NCBI GenBank assembly: GCA_035221665.1
Contig: CM069148.1
Span: 14,322,001-14,386,000 of the forward strand
Reading direction: 5' to 3'
Source of the DNA: Okamejei kenojei
Lineage: Eukaryota
DNA: 64,000 nt
Shown: one piece after another, positions 1-64,000 of the stretch
Layout: each line of letters starts with the position of its first letter
Position numbering within the stretch: position 1 is the first letter of the stretch
Notes under the pieces: model-generated
Databases searched by the model: none
What the model was told of the DNA's origin: nothing
What the model saw: only the letters and a program-made list of their open reading frames with translations
Translations under genes and position numbers: made by a program

Positions 1-135
1 AATTCTTATTGACTTTAGTTTTTAGTTTACAGTGTGGACCATGCCGACCAGCGATCACCTGTACAATAATTCTGTCCTTCACACTAGGGACACCAGGCCT
101 CAGAATAAAATGCTGTGCCTTTAGAAATCGATGTA

Positions 136-550
136 AACATAGAAACATAGATAATAGGTGCAGGAGGAGGCCATTCAGCCCTTCGAGCCAACACCGCCAT
201 TCATTGTGATCATGGCTGATCATCCCCATTCAATAACCCGTGTCTGCCCTCTCCCCATATCCCTTGATTCAACCAGCCCCTAGAGCTCTATCTTCTAAAG
301 TTGTTGGACAACTTGTTCTATTTGATCTTCCGTTTGTGCACGTCGAGTTGATTGCATTAGTCGAAACAGGGCGGACCACCTGAAGGTTGCGATCTTCCAC
401 CCCAGCTCTATCTAACTCTCTCTTAAATCCATCCAGTGACTTGGCCTCCACTGTCCTCTGTGGCAGGGAATTCCACAAATTCACAACTCTCTGGGTGAAA
501 AAGTTTTTTCTCACCTCAGTCTTTTAAACGGCCTCCCCTTTATTCTTTAT
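136..550 (-). mobile_element. CR1/HER1-type LINE 3' fragment
   Basis: Encodes MRKNFFTQRVVNLWNSLPQ (CR1 ORF2 C-terminus) with a (TTTCTATG)n tail; interrupted by copy A. Confidence 0.8.
294..403 (-). mobile_element. Short retroposon with HDV-like ribozyme head, copy A (shortened 3' module)
   Basis: TSD agctctatct at 284-293 and 404-413; begins GGGGTGGAAGATCGCAACC; inserted in a CR1 3' fragment. Confidence 0.8.
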
Positions 551-1611
551 TATGTACATTGCACCTACGAACCTGCACGCCTTTGGAGTGTGGGAGGAAG
601 CCGGAGTAAACCCACGGCGTGTCAGTGAGTACATACAAACTCTGTACAAACAGCATCTGTAGTCAGGGTAGAAGCTGATGATGGGACCCGCTGGCAATGT
701 AAGGCAGCAACCCGACCATGCCGCACCTTTTAAGCTTGCAGATATTGAGATGGCACAGGAGAATCCCAGGAATGGATCCCGTGAAACTCCCGTGCTCTCC
801 CTCCGTCGGTCAGGGTGTGAGGTGCGGGAGACACAAGCGAGTGCTGACGCTGGAATCTCGAACTTGAGCAAAAAAGGAAGTGGAATCTTGAGCAAATCAG
901 AAAGTGCTGGAGGAACTCAACAGGTCAGGCAGCATCTGTGGAGGGAATGGACAGACATTCCAGATCGGGGTCCTTCTTCAGACCCGTTGAGTTACTCCAG
1001 CATAGTGTGTCTTTTCTTATGTCTAGGTTATGTTTCTGTGCGTTGCCTGTCATTGTGCCCATGATGCTGCTGCGAGCAAGATTCTCATTGTATCTCACCG
1101 CACATGCGTATACGACAATAAACTTCACTTAAAATGCACCATATGCTGAATTTTACAGTCATACCTAACACTTTCCTTAATGTGCCAAAGTTTTTAACAC
1201 ACCTAATAACACAGGTAATGGCTCCTCCCAGTCAGAGGTAAACCATGAAAAGTACAGAGGTTACTCTGCCACTCCTTATTTAAACTGTGGTAACCACACT
1301 CCCGTTGCCATGTTCAGTAAACCTTCTCCATTAGCTGCTCCACAAAACACTCTATGGTCAGTGTAATGTCATAGAGTTATAGGTGGTATATGGAAAAAGG
1401 CCCTTCTGCTCAATTTGTCCACACCTATCAACACATCCCATCTTCACCAGTCCTACCTGCCTGCGTTTGGCCCATATCCCTCTAAACCTGTCCAATCCTT
1501 GCACCTGTCCAAATGTTTCTTAAACGTTGCGAAACGACCTGCATCAACTGCCTCCTCCAGCAGCTCGTTCCATACACCCACCACCCTCTGAGTGAAAAGG
1601 TTACCCCTCAA

Positions 1612-2595
1612 ATCATATTGATGATTTGGACGAGGGAATTGAATGCAACATCTTCAAGTTTGCGGATGACACTAAACTGTGGGGTAGTGTTAGCGAGTGA
1701 GGAGGAAGCTAGGAGGCTGCAAGGTGACTTGGATAGGCTGGGAGAGTGGGAAAATGCATGGCAGGTGCAGTATAATGTGGATAGATGTGAGGTTATCCAC
1801 TTTGGTGGCAAAAACAGGAAAGTAGACTATTATCTTAATGGTGGCAAATTAGGAAAAGGGGAGATGCAACAAGACCTGGGTGTCATTGTACACCAATCAT
1901 TGAAAGTAGGCAGGTGCAGCAGGCAGCAGGCAGTGAAGAAAGGAAATGGTATGTTAGCATTCATAGCGAAAGGATTTGAGTATAGGAGCAGGGAGGTTCT
2001 ACTGCAGTTGTACAGGGTTTTGGTGAGACCACACCTGGAGTATTGCGTGCAGTTTTGGTCTCCAAATCTGAGAAAAGACATTCTTGCCATAGGGAGGGTA
2101 CAGAGAAGGTTCACCAGACTGATTCCTGGGATGGCAGGACTTTCATATGAGGAAAGACTGGATAGACTTGGCTTGTACTCGCTAGAATTTGGAAGACTGA
2201 GGGGGATCTTATAGAAACTTACAAAATTCTTAAGGGGTTGGATAGGCTAGATGCAGGAAGATTGTTCCCGATGTTGGGGAGGTCCAGAACAAGGGGTCAC
2301 AATCTAAGGATAAGGGGGAATTCCTTTAGGACCGAGATGAGGAAAACATTTTTCACACTGAGAGTGGTGAGTCTCTGGAATTATCTGCCACAGAAGGTAG
2401 TTGAGGCCAGTTCATTGGCTATATTTAAGAGGGAGTTAGATGTGGCCCTTGTGGCTAAAGGGATCAGGGGGTATGGAGAGAAGGCAGGTACAGGATACCA
2501 AGTTGGATGATCAGCCATGGTCATATTGAATGGCGGTGCAGGCTCGAAGGGCCGAATGGCCTACTACTGCACCTATTTTCTATGTTTCTATGTTC
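1612..2595 (+). mobile_element. CR1/HER1-type LINE, 5'-truncated (RT C-terminal half, frameshifted)
   Basis: SKFADD and LVRPHLEYCVQFWSP motifs, 3' UTR hairpin, (TTTCTATG)n tail. Confidence 0.9.
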
Positions 2596-3835
2596 CTATT
2601 AAATCTTTCCCCCCTCACAAACCGATGTCCTCTGGTTCTCTATTCTCCTACTCTGGGCAAGAGACTCTGTGCATTTACCAGATGTATTCCTCTCATGATT
2701 TTGTACATCTCTGTAAGATCGCCACTCGTCCTCCTGCGCTCCAAGGAATAGAGTCCTAGCCTGCTCAATCTTCCCTATAGCTCAGGCCCTCGAGTCCTGG
2801 CAACGTCCTCGTAAATCTTCTCAGTACCCGTTCCAGCTTTACAACATCGTTCCTATAACGTGGTGCCCAGAACTGATCACAATATGCTAAATGCGGCCAC
2901 ACCAACCTCTTATACAACTGCAACGTGACCTCCCAACTTCTTTTCTTTTTTAATATCATATTTTTATTAGAAGTAATGTACAGCAGTATAAACCAAGAAT
3001 AACATAATACATTTCAAGTACAACTTCTTGTTTTAAAATTTAATAATAGAAAAGTAGCAGAAGCAAGAAAAAGAGAAAGGGAGAAAGTTAGGTAAGGTAG
3101 TGATATTGATAGTTCGTGAAAAAGTAGAAAGAAAGAGCCCATAAAGATGTAAAGCACGAGAAAGAGAAAAAAGAAAAAATAGAAAATATAAAGAAAATAA
3201 AAGGGATGTACCTGCTTCATACACAACCCTCACCCGGTTCTGCAACAATTAATTTCCAGAGTTATGTTGCACCTTATGCTTGTAATAAGTCGATACAGGG
3301 AGACCAAATCTTTAAGAATTGGTCAGATTTGCCTGCTAGAACGAATCTCATGTCTTCGAGGTGTAACATTTCAGACATATTTGAAATCCACATTTTAAGC
3401 GTTGGTGCGGGTGCATTTTTTCCAGAATTTGAGTACAAGTTTGTTTGCCGTTATTAAGCCATAGTGAAGGAAACTCTTTTGGAACAAAGTCAGCTCAAAG
3501 CCGACTTCCATTGTTCCAGAGATAATCAGTTCTACGTTGGGTTTCAGTTTCATTTTAAATAATTTAGTGAACATTTCAAAAATTTCATTCTAACATTTTT
3601 GGAGTTTTATGCAAAAAGACAAATGACCTCCCAACTTCTATACCCAATATTGTCCCTGATGAAGGCCACTGTGCCAAAAACCTTTGTGACCACCCTATCT
3701 ACCTGTGGTGCCACTTTTAACAATCTATGTAGGCTGCAGTCCTAGATCCCTTTCCTCTACAACACTGCCTAGAGCCCCATCATTCAGCATGTAGGTCCTG
3801 CCCGTGTTAGAGTTCCCAAAAAGTACCACCTCACA
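2596..3835 (-). mobile_element. Older CR1 fragment interrupted by an L1-clade insertion
   Basis: LYKRLVWPHLAYCDQFWAP on the minus strand; sequence resumes after 3624. Confidence 0.7.
2942..3623 (-). mobile_element. L1-clade LINE 3' end, 5'-truncated
   Basis: 16-bp TSD tgacctcccaacttct at 2926-2941 and 3624-3639; AATAAA and A-rich tail on minus; degenerate ORF2 C-terminus (KLVLKFWKNAPAPTLKMW). Confidence 0.75.
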
Positions 3836-4494
3836 ATGAACAGTGTGCTGAACAGTGCACTTTGAGTATAAACCGTTAACACGAGGAGATTTGAAAACCA
3901 TTTCATTGTCAAAGTGACGATGGAGCCAGCTGTCTTCACGTCAGCTTCGAGGCCGTCCAGGCTACCAAGATGGTGGCAAGGGGGAAATTTGGTGCCTGAG
4001 AACGGTCTGCAAATTCACCTCCTATGTCTTCATAGAGTATCCTAAAGAACTGCGACCGGCTCAGGAGACTGGACAGGGTGACCCCAGCGCATGGAAGCAG
4101 TGGGTTGGCCTGACTGCAGCCGGCCGAGCGAGCGGATCAAGTGCAGCTCACGGCAGCTGCAAGGAGCAGTGGTGGAAGGAGCCGACAGCACAGCGCTGGG
4201 CCAGACCGACCCCTACTTCATCGATCCAATGCCACAAGAACGCCAGGCCTTAAAGTGAGAAAATAAAACAAATCCACATCTTCTTCATAAAATCATAACT
4301 GATAGGAGCAGAATTAGACCATTCGGCCCATCAAGACTACTCCGCCATTCAATCATGGCCGATCAATCTCTCCCTACTAACCCCATTCTCCTGCCTTCTC
4401 CCCATAACCCCTGACATACGTACAAATCAAGAATTTATCTATCTCTGCCTTAGAAATATCATTTCATCCACCCTTGGGCTATGATCGGACTTTT

Positions 4495-4900
4495 AGAAGA
4501 CTGAGGGGGGGAATCTTATAGAAACTTACAAAATTCTCAAGGGGTTGGACAGGCTAGATGCAGGAAGATTGTTCCCGATGTTGGGGAGGTCCAGAACAAG
4601 GGGTCACAGTCTAAGGATAAGGGGGAATTCCTTTAGGACTGAGATGAGGAAAACATTTTTCACACAGAGAGTGGTGAGTCTCTGGAATTCTCTGCCACAG
4701 AAGGTAGTTGAGGCCAGTTCATTGGCTATATTTAAGAGGGAGTTAGATGTGGCCCTTGTGGCTAAAGGGATCAGGGGGTATGGAGAGAATGCAGGTACAG
4801 GATACCGAGTTGGATGATCAGCCATGATCATATTGAATGGCGATGCTGGCTCGAAGGGCCGAATGGCCTACTCCTGCACCTATTTTCTATGTTTCTATGT
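4495..4900 (+). mobile_element. CR1/HER1 LINE 3' fragment
   Basis: Near-identical to about 2193-2595. Confidence 0.85.
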
Positions 4901-5350
4901 TTTCAAGAAATCTGCAAGACTGTGACTCTCGGCATGCTGTTCATGCTGTTCCATGAACACTACTGTGTTCATGTATGGTATCATTTGACTGGATCGTATA
5001 CAGAACAAGCATTTCAAAGTATATCTGTACACACGGCAATAATAAACTAATCTAAACTTATTTACTCTAACACGTTATCTCTAGTTCCTTGACTAAGCAG
5101 GAGTGTACTTTATTACTGAATTGCCAGATCCGTTTCTCCCGGATGGAGAAATCTCCTGAAAGCTTAGATCAATAAATGTCTGGAGGTTTTGAACGGGGCA
5201 AAACAGCAGTTAGCAACGTAAGGTCTGTTGGCTGGGAGAAAGCCTCCGCTCGGCACTTCTCAGTGTTACCCAAATAAGGCTCAAGCAGAATCTGACCAGG
5301 AAAGCTAATCGAAAGGGGGAGACAAGAGGCTTCAGAAGAAGACTTGGAAG

Positions 5351-5459
5351 ATGAGGAGAAGATTCATTGGGAAGATATCTTCAAGCAATATCAACAAGTT
5401 GGATGCTTTCCCAAAGGTTGCTGAAGTCTGCGTGAAAACCTCCATTACTGGGGGCACAG
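5351..5459 (+). CDS. ERGIC2: ERGIC2-like coding exon 1
   Basis: ATG at 5351 gives MRRRFIGKISSSNINKLDAFPKVAEVCVKTSITGGT, containing the Erv41/Erv46-family LDAFPK...T..GG motif; GT donor at 5460, phase 1. Confidence 0.9.
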
Positions 5460-5540
5460 GTGAACAAACACATATCAAACCAGCTTTACTGTTCTAAGCC
5501 TTAGCTTTTCAGGCCATTTATTTTGTTTGTAATAGCCTTA

Positions 5541-5872
5541 TAGCCCTGTTCCACGGTACGAGTTCATTCCAAGAGCTATCCCCAGTTTAAAAAAAAAACA
5601 AACTCGTGGTAACACATGGAGAATGAACGTAGCGGGTACGTCAGAGCTCGGGGACGTCTCTTAGCGGTTTGTAACGCTAACGGCAGGTACTCGGGAAGAC
5701 TCGCTAACAGCAGGTAAGCACGGGAAGACTCGTGAAGATTTTTCAACATGTTGAAAAATGCCCACGAGAGCCCCGAGTACCGACGAGCGGCCATTACCGT
5801 AAATCTCCGAATTCGATTCAGGGCAAACTCGGGAGAGCTCTTGGAATGAACTCGTACTGTGGGACAAGGCTT
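5541..5872. mobile_element. PIF/Harbinger-type MITE inserted in a SINE head
   Basis: About 36-bp imperfect TIRs (AGCCCTGTTCCACGGTACGAGTTCATTCCAAGAGCT / AGCTCTTGGAATGAACTCGTACTGTGGGACAAGGCT); TTA TSD splitting the SINE motif GCCTTA-CAGCGCC. Confidence 0.75.
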
Positions 5873-6951
5873 TTACAGCGCCAGACACACAGGTTCGATC
5901 CTGACCTTGGGTGCTGTCCGTGTGGAGTTTGTACGTGCTCCCTGTGACCGCGTGGGTTTCCTCTCGGGTGCTCCGGTATCCTCTCACATCCCAAAGACGT
6001 GTGTGTTCGTAAGTTAAATAGCCTCTGTGAATTGCTCCTAGCGTGTAGGGAGTGGGTGGGAAAGTGGGATAACATAGAGCGAGTGTAATGGGTGATCAAT
6101 TTAGCACCCGGGAGGTGATCAGTTTTCTTTGAGGCACTAATACTAGAAAACATGATGTTCTGTAGTGGATGCGTGGAACACAGCGCCAGGGAGTGGGTGG
6201 AATCACATACAATAATTTTGCGTAAAAGGCTTTTAGAGGAGAGTAGTTTACTTTGGCATCATGCGTTGTATACACACTGTGGCCTGAAAGACCGGTTCCT
6301 GTGATGTGCTGTTCTGTGTATTTTTTCCTATGTTCTCTAATAAGAGGCATTTAGACAGACACATGAATGACTTGGATGTCAATGCAGACGGGTTGGTGAG
6401 TAAGTTTGCAGATGACACCAGGGTTCGCAAGGGTTGCGGACTGAGAGGAAGACTGCAAGTGTATACAGCGGGATATAGTTCAGCTGCAGAAATGTGTGGA
6501 GAAACTGCTGTTAGAGGTGATTCTGAGCAGGTGTGAGTTATTGCACATTGAGAGGTCAAATAGACAATAGACAATAGACAATAGGTGCAGGAGTAGGCCA
6601 TTCAGCCCTTCGAGCCAGCACCGCCATTCAATGTGATCATGGCTGATCATCCCCAATCAGTACCCCGTTCCTGCCTTCTCCCCATATCCCCTGACTCCGC
6701 TATTTTTAAGAGCCCTATCTAGCTCTCTCTTGAAAGCATCCAGAGAACCTGCATCCACCGCCCTCTGAGGCAGAGATAGGCAAATAGGCGGAAACATTCA
6801 CAATGAATGACCGAAAGGCTTGTTCTTGTGCTGTACACTTCCAGGTTCAGCGTTCTAAGCTATCAAAAGACCCCGTGGATAAGTTGAGGGCAGCACAACG
6901 GATGGATTGTACAGAAAGTGCATCAATTTAACTTGATTTCTTTCTTTGCAG

Positions 6952-7060
6952 TTACACTGCTTACTTTCACACTGATGGCCATCCTAACCATTGGAGAGTA
7001 CTGTTATTATCGAGACACTTGGATTAAATACAGTTATCAAGTTGACACAGACATTTCCAG
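6952..7060 (+). CDS. ERGIC2: ERGIC2-like coding exon 2 (TM1)
   Basis: tttctttgcAG acceptor; VTLLTFTLMAILTIGEYCYYRDTWIKYSYQVDTDIS; GT donor; 109 nt, frame continuous with exon 1. Confidence 0.92.
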
Positions 7061-7490
7061 GTACCTTTTACAGACAATCATAACGGTTTGATGTGGTTAG
7101 AGAGCTGGGAATGATACAGGCAATTGCCCCTCACAACAGAATCTCACCCCTCATTCTTATCCCCTTTGGCTGCCTTGATATTCATCGATGGGATGTTGGC
7201 ATGACTGGTTGGTTCAGTGTTTATTGCCGGAGCTTTCATGAACCCCAGGCGGTCAGTGTGACTAAAGGACTCATGCAGTGTTTTAGGGGAAGGGAGAGGC
7301 GGAATTTCAGTCTGAAAAAAGGTTCCGACCCAAAATATCATCTATTCTTTTTCTCCAGAGATGTTGCCAGACGCAACACTCCAGCATTTTGTGTCTATCT
7401 TTGGTACAAACCAGCATCTGCAGTTCCTTACTAAACAAATATAATAGTGGCATGTAAGAGGCTTTTGGATAGGCGCATGCGTGTCCAGGG

Positions 7491-8155
7491 TGTAGGAAGG
7501 AACTGCAGATGCTGGTTCAAACCGAAGGTAGACACAAAAAGCTGGAGTGACTCAGCTGGACAGGCAGCATCTCTGGAGAGTAGGAATGGGTGACGTTTTG
7601 GGTTGAGACCCTTCTTCAGACTGGTCAGGGATAAGGGAAACAAGAGATATAGATGATGAGAGATGTAGAGAGATAAAGAACAATGAATGAAAGATATGCA
7701 CAAAAATACCGATGATAAAGGAAACAGGCCATTATTAGCTGTTTAGAAACATAGAAACATAGAAACATAGAAAATAGGTGCAGGAGGAGGATATTCGGCC
7801 CTTCGAGCCAGCACTGCCATTCATTGTGATCATGGCTGATCGTCCGCTATCAATAACCCGTGCCTGCCTTCTCCCCATATCCCTTGACTCCACTAGCCTC
7901 TAGAGCTCTATCCAACTCTCTCTTAAATCCATCCAGTGATTTGGCCTCCACTGCCCTCTGTGGCAGGGAATTCCATAAATTCACAACTCTCTGGGTATAT
8001 AGGTTGGGTGAAAACGAGAAGCTAGTGCGACTTGGGTGGGGGAGGGATAGAGAGAGAGGCAATGCCGGGGCTACCTGAAGTTAGAGAAATGAATATTCAT
8101 ATCACTGGGCTGTAAGCTGCGAAGCAAGATCTGAGATGCTGTTCCTTCAATTTGC
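7491..8155 (-). mobile_element. Penelope-like element 3' fragment (GIY-YIG tail plus pseudo-LTR), interrupted by a CR1 tail at about 7745-7995
   Basis: Minus strand encodes a KLKEQHL..L.SLQP..MNI.F-like peptide, followed by the repeat carrying a CTGAAGA...AAAC hammerhead-like core. Confidence 0.7.
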
Positions 8156-8416
8156 TGGGAATGGAGGGGTATGGATCACATGCATGCAGTAGAGATTAGT
8201 TAAGTCTGGCACAGACATTGTGGGCTGGAATGGCCTGTTCCTGTGCTGTACTGTTCTATGTTCTTTGTGGTGATGTGTGTCAACCACTTGGAGATTTTAA
8301 AAGAACAAGAGGAGATTGTGTTAGTGCAGGGAAATAGTTCTGAGAAGCGAACAGCCGTGGTACTAATCCTGCTTTGATGTTTCAAGTTCCTAACGTGGTT
8401 TGTCTTATTATTCTAG

Positions 8417-8463
8417 CAAACTACAAGTAAATATCGACATTACAGTGGCCATGGAATGTGACT
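8417..8463 (+). CDS. ERGIC2: ERGIC2-like coding exon 3
   Basis: ttctAG acceptor; SKLQVNIDITVAMECD (family motif NIDITVAM.C); GTAAGT donor; 47 nt. Confidence 0.93.
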
Positions 8464-10218
8464 GTAAGTATGTGCTGCTGTTGCGTTGGCCGGTTCCAGC
8501 AAAGGCAGGACCCAATCCCTTTTGACCTGCCACCTGTAAAGATTACACTGCTCACTTCCACTAAAGACATTTACACAGATATAATGTATGAATAAGGAAG
8601 CATTTAAAGGGATACTTGGTCAAATGCAGGCATGTGGATCAAGCCCAGAACGCCAACTAGGTCGGCAAGGACGACATGGGCCAAAGAGTCTGTTTCCGTG
8701 CAGCGCAGTTCCACGTCTATGTTATGTGTATGGTCGTCAAGAATGAGGAGGGGCATAGACAATGATGGGGAGACCCGGCAAAGGGGGGGGGACAGCCGTT
8801 GAGAACAAAGGGGGACACAGCGGGGAGAGGCGGTAGGGGTTTGGGCTGTTGCCACGTGCGGCAGCGGGAAGTTAATAGGACTGTCCGGTGAACATTTGTA
8901 ACTTTGTCATTGTCAGAAACATGGCGACAACGTGTACAGCCCAATGATGTCTGCTGATGATGTTACCAGGTTGCACGCAAAACAAAGCGTTTCACTGCAA
9001 ATGTGGCAACAAAGTGCCATTGAATCATTTAATTGAATTTTGCAGCTTTAATGACTTCCCCTTAACTACCTCTGAGTCTCTTCCAAAATGTAATTATAAC
9101 GACAGACAATACGGACTTTCCTTAACTGGTCGGTGTTGGCCTTGACTCATTTGGCACTGTCTGCACAGGAGGACTGTGGAGGCACTGAGTCTTCAAGCCA
9201 GGTTGTGTTTATTGTCATATACACGGGTATGGTGAGGTACCGGTATCATGGAAATCGTGCCAGCAGCAGCATCATAGACTCAGACTACACACGGAACATA
9301 AATTGAAAGCAGCGAACAGTAAAAAAAATCTGCAAATCAGAACAAGAAAGAAACAAGACAAGACATTGAAGACATTTATTCTGGATATTAGAGAAATCAA
9401 GATATATGGTGTTTGTGCAGGAAGATGGAGCTGAGGTAAAAGATCAGCCTGGACATTGAACAGCAGGGCAGGAGTGAGGGGCTGAATGGCCTACTCCTGC
9501 CACTATTTGCAACACAGTAAGAGTGAATGGCATTGGTTTATTATTGCAATGTTTATTAGATGCAGTGAGAAACATTGTTTTGCATGCTGTCCAGTCAAAT
9601 CATTCCGTACATGAGTACATCAGGGTGCAAAAGGGAAATTAAACAGAGTGCAGAATATAGTATTACAGTCTGAGTAAGTGCAGCATAAAACAAAGAGCAA
9701 CGGCCAAAACAAGGTAGATTGGAAGATCGGGAAATTCATCCCTAGACGAGGTCTCAGAATAAAAGGATGTACCGTTAGGAAGGAGATGAGGAGGAATATC
9801 TTTCGTCAGAGGGTGGTGAATCTGTGGAATTCATTGCCACTGATGGCTGCGGAGGTCAAGTCAATGGATATGTTTAAGACAGATTAATAGATTCTTGATT
9901 TGTACAGGTGTCAGGGGTTATGGGGAGAAGGCAGGAGAAGGGGGTCGAGAGGTAGACTTAATGGGCTGAATGGCGTCATTCTGTTCCTATCACATGAAAG
10001 TATGAAGTCCATTCACGAGTCTTATAGCAGTGGGGAAGAGGCTGGTCTGGGTTGGATGCTCAGGCTAAGCGCTGACCATAGAAGATGCCCGTTGGGCTGA
10101 ACGGCTCTTTTTGTGCTGTACTTTTTCTCTTAAAAATTGAAATGACCAAAGCGGAAAGAAAAACGGAACAAAAATGTGCATTAGATCATTCCACACTGTT
10201 TTTCTTTATTGTCCAAAG

Positions 10219-10289
10219 ATATTGGAGCAGATATCACTGATCGGATGGATATGGCCGTTAGCGAGTCTGAGGATTTTCATTATGAGCCG
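10219..10289 (+). CDS. ERGIC2: ERGIC2-like coding exon 4
   Basis: AG acceptor; YIGADITDRMDMAVSESEDFHYEP; GTAAG donor; 71 nt. Confidence 0.9.
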
Positions 10290-11040
10290 GTAAGATCCTT
10301 TCTGCTTGGTTATCACTGATTTTGTAACTAGGCAGTGGGTTGGCTGTGCGTTACTTCAGCACGTCAGTGCAGGCACTGGGCAATGTTAGACGTCTCTATG
10401 TTGTCCTTGGTTACAAAAATAAAAGTCACACAGATCTGTCCGTGCCCCAATTCATTGAGCTATCCGAGGGGTTCGTGAACACAATCCGTCACACACATGG
10501 CAGGCAGGAAACCTACAGTTTTAGTCTAATCTTCTAGTCTGAAGAAGGGTCTCGACCCGAAACATTGCCCATTCCTTCTCTCCAGAGATGCTGCCTGCCC
10601 CGCTGAGTTACTCCAGCATTTTGTGTCTTCCTTTAGTTTTAGCCTAATTTTAGTTTTAGAGACACAGCACGGAAACAGGCCCTTCGACCCATCGAGTCCA
10701 CGTCGACCATCGATCACCCGCTCACACAATTTCTCTGTTATTCTACTTCCTCACTCCCTCCCTACACATTAGGGGAGACCTACAACGACCCATTTACATG
10801 TATTTGACCCACATCCCTCTAAACCTTTCATATTCATGTCGCTGTCCAAAATGTCTTTTAAAAGTTGTTATTGTACATGAACCGACTATCTCTTCTGGCA
10901 GCGCGTTCCACACACCCGCCACCCTCTGTGTGAAAAGGTCACCCCTCAGGTTCCTATTAAATCTTTCCTCTCTCGTCTTACTCTCTTGTTCTTGATTCCT
11001 CCACCCTGAGAATAGGAGTGTGTGCGTTCACCCTGTCTAT

Positions 11041-11177
11041 GGCGGTGGAAGATTGCAACCTTCACGTGGTCCGCCCTGTTTCGACTAATGCAATCAACTC
11101 GACGCGCACAAACGGAAGATCAAATAGAACAAGTTGTCCAACAACTTTAGGCTGTGCACGCCACACGAAAGAAGAAG
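11041..11177 (+). mobile_element. Short retroposon with HDV-like ribozyme head, copy B
   Basis: 11-bp TSD accctgtctat at 11030-11040 and 11178-11188; GAAGAAG tail; inserted in a CR1 fragment. Confidence 0.85.
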
Positions 11178-11437
11178 ACCCTGTCTATTCCCCTCATGAT
11201 TTTGTACACCACTCTAAGATCACCCCTCAGCCTCCCGCGCCCATGTGATAAAGTCCAAGCCTGGTCAATTTCTCCCCATGAGGTCAGGTCCTTGAGTCCT
11301 GGCAACATCTCTGTAGATCTTCTCTGCATTCTTTCCAGCTTAATGGCATCTTTCCTGCAGCAGAGTGACCAAAACTGAACGCAATACTCCAAATGCGGCT
11401 TCGCCAACATTTTAACTATTTTTGTTGTAATATCTAG

Positions 11438-11478
11438 ACCTATTTCGAACTCTCAGCTGAGGACAGAGCCTGGCAGAG
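11438..11478 (+). CDS. ERGIC2: ERGIC2-like coding exon 5
   Basis: tctAG acceptor; TYFELSAEDRAWQR; GTAAG donor; 41 nt. Confidence 0.88.
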
Positions 11479-11571
11479 GTAAGACTGGGGAAGGATTTTC
11501 TTTAATCAGTTTGACATTCAGTTGCCCGTTGGTGCTGACTAATCTTCACAATGGCTTACATTTCCTTATAG

Positions 11572-11673
11572 AACGATGCAAAATATAAATCAACGTTTGC
11601 AGAAGGAACACAACCTCCTGGGTTCTCTCATCAAGTCACCGTTTAACAGGACTACTCCGACAGAACATCCAAG
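11572..11673 (+). CDS. ERGIC2: ERGIC2-like coding exon 6
   Basis: tttccttatAG acceptor after a 93-nt intron; TMQNINQRLQKEHNLLGSLIKSPFNRTTPTEHPR; GTAAG donor; 102 nt. Confidence 0.88.
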
Positions 11674-11699
11674 GTAAGGTGTTTGAGAAAAAAAAAAAT

Positions 11700-12110
11700 A
11701 TTCCATGATTATAATCGAGCTGGCCAGTGTACAGATACATACATGATAAAGGGAATAATGTTTAGTGCAGCATAAAGCCCAGTAAAGTACGATTAAAGAT
11801 AGTCCGAGGGCCTCTTGTGAGGTCGAAAGTAACTCAGGACCACTCTTTATTTGTTGATAAGGGTTCAATTGCCCAATGACAGCTCGGAAGAAACTGTCCC
11901 TGAATTTGGAGGTGTGCGTTTTCACACTTCTGTACCTCTTGCCTGATGGGAGAGGGGAGATGAGGGAGTGACTGTGGTGAGACTCATCCTTGATGATGCT
12001 GCTGGCCTTGCCGAGGCAGCGTGAGGTGTAGATGGAGTCAATGGAAGGGAGGTTGGTGTGTGTGATGGTCTGGGCTGCGTCCACAATTCTCCGCGATTTC
12101 TTGCGGTCTT
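11700..12110 (-). mobile_element. Rex1/Babar-like LINE 3' fragment
   Basis: DAAQTIT..LPSIDSIYTSRCL.KASSIIKD..H....SPLPSGKRYRS peptide. Related fragments at about 24850-25380 and 42400-42830. Confidence 0.65.
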
Positions 12111-12750
12111 GGTCGGATTTTACCCGATAAAATGCTTTCTATGGCGAAGTTCCAAGGTAAGATGGTAGTCACGTGGAACTAAGGTGCATGTGAACGTCCT
12201 GTACAGGGTGGTGGATCTCTGGGATTCTCTATCCTGGAGGATTGTGGACGCTGGATCACAGGAGGGATTTAAAGATTTTATTTTTTAATTAATGAACTGA
12301 GGGTCACGGCGAACGTGCAGAAAAGGAGAGTGAGGAACGATCGTGTTGAACGGCAGATTAAGAAAACCAAACTGCTTGAGGAACTCAGTGGGTCAGGCAC
12401 CATCTGTGGAGGGATGGGCAGACAGCATTTGGGGTCGGGACCCTTGGTCAGACAGAAGGTTCCCATCCTAATATATCACCTGCACAGCATGACAGGCCCG
12501 AGGGGCTGAATGGTCTAGTGCTGCTCCTATATCTGATAATCTAGCCTCTAGCATTTGAGATTGTTCCTATTATCGCGCAGACCACAGCAAATTGTCACCT
12601 GATCTACTTTCTTTCTTGAATGGTTAAGAATCCAGATCGATAATAATGATCTCAAAAGGGCGGTAAGTGCTGGAGTAACTCAGTGGGTCAGACAGCATCT
12701 CTGGAGAAAACAAATAGATAATGTTTTGGGTCGAGACCCATCTCCAGTTT

Positions 12751-12892
12751 CTTCTTCTTCTCGCGTATGGCGTGCACAGCCTACAGTTGTCGGACAACTT
12801 GTTCTATTTGATCTTATTTGATTGTGCGCGCCTTTGCTGATTGCATTTGACGAAACAGGGCGGACCACGTGAAGGTTGCAATCTCCCACCCC
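12751..12892 (-). mobile_element. Short retroposon with HDV-like ribozyme head, copy C
   Basis: TSD atctccagttt at 12740-12750 and 12893-12903 (3-nt C-run ambiguity); (GAA)n tail. Confidence 0.85.
12839..12892 (-). ncRNA. Predicted minimal HDV-like (nested double pseudoknot) ribozyme, best-preserved copy
   Basis: GGGGTGG(P1)-GA-GATTGCA(P2)-ACC(P3)-TTCACGT(L3)-GGT(P3')-CCGCCCT(P1')-GTTTCGT-CAAA(J4/2, catalytic C)-TGCAATC(P2'). Other copies at 350-403(-), 11042-11095(+) and 24103-24156(+). Confidence 0.75.
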
Positions 12893-13697
12893 ATCTCCAG
12901 TTTGAAGAAGGGTCTCGACCCAAAGCGTCACCTATCGATGTTCTCCAGAGATGCTGCTTGACCTGCAGGGTTACTCCAGAGCTTTCTGTCCTTTTGTGTA
13001 ATAATCAGTATCTGCAGCTCCTCGTCTCTACGTAATAATTATCTCAAATTAGTCGCAGGCTAGCCCAGTTTGGCTTAGATTGGAGATACAGTGTGGAAAC
13101 AGGCCGTCAGAGTCCCAGCCAAAGAGCGACCCCCCCCCCTACACCAGCACGATCCTGCACACTGGGGGGACAAATAACAATCTTTACAAAAGGCAATTAA
13201 CCTACAAAGCTGTACGTGTTTGGACTGTGGGAAGAAACTGGAGCACCAGGGAAAACCCACGTGGTCACGGGGAGAACGTACAGCGAGCGCTCGTAGTCAG
13301 GATGGAACCCGTGTCTCTGGCGCTGTAAGGCAGCAATTCTACCACTGTGCCAACCTGCCGGCAGGTTGCTCAGACGTTGGTGTTTATGCCCCTTACCAGT
13401 CTCACCCCTCCCTCCTTATCTCACCCAGCCCTTAAAAACATTGATGTGCCTATTAATGAGTCTGGCACCCTTATTTGAAGTGTTGTAGCTTGTGAACTTT
13501 AGTCTCCTCAGGCAGGAGAAATCCACAGACACACAGTCTGAAGATGGACACAAAATGCTGGAGTGACTCAGCGGGGCAGGCAGCATCTCTGGAGAGAAGG
13601 AACGGGTGGCGTTCAGGTCGAGACCCTTCTTTAAACCAGCGCCCGCAGTTCCTTCCTGCACACAGTCTGAGGAAATGTCGTTATGGTTTTCTTTCAG

Positions 13698-13793
13698 AGG
13701 CGTTGGCACTGGTGAGGCTCCGGACGCCTGCAGGATCCACGGGTCATCAGAGGTCAACAAAGCGTCGGGCAATTTCCACATTCTAGCCGGAAA
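13698..13793 (+). CDS. ERGIC2: ERGIC2-like coding exon 7
   Basis: ttttctttcAG acceptor; GVGTGEAPDACRIHGSSEVNKASGNFHILAGK (family motif CRI.G...VNK..GNFH); GT donor; 96 nt. Confidence 0.93.
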
Positions 13794-14371
13794 GTGAATA
13801 TGATTGTGTTCAGTGGCTATAAGGTTCGGGGTGATAACTTGAAAATGTATTCTGGTGCAAATCAGCCTCGCAACCATGTTGAGCAAACTCATCATGGATC
13901 ATAGAGCTGTACAGCACGAAAACAGGCCATTCGGCCCATCTTGTTCATGCCAACTACATTCCCATTTGCTTGAATTTTGCCCATAGCCCTCTAAAGCTTT
14001 CCTATCTATATTTCTGTCCCAATATCTTTCAGAAATAATTGTACCCGCCTCTAAATGTTTCTCTGGCAGCTCATTCCAGATGAGAGCTACCCTGTTGAGT
14101 GAAAAAGGATACCTTTGAATACCTAACCCTTAAAATACCTTCACTTAACCCTATGTTTTCTAGTTTTAGAGTTCACTACCCTGGGAAAAAGTGCTGAGCA
14201 CTCACTTTATCCAAGCCCCTGATGATGTGATACATAATTCAGGTCACCCCTCAGCCTCCTACGCTCCAAAGAAAAAAAGTCCCCGCCTATACCCAGCTAA
14301 CATGCTGGTGAATCCCCTCTGCGCCCTTTCAGACTTAATGTCACCTTTCCTGAAGCTGGGTGAGCAGAACA

Positions 14372-14685
14372 GAGCGGCACGGTGGCGCAGCAGTAGAGTT
14401 GCTGCCTTACGCACCCAGAAACCCGTGTTCGATCCTGACGACGAGTGCTTGTCTGTATGGAGTTTGTACGTTGTCTGTATGGAGTTTATACGTTCTCCCT
14501 GTGACCGCGTGGGTTTTCTCCAGGTGCTCTAGTTTCCCCCCACATTCCAAGGATGTGCAGGTATGTAGGTTAACTGACTTTTAAAAATTGTTTCTGGTGC
14601 ACAGGATAGAAGGAGTATATGGGTATTGCTGGTCGGTGAGCAGAAGGGCCTGTTTCCACACTGTATGTCTAAACTAAAACTAAAC
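14372..14685 (+). mobile_element. tRNA-derived HE1/V-SINE-like SINE
   Basis: A box TGGCGCAGCAG, B box GTTCGATCC, V-domain core GTGGGTTTTCTCC, (CTAAA)n tail. Confidence 0.8.
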
Positions 14686-15116
14686 CTCTCAGGTCATCTG
14701 TATTTGTTTACAAGTCCAGCATGTGTAATACTTTGTACCTTCACAAATCCTACACCAGTCCCACGTTGTATTCTCTCCACATTCTCTTCCATTCCTCCCA
14801 GATTCCACCACTCACCAACAAAGAAGGGACAATTTACAGAGGTCAATTGACCAACCTACCCCACGTGTTTTTTGGGATGCGGGAGGAAACTGGAACACCC
14901 GGGGTAAACCCATGTGATGGACCGAGCCATTCCCTGTGACCTCCTACGATTCGGGGGACGGGGGCAAATGGGGCCAGGTTAGATGGGATATCTTGGTCAG
15001 TACGGACGGGTTGGGCCGAAGGGGCTGTTTCCGTGCTCTATGACGCTATGACTGAAACTAGGCTGATCTTCACTCTCGCTCTGGCTCCTGACATCTCCAC
15101 CCTGGTTATCTTTCAG

Positions 15117-15172
15117 ATCACAGCAACTCCCAATGGGTCATGCACATGTGCTTGCAGTGAAGAACCTTGAAG
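15117..15172 (+). CDS. ERGIC2: ERGIC2-like coding exon 8
   Basis: tctttcAG acceptor; SQQLPMGHAHVLAVKNLE (GHAH motif); GT donor; 56 nt, phases match neighbouring exons. Confidence 0.85.
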
Positions 15173-16974
15173 GTATTTTAGCGCAATATGTAATTTCTTG
15201 ACCCAGCTGGCAGTGAAGCTGACTGATCCCAGGATAACTGCAAGCAGACAGACACAAAAAGCTGGGATAGCTCAGCGGGTCAGACAGCATCTCTGGAGAA
15301 AAGGAACGCGTGACGTTTAGGATTGAGACCCTAATTACAATCCCATTGTTAGAGACTGCACCCATTCGAGCGAGGTGGAACGTTTAAAGGAGCTGAGCGG
15401 GACTAGTTCATTTTCACACAGAGAGTGGTGGGTGCCCGCAGTGCTCCCAAGGGTGGGGGCAGCAGATATGATACTGTTAGACGGGCACATGCATACGCAA
15501 GGTCTGGAGGCACATGGATCAGGTGCAAGCAGAGATTATTTTAACCGGATATCATGTCCGGCACAGATGTTGCGGGCTGAAGGGCCTGTTTCTGTGTAGT
15601 ACTGTTCAGGCACTGAGGAAAGATCCCAAACCCAGAACGTCGTTTGTCCATTTCCCTCCACAGATGCTGCCTGACCTGCTGAGTTATCCCTGCAGTTCAG
15701 AAACAAACGACTGTTGATGTTAGTTTACAAAAAAAAAGGACACAGAAAAGTGCTGGAGTAACTCAGCGGGTCAGGCAGCACCTCTGGAGTACGTGGAGAA
15801 CCTGGTGACCCCTTGGGTCGAGCTTTTCTCAGACCCCAAGATGTGGAGGGACGTTGAAGAAAGGAGAAGGCGTCGTCACTGGGCTTGGATGATGTGCCAA
15901 TGGAAGACGAGCTCAACATCATTCCACCGCTGCGCCACCGTGACCGCCCAAAGACGGGTGAGAACGTATTATCTCTAATTCTTCAGCCCATCGCATCTGC
16001 ACTAACCAAGTGTCTATTTACTTCACTTCTACCAAGAAAGCACACAGTGGGTCTCTCCTTTCCAAGAAGGCGAAGGAAGTCCGCCAGTTCTCCAACGACT
16101 ATCACCAGTTTCTACAGAAATGTAGTCACATGGCAGGTTGGTTCGGCAACGCCTCTGCACAAGACCATGAGAAATTGCAGAGAGTTGTGGACGCAGCCCA
16201 GTCCTACACACTAGGGACAATTTTACAATTTGCCGAAGCCAATTAACCTACACACCTATATGTATTGGGAATGAGGGAGGAAACCCCGGAGAAAACCCAC
16301 GTGGTCACGGGGAGAACGTACAAACTCCACACAGACAGCACCCGTCGTCAGGATGGAACCCGAGTCTCTGGCAGTGTAAGGCAGCAACTGTACTGCTGTA
16401 CCTCCGTGCCACCCCTGCTGTGACAGAACGGGGTACCACTATTACAAAGGATGAGTGCAATTTTGCCTCTAAAGGACAAGGAAGTGCCCATGAAAATCGA
16501 ATGTAGATGCAAATTTAAGGCTGTCTGTCCCAGACCCTGTGCAGTACGCAGGTCCAATGTGAGATTAAAAATAGCAGGTGAGGTGATACTCTCAGTGAAG
16601 CGATGAAGCCTAACGAGAAGTTGATTGACCACCCACCAACTGCTGTCTGTGGCGGTGGCACCACTCCTGGGACTTTGCTTCTATCTTTCACCTCCCATTT
16701 GCTTCCTATAGAACATTTTTTGACAAACTAAAAGAATAAAAACCCTGCCCCTATCATTGAGACGCGAGAAACGGCAAATGCTGGAATGCCGAGCTAAAAA
16801 CAAACTTCTGGGTAAAAACAAAAAGACACAAGGTGCTGGAGTAACTCAGCTGGTCGGGCAGCATCTCTGGAGAACATGGATAGGTGGTGTTTTGGTTGGG
16901 ATCCTTCTTCAGTCTGTTGGGTTTTTTCACCATCCTCCCTGACCTCCCCCTTTAAAACCAATGCAGTCCATCCT

Positions 16975-17275
16975 CAGTGGAGGCCTTACAGCGAATGCAG
17001 CGCCGGAGACCCGGGTTCGATCCCGACTATGGGCGCTGTCTGTCCTGAGTTTGTACATTTTCTCCATGACCTGCGTGGGTTTTCTCCGAGATCTTCGGTT
17101 TCCTCCCACACTCCAAAGACGTGCGGGTTTGTAGGTTAATTGGCTTGGTAAATGTAAAAAAATAAATTGTCCCCAGTGGGCGTAGGATAATGTTAATGTT
17201 CGGGGATCGCTGGTCGGCGCGGACCTAGTGGGCCGAAGGGTCTGTTTCCACGCTGTATCTCAAACTAAACTAAAC
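16975..17275 (+). mobile_element. HE1/V-SINE-like SINE
   Basis: B box GGTTCGATCCC, V-domain core, (CTAAA)n tail. Confidence 0.8.
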
Positions 17276-17282
17276 CCATATA

Positions 17283-18642
17283 CAGTGGCTTGCAAAAGTA
17301 TTCATACCCCTTGAACTTTTCCACATTTTGTCACGTTACAACCACAAACGTAAATGTATTTTATTGGGATTTTATGTGATAGACCAACACAAAGTGGCGC
17401 ATAATTGTGAAGTGGAAGGAAAATGATACATGGTTTTCAAATTTTTGTACAAATAAAAAACTGAAAAGTGTGGCGTGCAAAAGTATTCAGCCCCCTTTAC
17501 TCTGATACCCCTAAATAAAATCCAGTGCAACCAATTGCCTTCAGAAGTCACCTAATTAGTAAATAGAGTCCACTTGTGTGCAATCTAATCTCTGTATAAA
17601 TAACATTCTGTGATGGCCTCAGAGGTTTGTTAGAGAACATTAGTGAACAAACAGCATCATGAAGCCCAAGGAACACACCAGACAGGTCTGGGATAATGTT
17701 CTGGAGAAGTTTAAAGCAGGGTTAGGTTATTAAAAAAATCCCAAGCTTTGAGCATCTCACGGAGCACTGTTCAATCCATCATCTGAAAATGGAAAGAGTA
17801 TGGCACAACTGCAAACCTACCAAGACATGGCCGTCCACCTAAACTGACAGGCTGGGCAAGGAGAGCATTGATCAGAGAAGCAGCCAAGCGGCCCATGGTA
17901 ACTCTGGAGGAGCTGCAGAGATCCACAGCTCAGGTGGGAGAATCTGTCCACAGGACAACTATTAGTCGTGCACTCCACAAATCGGGCCTTTATGGAAGAG
18001 TGGCAAGAAGAAAGCCATTGTTGAAACAAAGCCATAAGAAGTCCCGTTTGCAGTTTGCCACAAGCCATATGGGGGACACAGAAAACATGTGGAGGAAGGT
18101 GCTCTGGTCTGATAAGACCAAACTTGAAGATTTTGGCCTAAATGCAAAACGCTATGTGTGGTGGAAATTTGATATTAGATCAAAGCATATTCATGTGTTA
18201 GAATGGCCCAGTCAGTCCAGACCTAAATCCAATTGAGAATCTCTGGTAATACTTGAAAATTGCTGTTCACAGACGCTCTCCATCCAATCTGACTGAGCTT
18301 GAGCTATTTTGCAATGAAGAATGGGCAAAAATGCCAGTCTCTAGATGTGCAAAGCTGGTAGAGACATACCCCAAAAGACTTGCAGCTGTAATTGCAGCGA
18401 AAGGTGGTTCTACAAAGTATTGACTCAGGGGAGCTGAATACTTTTGCACGCCACACTTTTCAGTTTTTTTATTTGTAATAAAATTTGGAAACCATGTATA
18501 ATTTTCCTTCCACTTCACAATTATGCACCACTTTGTGTTGGTCTATCACATAAAATCCCAATAAAATACATTTACGTTTGTGGTTGTAACGTGACAGAAA
18601 GTGGAAAAGTTCAAGGGGTATGAAAACTTTTGCAAGCCACTG
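17283..18642 (+). mobile_element. Tc1-like DNA transposon, defective with internal deletion
   Basis: TA-CAGTGGCTTG...CAAGCCACTG-TA ends; ~210-bp TIRs; transposase relic 17659-18423 (ARRKPLL, WSD, LEWPSQ) with stops and a deletion near 18165 that removes the middle of the DDE domain. Confidence 0.92.
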
Positions 18643-19078
18643 TAGTAGATCTGGAACTCACTGCCTAGCGGGGAGGGAGATTGCACTGTAACTGTGATCG
18701 GATGTGTGCTTGAAGAAATTTGCAGGGCTGAACATGTGACCGTGGAAGGTGGGACCAGGCTCGGTGGACACAACAAGTTTAAGTTTAGTTTAGTTTAGAC
18801 AATGAGCACGGAAACAGGCCCTTCACCCCACCGAGTCCGCGCTGATCACCCCCTACACACCAGGAACAATTTACAGATGCCAATTAACCTGCCAACCTGT
18901 ACGTCTTTGGTGTGCGTACAAACTCCGCGCAGACAGCACCCATAGTCAGGATTGAACCCAGGGCTCTGGTGCTGTGAGGCTGCAGCTCTGCCGCTGTGCC
19001 ACCCCTTGAATGGCCTCAGACGATCTCATCGCTACCCTGTGAATCGATAAAACACACAACTCTTCCCTTCCTTTGCAG

Positions 19079-19177
19079 TGTACAATTTTTCCCACCGGAT
19101 CGACCATTTCTCCTTCGGAATGCCAAGCCCAGGATTAATACAACCACTAGATGGCAGTGAGAAGATAACAGAGTCAA
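19079..19177 (+). CDS. ERGIC2: ERGIC2-like coding exon 9
   Basis: ctttgcAG acceptor; VYNFSHRIDHFSFGMPSPGLIQPLDGSEKITES; GTGAGT donor; 99 nt. Confidence 0.95.
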
Positions 19178-19287
19178 GTGAGTTAAAACATGTACAAGGA
19201 CTTTCCTGCTCTCTTCCTCTGAGAGGGTTGTCCAATTCATGTTCGTTTCCCCAACTCAGGAAACTGTGCTGCTGGACGTATCTCGTT

Positions 19288-19587
19288 TAGTTTAGTTTAG
19301 TTTAGAGATATACCACGGCAACAGGCACTTCAGCACACTGAGTCCGCACCGCATTAACACCACCATATACACACACTAGGGACAAGTTTTAAAAAACATT
19401 TACACCAAGCCAATTAACCTACAAACACCACATATATTTGTAGTGTGGGAGGAAACCGAAGATCTCAGAGAAAACCCACGCTCGTCACGGGGAGAACATG
19501 CAAACTCCGTACAGACAGCACCCGTAGTCAGGATCGAACCCGAGTGTCTGAGCGCCGTAAGGCAGCAACTCTACTGCTGTGCCACCC
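19288..19587 (-). mobile_element. HE1/V-SINE-like SINE
   Basis: Same family on the minus strand. Further copies at about 13075-13355, 16205-16415, 27200-27480, 29350-29660, 43815-44105, 46680-46975 and 50398-50635. Confidence 0.8.
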
Positions 19588-20974
19588 TAGTAACAGGTCT
19601 ATATTGATGTTCCCTTCGAGCATTCCTAAGGAGTCGTGCAAGTTGACTTCTTACGTTTTAACTTGTTTCCCCGATGTATAGAATGTGGCGCGCGCTACAT
19701 TAAATTGCAGATACTACACTTTGATTTTCACAAATTATCCTTTGTTCTCTCTGGATTCTCTTTTCTGTGGCCTTGTTATGTGTTTTTGTTCTATTTGTAA
19801 GTGATTATTACAAGCCCTATATAGGTTTCCCCCCCCCCCCCCCCAGAATTTGGGACAGTGTGGAATGTTATGCTGATACAGCACAGGATCAGCCATATGG
19901 CCCACAGCATCTGTGTCCAAACATGATGCTAAGGTGAAGGAATCTCCTCTGCCTGCATAAGATCCATATCCCTCCCTGCCCTGTACATCCGTGTGGTTCT
20001 GTGAAAGAACAAACACTTCATATCCTTCAGATTTACGGCCTTTATAAAGACTGATACAGCCACATATTCAGCAGCGTGATGAAAACTTTAAAGCACATTT
20101 CATCTGATACCAGTGAGTTATAACAACAAGTTAGTCCAATTCAGTTTTATCAGCCACGATTGGCGCTGGTTTCTATTTTCATGTTCACAATTTATAGGAG
20201 TGGAATTAGGCCATTCGGCCCATCGAGCCTACTCCGCTATTCAATCATGGTTGATCTCTGCCTCCTAATCCCATTTTTCTGCCTTCCCATAACCCTTGAC
20301 ACCGGTTCTAATCAAGAATTTGTCTATCTCTTCCTTAAAAATACCCACTGACTTGGCCTCCACAGCCATCTGTGAATGCAGATTAACTACCCTCTGACTA
20401 AATAAGTTCCTCCTCACCTCCTTTCTAAAAGAGTGCCCTTTAATTCTGAGGCTATGACCTCTGGTCCTATTCTCTCACCGGTGGAAACATCCTTTCCACA
20501 TCCACTATGCCTTTCACTATTCTGTAACTTTCAACGAGGTCCCCCCTCCACCTTCTAAACTCCAGCGAGTAGTGGAGGCACCAGTGCATGCTCATCACAT
20601 GCTAACCCACTCATTCCTGGAATAATTATTTGACCAGAATGTGTTAGTTTCCTATATTTCTGAAGTTTGTTGCGAATGGGAATTCAACCTTCCAATGAGC
20701 GACATGGCTTTTGGTGTAAGTCTCATACATACAGTAGCTGTAGAGGAAGGTGCTGGTTTATATCAAAGGTAGACCCATTAACACCGATCCTACCCGTTTA
20801 TTATGGCTCCACACATTCACATCAACTTCCCCCTAGATTTTAAAACCCATCTGCACACTCGGGGTAATTTATGGCGGCCAATTAACCTACCAACTTTGAA
20901 CCTGGGTCTCTGGCGCTGTAAGGCAGCAACTCTACCACTGCTCCACCGTGCCGCCCTAAACTATTTGATTGTAT

Positions 20975-21395
20975 GTAATGTGTGAGTTAGAGAGAATGCA
21001 AAGGTATATGTTTACATATGTGTGCGTGATAGAGGGGAAGATAGTGTAAGTGCGCGTATATTTGAATGTGTAATGGAGAAATAGTGTAGGTTTGTGTGTG
21101 TATAGATGTGTGTGTGTGTGTGTGTGTGTGTGATAGAGAGAGATAGTTTAAGAATGTACGCGTGTGTTTGTGTGTATGTTGAGAGAGGACAGAAAGTGTG
21201 AGAAAGTGTGTGCCATGCCTGTGCCTGTGTGTGCATGCATGTGCGCGTGTGTTTGTGTGGGCAATCGTGTGTATGCACGTATAGTTGTGTATACACATAC
21301 GTATAAGTGTGTGTGCTTATGTACGCATATGTGTGTGCATGTGTGTGTGTGTGTACGTATACATGTGTCCCCGTGAACATATGCGTGCGTGTGCT
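20975..21395. repeat. Degenerate (TG)n microsatellite
   Basis: TG/purine-pyrimidine dinucleotide tract of about 400 bp. Confidence 0.9.
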
Positions 21396-23813
21396 CATTT
21401 ATTATGACGGTCACCATCTCAACTGTAACGCTCAACAGTTTTCACATCTCAAAGGTCCCAACCCTCCCAGTCTCCGTCTCCCACAACCTCCCGAGACCTC
21501 TGTACCTGGATCTCCGAAGCCGAGAGGCAGCAGCTCTACCTGCTGCAGCCCATGCCGCTAATCGATAGATGTCTGAGGGTGGCTCTCTCTGACTGCTAAT
21601 GTTTCACTGCGAAATAGAGGATTTTATTAAAAACAAAATCAGCGGCTGTGCAGAGAATTTGAGTACTCTGACGAAGTGATGAAGGCCATGTACAAGATGA
21701 AACTCCATTCCTTCATCTCTCGGCTGCTCATTGACCCACACAGGATGTAATGATTGGAATGCACCAGAAACATCAACTTAAATCCCATTGTGGCAGATGG
21801 GGAACAAATGCATTATATGCTGTAAATAAGTAATCTCTCCTTTATTTTAATTAAAATAAAATTGGAATAAAGAGCTTGCATCTACAATAGTAAGCGTGGA
21901 ACTACGTCACGGATGTAAAAGCCCTTATGGACTAAGAGTACAAATGGAAACGTTCAACTGGTCAAGCAGCATCTGTGAAGAGAGAGCGTTAATGTTTCAG
22001 GTTCATTGTCTTTCACTAAGTCACCACTGTGCTATGATAGTCATAGTGATAAACACGGAAACAGGCCCTTTGTTCTAACCCATCCATGCAGACCAAGTTG
22101 CCCGTTATCCCTCTAAACCTTTCCTTCACAGATATTTGTCCAAATATCTTTTAAATATTATTATTGTACCTGCCTCAAGCACTTCCTCTGACAGCCCGTT
22201 CCATATACCGACCACCCTTTGTGTGGAAAAAGTTGCCCTTCACGTTCCAATCGAATCTTTCCCCCTCTCACCTTAAAGCTATAGCCTCCAGTTCTTGATT
22301 CTTCTACCTTGGGAGAAAAAGGCTCTGGGCATTAATTCCCTTCATGATTTTATACACCCCCTTTAGATCACACCCCTCAGCCTCCCGCACTTCAAAGAAG
22401 AGTCCTACTCTGCCCAACCTCAAGTCCCGGCAACATCCTTGCAAAATCTTCTCTGTACTCTTTCCAATGTAATAATATCCTGCCTATAGCAGGGTGACTG
22501 ACCGAAACAGAATACAATACTCCAAGTGTGGCCTCACCAATGAGGCAAGGCTATTGGCCTGACAGGTTAATTCTGTAACTCTCTCCATAGATGCTACCAG
22601 ATTTCCTTTATCTCAGGTTTTTGGCATCTGCTGTAGGACAGCAGGCAGTTCTGCTGCCTCACAGCTCAGAGATCTGGCCTTGACCCCAAATTCTGGCACT
22701 GCCTGTGTGGAGTTTGCACGTTCTCCCTATGACCGAGAGGGTTCCAATTCTCTCCCACATCCCAAACAACCTGGTATGGTGGGACGAGAGAGATGTCAAA
22801 CCCCAACAAGCAATTCAAGTCCAAGAGCTATAGCATGTAAACAGGCCCTTCGGCCCACTTTGTCAACGCTAACCATGCTGGCATATTGGGTTAGTCCCAT
22901 TTACCCCTATTTGGCCCATATCCCCTTCATCTCTTCCTATCCATATACATGACCAGATGTCATTTATAAGTCCTAATTGTATCCACTTCTGAAGCTTCCT
23001 CCGGCAAACTGTACCTGATACACACTAAACATTGCCCATGAGGCCACTCTTAAATCTCTCCCCTCTCACATTAAGCCGATGCACTCCAGTTTTAGAATTC
23101 TCTACCCTGGGGAAAAAAACTAAGACTGAGTGTTCACGTTATCTATTCCCCTCATCATCTTGTACACCTTAATAAAGTCACCCCTCAGCTTCCTACCTCA
23201 TCGGTTCATGGAGCAAAATTAGGCCATCCAGTCCATAAAGTCTACTCCGCCATTCAATCATGGCCGATCTATCTTTCCCTCTCAACCATTCTCCAGCCTT
23301 GTCCCCATAACCCCCGACACCCTTACTATTCAAGAATCTGTCATTCTCCACAGCCTCCACAGCCGTCTATGGCAATGAATTCCACAGATTCACCACCTTC
23401 TGACTAAAGAAATTCCTCCTCATCTCCTTTCCAAAGGTACATCCTTTTATTCTGAGGCTACGGCCTCTGGTCCTAGACTCTCCCACCAGTGGAAACATCC
23501 TCTCCACGTTCACTCTATCCAGGCATTTCACTATTCGGTAAGTTTCAATGAGGTTTCCCCCCTCATCCAAAGAAAATTATTCTAGCTTATCCAAACTCCC
23601 TAAACCTCAAGCATGCAGGTGACATTGCCCCATTACCACGAAGCTCGGGGAAATGAGGGATGATAAAAAATAAATGCTGGCCACTAACTCACACTTCCCA
23701 CAAATTAGTTTAAATTATTCAGTTTTCTGTGCTTGTCATTTTAACTGTTCAGAACGCTTTGCTTCTGAAGCCCTGGTGCACAGGCATGACACTGGTCTTG
23801 TTTCCTTTCACAG

Positions 23814-23911
23814 ATCTGTACATGTTCCAATACTTCTTGATCGTAGTGCCCACTGAGATCAGCACCTACAAGTTCTCCACAAGCACCCACCAATTCTCGG
23901 TCACGGAGCAC
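23814..23911 (+). CDS. ERGIC2: ERGIC2-like coding exon 10
   Basis: tttcacAG acceptor; NLYMFQYFLIVVPTEISTYKFSTSTHQFSVTEH; GTGAG donor; 98 nt. Confidence 0.95.
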
Positions 23912-24101
23912 GTGAGCAAAATGTTAATGGTCTTCACCATCTCACACCTCAGCGCGTTGGGAAGCGTCACGCACTCTCATCCAGGGCTTCTTTCATTTGG
24001 CGCACAGTGCCATTCAGCACCAGAGCCCAAGAGTGAGACCTGGGTCACTGTGCTGGAATGGGTGCATGGTCAAGTTTCAGAGTCACATTTATCTAACCTG
24101 T

Positions 24102-24237
24102 GGGGGCGGGAGATTGCAACCTTCACGTGGTCAACCCTGTTTCGACAAATGCAATCAACCCGGCGTGCACAATCAAATAAGATCAAATAGAACAAGTTGT
24201 CCGACAACTTTAGGCTGTGCACGCCTAGAAGAAGATG
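24102..24237 (+). mobile_element. Short retroposon with HDV-like ribozyme head, copy D
   Basis: 11-bp TSD atctaacctgt at 24091-24101 and 24238-24248; GAAGAAGATG tail. Confidence 0.85.
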
Positions 24238-26071
24238 ATCTAACCTGTCCCTTCAACATTGGTCTGAACTGTATACAGGTCGTTCTGCTATAACCCATAT
24301 TTCCATAAATTACTATTAAAACACAAAGTACTTGTGCAATAAAAACCAGGGTAAGTGCTCAACCAAGAAAACCAAGCCCAAAGCAGTATCTAAACTGCTT
24401 AAACACACTTCTGCTAAGGACAATAACCAACTCTATATGCAATACGCTATCTACAGGTTAACAAGCACATAGAAACTCATCATGTAGATGCAAGTATATC
24501 ATTGGGGTTATCAAGTGGGCACCTCCCTTCACTGGTGTTTCGTTGTTAGGCCCATGACACTTCGGGAAGGCTCAGTTAGGATTGGACATAACGTGATTGA
24601 TGAATGAGGGAACTCTCGCTGTATTACGCAGTTTGTATTAGTTTGATTGTGAGCTGGAGACTCACTTTAAAGTTACTTGGAAATTGCTAAGCAGAAAATA
24701 AACATCTCTAGGGAGAGTCTAGGGTTATTGAAACCTGAAACCACAAGAATGCTGGAAAGGCCCAGTGCATAAGCAGGAGAACGAAAAGCTGGATTAACAT
24801 TACCGATCCATAACCTTACTGCTGAACATACCAGAACACAAACTGTATACAAACAGCATATCTAGTTGCATCACAGCTTGGTTTGAGAAGAGCTCTGCCC
24901 AAGACTACAATAAACTGCAGAGAGTTGTGGATGTAGCCCAGTCCATCACACAGACCAGACTCCCCAGACCAGACTCCATCTACACTTCATGCTACCTCAG
25001 GAAAGCAGCCATAATCAAGGATTTTTTTCCCTTTTCTCCCCTCCCCAGTCAGGCAAAAGATACAAAAGCTTGATAGAACATAAATCCAGACCCAGAAACA
25101 CCTTCCCCTCTGTTATCTTCTGCATGGTTCTCCCATAAGATAGGGCGTAGTCCGAATCTTCCAACATAACTCACAGCCCACATTGGATTTTTTACACTGG
25201 GACTGTAATCCTACTGTGTTGAAAAGCTATATTCTGCACTCTGGTATTTTTCTCCTTTCTCTACCTCCTGTACTTGCGTCTGGTTTGATTGTACTCATTA
25301 TTAGTATTATCAAATGTATTTGGCAAGCACACAAACAAAAGAGCTTTTCACTGCATCTCGGTGTACGTGGCAACTAAACAAATTATAACTTAAATTCAAT
25401 TAAATCCTGAAGGGTGCAGCATGTCCATAGAATTGAAGCGCGGTTTGTCAAGCTTAGTGCAAGAATGCTATAGACTCATAGTTCAAGAGTGGGAGTGGAA
25501 ATGATATGAAAGCTTGTCATGCACTGCAAGAGACGGAATTTGGTATACAATGTAATGTGGGCAGCCCCATGTTAAGGCCATTTGGCTGATGGAAATTCAC
25601 AACCAGAATAGAACACACAAATCACAGGAGGGAAATAGCAAAGGAGGGAAATATCAAAGACTTTAAGATGAGATGGGCAAAATTTAAAAGAGATGTGTGG
25701 GACATGTTTGGTTTTTACAGAGAACGGTGGGTGCCTGGAAAGCGCTGCCAGGGGTGCTGGTGGAGGCAAATCCAATAGTGAGATTTAAGAGGCTTTTAGA
25801 TAGGCACATGCATGCAGGGAATGGAGGGGTGTGGATCACATCCAGGTAGAGATTAATTTAACTTGGCATCATGCTCAGCATGGATGTAGTGGACAACACA
25901 TGATTACAATCGAGCCATTTACAATGTATAGATACATGATAAGGGAATAACAATTAGTGCAAGGTAAAGCCAGCAAAGTCCGATCAAGAATAGTCTGAGG
26001 GCCACCATAGAGGTAGATAGTAGTTCAACAGGTCGGAATTGTCAAGCTTTTGGTCTATTGTATAATTGCAG

Positions 26072-26234
26072 GAAAAAAGTCTCAAGGGAATGATTAGGAA
26101 GCACGAGGTGCCAGGAATCCTGGTGAAATATGACCTCAGCTGTCTTAAGATTTTGATCTGCGAGGAAGGAATGTCCCTCAGCCGGTTCCTAATTCGCCTC
26201 TGCGGTGTCGTAGGTGGGATATTTTCCACTGCAG
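26072..26234 (+). CDS. ERGIC2: ERGIC2-like coding exon 11 (start of TM2)
   Basis: ttgcAG acceptor; EKSLKGMIRKHEVPGILVKYDLSCLKILICEEGMSLSRFLIRLCGVVGGIFSTAG; GTAGGT donor; 163 nt. Confidence 0.95.
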
Positions 26235-27776
26235 GTAGGTGCCTGTGCGAGGGTTGGAACACTTGAAAAACAAATGTCACACACTCTGCTCTCGGTGCAT
26301 CTAACAGCATTCAACCGCATGTAAAACACAAAAGTGCTGGAGGAACTCAGCGAGTCAGGCAGCATCTGTGGAGGGAATGGAATGTCCACATCTCAGGTCA
26401 GGGGAAGAAAGCTTGTAAAGAGGGGTGGAGCGTGACACAGCCCAGCAAGTGATAGGTGGATAGAGGTGAAGGGAAGGTGGAGGGGGGGGGGGGGGGGGGA
26501 GAAGAGGAGGGTTGACTGGCAGGTGGGTGGAGATAATGACAAAGGCTAGAGGGGAATAGGGGACAAAAGGGTGTTGTATTAAGACGAGCGGTGACATGTA
26601 AAGCCAAAGGGATATAGGTGAAAGGGAACATGCCAGGGAGAGGTTCGAGAATGGGGCGAGTATTCTGCTTTTATACACTCTCTTCATTGATTGAAAGATA
26701 CAGTGTAAAAACAGACCCATCAGCCTACACTTTCCATCAATCACTAGTTCACACTAGTTCTATGTTATACCACTTACTCATCCACTCCCAAAACACTGCG
26801 GGACATTTTCAGAGACCAATTAACTTGCACGTCTTGTACATTAAATGGCCTCCAAAAAAATTGTAAATTGTCCCTAATGTGTAGGATAGTGCTGATCGGT
26901 GGACTGGCTGATCGGTGCAGACTCAGTAGCTGAAGGAGCCTGTTTCCACTTTATTATATCTTTAAAATCTAAAGTTTAAAGTATATTTTTGAGATGTGTG
27001 TGGAAACCGAGGCACACAGTGGAATCCCATGTAGTCACTGGGAGACGATGCAATCTCCACAGACAGCTTCCAAGGTCTGGATCGAACCCGGGTCCCTGGT
27101 GCAGAAACAAACGGCTGTACCAGCTGCACCACTGTAAACCTCTGTCTCACCTAGAAGGGCTGCTGAGATCCCTGGATGGCATTGAGAGAGCAGGTGTAGA
27201 GATACAGCGCACAAATTGGCCCCTTCGCCCACCGAGTCCGCGTCAACCAGCGATCACCCCGTACACTCGCACTATCCTACACACTAGGGACAATTTACAA
27301 TTTTACTGAAGCCAATAAACCTACAAACCTGTACATCTTTGGAGTGTGGGAGGAAACTAGAGCACCCGGAGAAAGCCATGCGGTCACAGGGAGAATGTAC
27401 AAGCAGCACCCGCAGTCAGGATCGAATCTGGCCCTGTCGCTGGAAGACAGCCAGTCTATCGCTGTGCCAACCATGCTGCCCGTTAGGTTGGGTGGGAAAG
27501 GATGAGTGAAGCAAGGAGTTGAATGTCATTGCGTGCACAGCAAGGTGGGGGCATTAGACTGCACCAACCATGCTGCACCCCCTCACTGCCGCAATGCCAC
27601 TGTAAACCAGGTGTTTTACGCACAAGCTTCAAGAGCTGAACCCACAGATTCGACTTGAGTGAGATCGCTGCTACTGATCTCAGGTCGATACTTGTGGTGG
27701 GTTCAATCGGATAAAAAGGGGCACCATCATTGCACCGGACGTCAGTATCTCAATACTTTTGCACTTTTCCTTCCAG

Positions 27777-27851
27777 GGCTTCTGCACAATATTTGTGGAT
27801 TTATTATTAATCTTATTTGCTGCCAGTGCAAATCCAGAGACAAATACAATG
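27777..27851 (+). CDS. ERGIC2: ERGIC2-like coding exon 12
   Basis: ttttccttccAG acceptor; GLLHNICGFIINLICCQCKSRDKYN; GTGAGT donor at 27852. If unspliced, the frame runs on to a stop at 27922. Confidence 0.85.
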
Positions 27852-28559
27852 GTGAGTTAAAAATAGATTCAAATTTCTTGCAGTTCTGTTTGAGCAACTT
27901 CAGTCAGGTTAAATTAAACTAAGAACCCAACGGAAGTACATATAATCCTCGTTATTAGTGCAGAAGATGGAGGGGAAATTATGTTTGTTTGTCCATTATA
28001 GCCAAGTAAAGGATTCACTTCAGCCATCTAGATAGAAGTCACTCTGTAAAGAAACAAATTGTTTTCAAAGTCCTTTTTAACTGGTAAATATGTATTTTTG
28101 TTACTGCAAACTAAATATACTAAAGACCGTTTGTTACCTTGTTTAAACAGACTATCATTGCTCAAGTATTGATTGAAGCAACTGCCTGTCAATCTCAATG
28201 TAAGTGGCAGTCTGTGTTCAGAAAGAGCCAGTGGTGTCAGATTACTGTGGGGACACTCTGTCCGTTATATCTGAAATCCTTTATAAAGAGGTCCATGATA
28301 AGGAGGGTCGACTGTATCTCAATCAATACCATATACAGGTATCCTCTAAAAGGGCGAGGAAGCAAATGCCATAGGAGTTTTCAAAAGACAATTAAACACA
28401 TTGAGGGAAGAGAGCCATCTGCGATATTATGTGCAAAAGGCTGGAGTATAAAGTTATCGGAAAACTCTCACCTGGAGCAGCACAGACACAATGAGTTGAA
28501 TTTTCTTTGCCTATTAAGATTCTGGGATTCTTTTCAAGGTTGGCCCAAGATTCTCAAAT

Positions 28560-29310
28560 TGCTAGCTCCAGAGATCAGAGTCTACACGATGTGGCCTCCT
28601 CAACATCGATAAGAACAAGCGTAGATTAGGAGACCGCTTCGCCGAACACTTGTGCTCTGTCCACCATGGCCTGCTGGAGCTCCCAGTTGTCACATTCCCA
28701 TTCCCACATCGACCTCTCTCTCCTTGGCCTTCTCCATTGCTGGAATTAGGCCACACACAAAATGGAGGAACAGCACCTGATATTCTGCTTGGGTAGCCTG
28801 CAACCCCACGATATGAACATTGAATTCTCAGATTTCAGATAACACCCGCTCCTTCAGATCGACCCAGATTCACCCCAGGAGCACACCATACTTTTCACTT
28901 CCCATCCACATCTCCTCGCTCCTTTTCCCTCCTCCACCGCTCATCTCATCTACCCCCCCCCCCCCCCCCCCCCCCCCACCGTACCGTTCAACCACCATCC
29001 CTCACATTGTTCCTACATTTCACTCCCCACCTTCCTGTGTTATTAGATCCGTCTTTTCCCATTCGCTTTCTCCACCCTCAATCTTGGTTAATTATCTCCA
29101 CCCTTTTCTCCCGGTGCCCAACTCACCTGCCAATTAACCCCTCCTCACCTGGATCCACCAATCACTTGCCCCACCCCTTCAACCCTGGTATCGAGCGTCC
29201 TTTTACGGCATTAGACCGAAGAAGAGTCCCCACCCAAAAATGGCATCTATCCATTTATCTCCGCAGATGCTGCCTGACCTGGGGTGTTCCTCCAGTGCTT
29301 TGTTTTTAAT
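28560..29310 (+). mobile_element. Penelope-like element fragment (GIY-YIG endonuclease region plus terminal repeat)
   Basis: CGLL.I..NKRRLGDRFAEHL.SV and EEQHLIF.LGSLQP.DMNIEF peptides, then a C-rich spacer and a degenerate hammerhead-bearing repeat. Confidence 0.75.
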
Positions 29311-29918
29311 TGTGGTGTTTAGATTTACGATCAATATCCTGCACTGGTTTGAGTTTAGTTTAGAGATATAGCGCGGAAATGAGCCCTTCGGCCCATTATC
29401 TGCACCGACCAGCGATTCCCGCACATTTACCACTATCCTATACACACACACACACACTAGGGACAATTTACAATTGTTACCGAGGCAAATTAACCTACAA
29501 ATCTGTAGGACATTGGAGTGTGGGAGGAAACTGGAGCACCTGGAGAAAACGCAGATCACGGGGAGAACGTACAAACTCCGTACAGACAGCACCCGAGGTC
29601 AGGATCGAACCGGTGCCTCTGACCCTGTAAAGCAGCAACTCTACTGCTGCACCACCATGCCACTTATGCTTGTGAATTAGACCCACATAAACTGTATGTG
29701 CTAACACACATGCGCTTAGGATGTCATAAAGTTGAAATTAAACCCTCAGCAGGACTACCCAGCATTATATTCTGCCACACTTTAAATTCCCAGTCTATTA
29801 TGGTTAGGCCCAACTGATCGTGAAACTGATTGCCTTTAAACTTGCATTATCAAAGTCACTCTTCCTGAAAAAGCAGTCAAGCTATTTTACACCCCACATT
29901 CATGTGTTTTCTCCTTAG

Positions 29919-29971
29919 AAAAGAATGAAACTACCACAAACGAGATAACATCAACATCGAGCATGGCATGA
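29919..29971 (+). CDS. ERGIC2: ERGIC2-like putative last coding exon
   Basis: Strong acceptor gttttctccttAG; phase-compatible EKNETTTNEITSTSSMA-TGA; ATTAAA at 30008-30013. No recognisable homology, so tentative. Confidence 0.5.
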
Positions 29972-30104
29972 CTGCGATCTTCCAGTTGTTATTTTTGAGA
30001 ATACAAAATTAAACTGTGTGTTAGCGTTGAAGAATTTCAAATAGACGTTGGAGCCTGCAGGAGTGAGAAGAGGCTTCATTTAAATGAACACACCATCGTT
30101 ATTG

Positions 30105-32859
30105 ATTCTCAAAGGCACCCATTTAATTTTCCATTCACAAATCACTGTTGTACTGCTAACTGCGACATTAATGCTTGTCCATTTTTCATACATACAGTGT
30201 AAAAATATGAATGCTGCCATTGCAGTATAGCATTTAACATTGCTTTCAGATGAAAAAGTTTTACTGGAAGTGTACAGAAAAATTTTCTTAAATTAAAGTC
30301 AATTCTAACAGACAACCCTAGTTTTACACCAGCTGATGCCAATAAATACCTGTCAATTACAAATGTCATCTATTGTCCTTTGTGGAAACATTCACTAAAA
30401 ATTGTCCGTTTCTTTTAAAGGCAGCGCCAACCATACAATGCACACTGAAGTACTATTTTACAACAGATTTTTAAGTGCACATCAACACCCAGTGCCATTT
30501 ACACACCAGCTCCCCTCAACCACCACCCAATACCTGTAAAGTTCTGCACAAGGACTAGACCAGGCATAGTTGACCTCAAAATTTCACCTGCTAATTATCT
30601 GCTATTTACAAAAAGGCCAAAGTCAGTAATTCCTAGTAAACACAAGTGGAAAAGGCTCTCTCGGTTTACAAAGTGCCCTTGCTTCAACTTTATAAAGCAA
30701 GGTTTGAATTACAGTCGTCAACACAGATCCGTCCACACTACAAGAGACTGGGGACTGCCATCCAGATTAGATATAAAGGCAGTGGTGGGCTTTATTAAAA
30801 TTAAAAGTGAGGGGGGGGGGTAGGAGTGGGGGGGACGAGAAATGGGGATAAAGGCCAAACCTTATGCCGCAGAAGTCAAAGAGATGTTTGGGGGATGGAA
30901 ATATTTCACAAGGGTTTAACCCTAGTATAACTCAGAGTGGTCAGCCCAGAGACCAATGCTTTCACTGCAGCATCACGCCTGTTCAGCTACCAAAGCTCTG
31001 ACCCCCATTTGTTTCCTGCTTCACGAGCAGATGAGACATTTTGTGAGAAATATGGGCTCCATCCAGGCCATGAAATGAAAGGAGCTTTCTAGATAACGAG
31101 GCTGTAGAAATAAAAGTACGTAATGCCGTGAATTATAGGCTGGTGGTTTTGAATTTTTGGCTTAATTCAACTTCTTGGCTCCACCTCTGCTCTTGAATTG
31201 AACCAGTCCATCCAATCTAATTTATATATAGAGATCTGTGCACAGATGCCATCATTTACTCAGACATCAGTGCCAACAAGTAGTAATTCAAACAGTGGAC
31301 TTGTTTTATAGTATTTTATAGCGACATTAATCAGATCATCCTTAATCGGAAGGGTTTGACACATGTCTATATTTTAGCCCAGTCAGGCAGAGACTGACAA
31401 GTGCCCATTATTAACATGTACAAGTCCGTCATAATCGAAACACCAGGTTGTGAAGCCACAGAACAAAATAAACGGGATATCCACAGCTTGGGTTCCAAGG
31501 GAAGTCTCCTTATAACCCAAATCCAAAAACAATACAAATTTTACACATTTTATCCTTACACCAAAAAAAGCCAGCAACCCCGAGTGCACATCAGAGTGAC
31601 CAGCTGATATTCTTGCATCAAAACTCTTCGGCATAACTCAATAAAGCCAGGCACAATCTGCCGCTCCCATGAGACCCCGTCTTCCCACCCAAACCAAGGC
31701 AAAAATACATATTTCTTATTTTATTCCCCCTCCCCCAAAAGTACAACCATTTGTCCGTGTCTGCAGAGAGCACAGTGCATTAATTCACCAATTCAGGAAT
31801 GTCTTCAGGCATAATAGATCATTTGCAACTTCTGCATAAAACCAACAGCTAATTTAGAAAAACTTTGGCTGAGAGGAGGGGGTGAAATTGGTCTGGGGCG
31901 CTAGCATAAAACGCACAGTGTATTGACAGCTTAATCTATCAGTTCCTCTTCAATTCTAATCCAGCACCCTTCCTCTCTGCACTCCCAACTAGTTTATTTG
32001 TTGCAGTCAGACATTCAGTTGAAGCTCCTCAGGTTTATGCTCTGTGTCCTAGCATTCAGGAATGGTACTAGACTGTTCCTCAGGGCACAGCTGCAGAAGC
32101 TATATGAAAGTAAACATCTCCTCCAATATTTTCAGTCAAATGCATCCCAAGCTGATTTGCAGTTTCCAGCCAAGAGCAGGTCTCATTCAACATTTGCCGA
32201 TTAAACAGCGGGTTTGGTGCTTTATGCTCAGTTCAGCTAAAGCAATTAGCACTATTACTGAAAGGTTACCGAAAGCCCAGTCAGAAGCAGATTAGAGGGA
32301 AGCTCAGCGATGTGGCTGGTGCCACGGGGGGAAGGAAAAGGCAGGAAACTCAAGCCTTGCTGCCAATATTAGGAGACTCGCTTCCGCTTTATTGAACACC
32401 GCTGAAGTTCAAACTGAATGTCCAATGCAGTGACAAAAAGGTAAACTGATGAAAGCATGCACTATGAGTAAATTAGTATTTATGGACAAACTCCACTTAC
32501 AACGGAACAAGTCTCATGAACTCGGTGAAGTGGCAGAGATGACCTACAGAAATTTGAATACAGCAATTCGATGGAAAAAAAAATTAAACTTGTTTTCCCC
32601 ATGTCATTCTTCCTTCAGTGTTAAAGCTTATTTTAAACCCTGAAATAGTTTTTCACTGTACTTCAGTGCATTTCTGTACTTATAATGGTGCTAGATAGCT
32701 GTCCTAACTTATAATAAAGTAGCTTTAACAAATTACATACATGACAAAATAGAATTGGGTACGGGTTTTTTTTTTTAGTACAAACATTAACACAAGATTT
32801 TATCAATGTCCAGTACAGCTATCCATAAATGCATAGGTGACTGAGTAATTGTAGCATCT
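30105..32859 (-). other. Probable long FAR1-like 3' UTR
   Basis: TE-free unique sequence after the stop codon. Minus-strand AATAAA at 32388-32393, 31720-31725 and 30791-30796; ATTAAA at 30122-30127 with GU-rich sequence downstream. Confidence 0.5.
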
Positions 32860-33051
<192 letters not shown>

Positions 33052-33169
33052 TTAATTTTTAATAATACAGCTTTTAAAAAAATCTAGACGGGGACATTTC
33101 AAAATTTCATAAACAAAGTCATGACTTGTGGAAGTCATGCTGCAGTTCTAACAGAATTTTGCAAATTGT

Positions 33170-33475
33170 ATTTAGTTTAGTTTAGAGATACAGCGCGGAA
33201 ACAGGCCCTTCGGCCCACGACGACCAGCGATCCCCGCACATTATCACTATCCTACACACTATCGGGACAATTTTTACATTTACCAAGCCAATTAACGAAC
33301 AACACTGTACGTCTTTGGAGTGTGGGAGGAAAGCGAAGAACTCGGAGAAAACCCGCGCAGGTCACAGGGAGAACGGACAAACTCCGTACAGACCCGTAGT
33401 CGGGTATCGAACCCGGGTCTCCGGCGCTGCATTCGCTGTAAGGCAGCAGCTCTACCGCTGCGCCACCGTGACCGC
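33170..33475 (-). mobile_element. Young full-length HE1/V-SINE-like SINE
   Basis: Intact A box TGGCGCAGCGG and B box GGTTCGATACC, CpG-rich, (CTAAA)n tail. Confidence 0.85.
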
Positions 33476-33499
33476 CCTGTTCTGTATGCAGTACTGTAT

Positions 33500-34110
33500 G
33501 CAGTCCTAGTCATTTCATTACAGGAAGGATGTGGAGCCCTTGGCATTTGAGTATGAGAGTCAGGAAATCGTGTTGCAGCTTTATAGGAGTTTCGTTAGGC
33601 AGCATTTGGAGTATTGCGTGCAGTTCTGGTCATCCCATTACAGGAAAAATGTGGAGGCTTTGGAGAGAGTGCATAAAAGTTTACAAGAACGCTGCCTTGA
33701 ATTGAGGGTGTTAGCCTCAAGGAGAGGTTGGACAAACTTGGCTTGCTTTCTCTGGAGTGTCCAAGGCTGAGGTGAAACCTGATAGAGTTATATAAAATTA
33801 TGAAAGGCAAAGATAGGGTAGACAGTCAGAATTTTTTCGGGGGTAAATGTCAAAGACTAAAGAGAATAGCTTTAAGGTCAGAGAAGCAGAGTTTAAAGGA
33901 GATGTGTAGAGCAGATTTTCTTTTTACACAGGGTGGCAAGTACCTGGAACACATTGCCAGGGGTGGTTGTAGAGGCAGTTATGAAGGTGGCGTTTAAGAA
34001 TCTTTTAGATGGGCAACATGGATATGTCGGAAATGGAAAAATATACATCAAATTTAGGCAAAGGACATTAGTTTAACCTGGAATCACGGTTGGCAGGGTC
34101 ATTGTGGGAG
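33500..34110 (+). mobile_element. CR1 LINE 3' fragment
   Basis: LYRSFVRQHLEYCVQFWS motif. Confidence 0.8.
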
Positions 34111-34470
34111 GGTGCTGTAACACATTGACTATTTAGCCTACACGACTTGGATAAGCCAGAATAATGGTAGAGCATTTTAAGCCTTACACAGGATGCACAG
34201 TGTAGGGTCAGCTTAATCCTTCACTGTTGATCAGGGGATGGCGGATGGGCGGATGGAGAAGTAAGGAGGTGGGCATGTACAAGACATGTGCGAACAATTT
34301 TCAAACAAGGTGACATCTACCACCAACCCCAAATCAGCCAAAATAGAACTGCAGCCTCCCACCTCACTTCACCCAAGGATTTGACCCCAACCAGATCCAT
34401 TATTTCTCTCTTGCAAGATATGCAATTTCAATTTCCCACGGCACGTCCCAAGTTCACAGTGCTAACGTAC

Positions 34471-34598
34471 TTGATCAGATGTTTCCTGGCTGCCGGGAGT
34501 CCAGAGAGCTCCTCGTTGAGTACATACTTCTTGGTTCCCATGCAGTAATTCTCCATGTATTCAGCCCAGTGCAGCTGTCTTACATCAAAGTTGAATAC
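34471..34598 (-). CDS. FAR1: FAR1-like exon
   Basis: [43 protein letters not shown]; 128 nt; AG/GT. Confidence 0.95.
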
Positions 34599-34703
34599 CT
34601 GAGAGGCAAAAAACAAAACTCAGTTAAACATTGCTCGGATACACAGGAGATTTATTTGAACCGTTGAACCATTAATGGGAAGCCCAGTGGAATTTCACAA
34701 AGT

Positions 34704-35223
34704 GGAATTGCAGACAAAAATAAGACCCATCGCAGCACATCTGGACCTCTAACGAAGCAGAAAGTATATTGGGGTTAAGCATCATGCAAAAAGGACATCC
34801 GTTTCAGGGAAGTTTCCACCAGAGGGCTTTGGGAACAGTTGATAATTTTTCAGTAATAAAAGCAGAAAATGCTGGAAACACTCAGCAGGTCCGGCAGTAT
34901 CTGTGGAGAGATAAACGCAGTTAATGCTTCAGGTCCAGGCCCCTTCTTCAGAACTCCCAACTTTTCAGTTTGAAGATAGATTGCAAATAAACCAGAAATC
35001 TGCTGAGGAAGTCCTTTTAAAGAAAAGGCAATGAGTTTTATGTCTTGAACACAGTTTGCAAAATTGATGGAGACAGATTTAAAATTACACCATTTGCAAT
35101 ATTGATGGGGGACAGGTTTAAAATGAAATACAAAAATGGAAATGGACAAACTCTAGAAAGGAACAATTACAGGGCTGAGGATAAAAGAGCACAGTCAAAG
35201 GGGGTAATTGGAGGCGTCACTTA
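34704..35223 (+). repeat. Left arm of ~520-bp inverted duplication
   Basis: Reverse complement of 36849-37368. The mirror ORFs 34850..35149(-) and 36923..37222(+) differ at only 10 of 99 residues. Confidence 0.95.
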
Positions 35224-36848
35224 CAGTGCCCTTCATAATGTTTGGGACAAAGACCCATCATTTATTTATTTGCCTCTGTACTCCACAATTTGAGATATGT
35301 AATAGAAAAAAAAAATCACATGTGGTTAAAGTGCACATTGTCAGATTTTAATAAGGGGCATTTTTACACATTTTGGTTTCACCATGTAGAAATGACAGCA
35401 GTATTTACCATAATGTTTGGGACACATGGCTACACAGGCATTTGTAACTCCTCAGGTGTGTTTAATTGCCTCCTTAATGCAGGTATAAAAGAGCTCTCAG
35501 CACCTAGTCTTTCCTCCAGTCTTTCCATCACCTTTGGAAACTTGTATTGCTGTTTATCAACATGAGGACCAAAGTTGCGGCAATGAAAGTCAAAGAAGAC
35601 ATTATGACACTGAGAAACAAGAATAAAACTGTTAGAGACACCAGCCAAACCTTGGGCTTATCACAATCAACTGTTGGAACATCATTAAGAAGAAAGAGAG
35701 CACTGGTGAGCTTACTGATCACAAAAGGATTGGCAGGCCAAGGAAGACCTCCACAGCTGATGATAGAAGAATTATCTCTATAATAACGAAAAATCCCCAA
35801 ACACCTGTCCGACAGATCAGAAACACGCTTCAAGAGTCAGGTGTGGGTTTGTCAATGACCACTGTCCGCAGAAGATTTCATGAACAGAAATACAGAGGCT
35901 GCACTGCAAGATGCAAACCACTGGTTAGCCGCGAAAATAGGATGGCCGGGTTACAGTTTGCCAAGAAGTACTTAAAAGAGCAACCACAGTTCTGGAAAAA
36001 GGTCTTGTGGACAGATGAGCTGAAGATTAGCTTATATCAGAGTGATGGCAAGAGCAAAGTATGGAGGAGAGAAGAAACTGCCAAAGATCCAAAGCATACC
36101 ACCTCATCTGTGAAACATGGTGGTGGGAGTGTTATGGCCTGGACATGTATGGCTGCTGAAGATACTGCCTCACTTATCTTGATTGATGATACAATGCTGT
36201 TGGCAGTATATAGCGAATTCTGAAGTGTATAGACACATCCTATCTGCTCAAGTTCAAACAAGTGCCTCAAAATTTATTGGCTGGCGGTTCATTCTACAGC
36301 AAAACAATGATCCCAAACATACTGCTAAAGCAACAACGGAGTTTTTCAAAGCTAAAAAATGGTCAATTCTTGAGTGGCCAAGTGAATCACCCGATCTGAA
36401 CCCAATTGAGCGTGCCTTTTATATGCCGAAGAGAAATCGGAAGGGGACTAGCCCCCAAAACAAGCATAAGCTAAAGATGGCTGCAATACAGGCCTGGCAG
36501 AGCATCACCAGAGAAGACCCCCAGCAACAGATTATGTCCACGAATCGCAGACTTCAAGCAGTCATTGCATGCAAAGAATATGCAACAAAATACTAAACAA
36601 GACTACTTTCATTTACATTACATTGCTGTGTCCCAAACATTATGGCGCCCTGAAATGGGGGAACTATGTATAAACACTGCTGTCATTTCTACATGGCGAA
36701 ATCAAAACATATAAAAATGGCCTTTATTAAAATCTGACATTGTGCACTTTCACCACATGTGATTTTTTTCAATTACATATCTCAAATTGTGGAGTACAGA
36801 GGCAAATAAATAAATGAGTCTTTGTCCCAACCATTATGGAGGGCACTG
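35224..36848 (+). mobile_element. Tc1-like DNA transposon, near full-length, IR/DR-type TIRs, frameshifted transposase
   Basis: TA-CAGTGCCC...GGGCACTG-TA ends; ~200-220 bp TIRs with CATAATGTTTGGGACA repeated at both ends; transposase relic 35562-36596 (WTDE, KHGGGSVM.W, QQNNDPKH, SPDLNPIE). Confidence 0.93.
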
Positions 36849-37368
36849 TAAGTGAGGTCTCCAATTACCCCCTTGACTGCGCTCTTTTATCCTCAGCCCT
36901 GTAATTTTTCCCCTTCTAGAGTTTGTCCATTTTCCTTTTCGTATTTCATTTTAAATCTGTCCCCCATCAATTTTGCAAATGGTGTAATTTTAAATCTGTC
37001 TCCATCAATTTTACAAACTGTGTTCAAGACATAAAACTTATTGCCTTTTCTTTAAAAGGACTTCCTCAGCAGAATTCTGGTTTATTGGCAAACTATCTTC
37101 AAACTGAAACGTTGGGAGTTCTGAAGAAGGGGCCTGGACCTGAAGCATTAATTGCGTTTATCTCTCCACAGATACTGCCGGACCTGCTGAGTGTTTCCAG
37201 CATTTTCTGCTTTTATTACTGAAAACTATCACCTGTTTCCAAAGACCTCTGGTGGAAACTTCCCAGAAACGAATGTCCTTTTTTGCATGATGCTTAATCT
37301 CAATATACTTTCTGCTTCGTTAGAGGTCCAGATGTGCTGTGATGGGTCTTATTTTTGTCTGTAATTCC
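36849..37368 (-). repeat. Right arm of ~520-bp inverted duplication
   Basis: Reverse complement of 34704-35223; ends in a local hairpin at 37351-37387. Confidence 0.95.
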
Positions 37369-39011
37369 TGGAATTGCAGACAAAAATGGACCCTGTAAGA
37401 AGTATAAAAAATTATGAGGCATAGATAGAGTAGAAGAAGACTGCCAATGATTCCATCGTTAATAAACTCAGGTGTTTAGTGTTAAAGCCAAGTTGACCAT
37501 TTTAGAAAGTGCCCAACAATTCGCAAGTTACCTTGCCTCAGTGGTCTTATGCACTCTGCGGAAAAATTAATATCAGCTTCTTGACGCAAGTCTAAGAGTA
37601 GCTGAGTTATTTTAGTCTCAGTTACTGAGAACAAGGAAGCAGATGCTTTTACAGATTATACACTAGCTACCATGTGGCATGCAGTATATTTAATAAATCT
37701 GGTTGCTATCTGATCACAACCATAAAGTGCTGGAGGAATTCAGCAGTCAGACAACATCGGTGGAGGTGATCGATGGACAACCTTTCAGATTGAGGCTCTC
37801 CATCAGTCTTCAGTCCTAAAATGTCGTCTTGTGCATTCCCTCCCTAGCTGCTGCCTGGCCTCTTGAATTCCTCCTTGTTGTTCCACTTTCCAAAGTTTCA
37901 CTTGCTCGAGATTCCTGCATCTGCAGTCTCGAGGCTGCAGTTAAGGTTATAATGTTCCAAACTGCTGACCAATCCCAAATACACACCTCTCCTTTATTCA
38001 CTTAAACATTTCCTTTCTGGAACAATGTGTTCAGACTTTTTTCAGGGCAATGATCACCTTCAATTGTCTCCTGGAAACCAGAAGTAGCACAAGTTGCACT
38101 TTTGACTTTGCTGTTACGGGATTAATAAATCAAAGACATTAATTCTAGGTTGACACAATTTAAAAACAGACAAAACCCTCCCTTCCTAGCTATCAGAGCT
38201 GAGAAAATTATTATATAGAGCCTTTTATTGTACAAGACCTCCAAAGTCAATAAATAGGAGTATTTGAGCATAAAAAGGCCAATCAGCCCACCTGGACAAT
38301 ACTGACCAAGTTAGCACACTGGACTAGGCTTAATTGACTGCATTAGGGCCATATTATTCTACACCCTTCCGATCCATAGACCTGTCCAAATATAGTATAA
38401 AAATCGTAACCGTATCTGCTTCTATAGCTTCCGCTGGCAGTTCATTCCAGATACGGATTACCCTTTGAATGAAAAGTTTGCCACCAAGGTCCCTCTTAAA
38501 TCTCTCCCATCTCATCATAGGACTATGCCCTCTAGTTTTAGAAGCCTCTACCCTGGGGAAAAGGCTGAGCATTCACTTTATCGATGTCCATCTTGATCTT
38601 GTACAGCACAATGGAGGTCACCCCTCAGCATCCTACGCTCCAAAGAAAGACCTAGCCTATGCCACCTCTCCCTATAATCAAGCCAGCAAGTCCAGGTAAA
38701 ATCCTGGCGAATCTCTTTTGCACCCCTTCTAACTTAATCACAATATTTCATTAGTAAAACACAGAAAATACAGTAGCAAAATTTAGTCAAAAGTTAAAGC
38801 TCATGGCACAGGCAGCAACTTGTTAGGATAGAGATATAATTATCTAACTATCAAAATAGGAAGTGTGTCATTTCTTGCTTGGCAAAGTGCAAGGAGTGGT
38901 GTGCGGTGGTCTGAAATATTAATAATTTGTAAAGATGCCAAATGAAGGTGTGGTTGCTAAACTTGCCGAAGGCACAAACGCGGATGGGAAAACAAGTTAC
39001 AAAGAGGCATA

Positions 39012-39611
39012 CAGTGCCCTCCATAATGTTTCGCTTTCCTAGTATAACTACACGCAGCCTTTTATAAATCGTGCAAAAAGACACCAAAGGTAGACAAAAA
39101 TGCTGGAGAAACTCAGCGGGTGAGGCAGCATCTATGGAGCGAAGGAAATAGGCGATGTTTCGGGTCGAGACCCTTCTTCTGTCTGATGTCTCCAAGAGTT
39201 TTAATCTTAGTCTCATAATGGCTTTTTTGACTTTCATTGGCACAACTTTGGTCCTCATATTGATAGACAGCAATAAAAGTTTCCAAAGGTGAGACTGGAG
39301 GAAAGACTAGATGCTGAGAGCTCTCTTATACCTGCATGAAGGAGGCAATTAAACACACCTGAGCAATTACAAACGCCTGTGAAGCCATGTGTCCCAAACA
39401 TTATGGTGCCCTGAAATGGGGGGAATATGTATAAATACAGGTGTAATTTCTACATGGTGAAACCAAAATGTGTAAAAATAGCCTTTAATAAAATCTGACA
39501 ATGTGCACTTTAACCACATGTGATTTTTTCTATTACAAATCTCAAATTGTGGAGTACAGAGGCAAATAAATAAATGATGGGTCTTTGTCCCAAACATTAT
39601 GGAGGACACTG
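39012..39611 (-). mobile_element. Internally deleted derivative of the 35224-36848 Tc1 family
   Basis: One full TIR plus the transposase 5' start (about 39180-39611, inverted). Only 20 bp of the other TIR remains (CAGTGCCCTCCATAATGTTT at 39012). Interrupts a CR1 fragment. Confidence 0.8.
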
Positions 39612-40627
39612 TGAGAAGGATGCAAACGGATATAGATTGATCAAATGACTCGGCAAAGATATGGCAAGTCGAATATAGTGTGGGAAAATGTGACTTTGCC
39701 CATTTTAGCAGAAAAGCAAAAAAATCATATCATCCAAATGGCAAGAGAGGTGCAGAGGTATCTTGGTGTCTTTGTGCACAATTTATAAAAGGCTGCAAGT
39801 AGTTACACTAGGAAAGTGAACCTAATGTTTTGTTGAGCAAACAACAAAGTGTTGTCAGAACTCAGCGGTCAGGTAGCACCTGTGAAGGGAATGGACAGAC
39901 TACGTTTCAGGTCAGGACCTTTCTTTCCACAATGTTGTTGCTTGTTACTAGGGAACTGAATACAAATGTAGGGAGGTTGCGCTTTGGGTACATTGGGCAT
40001 CGGTGAGACAATAGCTGGAGTACAGCGTACAATATTGTTTTCCTTACTTAAAGGAAACCTGTAAATATACTGCAAGCATTTCACCAATAGCTCCTTGGAC
40101 TGAAACCTGGAAATAGGCAGATGATCTTGAAAACCTACAGGTTAGGCTTGTATCCACTGGAGTTCACAGAGGGAAAACTTGAATAAAAACAAGACAGGAT
40201 AACAAAGAATCTATAACTACAGTATCGCTCTTTCATGAGGGGTTGCCAATTTAAGACAGATTGGTAGGAAGTAATTGCAGATGCTGGATTAAACAGAGGG
40301 TCAGGCAGCATCTCTGAAACGTCACCTATTCCTTTTCTCCAGAGATGCTGCCCAACCCGCTGAGTTTTACTCCAGCTTTTTGTGTCTAAGTTTGGAATTA
40401 TTTCCCTGTCAGTGGGTTGAGTACCATTAGAATTCTCTTTCTCAAAAGACCGTGGATGCAGAGATTAGATATTTTTAAGTTAGATTAGATGGACTCCTGA
40501 AAAATAAGGGCATTGAAGGTTATTGCAGTGATCTAGAGTTATCTAGTGATCTAGAGTTGAGGTTATTTAGTGATCTAGAGTTGAGGTTAAAAATCAGAGC
40601 AGCCATGATCTCACTGAATGAAAGACT

Positions 40628-41180
40628 AGAAACATAGAAACGTAGAAAATAGGTACAGGAGGAGGCCATTCGGCCCTTCGAGCCAGCACCACCATTCATT
40701 GTAATCATGGCTGATTGTCCCCAATCAATAACCCGTGCCTGCCTTTTCCGCTATCCCTTCATTCCACTAGCCCCTAGCGCTCTATCTAATTCTCTCTTAA
40801 ATCCATCCAGTGATTTGGCCTCCACTGCCCTCTGTGGCAGGGAATTCCACAAATCCACAACTCTGGGTGAAAATGTTTTTTCTCACCTCAGTCTTAAATG
40901 GCCTCCTTTTTATTCTAAGACTGTGGCCCCTTGGTTCTGGACTCGCCCAACATTGGGAACATTTTTCCTGCATCTAGCTTGTCCAGTCCTTTTATAATTT
41001 TATATGTTTTTATAAGATTCCCTCTCATCCTTCTAAACTCCAGTGAATACAAGCCTGGTCTTTTCAATCTTTCCTCATACGACAGTCCCGCCATCCCAGG
41101 GATCAATCTGGTGAACCTACGCTGCACTGCCTCAATCACAAGGATGTCCTTCCTCAAATTAGGAGACCAAAACTGTACGC
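40628..41180 (-). mobile_element. CR1/HER1 LINE 3' fragment
   Basis: CVQFWSPNLRKDIL..VQRRFTRLIPGM peptide; (TTTCTATG)-type tail. Confidence 0.85.
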
Positions 41181-42125
41181 AAAGACCAAAACTGTACACA
41201 ACTAAAGGGGTTAAATGGCCTACTCTGGTCCTTAATTCATATGTCCATCTGTCCTATTGCACTGTAGAGCCTGACAAAGAACTTTGCTCGTTTGAGAGAT
41301 GCAAGGTGCTGAACAATTAGCTGTGGAGTCTGCTACATGTGATTTGGTTGCTGTGCAGTAGAATCCCATATTTTTACAGCAGAGACCAAATTATTATCTG
41401 TGATGGACACTGCCAGGTCCATCACAGATACTGAGCTCCCTGCAAATAAAGGGACCTTCAGCATGCTTCATTACCTTGCTCTCATCTTGTTACAACTATT
41501 GGGAATGCGATAAAGGAACCTGAAAACCGTGAACAATGTTCAAGAACAGCTTAGACACAAAATGATGGAGTAACTCAGCGGGACAGGCAACATCTCTGGA
41601 GAGAAGGAACGGGTGATGTTTCGGCTCGAGACCCTTCTTCAGACTAGTCCAGGGAAAGGGAAACGAGAGATATAGACAGTGATGTAGAGATATAGAACAC
41701 GTGAGAGGTAACGTCGTGTTTAAGGGTCTTCATCAAACTCATAAACACTGCACTAATCTCAACTATGAACACTATGGACCGTGTCTTTGGTTGCACTATG
41801 AGGTTTTATTTGTGCTCGTATTAAGGCTATTAACTAACATAATTTTTTAAGGCCCTGTTAAGCTGCTGCAATAAAGAATTTCATTGCTCTGTTGTCAGTA
41901 CATGTGATAAAAATAGTACATGGGTAAGAAAGATTTAAAGGTAAATAGGTCAAACACAAGCATATGGAAAACTCTAGATGGGGCATCTTGCTCAGCATGG
42001 ACAAGTTGTGCAGAAGAGCCCGTTTCCGTGCTGTAGGTCTCCAGGAGAAACCTTGGTGCCCAAAAAGGACCATGATAAAGTCACACTGTAAAGGATGGAT
42101 AGTCAAGATATATATTATGACCTAC

Positions 42126-42255
42126 CTTCTTGTCATCTGGGTTCATCTGACTCATGAGCATATTTATATTATCAGTGTTCCACACCCATGTATGGCTTGT
42201 GAAGTATTCGACCAACATCATTGATTTATGAAGCCGATTAATGATTTTCATCATC
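42126..42255 (-). CDS. FAR1: FAR1-like exon
   Basis: [43 protein letters not shown]; 130 nt; AG/GT. Confidence 0.95.
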
Positions 42256-42989
42256 CTAAAAACAAAGTTAATTAGTGCAATCAAACAGAGATGTAACAGC
42301 TGTATCCCTTATCAGAAAGAAATGACAGGTACAACAAGCATCATATCACTGAATACATGATAAATCAGGCAGACTAAAGTTGCGGACAAGAACTCTGAAA
42401 CAAAGGAGACTACAGAGAGTGGTAGATATCGCCCCGTGTATATCAGGTATTGACCTCCTCACCAACAAAGGGATTTATAGGGGGCGCTCCCTCAAAAAGG
42501 CAGCGATATCAAGGATGCACAAGTCCCAAGTCCCTGGACATGTTGTTATTTCCCTACTACCTAAAGGTGGTACAGGAGCCTGAAAACCATGACCACCAGG
42601 TTCAAGAACAGCTTCTTCCCAGCAACTATCAGGTTCCTGAACACCACACAAGATTAACAACTATGGCGTTCTATTGACTATGCAGGCTTCAGCATTGCGC
42701 TAGTATTAGTTATTAATTTATTGACATTGATTATTGCATATTTATCTGTGTGTTAGGGCCCGTAACTGATGCACAGGTAAGAATTTCATTGATTCATTGT
42801 CAGTACACATGACAATTGAACACTCATCGAAACATAGTTAGTTCAGCAAGAGTTAGGTTAAATTCCTGCAGTTTTAAAGAACTTAAATTTAGTTACATCT
42901 GGTAGGGAAGGAAATTGGACAGGTTTGCAGTTTAATTTTAAATTCAAATTCAAATTAATTGTCACATGCACCAATTAAGGTACAGTGAT

Positions 42990-43280
42990 AAAGAAGGAAC
43001 TGCAGATGCTGGAAAATCAAGGGTACACAAAATGCTGGAGAAACTCAGCGGGTGCAGCAGCATTTATGGAGCGAAGGGGATAGGCAACGTTTCGGGCCAA
43101 AACCCTTCTTCAGACTGATGGGGGGTGGGGGGCGGCGGGGCGAAGAAAGGAAAAAGGAGGAGCCCGAGGGCTGAGGGAGAGGTAGGAAGGGGAGGGGACA
43201 ACAAGGGTTAACAGAATTGAGAGAATTTGATGTTCATGCCAAGAGAATGTAGACTCCCCAAGCGGAATATGAGGTGCTGT
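42990..43280 (-). mobile_element. Penelope-like element 3' fragment with hammerhead-like motif
   Basis: Minus strand 43083-43118 reads TCAGT-CTGAAGA-A-GGGTTTTGGCCC-GAAAC-GTT-GCC; GIY-YIG C-terminal remnant at about 43215-43280. Confidence 0.7.
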
Positions 43281-45670
43281 GGTAAACAAGGTACAGTGAT
43301 ATTTGAGTTACCATGCAGCCTTACAATTAAAAGAACATATCACAATTAAAAGAATGATAGAACTTAACATAAACATTCACCACAGTGATCACTGTGATGG
43401 AAGGTAAAAGTTCAGTCAGTTCCTCCTATTATGTCTAATATAGCGCTAAAAATAATTTTACATATGGATATTAAATTAATCGACTAAAGAACTCCACAAC
43501 ATTAGTGTTATTAACCATTTCAATGTAATCCACCCAAATGCATTCTCAAATCAAACAGGGCAAGTTTCGACACTGCGGTTTATTTTCAGGGGCAATGAAT
43601 ATAGATCAGAGATCCAATGAGCTTACTTCTGTTACTCTGCAGGATTTCAATTAGTAAACAAGGCTACAAAAAGGAGCAGGCAAAATTGCAAAGAGCCAAA
43701 ACAGTGGTGACACACAGCATTCCGTATCAACTGAGGGTGAAAAGCCTTTGTCAGAGATTAGATGAATAGTGTTTGCAAGTCAATAATACAGTAAATAATA
43801 ATACAATAAATTTAGGGTGGCATATTAGTGCAGAGGTAGAGTTGTTTCCTCACAGCACCAGAGAGCCGGGTTTGATCCTGACTATGGGTGTATTCTCCCC
43901 GTGACTGCGTGGGTTTAATCCGGGCACTCCCTTTTCCTCTCACTTTTCAATGACGTGTAGGTTTGTCGACTAAATGTTCTCTGTGAATTGCCTCTGGTGT
44001 GCATGACACAAAAGTGGGATACCAGAACCAGTGGATGGGTGGATCGCTGGTCGGCGTGGACCCAGTGGGATGAAGGGCCTGGTTCCATATCTATATCTCT
44101 AAATTCTAAATATATTTGTTTTCTCTTTGCACGCAGAGTTCAGGTGGACAAGTACTCCAATTTGCACGAATCATACATTTTTACAAATGAATATTTGAAT
44201 CCTAATTGAATCAGACATTGTGGGAAAGTTAAACATCATCTCAAGTTTGCTATTTATATATCATTAGCTGAATATATTGTTCACAATAGTTTACACCCTA
44301 GGCTATTGGTTTATGAAGTATGTAAACCCAGCTGCTTCCATATGCGATTCTGCTGTTGTGGGACTATAATTGGGGCATATATTTTCAGTAAAATTATTAA
44401 GAGACAGCAACAGCAATGTTTAATAAGGAACAACATCTATTTTCCAACAGCACCACACATTCTATTAAGCAAGGCCCAAGAAAGAACATTAATACCCATC
44501 AATTTCAGTTTAACGATACAATCTTAGTAGCAAGAGATTCTTATCACTTCCCCATAAAATACCCGTGCGCCCAGTTATTATCTTTGTGGATGTATTTACA
44601 GGTAAGGTACAGCATTATCTTAAAGCTCAAGGCACAAAGTGCTGGGGGAACTCAGCAAGTCAGGTAGCATCTGTGGAGGGAATGGACAGATGACGTTCGA
44701 GTCAGGACCCTTTTTCTTCAGACTGTGCTTAAGATTCCAGCATCTGCAGTCTCGTGTGTTTCCATTTATTTTATTGCTTCTCACTTACCAAACATTGTGT
44801 CTGTTTATAAGACAAAGTCAGTTAATCCATCTTGGGCCAAACTTGGGCAAATAGCACTAGTTTATACTGGACATCTAGGTCAGCATGGATGAGTTGGGCT
44901 AAAGGGCCATGCTATGTGACACCAACTCAAGAAATTGCCAGGGCACCTCAGTTTGCCTTCAAAGGCGTACCAACAAGAGTGCTGCATGATATACTTTTCT
45001 CACAAACTAAACCACAGCATAAAGGTGTCAGACAGTAGCCTAGATATAAAAATTATACATGATGTACCACTGGCAGGCTCCAAGTGCTACATTTGCACAC
45101 TAGCTCAATGCTTAAATGGCACAATTATTTTGCCACATGCATCGTGCTGAACTCAGTGGTGCAGCTGGCAGTGTTAGGGGCACAGCTGTAGAGTTGCTGC
45201 CTTACCGTGCCAGAGACCCAGGTTTGTTCCTGACCATGGGTGCTTCAATAAAAATAGTTAATTGTCCCTAATCTGTAGGAACAGGCGAAGGGAATCGCTG
45301 GTCGGCATGGACTCGGTGGGCCGAAGGGCCCAACTCCACACTGTCTCTCACTAAACCTCACAGCGCCAGAGACTCCAATTAAAGTTTGGCCTCGGGTGCT
45401 GTCCGTGTGCAGTTTACACGCACTACCTGTGACTGCCTGGGTTTGCTCTGGTTTGTCCCACAGACGCATGGGCATGTAGGTTAATTGGATGTGTAGGATG
45501 TGGATGAGAAAGTGGGATAACATAGAACGAGTGTGAATGGCTGGTCAAGTGGTGTCAGTGAGCCGTAGGGCCTTTGTCCATGCTGTATATCTAAACTGAA
45601 CTCAGAGTCAATGATATATTGAACTGGTCAATCTGAACCTGCTCCTCTAGCAGACCAGTTCCAGAAGTGA

Positions 45671-46210
45671 AGGGCCTGTCCTACCAGCATCCAACTCCAT
45701 GCGGTGAGCGCGATCAAACCGGCAGCGGGGGCCGCGCGGAGGTCGGGTGATCCCTGTACAGGGCCGTTCCCAACAGCATGCGCCTGGGTGCGAAGAGCGC
45801 GACCAAACCAGCAGCGGGGGCCACGCGGAGATGGGGTGAGTGGCGCGACGCGGCGGGAAGTGAGGCGAACTTCGAGTGAAGTCTTAAAGGTAAGTTCGCC
45901 AGGACAGAGAGGGGCACAGAGGCACACACAGAGAGGGGCACAGAGGCACACACAGAGAGGGTCATGGAGGCACGACGTTGAGGCGGTGTGTAATGTGTCG
46001 AGGCGACTGCGAGCCGACAAGCCGTTGCTGCGTGGAATTTTTGAACATGGTCAGTTTTTCGGAGTCCCGCGCGATGTCGGGACGAACTCCGCACAATTCC
46101 GCACGGCTCCGGCGATCGAAGTGGGACCAGCCCCGCGACGCCGGACGGCTCAAGCGACCACGTTAGGTCGCGCTCATCGCATGGAGTTGCATGCTGCTGG
46201 GACAGGCCCT
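45671..46210. mobile_element. PIF/Harbinger-type MITE, GC/CpG-rich
   Basis: About 45-bp TIRs AGGGCCTGTCC..CAGCAT.CAACTCCATGCG.TGAGCGCGA; TGA/TAA 3-bp flanks; internal 24-bp tandem repeat at about 45904-45960. Confidence 0.75.
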
Positions 46211-48699
46211 TAACTCTCATCTCCCTGAAGCATGTGTGAAGTCTCGTCTTAAGAAGCCTTCATTTCACCTCAACCGTATAGCACCCAACTCACCTTTAAC
46301 ACGATCTATGAGGCAAATAGATTTTCTTCGCCCGCACCTCCCCCAAATTATTTGCCATTTCTTCACTTGTCTCACGTTCATAAGTTGTAAGAGCACAATT
46401 AGGCCATTTGGCCCATCAAGTCGACTCTGCCATTTAATCATGGCTGCCATTTAATCATGGTTAATCTATGCTCCCAACCCCATTCTCTTGCCTTCTCTCC
46501 ATAACCCCCGACACTCATACGAAACCTTCTGCAGGATTCACTCACAAGAGGCAATTGTTCAACTTTAACATCCACTTTCGTGAAATGCTTTATAATATTC
46601 AAGCTCGCTATAGGTCATTTACAATACTGGCCGACTGAATCATCTTTGATAGTTGCAGCCTCAGTTCAGACTCGGGCTGCACAGTGGTATAGTTGCTGCC
46701 TTACTGCGCCGGAGACCCGGGTTCGATCCTGACTTGGGTGCTGTCCGTACGGGGTTTGTACGTTCTCCCCGTGATCTACGTGGGTTTTCCTGGAGATCTC
46801 CGGTTTCCTCCCACACTTCAAAGACATACAGGATTGTAAGTTAATTGGCTTGATAAAATTGTAAATTTTCCCTAATGTGTGTAGGATCGTGTTAGTGTGC
46901 AGGGGGTCGCTAGTTGGCGTGAACTAGTTGGGCCAAAGAGCCTGTTTCCGTGCTGTATCTATTAACAAAAACTAACTTTCAGCAATTCTTCTCTGCATTC
47001 CAAGTTGGCCTACTCATTGCTTCCACAATTGCATAACGTGCCACAACATTTTTGCCTCACTGATATGCTCTATAAACTGCATAATATTTGAGGCACAGAA
47101 GCAGACCATCTCCTTAACGTGATTGGTACAAAATCTGATAACAGAATACTTTGGAACAATGTTCTAAAAATAACAGCAAATGCAGAAGTGAAGAACTGCA
47201 CTTACGATAGATAATTAAGAGAATAATGCTGGACGTCATTTGAGGAAATTGATTTCCACATTCTTTTGCACATGGATGTCAACTTTCTACTGTGCATTCG
47301 ATGGGACAGCTATTCTCTGATGCTATTTATGGCTTCAAATCCCTGGTAACTGAAGTAAAACATGAAGTGCTGGAGTAACTCAGCTGGTCAGGCAGCATCT
47401 GTGGAGTCAATGATTTCAGCATCTGCAGTCCTTATTGGATCTTGGCTGATTTTTGTTCAGCAAATGCAAAGGGCTTTCTACGATGTTCATGCACATGCTG
47501 AACACTAGATACTGCCACAACAGCATCAAACAAGGAATTTTCACTGATCAACACAACCCAGTGATTTGCGTGATCGCCGCAGATTTCCTCTCAGAAATGA
47601 GGACGTTGCCCAACATGCATGCACTGTTAAACCACATGTGGTTCAAACCATGAAACGTTCAACAACATTCATGATTACTAATTCAGAACATACAGAAGGA
47701 AAACAAACCAGGTCCAACACAGCAAGCCTCACAGTTAACGGCATGAAATAAGCATAAGCTATCACCTGCACTGTACCACTATCGCCATAAACATCATCAC
47801 ACACATTCTCCAGATCAATAGCAACCACTCAAGCACAGTATTGACATACCAATGAATCATCGGTTTTTTTTTAAAAAAAACGTTTTACATCCACAGAAGC
47901 TGACTAAACTGCAAAGTGTTTCCAATGTTTAGTTGCAAACTTCTGGCATCCACAGCATTTTGTTCTTATAAAATCCCCCGCAAAGCATGCCACATCAAGG
48001 CCAGGCAATTCTCAAATTAGGTGTACAAATTAAAGGAGAAAGTGACAAACCTGAAATCAGGGCAAATCAAAGTAAAAGTCAGATGCAGAAATGAACAAAG
48101 GTGTGCCATAATTTTTATTTATAAACAGCGACTCCATCCAGCAACATAGATGTGAAAAATAAATTGTGCAATGTCTGACTTTTTTTTCCACAGATCGCAA
48201 ATGTGGATGCCAAATCAATGGATATTTGTAAGATGGAAATTGATAGATTCTTGATTAGTACGGGTGTCAAGGGTTATGGGGAGAAGACAGAAGAATGGGG
48301 TTACAAGGGAAAGATAAATCAGCCGTGATTGAATGGCGGGGTAGACGTGATGAGCCAAATGGCCTAGTTCTGCTCAGACAACTTATGACTCAGCTTAGTG
48401 TTGCTGCTTAGGAATCAAATAAAAGTAACAGTTACTGGAAATCCAATCCTTTGTCAGAACAGGAAGTTCTCTTTCCCAGTTCTGATCTATCAGAAATGTT
48501 GATCCATTTCTTTCCTTACGGATGCTGCCAGACTTACTGGGAGTTGCCATTTTGTTTTCATTGTTTATTTATCATAGTATCCCTCAAGGCCCTTTATGAA
48601 ACAATTTAATGACAGGACAACAGCACAGCTGTTGGAACTATTGCCACAGAGCTCCTGCAAGCCAGGTTTAGATCTAACCTCAGGTGCTGTATTGAGTTC

Positions 48700-49380
48700 A
48701 AGTTTGTGTTTATTGTCACGTAACCAACTAAGGTACAGTGAAATTGGAGTTACCATACAGCCATACTAAGTGAAAATAATACGTTACACACATAAAATTA
48801 AATTTAACATAAACACCCTCCACAGTGGATTCAACATTCCTCACTGTGATGGAAGGCAAAGTTCAGTCATCTTCCTCTTTGTTCACCTGCGGTCGGGGCC
48901 TTGAACATTCTGCAATTGCCGTTGCCGGCGGCCCGATGTCCAGGCCCTCTCGTCGGCTTGATTGAAACTCCGGCGTCAGGATGGATTGGAACACTCCCGA
49001 TGCATGGAGCTCCCGAGTCTTACGGTGCTTCACGGTGTTAAAGTCCGCAGGCCCCGCGGTCGGAGCTCTTCTTCCGGCGATCCTCGGCAAAGCATCCCCG
49101 GCTCCGCAATGGTAAGTCCGCGCCGGTCTCCACGAAAGGCCGCGCTACTCCACATTGTTAGGCCGCGGGGGGGGGGGGGGGGGGGCAGAGATGCAAAACG
49201 GAGGAAATCGCATCTCCATCGAGGTAAGTGACTGGAAAAATGTTTCCCCCTATTTCCCCCCCTCCCCACACATAAACTAACCAAGAAACATTGAAACATA
49301 CATTTAAGACATACTAAAAATAACAAAAACAGAGAAGGGACACGACAGGCAGTTGGCAAGACGGCCATTACGGGCGCCAT
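48700..49380 (-). mobile_element. Unclassified CpG-rich non-autonomous retroelement
   Basis: Colinear with and related to 54200-54955; minus-strand AATAAA-containing tail. Confidence 0.55.
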
Positions 49381-52300
49381 GTTCTCCGTGACCATCTCCC
49401 ACATCCCAAAGATGTGCGGCTTGGTCAGTGAAATGAGCGCTGTAAATTGCTCCCAGTGTAGGTGGGTGGTAGAATTGATGGGAAAACGGGTAAGTGGGAA
49501 AATAAATGGGGGAAATGGGATCGTTCTACGCGTTGGCATAGACTTGAGTGGCCTCCAATGTCACAAATAAATATGGATTTAATATGACAATTAAGGAAGC
49601 AGGAACCTGACCCCAAACCTCATCTGTCTATTCTCTCCATAGAAGCTGCCCGACCCACTGAGTTCCTTCAGCACTTTGCGCAAGATTCCAGCAATTGCAG
49701 TTTCTTGCGTCTGCAGATTCAATCTAATTTTTAATGAGCACAAGATGAAACACTTATTGTGGATCAGTATTATAATATTTAACAATGCTGCAAGAGTGGT
49801 CAATGAACAAACGACCATCACAGTAACTTAAAACCAAGACAAAATAATTATCGCAAAGGATAGCTAACACTGCAACCGGCTGTTCTCCACCTGATGTCAC
49901 AATGGTAAAATGGCTGAGAGCAAAGCATGATCGCACTCAGCAGTGAATTTTTCCCACCGCAATACAAAATGGATATGCCAGCTACCAAAGCTTTAAGTGC
50001 AGCTCTGTCCATAAAATAATTTTCCAACAGGAGGTAAAACATGAAAAAAAAAACAGGTGAGCAAAAAGTATTTTCGTAAACATTCATCCCAGGGATTCAG
50101 ACTAGAAGCAGACCATGGAATCTCAAGGGTTATCTTAACCCACAGGGAATACTACACAAATACAGTCAGCATACATTTCCGTCATGCAATGAATCCTATA
50201 ATTGCAGAAAGATCTTTCTCTCCAGTCACACCTCTTGCACAAATATAAGCTTAACAGCTTCTGAATGCAAATCATCATTTGCATTAAAGTGTAACACCAT
50301 CAAAAGTAGTAGCAATGTGTACTTTACTTTGTATAAATATATTCCAAAGTCAATAAATCAGATAAGAGTCCCCACCTCTGCCTGTTTGGCTAGTTTCAGG
50401 GCAGTACAGTGGCACAGCTGATAAGAGCTGCTGCCTCACAGCACTAGAAACACGGGTTTGATCCTGACCTCGGGGACTGTCTGTGTAGAGCTTGTGCGTT
50501 CCCCGTGAACCCATGGGTTTCCTCCGGGTGCTCCAGTTTCCTCCCACATGCCATGGTGTGATCGGGTGATCGATAGTTGGCAAGGACCTGGTGGGCCAAA
50601 AGGCCCCGTTTCCAGGGTATATTGTAAAACTAAACCACATTTATATCTTCTTCAGCCACAGATAGAGAACACGAAGGGATCCACAAGGAACTGCAGATGC
50701 TGGAATCTTGAGCAAAACACAAAGTGCTGGAGGAATTCAGCGGGTCAGAAAGCATTTGAGGAGGGAATAGATCAGCAATGTTTTGGGTCAAGATCCTTCT
50801 TCAGTCTGCCTATCTATACCCATCCATTCCTCCCACAGATGCTGCCCGACTCTGAGTTATTCCAGCACTTTGTGTTTTGCTATAGAACAGTTCAGCACAG
50901 GTACAGGCCTTCAGCCCACAATCTGTGCTGAACATGGTGCCAAATTCTTTGCAAATTGTTTATTTCTAATGGTCCAAGAGCAAATTAGTATTAGTATTAA
51001 CTCCTAGATAAATGGTATCAGCCAATATACTACAGGAGGATCGGCTCATCTTGGCAATTAATGTTACAGTTTATCCATTGCTTTCAAGTGGCAAATAAGG
51101 TCAACAGCTAGTACACAGGATGCAGCCTTCAGATAAGCTCTCCAATTCCAATCATACCCAAACACGTACACTTGCTATTCAAAAACGATTGCCGAGTCAA
51201 GTCAAATTTACTGTCCTATGCACAAGTATGGTGAAGTACAGGTACGATAGGCAGGGAAAGAAGGTATATGGATCATGTGCAGATGGAGGAGATTAGTTTA
51301 GCTTGGCATCATGTTCAGCACAGGTATTGTGGGCAGAGGTTCTGGCTCCTGTGTTGTATACTCTTTTGTGTTTAATGAAAATCTTGCTTGCAGTAGCAGC
51401 ACATTTCCACTACAGGGTGAAACAAGGGAGAGATCCCTCTCCAAGTTAGCACCAAAGTACCCCACTTGATTGCTCTTGGAGATATTTTGGTTGAAGGCTC
51501 ATGGAAGACACGTTAATTACGCATATACTGCACAGACCAACAGTGGAACTGAGAATTAAATTCCGAGCAGCAATGGACACCTGCACCGTACTTTCTTACA
51601 TCATGGTTTATTTTTCATGTCTTTGCTGGTAGGATAAACATACTAATCCTTCACAAGGTTGTCAAGTTACCATCATTTTTGTTGAGTTCTGCCCAATTTT
51701 GAATTGGTTACAGTAAGTAGTTGGGAAGAATTTAATAGAATTTAATTTAGATAAATCTTGGATCGGTTAGCATGAATGACGATGAAATAAATGATTGAGG
51801 CAAAGCCCGTCGGGATAATTCATGGTCCTCAGCTTTAGACACCCATAACCAGTCTGGGAATGGTGGTCCACAAATGTGGTTATCAGCAACTGGAGATCAA
51901 ATTGCTCTCATACTTTCCCTCCCACAATATGTTAGTTAAGCGATGAACGATATTCTTTCAATGAACATTGCTGTCACGTATATGACATTTAAACTAAGGA
52001 CGCCTTGAAAGACATAGAAGTGTACAGAGCAGGAGCAGGCCCTTCGACTCACAATGTCTGCTGAATATGATTCCAAGCTAAACTAACCTCATTTGTCAGC
52101 AATTACTCTCATCTCCCTTTGGCCCACAATGTCAGTGCTAAACATATTTATCCATGAACGTCATTCAGCAACAGCATTATCCAGCAACATGTTGCATTCC
52201 ATTCCCATGCCATTTCAGCGTCCCCACAAGTCTGTTCTGGCATCAACAGGATCAAGTTAAATTGGCCCTCAGTTTGTTTTGGAAAAAGGGATGGCAAATT

Positions 52301-54199
52301 CAAAAATGCGCAGATGAAAGGTTAGCATACGACTTGCTAACATGGAAAGGAATGTAAATTCTATCATTTTGTGGCTGGAGCTGTTGTTGAAACACAGAAT
52401 ATCACAGAACATCTCCCCTCCCCATCCTACTCAACTTCAGAACACTGCGTTAACTATGAACACTTATGCCACTCATACAACTCAATTGCCCGCCGGGTGT
52501 GTTATGTTAGTTTTTAAATACGCTTTCACTCCAGAGAATAATCGCTTGACGTGTTGCCTGTAACTTTCTTCCTGCCCACTCACATTTCTGTATTTGCCCC
52601 TCAGCCCAAAAGAGGTTCGTTCACAAGTGCTCAGATGATTTGTCCACCACTCAACATCTTTTACCTAATACTCAAAGGCTACCTTAGCCCGAGTAATACC
52701 AACTTTCATCAAAATCCACCTTCTTCCAAAGAGGAGGAATCGGACTGGTTTCAGGATCCGGTCTGCTCACCTTTCCCGACACTGCGGTAGTCTGACCTTC
52801 ACACTTCGATTACAGACCGACCTGCTGCTAAACATTTTCATTTTGGCCTGCTTATCAGGGAATTAATTCAAGAGTCTGTCAACATGTCTAATAACAAGAT
52901 GAAGATGAATGAGTCCCAAGTGCATTGATCCTGTGACCATTCAGAAGAGTGGGAGTATTACATCAACCATTTTAAATGGTGTCAGCATGGTGCAAAAGTT
53001 TCAATTGAGCTAATTTAGAAACATCAGCTTTCATTTCATGTGACCCCAGTGTTTACAGGGGATTGGCTTCCTAGAAAATGGTCATGGTTTTCCATAATGT
53101 TAAGCCGTGTCATAGTTGCATAGTTGTCAAGAAACACGAGTTGGATAAAAAATTGCATTGATTTATTTATTTCCCCACCCTCCCCATATAAATTCCATGA
53201 GAGCAAATTTTATTCCATATATCAAATTTGTGGTGAATGATGTGCATTATGCAAGAATGAATTTTCATTACACAAACAACCATAATGCAGGGGTTGTCTC
53301 ATGTTCAAGTTAAAAAAATTGTTTAAGATGAATGAATCAAGTAATAAGATTAGTGGGGCCAGTGCTTTGTTTTGTGACGGTGCAGCGTACTGGCACCACT
53401 AAAAAGTTAAAAACTAGATATTCACTTTTTTACTTTTTAAACATGTTGGGTATGCACATTTCAGTTATTCATTTGTTAAAGTAGAAGTTGATTGGTCACA
53501 AAATGGTACATGGATAGGACAGGTTTAGAGGGATATGGGCCAAATGCAGGCAGGGGGGACTGGTGTAGATGGGACTTGTAGGTCGGTGTGGGCCGAAGGG
53601 CCTGTTTTCACAGCGTATGACTGTAAAATCAAAATCAAAACAGAAAAGGAAGGTGATGGAAAGAAATTGTTGGTAAACTTAGCTTAATTTTTTAATTGAT
53701 ATGTGTACTGGCATTTTTTGTCTACAAAAGCAGCACTGGGTGGCTATCAATGTAGGCAATAGTTCAGCTGAGATTCTAACACAGAATTAAAATGCATTAT
53801 CTGAAGAACAGTTTTACCTTGGACTACCTTGACACAACTCACTTGTTCTCTGTGGAATCATGAGATGTATGGAAATGTGATATCCTGACTTCAAAAGTAA
53901 TTGTAGCAGTTCCTGAACAAGTTTGCTCTTTCCTCTGACGGAGCTGCCTCAACCCTATGTTTGAATTTCGCAGCCACATTTTGGACACAGTTGCTGGTGA
54001 GCTCTACATTTCTTGCAAGTTCCTTGCTACTTCAAGAATAACTTCTTCCCAGCAACCATCAGGCTCTTGAGCATGACACAACAGTAACCTCAACTCTGAA
54101 CTATATACAGGCTGTCTTTGGTTGCATGATGGACTTTGGGATTTTTTTTTTGCACCAGCATTGAGGTTAATTTATTGAATTTTCATTTATTATATCATA

Positions 54200-54955
54200 A
54201 TCATACTTTATTAGCCAAGTATGTTTTGCAACATACGAGGAATTTGATTTGCCATACAGTCATACCAATATAAAGCAGCAGAACACACAAAATACATTTT
54301 AACATGAACATCCACCACAGTGACTCCTCCACATTCCTCACTGTGATGGAAGGCGGAAAAAAGTTAGATCTCTTCCCTTCTTTGTGCTCCCGCGGTCGGG
54401 GGCCTCGAGCCTTCCGTTCATGGGGTGATCTTGGCTCCCGTACTCGGCTGCGTTTGGGCCCTCGCGTTGGGGTGATCAAGCTCCCACATCGGGGGCGGGA
54501 ATCTCAGCTTCCCCCGCGCCGGGCGATCTAACCCCGGGTCTGGGCTGGTCGAAACCTTCTGCGTCGTTTGGAGCTTCCCAACATTGGTCTCTACCCGATA
54601 CTGCGAGCTCCTCGATGCTGAAATCCGCAGGCCGTGGTTGGAACATCGATCCCAGGCAAGGGATCGCAGGCTCCGATGGTAAGTCCATGGCCCCGCGGTG
54701 GGGCTCCAAGTCAGTCCCGAGCAAGGCTGTCAGCTCCATGATGTTAGGCCGCAGAGCGACCGGAGATATGATCCGGAAAACAATCGCATCTCCAGCATAG
54801 TACGAGATTGAAAAAAAGTTCCCCCCGACTGCCTCCCCCACATAAATCAAACCAGAGAACATTAACACAAACTTTTAAAACACACTAAAAATAACAAATA
54901 AAAGACAGACAGACTGTTGGTGAGGCTGCCATCGTGCGGCGCCCCCCTGGTGGTT
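54200..54955 (-). mobile_element. Unclassified CpG-rich non-autonomous retroelement
   Basis: Related to 48700-49380 (shared cattcctcactgtgatggaaggc and cgatggtaagtcc); no credible ORF. Confidence 0.55.
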
Positions 54956-55229
54956 TATTATCTGTGTATTGCATTTATAGGGCTGTTATATTTCTGCAGG
55001 TAAGAATTTTATTGTTCTGTTTTTGGTAAATATGTCAATTAAAAACTTTTTCTTACAAGAGACCTTTTTTGCCCCCTTACCTCCCACTTTCCCCTATCTC
55101 TTCCACCCTCGAATATTGGGTGTAATTGTATCCCAAGTAGTCAGATAGGTAACCTTACATGTCTTATAGCTCAAGACCACCTGGCTGCTTGAAAATAGTC
55201 TGGAGTGGCTTGGGTTCCTCCTCTCCAAA

Positions 55230-55433
55230 CCAAAGATCCTATAGCAAGCAAGATAGATCACTCGCCGAAACATACGTAGTACGGTCATGGGCAGATTAAT
55301 GGGTAATTTTCGGTCCCATTTCCGTAATGAAGTGGATGAAAAAAAGGCCCACGTTCCACTCCGTTGCGCACTACACGTCAGCCCATCGCATTTAGAAGTA
55401 GTGGTCAATCTTGCTTCGCTATAGGATCTTTGG
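55230..55433. mobile_element. 204-bp MITE with 6-bp TSD
   Basis: TIR CCAAAGATCCTATAGC..GCAAGAT / ATCTTGC..GCTATAGGATCTTTGG; TCCAAA duplicated at 55224-55229 and 55434-55439. Confidence 0.8.
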
Positions 55434-56869
55434 TCCAAACTAAGCACAGGATCAGAGCTTAGTCTCTTTCCAATATTGCCTTGGCTGAGTGAGTGAGGCG
55501 CAGAGAGAAGAGGGCGAGATCGGCCGCAAGCACTCACTACTTGGGGGGAATTACACCCAGGATCTCACCTTGATTCACAGACCCCCAAGCTTGGCATTCC
55601 ACTGCCTTGCTTATACAAAGCATGACGAAGATACCAAATGTTGTGTCCGATAAATCACCGCATTCTGAAATTGTCTGTTTAACCCTTCCACTGCGCTGAG
55701 TATTCCAATTAAAATTACTGCAAAACGCACAAATGCAGAGTTAAACAGCTTCAAGAATAGTGCCGACAAAGCCAGCATTTGTGAGCTCCCAAGTTACAAA
55801 GGCTATTCTCCACTGAGCTATTCTTACCAGAAGTTTGTGACCAGTCAGAAAGAGAAAAGGATCATACAACAATGAAGGTACTGTGTGACTGACAACAACT
55901 TAATAGTGGTGCAAAAGAGGATTGGAACTCAGGTTTACACCAGGGCGTCTCATTGCCCATTCTAAAGGATTAATCTTGAAGGACAAATTTGTATGATAAT
56001 CTACAGAGAAAATAAGTATTACTGTCGTTTTGAACAAAGCATACCAGATACTTGTGGGATAGTAATGGTTTAAAGAAAAATTCCATGCTTCAAAGTCATA
56101 AAATATTGCTCCAATTTCAAATAAAAGTCAATCCTCCAAGTGAAAACTGAAAATGCTGGAAAAACTCAGCACTGGGGGAAAGAGGAATGGTCAATATTTC
56201 AGCTCCAAGACCCTCAGGCATCCAAAGTGTTAACTCGTGATTTTTTCCAGATGCCGACTGACCTGATCAGTTTCCAGCAGCTTATTTCAAATTTCAGCAT
56301 CTGCAGATTTTCAACTTAATGCAGATTTTGCACTTGAGGATTAGTTGCATCAGGTTAGATGTCATCATTGCCCTTCATTTTAGATTTACCGGGTGATGGT
56401 AAACAGATTTGTGTTACATTGCAACTGACCCAGCTCTGGTGAAAGTTAAAGATACAAGTGTTCCTTGCCCACAGCAACAATAGACACTTCCCTTTTTCAG
56501 ATGACTCCTTCATCACCCTGCCCCAGATGTCCCCATTATGAAACTGGAATTTGAGTAGTGTTTGTGGGCAAACACTTTGAAGCTGGAAGACTTCCTTTAA
56601 ATATGCAAACAGCTCTCAACATTTCAAAGTATGAGCAATTTCAAGATTAGCTAAAATGAGAGCAAGTACACGTGTTCTAGCTCCACAACATTCTTTCAGA
56701 AAGTGCGACACATCACATCAATTAGTATTTATGGTTGTCACAGTCAATCACCCAGTTGCTGTCATTTGTACTTTAAATGTCCAGGTGAAGACTATAAATT
56801 GAGGGCTGAGAATTAGAGTACATTTTTATTGATTCAGTTAAGCATACAGGGTAAAGCTAGCCACCATTA

Positions 56870-57085
<216 letters not shown>

Positions 57086-59101
57086 CTATGCAAAACCTCA
57101 AGCAAGCTCAACAGGGATTACAAGGTCTAAAGGAGGCATCAGATCCACTGCACTACTTATCTTTGGTCATCACAAGTGGCATTGCCAGAAATTAGCAATG
57201 CAATTTAATAGACCAATTAACAGAACACCCACACTTTGCCATTCAGTGAGTGATTGGCATTCTTGATCTCATAATTGCTTTATTATGGTGGAAAATTGAT
57301 AAGCAGTTTGAGCAATTAACCTGCACTCCATTACCATTTTACTCAGTCCTGGCTGTATTACCACTTGATTTATGTTAATTTCAGAAACTAAACATCTGAC
57401 CCAAAACAGAAATAAGCAGCCCCAACATCTGAAAAAAATATCAAGACTAGAATTTGATTTTTTCTTTAAAGAAAACACTCTGCAATGCCAAAGTGACTAC
57501 CCAACTTGGAGGCAAAAGGGCATTTTAAAATCCCACCAGTTCCACCACCACAGGAAAGGATTGCACCAACCACACACCCATTTGTAACATGCCTTTAACA
57601 TGTAATCATGTCAGCTGCAGAATGACCACAACAAAATGAAACTGTGTCAATGGTGTACAGACTGTTATTAACTGGAAGTGCCTTTCAAAGTTGGCTTTAT
57701 GTATTGTACATATGAGTTAAAGGGAACCTGCTTATTCCCTCTGGTTACTTTAGAAGGGACATTGATCTTCACTAGTAATACAAAACAAATAATGAATCAG
57801 CATTTTTAGAGCAAATTAAATCATATGTCTGCGTCAAAGTGCTGGTGCTGCTGGTGCAGAGCAGTTATCGCCTTGTGTTACAGTGAAAAATGTTAGGATA
57901 CAAATCTGCTTTGATAAGGACTTTAAAAATGTATTTTAACATTGAGTTCATATTTTACTCCTTAACAGCCTACTCCGATATCTTGGCTTGTTAATGTATT
58001 TTAAGGTACTCCATGAAAAATGTTGGAATTGAATCAAACCAACTAGCAATAGTTTGAAGCTATACAAAACCAACTTTCACCTCCAAATGTAAATGAAAAT
58101 ACCCAACCTCAACAGTTTTAAAGATATGCTTACTGAAAGCACTCAAAAAGAAAATATCCAGGTAAGTACAGTCTTCATTTCAAGTAAAAGGTTCTCAGTT
58201 TGACAATACCCATTTCAAACTCAACCTGTTTACACAATTACACAATTTACTTTTAACAATGTGACTTGCCAAAGAGAGATAATATGTATTTAATTTGAAA
58301 GGTTGTGGAGGTTAGGATCTAACTGGGTTGCCACCTACTGAGAAAGTCCAATGAGCTTGAAATTAAATAGAGCTAAGACGATTGCAACCTTTGTTATAAC
58401 TATTTTATTCCTGGACCACAGTCAATTACTTTGGAACACAGATTTAGCTGGGTTGGAATTTCATTCCCTTTGAAATGCAGCATGGAAAGATCATGTGAAA
58501 GAAAAGGTCACCTGCAAAACTTTGTGTGCACTGAAGGAGAGTTTAAAACAAAGTAATCAAGCTAGAAGCAGCAAAACTCATGAAAGACTACGCTGGGATA
58601 CATTTGGCCCACGAGGTGATAAATTTGAGAGATTTTCCATGCCAAAATTGCAATTGGTTTTAAGTGGAAGAAAATTAAATTGAAACTTAACGTTTATGAT
58701 TTGACGCGCTGCAAATTAAGAACACATTGTATTTTCAACATTATATTACTTTAGCTGTAGTGGTGATCTTCTTTTCTGTACAGGCAGCAGTGCCATGCAG
58801 GCAATTAGCCAGAAGACAACCGAGCCATCAAATGGTTTCCACGTATAATTTAACTCCATGGGTCACAGAATTGCAAGAGTCTCCCAAGTCATGCAGGAAA
58901 ACCACCCGTGCAAAAGTACCACCACATGGACACTTTCAGGTATCTCCCTTTCCTTCACTTTGATCATAAATATTCAGATCGTTGCTGCATGCGGTTGATT
59001 ATTCCGATGCTACATTTCACTATTTACCACAGAGCAAGGATTATACGAAACTATAATGCAGGCAGTTAACGTGTATGTAAACAATAGGTTGTGTTTCATA
59101 C

Positions 59102-59169
59102 CAACTTCACCCCAGTGAAAAGGATTGGTGCCACCGGTAGTACAGTTGTAAACCAATATATTTCTTGGC
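59102..59169 (-). CDS. FAR1: FAR1-like exon
   Basis: [22 protein letters not shown]; 68 nt; AG/GT. Confidence 0.95.
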
Positions 59170-59760
59170 CTGAAGGGGAAAATTAAAACAGTTAACTTGT
59201 ATGCAGCAAACAACAGTGTTCAAAAAAAACAAAAACAAAAAAGCTTTTAGTCACAATCGAAACCTTATCCTAGGACTTAGTATAAAGATTTGTGTAAAGG
59301 GATGACCATTGCTGAAGGAATAGTAGATGTTATCAAGAAATAGAAAGCCATTCTGGATTCTGTGAAGAATTTTGTCTTAAACTCATAAGCAGGCTGCTAT
59401 AAACATTTAACAATCACAAGTGGATAGGCACAAAATGTAAATGAAGTTGGAACATAGGTCTTTATCTCGAAGGTTGGGGCACCATGGATGAAAATTAAAT
59501 ATTTAAACTACACCTGATCCAATCAGTAGAAACAGCGTTTTTTTATTTACACAAAGGGTGGTAGATGTATGGAACGAGCTGCCAGAGGAGGAGTTGAGGC
59601 AGGTACAATATGGCCCTTTCTAGACCGTTGGATCTCAGAGGTCATATCTCATACTTCGAGTATCAGTCTTATTCTCCCTTCAATGAGTGCTCTCTTAAGA
59701 ATTCCCTGCCGCGTTAAATGTGCAGTAGCCTCTTAAATATAGAGGAGTCACCTGCTGTAC

Positions 59761-59879
59761 CTATGAACTCCCGAGTACCATGCTGCCGCCAGAGTCATGT
59801 TTATAACCACATCCACTGGGATCAGGTCTGCCACAGCACTGTTTGCTGCTCTCATTGTACGCAGGATTCCTTTACCAGC
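59761..59879 (-). CDS. FAR1: FAR1-like exon
   Basis: [40 protein letters not shown]; 119 nt; AG/GT. Confidence 0.95.
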
Positions 59880-60644
59880 CTGCAAGACAAACCCAAGGGA
59901 TATGGATGAGCGCAAATTTTAAAGGCTTTTGCATTAATATTACAACTCACAACAGCTTGCTGCAGTTTACAGCCGAGAACTGCCTTGTTGAAAAATAAAA
60001 AGCTTGTGTGGGTAACACAAGTGGCTGTTCACGCAAGTAAAATCCAAATTGGTAGCTTCACATTATTCCCTTAAATGTGTCACGGAGTCATAAAGGGCTT
60101 ACACCACAGAAACAGGACGTCGACCTACCTTGTCCGGCTGACCAAATTAGCATATTGGGCCAGTTGCATTTGTCTGCATTTGGCCCAAATCCCTGTGGAC
60201 TCTTCCTATCCATATATCTGTTCAAATCACTGAAAAAAAATCATAATTATATTCCCTTCTATCTACATTACAGATATGGACCCCCTCTGAGTGAAAAAGT
60301 TGCTCCAGGGGCCGCTCTTAAATCTTTCCCCTCTCACCTTACACTTATGCTCTCTAGTTTTAGAATTCTCCATCCAGGGAAAGAGGCTTCATCCATGCCC
60401 CTCATGATCTTGTACACCCGTCAGCACTCTACACTCCAATGAAAGCCTACCCAAACTCTCCATATAAGCCAAGCCTACAATTCCTGGTATTGTCCTGGTG
60501 AATATCCTTGGCAGATGAGGCTCCATGGTGGAAGGACACAAGCACATTTGTATTATAGGCAAAAAGTTGGCATTTGTGTTAGGCTAAGATTGATCATGGC
60601 CAAGATGCAATGATCATCCCCAAAATGAAACGCTGGAACAGTTC

Positions 60645-61175
60645 ATAAGTTTTAGGAGCAGAATTAGTCCATTCCGTCCTTCAAGTCTACTCTTCCATTT
60701 AATTGTGGCTGATCTATCTTTCCATCTCAACCTCATTCTCCCCATAACCTCCGACACACTGACTAATCAAGAATCTGTCAATCTCCACTTTAAAAATATC
60801 CATTGACTTGGCCTCCACAGCCGTCCGTGGCAATGAATTCCACAGATTCACCAGCATCTGACTAAAATATTCCTCCTCATCTTTCTAAGATCTTTTATTC
60901 TGAGGCTATGGCTTCTGTTCCTAGACCCTCCCACTAGTGGAAACATCCTCTCCATATTCACTCTACTCAGGCCTTTCACTATTCGGTAAGTTTCAATGAG
61001 CTCGCCCCTCATCCTTCTAAACTACAGCGAATACAGGCCCAGTGCTGATAAATGGTCATCATATGTTAACTCAATCAATCCTGGGATCATTCTCTTAAAC
61101 CGTCTCTGGACTTTCTCAAATGACAGCACATCTTTCCTCAGATGTGGGGCCCAAAACTGCTCCAAATACTCCAAA
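60645..61175 (-). mobile_element. CR1 LINE 3' fragment
   Basis: LEYLEQFWAPHLRKDV-type peptide and CR1 3' UTR on the minus strand. Confidence 0.75.
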
Positions 61176-61723
61176 GACTGGTGGGTGGATGCTGACATCC
61201 TTCATCAGCATCCCGAAAGCTGCAGCATTAAACTGAGTGCAGGAAACAAACATTAAGAAAACACAAGCAGGAAACTTGCCTAGATATACAAAAAGAAATA
61301 TAGATGACCAAATCAATTTCATAATTAAATTGACGATCGTCCAAATCTAATAAGCAAAGTATTATAGATTAATTTTATATTCCATTACAGTTAATTGCAG
61401 TCAATTCCAGCACTTCCTCGTGTCATTTAATTGCACAAACACGCAGCAATTTTTACGGGACACAAATGGGTCTTATCTCTAAACACTTAAAATCCCACAG
61501 GATGGCAAATAGATTGCAAGTTGCAAAAACTAGTGATCAACATGTAGTACCAATAATGTAGATGGCGTTCTGCAATGGATATCGCATATCAGAATTAGCT
61601 AATAGGGTATTGTGTTATAGAAGATGAGCACTTTATTTTGCAACTAAACACAATGTTGAGTATAGTGTGTTTCATGCAGCCAATCCGAGTACCTAAGAAC
61701 AGATGTAACCTTAGATAACTTAC

Positions 61724-61768
61724 GGCAATGAAGAGTCCACTTGGTCCATTGAAATTGTCAATCCAGCC
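61724..61768 (-). CDS. FAR1: FAR1-like exon
   Basis: GWIDNFNGPSGLFIA; 45 nt; cAG acceptor and GTAAGT donor. Confidence 0.95.
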
Positions 61769-61842
61769 CTGGATGCAAAAGATAATGGTATAAAATTACT
61801 CAAAACATTTACAGAATTTTCATACTTAACAATAACATAAAA

Positions 61843-62568
61843 TCTATATATTACTCAAACTGCGTGTGCGTGTGCGTGTGCGTGTGATGCCCGCCCGGGC
61901 CTGAACTTCGCCAAAACAGTAGACGATAGCGCTACAAACCTTACTCACAATTGTCCTGTGGTATGTTTTTATCAAGTTTCGTTCAGATTGACGCTACAAG
62001 TTATTCATATTTTCTACTTTACAAAATCCAGTTTGAGAATGAATGACTTGAACACTGCAGTTGCAGTTGCTGGCAGTTATAGCTATGATATCACAATGGG
62101 ATCTCATTTACATAAACTGCCCATGAACAGTTCTCCACCCGACAATGACATCAGAATGGGATCTAATTTACATAAGCTGCCCATAACTGTGTCCCACCCA
62201 GTGCAATGCGAGATTTGTTACATTATTGTAAGGAGAGGGAGGGAGTGGGGGAGGGGAGGAGGAGAAATTTTATTTAAACATTTTGTTTAGTGGGGGAGTG
62301 CGATAGGGGAGGCGAGGAGTGGGGGAGCAGGGAGAGAGGAGAGGAGAAAAAAGAGGGAGGGTGAAGAGGAGGGGAGAGAGTGTTGGGGTGAGGGAAAATG
62401 AACAGCCTCTGCAGTTGGGGCTATGGGCGAGTGGTGGAATATTGCGTTGGGGGAACGGGTTGCATTGGAGGAACAGGTGAGTGGTGGAAATGGGTTACGT
62501 TGGGGGAACAAGTGAGTGCTGGAATATTGCGTAGGGGAACTGGCCCCAACGGGTCCCACTTGGTCTAG
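61843..62568 (+). mobile_element. Non-autonomous Helitron
   Basis: A|TCTATATATTAC 5' end; CTAG|T 3' end; subterminal GC hairpin GGCCCCAACGGGTCC; (TGCGTG)n near the 5' end; no TSD. Confidence 0.8.
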
Positions 62569-63809
62569 TATCGACTAAAATATTGATCAAAAAAATTTAA
62601 ACACATAAGTAAAGGTGGCAAAACCACTGGACTAGTACAGAAATTCATTTTATTCATTAATGCCCTACATAGAACACATTTCGCATTCTTACTCAATCTG
62701 CGATGAGACTTCAGACCCAACAAAATAGTTGACTCTTAACATTCCTCTGAAAAAGTCTAAGCAAGGAACATCGGTCAGGAGCTAATTGGGGATGGATATT
62801 ATGTATAGATCGTCCACAGCCCATGAAGAACTAAAAAATCATCAGGATACTAGCTCTAAAGTAGAGAGGACATCATGTAGTGAAATGCTACAACATCAGA
62901 AAAGAGAATTTGGATCATATCAAGCACTCACCATTCCCTGTTTTTTTCTCACAGAGAGTGGCGAGTCTGTGGAATTCTCTGCCTCAGAGGGCGGGAGGCA
63001 GGTTCTCTGGATGCTTTCAAGAGAGAATATCAATGCTTGCTAGATAGGGCTCTTAAAAATAGCTGAGTCGGGGGATATGGGGAGAAGGCCGGAACAGGGT
63101 ACTGATTGGGGATGTTCAGCCATGATCACATGGCTCGAAGGGCCAAATGGCCTACTACTGCACCTATTGTTTATTGTCCATTATCAATAAACAATGAAAA
63201 TTGTTCGTAAATAAGCGTGGACCAACAAGAGGAACAGCACCTCATATTTTGTTTGGGTAGCTTACAACACAATAGTATGAACATTGAATTCTCTCATTTT
63301 AAGTAACTTCTCTCTCCCCTCCCCCCCCCCCCCCCCCCCCCAGTTCCAGTTCCCCACATTGTATCCCTCTTGTGATCACACCTTCCCTGGCCAACGATGG
63401 GCCAACCAGGGCTTGAAACAGTAACATTCTTCAACATAATTAATGGCAATATCCTGACCCGAGGTAGGACATTCTTAAGACTTATATAAAGTCTTCACCA
63501 CATGCGATTTCCGAGTGGCTGATTCTTGTACCCTGATACTATGCCTCCTAATTATAGATGTTCCAGCAAGAGGATACAGCTTATTAACATCTATTCTGTC
63601 AATTACATATGCCTCATTTAGATCGCCTCCCATACTTCTCAGTTACCGTGAACACAAACAAATGTTACTCCTTGTAGGTCAATACCTTCATCTCAAAAAT
63701 CAAAGCACCGTGGTTTGATGGCCACTAAATATGAATAAAGTTAAAAGGCACTCATTTAAATTATTGTTACTTTTGTCTATAGTTTTAAATGATTTATTCC
63801 CAAACCTAC

Positions 63810-63987
63810 AGGAAATGGTTCCTTCCAGCTGGCTCCCACAATGGAAGGTCTAACAATGGCTACATTTAAGCTGCCACATTCTTGCTGCACAACATATTCT
63901 GCCATGGCTTTAGTATAGGTGTAGGTGTTCGGTCTTTCACCGATCAGTTTTCTTGTAATGTCCTGAATCAAGTCATCATCCATCCAC
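63810..63987 (-). CDS. FAR1: Fatty acyl-CoA reductase (FAR1-like) exon, 5'-most in the window; contains the YxxxK catalytic motif
   Basis: [59 protein letters not shown]; AG/GT bounded; 178 nt. Upstream exons lie beyond the window. Confidence 0.95.
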
Positions 63988-64000
63988 CTGTGAAGAAAAG

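Follow-up and report, generated by a model that had tools for sequence, protein, structure and literature searches.

A 135-nt internally deleted LINE derivative headed by a predicted minimal HDV-like ribozyme in Okamejei kenojei

Results

Four copies of a short retroposed element lie within 64 kb

The window, a stretch of 64,000 nucleotides from contig CM069148.1 of Okamejei kenojei, contains four copies (A to D) of a short element that opens with a predicted self-cleaving ribozyme. All four were recovered at the positions reported in the original prediction and show 87-97% identity to copy B wherever they align with it. No fifth copy was detected in the window when copies B and D were used as BLAST queries, only those four rising above noise. 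The target site duplications (TSDs) attributed to the copies are exact, comprising 10 bp in A and 11 bp in each of B, C and D, to which 3 G of microhomology are added in C. The GAA-type tail ascribed to every copy is missing from copy A, which ends ~25 bases early; the absence of (GAA)n suggests priming inside the element. Copies B and D carry one extra G ahead of the first ribozyme nucleotide (G1). The elements and neighboring features of the window are as follows.

294..403 (-): copy A, 3'-truncated, mismatched in P2 and altered at C24; TSD 404-413 and 284-293
11030..11040 (+): 5' TSD copy of copy B, 11 bp
11041..11177 (+): copy B, a subfamily B mini-element, with a C2.C35 mismatch in P1
11178..11188 (+): 3' TSD copy of copy B, 11 bp
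12751..12892 (-): copy C; TSD 12893-12903 and 12740-12750; ribozyme 12892-12839, catalytic-position C 12849; the sole window copy with an intact core
17787-18236 and 35636-36596 (+): remnants of Tc1-type transposases (HTH_Tnp_Tc3_2, DDE_3)
23814-23911 and 26066-26233 (+): a pair of exons, belonging to an ERGIC-type gene, that flank the intron holding copy D
24102..24237 (+): copy D, G1 at 24103, with two adjacent P1 mismatches; TSD 24091-24101 and 24238-24248

The ribozyme core is thus intact in one of the four window copies (copy C), the mismatches of A, B and D being read from the sequence. Copy D is sense-oriented inside an intron of the ERGIC-type gene (PF07970); a search for ERGIC_N gave no match. 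Its P1 is broken, and a single case of a sense copy within an intron proves nothing. The DNA around copy A (window 294-403) presumably corresponds to the 3' part of a CR1-type LINE, which it resembles. A comparison of the window with Rfam yielded 12 matches at E<=1, all below gathering and none a ribozyme, and ARAGORN detected no tRNA in the window. With neither a tRNA-type Rfam match nor an ARAGORN tRNA, the claim that the element has no tRNA head holds. No reverse transcriptase (RT) ORF of a partner LINE was present among 32 of the 34 window ORFs of at least 120 aa that were scanned.

The element joins the two ends of a ~3.1-kb LINE

A LINE sharing the 3' end of the element was searched for, matches with ribozyme bases upstream being excluded, and 1,156 matches were obtained. 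Eight of the 100 matches listed had a different common upstream sequence, and walking 5' from those eight led to an element of ~3.1 kb. Its near-complete copies, L138 and L136, share the initial 54 nt and the tail with the mini-element and are flanked by short TSDs, so an autonomous-type LINE with both ends in common, which the original prediction proposed to look for, does exist. A consensus extending far upstream of the G-run had been named as evidence against the proposal; the 5' end does not extend beyond that run, and 17 of 30 fetched 5'-region LINE copies could be aligned by their ribozyme, the DNA upstream of it being unrelated.

The LINE ORF spans bases 107 to 3088 (994 codons with the stop) and is colinear with an intact 1019-aa homolog containing an apurinic endonuclease-type domain (APE) and RT, at 63-77% identity (consensus and better copy). 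RVT_1 was detected on two LINE copies and APE, weakly (E 0.051), on a damaged copy. Every LINE copy seen is broken, with a median of 5% substitutions from the consensus (126 alignments), and no intact copy of the partner LINE was found. As lower bounds, the 3' part of the LINE is represented by at least 291 candidates and the 5' part by at least 33-81. Matches of the LINE consensus to the window were restricted to the four mini-element copies. Some LINE copies (L115, L117, L121 and L130) carry an inverted, ribozyme-bearing 5' piece, as in twin-priming insertions.

Copy B aligns with the LINE over its first 73 and last 37 bases, and copies C and D align up to about base 81, the 5' part kept in the mini-elements therefore measuring 73-81 nt. 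Copy B is divided into three parts.

11042..11113 (+): part derived from the LINE 5' end, comprising the ribozyme and ~19 nt of 5' UTR
11114..11140 (+): junction segment of ~27 bases, not in the LINE as such
11141..11177 (+): part derived from the LINE 3' end, comprising the last ORF codons, the stop, a ~27-nt 3' UTR and the (GAA)n tail

In the junction segment 8 nt of the LINE 5' UTR are repeated, and a hairpin is predicted to form between this segment and the LINE 3' part. As the mini-element consists of the first ~73 and last ~37 bases of the LINE, it is an internally deleted element and not a true SINE. A SINE in the strict sense takes its head from a tRNA, 5S, 7SL or snRNA, and the head found here is the LINE's own 5' end. 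The description as SINE-like accordingly gives way to that of a short internally deleted LINE derivative like NARTc, RIME and the R2 SIDEs. The extreme 5' and 3' ends of one LINE are combined in 135 nt without an ORF, and the copies are dispersed, tailed and flanked by TSDs. We are practically certain that the mini-element is a bipartite non-autonomous retrotransposon (SIDE) that arose by internal deletion of the ~3.1-kb Vingi-like LINE.

Internal deletion occurred in other forms as well. In a second, independent family (58 matches, e.g. L072-L074) the LINE 5' end is joined directly to the last ~30 bases, and the single copies L069-L071 have further, different junctions; the whole fold is retained in the copies read of this family and in L069-L071. 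Subfamily B mini-elements were also observed inside copies of the parent LINE (L122:873-1006 and L128:1777-1910), indicating that B was still mobile after those LINE insertions.

The partner LINE resembles Vingi elements

RNase H was absent from all 32 aligned homologs and from the C-terminal piece of the LINE, and no 2A motif was recognized by eye in its N-terminus. RNase H is present in three more distant elements (L259, L269 and L270), which are long single-ORF Ingi-like elements with APE, RT, RNase H and N-terminal PHD/C1-like fingers; L259 and L270 also contain a 2A motif. In an RT tree (FastTree) built without a host outgroup, without three proteins and without L235 and L260, whose RT matches were short, the LINE groups (support 0.94) with RNase H-less elements of ~1000 aa and apart from L259, L268, L269 and L270; the tree held no named Vingi or RTE reference rows. 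Searches for relatives of the LINE in viral contigs found none, a PDB search gave nothing beyond weak R2 matches, and a cluster look-up and the ESM Atlas returned no clade name.

Vingi elements are described as encoding 993 aa in a single ORF that has no 2A (PMC3708506) and as being devoid of RNase H (PMC13708176). The 994-codon span and its colinear homolog correspond to such a single ORF of ~993 aa with APE followed by RT. On ORF length, the lack of RNase H and 2A and the split from the RNase H elements in the tree, the single-ORF APE+RT partner is called Vingi-like here.

The original prediction had left the partner as possibly Vingi/Ingi or RTE, and only the Vingi/Ingi-like half of that suggestion is supported. 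RTE elements, too, are single-ORF elements that lack RNase H and have both ribozymes and bipartite derivatives; the (GAA)n tail and the single ORF are equally compatible with them, and the tree had no RTE rows to decide the matter. Against this, the 994 codons of the ORF, stop included, match the 993 aa of Vingi (PMC3708506). The most distant profile relatives are RNase H- and 2A-bearing Ingi-like elements. The C-terminus of the LINE moreover contains a C-x-C...H...C motif, a trait of the I/Ingi group. That the partner belongs to the RTE clade instead of Vingi is, in our judgment, very improbable.

The 54-nt head has an HDV-like fold without P4

The proposed mapping of the head onto the HDV/CPEB3 fold proved correct helix by helix, with G1 of copy B at 11042 and the catalytic-position C at 11085.

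11042..11095 (+): HDV-like fold of copy B, 54 nt, from the sequence, from the same map obtained with a descriptor on copy C and from a covariance model hit
11042-48/11071-77: P1
11049-50: J1/2
11051-57/11089-95: P2
11058-60/11068-70: P3
11061-67: L3
11078: G37
11079-84: 6-nt loop replacing P4
11085-88: J4/2, with the catalytic-position C at 11085

A strict descriptor of HDV ribozymes, purpose-written for this analysis, matched the window once, in copy C; the controls, 200 kb of genomic DNA from elsewhere and 30 shuffled versions of the window, gave no match. The nested double pseudoknot of P1, P2, P3 and P1.1 is present, P1.1 consisting of one C-G pair and a U.U as in CPEB3 (PMC4836649). The G1.Y pair, U20 and G25 in L3 and C22-G37, which are listed as features of HDV-like ribozymes (PMC6326823), all occur in the LINE, B and D majority sequences. 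These three sequences differ at four ribozyme positions (5, 8, 32 and 45), located in J1/2, at the second base of J4/2 and in the P1 pair 5-32 (U5-A32 to U5.G32 to C5-G32), and all four differences are compatible with the fold. The P4 stem is absent, the spacing from P1 to the catalytic C being 7 nt compared with 16-44 in relatives.

For scoring of individual copies, 71 BLAST hits in 59 sequences were collected; four partial or gapped hits were dropped and 67 copies were scored, which are mostly top hits and hence biased to good copies. A TSD, mostly of 10-15 bp, was recognized in 56 of the 67, and in 43 of these 56 it ends at most 1 nt from G1. The core was intact in 36 copies and failed in 31, figures that carry the same bias. 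J4/2 reads C-N-A-A in 64 of 67 copies (31 CUAA, 20 CGAA, 13 CAAA) and thus provides the catalytic C. CUAA deviates at position 2 from the published C-R-R-A, yet it recurs in related LINEs.

Related LINEs carry covarying heads

With a profile of the 32 homologs, 75 metagenome loci were obtained, of which 29 reach the N-terminal part of the ORF. The fold was detected just upstream of the ORF in 11 of the 29 (L255 and L256 being one locus): in eight by a relaxed descriptor, with scores of 23-36 compared with at most 9.6 on the opposite strand, in L201 and L216 by eye, and in L219 by a covariance model out of sample (E 5e-5). No convincing fold was found in the other 18, of which five lack the 5' end, three are RNase H elements and ten, with upstream DNA, are unexplained. 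Several of the heads are unusual. Those at L201:953-1021, L202:303-371 and L220:2722-2788 resemble the Rfam HDV-F-prausnitzii family at 30-42 bits, below its gathering threshold of 44. L203 has, upstream of position 600, an HDV-like head that by eye appears to contain a long insertion inside the core, and the weak model hit at L219:2619-2698 marks a degenerate or expanded HDV-like head.

Three own and nine foreign sequences, chosen because they fold, were aligned with MAFFT blind to structure. In this 12-sequence alignment 92.6% of cells pair and two-sided changes occur at 13 of 19 pairs, a result reached by none of 500 shuffles; slid controls gave 37-44% pairing. The covariation figure is inflated, because the aligned sequences were selected for folding. 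Strand, position and the invariant catalytic bases, however, are not free to arise from that selection. The heads of these LINEs are a median of 52% alike among 45 pairs, and the fold of the nearest relative (L265) agrees at 29 of 37 core positions and differs by compensatory changes. The HDV-like fold put forward in the original prediction is thereby backed by covariation among related LINEs (13/19 pairs), and the head is almost certainly homologous to HDV-like ribozymes.

These data also bear on the idea of a SINE transcribed by Pol III, whose head would be a degenerate tRNA-like sequence and whose pseudoknot would be incidental. The element is short, GAA-tailed and of high copy number, as such SINEs are, and its positions 37-45 may presumably be taken as loosely like a B box. 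It has no tRNA, 5S or 7SL match, though, the same head opens a 3.1-kb protein-coding LINE, and the fold covaries across related LINEs. The LINE head and the covariation already largely refute a Pol III origin, which we consider scarcely credible.

Copy number and age in the genome

In the 2.76-Gb genome (1,141 contigs), a 35-nt core of the mini-element had 5,031 exact matches and 19,361 matches at up to 3 mismatches, and the reversed control had none. The match ratio implies ~20,000 mini-element copies, one per 142 kb, with about 4% decay. They exceed the parent LINE by roughly two orders of magnitude, and both look mostly dead at about 4-5% decay. From the ~4% decay we estimate that several thousand ribozymes are probably still intact. 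The four copies in 64 kb amount to about nine times the genome mean (Poisson P=0.001), and 20 stretches of 10 kb from elsewhere held no copies where 1.4 were expected; the window is therefore locally rich in mini-elements. The family was also present in contigs from sequencing runs under three organism labels.

Predicted cleavage of intact copies and transcription

Intact copies probably self-cleave, and a core with a one-pair P1.1 and no P4 could be slow. Transcripts were inspected in one poly(A) RNA-seq run, in which 885 reads, from ~6% of the run, were aligned. No pile-up of read starts at G1 was listed for this run, and 245 reads (among the four rows listed) continue upstream past G1, which is mild evidence against frequent cutting of host transcripts. 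Of these 885 reads, no more than 35 reached 99% identity with the two copies used as references; a poly(A) library would keep uncut survivors, and fragmentation blurs 5' ends. First mates on the plus strand compared with the minus strand were 1.2-1.8 times as frequent for the first copy and 2.0-2.9 times for the second, which would amount to an antisense excess in a library prepared with dUTP.

The reads crossing G1 and the missing start peak would suit a vestigial ribozyme that became too slow on losing P4, the first ~75 nt being kept as an internal Pol II promoter starting at G1. The retained LINE 5' part (73-81 nt) is also close in length to Pr77 of L1Tc/NARTc, which acts as promoter and ribozyme (PMC4035085). 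A vestigial head, on the other hand, does not sit well with majority-sequence differences that all spare pairings and catalytic positions, or with a nearest relative (L265) whose changes are compensatory, and ribozymes without P4 are reported as active in vitro (bioRxiv 10.1101/2023.06.13.544163). Promoter and ribozyme roles are not exclusive and may coexist. We regard a vestigial ribozyme, the main rival reading, as unlikely, and prefer a head that is still capable of cleavage in intact copies.

A related LINE carries a CPEB3-type ribozyme

One of the metagenome loci, L255, contains a complete LINE that lacks RNase H, is flanked by a 14-bp TSD (3084 and 6261) and ends in an (ATC)n tail. Its 5' ribozyme (L255:3099-3172, +; also seen as L256:2199-2272 in a second assembly of the locus) scores 55.6 bits on the Rfam CPEB3 model RF00622, for which the gathering threshold is 35, and agrees with the Rfam CPEB3 consensus in 35 of its 37 leading positions, those of P1 and P2 among them. 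P1 and P2 vary freely among these LINEs, and only 18-27 of 37-39 positions are shared between L255 and nine other LINE ribozymes. RF00622 gave no match to the window ribozyme. The heads of L201 and L220 agree at 37 of 39 positions although their RTs belong to separate subclades, a hint that 5' ends have been exchanged; heads can thus be exchanged or stay conserved.

Discussion

Relation to known systems

Ribozyme-headed, internally deleted LINE derivatives have been published, NARTc, RIME and the SIDERs in trypanosomatids (PMC4035085) and the R2 SIDEs (PMC3414825), and the original prediction overstated the novelty of the principle in this respect. NARTc with L1Tc, RIME with ingi and the SIDERs are closely comparable, being short deleted derivatives of Ingi-clade LINEs that share the first ~77 nt (PMC4035085). 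Those ~77 nt contain an HDV-like ribozyme that cleaves at the 5' end of the element; its counterpart here is predicted (PMC4035085). The mini-element differs from the trypanosomatid elements in its animal host, in a partner without RNase H (which L1Tc has), in the lack of P4, in the (GAA)n tail and in its ~20,000 copies. In Drosophila, R2 SIDEs and R2/R1 hybrid SIDEs similarly combine a 5' HDV-like ribozyme with a LINE 3' end and are mobilized in trans, but R2 targets a specific site in rDNA and SIDEs derived from it are rare, whereas the present family is dispersed, abundant and tied to an APE-type LINE (PMC3414825). Internal deletions of Vingi-1_EE and the Vingi-derived SINE2-1_ACar, compared here by description only, are likewise bipartite, non-autonomous and Vingi-derived (PMC5786205).

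In its fold the head is closest to the minimal HDV-like ribozymes (drz-Mtgn-1, theta), which also have a short loop for P4 and the catalytic C first in J4/2. Those are found in metagenomes and gut phages, often beside tRNAs, whereas here the fold heads an animal retrotransposon (bioRxiv 10.1101/2023.06.13.544163). Theta ribozymes adjoin the 3' end of a phage tRNA; the window has no tRNA and the context is a eukaryotic retrotransposon. The minimal-ribozyme study reports no eukaryotic match in human, mouse and protist genomes (bioRxiv 10.1101/2023.06.13.544163), and HDV-like ribozymes are on record in lamprey, lancelet and fish. In the full-text literature searched, neither a Vingi ribozyme nor the mini-element family was found. 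The family, its stripped-down fold and the CPEB3-matching relative appear undescribed, a novelty that is limited to this literature.

Proposed mode of mobilization

By analogy with the biology of L1Tc/NARTc and the R2 SIDEs, we infer a cut-then-mobilize route. The mini-element would keep the two cis parts needed by the LINE protein and RNA. Where a host read-through or intronic transcript runs across a copy, the predicted ribozyme most likely cuts just before G1, with C44 as general acid, which would free a unit-length RNA and perhaps protect its uncapped end. Judging by the shared ends and the TSDs, the APE-RT protein most likely binds the RNA through its 3' ~37 nt and (GAA)n. The LINE protein would then prime target-primed reverse transcription at a nick, leaving 9-16 bp duplications, and amplification to ~20,000 copies would have proceeded together with the parent LINE. 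We think it probable that this explanation is correct as a whole, that is, a SIDE derived from a Vingi-like LINE, with a self-cutting head and mobilization by the LINE protein.

Origin of the CPEB3 ribozyme and implications

The window ribozyme shares with CPEB3 the G1.U36 pair, U20/G25 and a P1.1 of a single C-G pair plus U.U (PMC4836649, PMC8233481), and also the L3 of the Rfam consensus and the same numbering to position 38. CPEB3, unlike the window ribozyme, has a P4 stem, and it is a single-copy intronic motif (PMC4836649, PMC8233481). On the sequence match of L255, the mammalian CPEB3 ribozyme seems on balance to have descended from a Vingi-like 5' end, with the caution that this is one locus and that L255 lies in a different subclade from the partner LINE. 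In a study of ancestral CPEB3 ribozymes the words origin, transpos- and retro- are absent (PMC8233481), and the passages covered of a review on HDV origin contain no link between CPEB3 and LINEs (PMC8256844). A Vingi trace (X12_LINE) is included for the human genome in a Repbase list (PMC5753468).

Taken together, the Vingi clade may carry 5' HDV-like ribozymes. In one lineage the ribozyme would have shrunk to an active 54-nt form without P4 and spread to ~20,000 sites; at several thousand of these it would probably have stayed intact and could cut host pre-mRNAs. The CPEB3 ribozyme would be a stranded Vingi 5' end. For this combined proposal we see the chances as evenly balanced. Through the match of L255, the question of where the CPEB3 ribozyme came from can be put to a direct test. 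Minimal HDV-like ribozymes without P4, until now either associated with phage tRNAs or lacking a known source, are given a probable eukaryotic job by the family, which also offers, with thousands of variants, a natural 54-nt test case for such ribozymes.

Follow-up and report, generated by a model that had tools for sequence, protein, structure and literature searches.

Probable template-switch scar of a Tc1 transposon mirroring host intron DNA in FAR1 of a cartilaginous fish

How did a dead Tc1 transposon come to lie between two copies, in opposite orientation, of the same half kilobase of host DNA? The question is raised by a 2.7-kb palindrome in the window, that is, the whole stretch of 64,000 nucleotides analysed here; most likely, the inverted duplication is an old one-off scar of a repair or replication error that ran through the inverted ends of the element. 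The structure lies in the penultimate intron of FAR1, which runs on the minus strand (exon map by tblastn); the Tc1 transposase is antisense to FAR1, and the FAR1 exons adjoining the structure are intact (tblastn). The exon at 34471-34598 is 98% identical to residues 422-465 of Scyliorhinus canicula FAR1. A FAR acceptor had been placed about 105 bp from the end of the left arm; it is the FAR1 AG at 34600-34599, at a distance of 105 bp.

34471..34598, minus strand: penultimate coding exon of FAR1, 128 nt (Pfam Sterile PF03015, E 4.6e-10)
34599..42125, minus strand: FAR1 intron, 7527 nt, GT..AG, containing the entire palindrome (tblastn exon map; donor and acceptor read)

The core of the structure, 35224-36848, is a Tc1 (DD34E) transposon of the IR/DR group, with TAs, HTH and DDE domains and long TIRs all present. 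The IR/DR group is defined by long TIRs with outer and inner direct repeats; here, each TIR has outer and inner direct repeats with a common 17-bp core at both ends. The left TIR is without 25 bp that the right TIR and a second Tc1 copy in the window have (three-way alignment). The transposase matches HTH_Tnp_Tc3_2 (E 5.9e-18) and DDE_3 (E 1.2e-7) in Pfam, and its catalytic motif has DD34E spacing (34 residues between second Asp and Glu), the second Asp now being Asn. Identity is 75% to a Rhinoraja longicauda fragment and 60-65% to Polypterus and anuran copies.

35222..35223, no strand: left TA target-site copy (sequence)
35224..35425, plus strand: left TIR, 202 bp, IR/DR type (three-way alignment)
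35562..36596, plus strand: dead Tc1 transposase, spread over three frames with interruptions near 35665 and 36200 (Pfam, tblastn, motif positions)
36628..36848, minus strand: right TIR, 221 bp, putative first template-switch site (alignment)
36849..36850, no strand: right TA, joined scar-free to the inverted flank and presumably a copy of the left TA (sequence)

The original prediction, that 34704-35223 is mirrored at 36849-37368 and the symmetry thus continues past the TAs, was borne out by global alignment and by self-BLAST, in which 34704-35407 against 37368-36671 (92.9%, E 0.0) is the top non-self match in the window. Arms of about 730 bp around a spacer of about 1.2 kb had been described, and measure 722, 741 and 1202 bp.

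34704-35425: left arm, 722 bp (global alignment)
35426-36627: spacer between the arms, 1202 bp, holding the dead Tc1 transposase
36628-37368, inverted relative to the left arm: right arm, 741 bp (global alignment)
34704..35221, plus strand: segment A, host flank, the probable original and template (alignment)
36851..37368, minus strand: inverted copy of segment A, probably the new DNA (27 of 516 sites differ from A)

The arms differ by 40 substitutions in 714 aligned columns and by 7 indels (global alignment), and their longest perfect run is 73 bp. About 520 bp of each arm is host DNA beyond the TA; outside the TAs, the differences comprise 15 transitions and 12 transversions. The arms had been said to hold unique DNA, and segment A indeed has no other copy in the window except for its repeat fragment; open frames of 90-100 aa in the arms (35021-35290, 36920-37219, 34853-35152) have no Pfam match. 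With L and R for the outer left and right DNA, the order observed is L, A, TA, TIR, transposase, TIR, TA, inverted A, the first 19 bp of A, R.

34859..34952, plus strand: old dispersed-repeat fragment within A, mirrored at 37120-37213

This fragment has 22 local matches at E<=0.05 in the window, so a dispersed repeat is present as predicted; its labelling as Penelope is plausible, but unproven. Minimal hammerheads are described as marking Penelope repeats in fishes (PMC4209133), and among 7 hammerhead-core matches, the two with stem II both belong to this repeat family; the core of the arm copy is broken. A hammerhead sought with Rfam gave no match; on 33000-43500, Rfam returned two weak matches below the gathering score, none of them in the arms. 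Pfam was run on 67 frames, 65 of them long and stop-free and 2 short ones around the second Tc1 copy; none holds the RT and GIY-YIG ORF of a Penelope-like element. Matches came from two of these frames: one, at 17787, belongs to a second Tc1 family, and the other, at 23714, is a COPIIcoated_ERV match of 36 residues.

Arm-arm was compared with TIR-TIR divergence, a check named in the original prediction: 27/516 sites (5.2%) differ in the host flank and 13/195 (6.7%) in the TIR (Fisher p 0.47). Since the two are indistinguishable, the duplication would be roughly as old as the Tc1 insertion. Mean divergence is 2.6% per arm; the left TIR and internal part show 26/387 differences from the second Tc1 copy. 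The 14 private changes in 133 transposase residues hint at more decay per copy than in the arms, so that the event may post-date the insertion and need not have been triggered by excision. A divergence step inside the TIR (best split 35326; 30/614 vs 10/100, p 0.04) was rejected, being equalled in 39/300 permutations, and the switch point within the TIR is not placeable by this change-point test. Strand-biased mutation of the copied arm was likewise rejected (G/A vs A/G 10:3, p 0.09; GC-left vs GC-right 14:8, p 0.29).

At the outer end of the right arm lies a feature absent from the original prediction: 37369-37387 is an exact forward third copy of 34703-34721 (19 bp), which includes base 34703, outside the arm on the left side.

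37351..37387, no strand: fold-back junction hairpin, 18-bp arms, 17 Watson-Crick pairs, one central base
34691..34709, no strand: quasi-palindrome over the left arm boundary, 8-bp stem (7 Watson-Crick pairs and one G.T), 3-nt loop
37386..37436, plus strand: DNA resumes inside a remnant (50 bp) of a different old repeat, resembling 33773-33823

The junction hairpin has 5 more pairs past a small bulge, to 37393; its fold is strong (z -9.5, 0/200 shuffles), and it is the sole hairpin in the 64 kb with at least 12 pairs, at most one mismatch and a loop of 0-5. The quasi-palindrome is weak and not significant as a fold (z -1.1, 30/200 shuffles); 7 of 8 pairs as in this feature occur at 731/63800 window positions (1.1%), and it is a candidate stall or fold-back site. 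The left boundary also carries a 9-bp direct repeat (34686-34694 and 34701-34709), which could be a junction scar; such 9-mer repeats occur at 150/63940 positions. The similarity of 37386-37436 to 33773-33823 is modest: the local alignment scores 54, where 30 shuffles reached no more than 39, and nhmmer gives E 0.074. This fragment probably served as end-joining partner via imperfect microhomology. After the third copy comes unrelated DNA, and no second Tc1 or A follows. When the original right flank was sought, nhmmer returned nothing in the window for the end of A (35090-35223), and its alignment score of 43 was not significant, since 15 shuffles reached up to 43 as well.

We consider it fairly probable that the structure arose by a one-off, locus-specific template-switch rearrangement for which the inverted TIR pair of an ordinary Tc1 insertion provided the seed. 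This reading is preferred because the third forward copy and the unique hairpin sit exactly at the arm end, because the third copy takes in base 34703, because a quasi-palindrome stands at the template boundary, because the right flank resumes in a repeat fragment, and because flank and TIR divergence are alike and the second-copy termini are without the extension. Of the earlier proposal, the half in which break repair or a template switch starts from one TIR and copies across the other into the flank is supported. Strand transfer by the transposase is not supported at the distal junction, which has neither TIR end nor TA. To the supported half are added the fold-back and an end-joining with loss of the original right flank. 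The direction (left arm as template, right arm as copy) is suggested by the fold-back junction; like the right-flank deletion, it is what we infer.

The event would have begun with a break or collapsed fork that left a 3' end in the right TIR, possibly via attempted excision. This end would have paired with the left TIR 1.2 kb off, on the same strand or the sister, and been extended outwards via the TA and 518 bp of left flank. Synthesis would then have halted in the small hairpin 34691-34709, reversed and recopied 19-25 bp, either by a U-turn on the displaced strand or by snap-back and subsequent loss of 6 bp at the tip; a simple snap-back at the template hairpin is disfavoured, as its junction should be 6 bp longer than the one observed and differ from it at one other base. 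Finally, the end may have joined DNA at about 37388 by imperfect microhomology, with deletion of the original right flank, or a later deletion may have trimmed a full inverted triplication. The outcome would be a palindrome in an intron, probably neutral, and a long editable stem in FAR1 pre-mRNA that is spliced out.

Among the rival explanations, a transposase-driven sister-chromatid fusion is unlikely. Tc1-type cleavage leaves 3-nt cohesive ends, and the right element end and the sister's left flank end might both have been cut and their complementary overhangs religated; the palindrome would later have been broken near 34703, hairpin-capped, opened 19 nt off-centre and joined to R. The exact, scar-free join at the TA, an age near family activity and the hairpin centre of 1 nt, which fits covalent capping, are in keeping with this, as are the inverted duplications by alternative transposition described for maize Ac/Ds (bioRxiv 10.1101/2020.01.07.897926). 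It requires, however, a dicentric or acentric intermediate and a second break, leaves the hairpin at the template boundary unexplained, and is at odds with a distal junction without TIR or TA, Ac insertion sites being described with target duplications (same source). The reverse direction, with the right arm as original carrying a pre-existing 18-bp palindrome and the left arm as copy attached to L by loop-out end joining, is a shade more doubtful: the 9-bp direct repeat at the left boundary resembles a loop-out product as described in PMC5728401, but the only such hairpin of the 64 kb would have had to be there already, its centre coinciding exactly with the point where the copied tract ends, and the deletion would have had to halt within 105 bp of the acceptor.

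That the whole 2.7 kb is a mobile unit, a composite or foldback element with 730-bp TIRs, is highly improbable. The long inverted arms and the 19-bp direct repeat at both outer ends would suit such an element; yet this repeat overlaps the arm and is hence no target duplication, the outer ends have neither TA nor Tc1 terminus or terminal motif, and A contains an old repeat fragment, has no other copy in the window and is absent at 2/2 other family termini there, both of the second copy. Fold-back junctions are a known sequencing-read artefact. We nevertheless give an assembly artefact from a fold-back chimeric read hardly any credence: the 40 substitutions and 7 indels, a 25-bp deletion included, uphold the original argument from arm differences, the TIR differences that third copies allow to be polarised are spread over the two arms (3 on the left, 10 on the right), and the neighbouring exons are intact. 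Ectopic capture of A and Tc1 into an L-a25-R site, with no deletion, was also considered and is a possible alternative; it requires an additional switch, as well as a break that falls exactly on the border of the repeat fragment at R.

Whether the event is peculiar to this locus is touched upon by the second copy.

39010..39613, minus strand: second copy of the same Tc1 family, internally deleted (BLAST, alignment)

This copy carries its own 58-bp inverted copy of near flank (39030-39087 from 39763-39820), so that in both copies in the window left-flank DNA recurs, inverted, at the right end, over 518 bp beyond the TIR in one and over 58 bp within a TIR remnant in the other. It is conceivable, but rather unlikely, that inverted capture of flanking DNA is set off repeatedly by the long IR/DR TIRs in this chondrichthyan Tc1 family. 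Should this hold across the genome, it would be an undescribed family-level mutational process, a source of long dsRNA and of intronic palindromes of kilobase size in sharks and rays, and the lengths of template-switch tracts and their junctions could be surveyed over its many copies in a vertebrate germline. In a prokaryotic genome collection, the exact 39-nt TIR pattern had 0 matches and the transposase pattern 79 matches, 0 confirmed.

As to the transcript, the long dsRNA stem suggested for the pre-mRNA is indeed predicted (685 arm-arm pairs; -1154 kcal/mol, against -282 when the TIRs are folded by themselves; 69 bp in the longest helix). An effect on splicing is not supported, because the predicted fold leaves the acceptor region 34599-34660 and exon 34471-34598 wholly free of pairing with the arms. 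A functional stem, tuning FAR1 splicing or editing or feeding small RNAs against the Tc1 family in the manner of Mu killer and Ac killer, is very improbable. The strong predicted duplex and the silencing of maize transposons by host-transcribed inverted duplications (bioRxiv 10.1101/2020.01.07.897926) are in its favour; against it, the arms have diverged as fast as the TIRs, neither acceptor nor exon is engaged by the arms in the fold, the added 520 bp are not transposon sequence, and same-intron repeat pairs favour canonical splicing according to a review (PMC12861293). As judged from sequence, the palindrome bears no sign of function.

The locus preserves a clear trace of what was probably a small template switch mediated by inverted repeats, the pair apparently being the TIRs of a single transposon, with host DNA mirrored outward. 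Dead Tc1 copies may thus reshape their surroundings without transposing, here with a predicted stem in host pre-mRNA about 3.5 times longer than that of the TIRs alone. Taken alone, an intronic event that is probably neutral is of little consequence; it would gain weight if such events proved recurrent for the Tc1 family, or if editing of the stem or an effect of it on FAR1 came to light.

With the Tc1 (DD34E) IR/DR elements of fishes and amphibians, the core shares the TA target, TIRs of about 220 bp with two direct repeats and an HTH and DDE transposase; it differs in being an inactive copy with host flank mirrored beyond both TAs. Invertron plasmids of fungal mtDNA (pAL2-1, kalilo) are likewise TIR-bounded inserts flanked by de novo inverted host repeats, but they are described as linear, protein-primed, mitochondrial and recurrent (PMC1864894), whereas a nuclear cut-and-paste transposon and a single case are concerned here. 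Mu killer and Ac killer of maize are also transposon-linked inverted duplications; in the account of bioRxiv 10.1101/2020.01.07.897926, however, transposon DNA is duplicated, dsRNA is made from a host promoter and silencing is demonstrated, against a host intron arm and a predicted fold here. In Galileo of Drosophila mojavensis, a break in one TIR is repaired from the other with copying past the TIR, a comparable logic; the extension described there is inward, recruits internal sequence and stays mobile (PMC3573991), whereas outward host DNA, not carried by transposase, was captured here.

Closer parallels exist for the junctions. Snap-back SD-MMEJ offers a comparable junction logic (PMC5728401), and its inverted motif and imperfect microhomology are present at the junction; the primer geometry would need a tip deletion. 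ODIRA in yeast, as described in PMC10766183, has a comparable logic: its inversion junctions form where a short interrupted inverted repeat already exists, integration relies on homology, and secondary deletion of one arm is seen. The hairpin 34691-34709 is such a repeat, but 6 bp of its tip are missing at the junction, where the spacer is lost, and the 3-nt loop, set against a preferred spacing of 40-80 bp (PMC10766183), counts against the template-switch reading. The two-junction logic is that of DUP-TRP/INV-DUP, for which a first switch at nearby inverted repeats (small interspersed ones such as Alu suffice), reverse synthesis and a second junction by microhomology or end joining are described (PMC11293582). 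Here, the inversion starts within or at the TIR pair, and forward orientation is regained in the fold-back at 37369; the repeats are two TIRs of one transposon on a 0.5-kb scale, though, and the copy profile differs, with a third copy of only 19 bp (25 with the bulge), no second Tc1 or A after it and an original right flank apparently lost. By analogy, the event behaves like a miniature DUP-TRP/INV-DUP or ODIRA rearrangement, rather than as a full member of either class.

The palindrome at 34704-37387 is a genuine feature. Self-BLAST of the window gives as its top non-self match 34704-35407 against 37368-36671 (92.9% identity), as the original prediction of a palindrome has it; in global alignment the arms occupy 34704-35425 and 36628-37368, enclose a 1202-bp spacer, and differ by 40 substitutions over 714 aligned columns, plus 7 indels. 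Inverted symmetry crosses the TA dinucleotides at 35222-35223 and 36849-36850 and extends, as predicted, 518 bp into non-transposon DNA (A, 34704-35221; inverted A, 36851-37368). A holds a 38-bp tandem duplication (35049-35123, mirrored at 36949-37023), older than the inversion because found in both arms.

At the right end, 37369-37387 is a third, forward copy of the arm start (34703-34721, 19 of 19 positions), which follows the right arm after one base and was missing from the original prediction. With it, 37351-37387 forms a hairpin (z -9.5, reached by 0 of 200 shuffles); no other in the 64 kb combines 12 or more pairs, one mismatch at most and a 0-5-nt loop. It is extended by 5 pairs beyond a small bulge. 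R, the DNA resuming beyond this fold-back, begins inside a 50-bp old-repeat fragment with another copy at 33773-33823; alignment of the two scores 54, with 39 the highest among 30 shuffles (nhmmer E 0.074). The left arm boundary falls within a small quasi-palindrome, 34691-34709, of a geometry (7 of 8 pairs) found at 731 of 63,800 window positions and not significant as a fold in a shuffle test. Segment order is L (DNA left of A), A, Tc1, inverted A, start of A, R.

The Tc1 element (35224-36848) has TIRs of 202 bp (left, without 25 bp) and 221 bp (right), each with outer and inner direct repeats. Its transposase is encoded in the spacer and spread over three plus-strand frames (Pfam HTH_Tnp_Tc3_2, E 5.9e-18; DDE_3, E 1.2e-7); the catalytic spacing is 34 residues, with Asn now at the second Asp position. 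Among named relatives, the nearest is a Rhinoraja longicauda (skate) fragment (75% identity); Polypterus and anuran copies show 60-65%.

Segment order, scar-free TA join and fold-back are the observed parts of the mechanism. In the proposed course, the right TIR would supply a 3' end that anneals to the left TIR and is extended outward through A; synthesis would halt in the small hairpin at the left boundary of A, the nascent end would turn back for 19-25 nt, and its joining to R would cost the original right flank. If it turned back by a U-turn onto the displaced strand, the observed junction would follow without additional change; a snap-back at the template hairpin would require 6 bp to be lost from the tip afterwards; later trimming of a full inverted triplication would give the same product. 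This family of TIR-seeded template-switch routes (copying of A, fold-back, joining to R) is the probable origin. Break repair from one TIR through the other into its flank, as first proposed, is supported; fold-back and end joining with flank loss are added here, and the palindrome is better explained than the original prediction could manage.

Fusion of sister chromatids made by transposase is unlikely: the distal junction has neither a TIR end nor TA, so strand transfer did not make it. Copying in the reverse direction is marginally less probable than such a fusion. That the element is composite, with A as part of it, is very improbable; the window holds four termini of this Tc1 family, and both termini outside the palindrome (39012 and 39611, the ends of an internally deleted second copy) are without A. 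An assembly artefact is the least credible reading, the flank arms differing, as predicted, by a few percent (27 of 516 sites).

Divergence of the flank arms (5.2%; 95% interval 3.5-7.5) and of the TIRs (13/195, 6.7%; 3.6-11.1), a comparison suggested with the original prediction, is similar (Fisher p 0.47); between the Tc1 left end and the second family copy, 26 of 387 sites differ (6.7%). In a three-way TIR comparison, private differences number 3 (left) and 10 (right), and 7 set both apart from the second copy, a star-like pattern with no sign of late homogenisation; no divergence step along the arms survives permutation (39 of 300 as good). Among 133 residues of the transposase, 14 changes are private, and the protein departs from 21 of 111 columns that are otherwise invariant (both counts including CpG decay and family-specific changes), which argues against dating the inversion to the insertion. 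The inversion is old, made at insertion or some time later.

The second copy (39010-39613, minus strand), internally deleted, reads in order: 20-bp TIR remnant, 58-bp inverted distal flank, Penelope-like repeat, left end of the element. The 58-bp segment (89.7%; score 93, best other window match 26) has its source at 39763-39820, about 150-210 bp beyond the other end, and entered via imperfect microhomology; since it adjoins the Penelope-like repeat, either element might be responsible. The copy was inserted at TA, the opposite side now being TG, in a reading frame that we take to resemble LINE reverse transcriptase and that has no Pfam match. In a Tc1 of another family, flank extension was not found:
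17281-18644, other-family Tc1; 215-bp TIRs with 95% identity; flanked by TA at either end; transposase with an internal deletion.
Copies of one short dispersed repeat, at 10539, 41642 and 43113, have a hammerhead-like core and stem II, features known from the terminal repeats of Penelope; several copies form inverted pairs (e.g., 7308-7623). A 410-bp direct duplication (2188-2594 and 4492-4901; 96% identity, 2.3 kb apart) belongs to a repeat family also present at 40627-41182.

A Scyliorhinus canicula FAR1 query matches nine exon-like stretches on the minus strand of the window; exon 34471-34598 is FAR1, and the palindrome lies within the penultimate intron (34599-42125). These matches point to a cartilaginous fish as host, probably a ray or skate. 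Two exons are similar alternatives:
55833-56001, minus strand, FAR1 exon; closest to the catshark query isoform, yet with an in-frame TAA.
56870-57010, minus strand, FAR1 exon.
Given its TAA, the former may be one of a mutually exclusive pair and in decay. A stop-free plus-strand frame, 23714-24187, with a 36-residue COPIIcoated_ERV match (Pfam, E 2.7e-5), may be exonic sequence from a gene nearby.

The very long RNA stem originally proposed is retained as a prediction: folding of the minus strand across 34450-37500 joins the arms by 685 base pairs (longest helix 69 bp), and the arm duplex is predicted at -1154 kcal/mol, where the TIRs by themselves give -282. Editing is presumably likely, judging from ADAR substrates generally. 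Exon skipping is not supported by this predicted fold, in which no paired base of the FAR1 exon (0/81) or of 34599-34660 (0/42) pairs with the arms; same-intron inverted pairs favour canonical splicing, according to a review (PMC12861293). The palindrome is a single intronic event, probably neutral; it would matter more widely if its Tc1 family did this often.

None of the papers found, judged mainly by title and the opening of the abstract in a literature with few subscription papers, reports a Tc1/mariner element whose host flank is mirrored outside both TIRs, which is weak evidence of absence. DUP-TRP/INV-DUP rearrangements make a first switch via inverted repeats and resolve the second by end joining or microhomology (PMC11293582), ODIRA has junctions at short interrupted inverted repeats and sometimes later arm deletion (PMC10766183), and snap-back junctions are as defined in PMC5728401. 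The palindrome resembles DUP-TRP/INV-DUP and ODIRA in working and falls outside both, because its third copy is only 19 bp, unlike DUP-TRP/INV-DUP, and its junction spacer is not kept, unlike ODIRA. Relative to Galileo TIR extension (PMC3573991) it is the outward-directed equivalent, and its architecture matches that of integrated invertron plasmids as reported in PMC1864894. The palindrome is a new variant among known inverted-repeat template-switch rearrangements.
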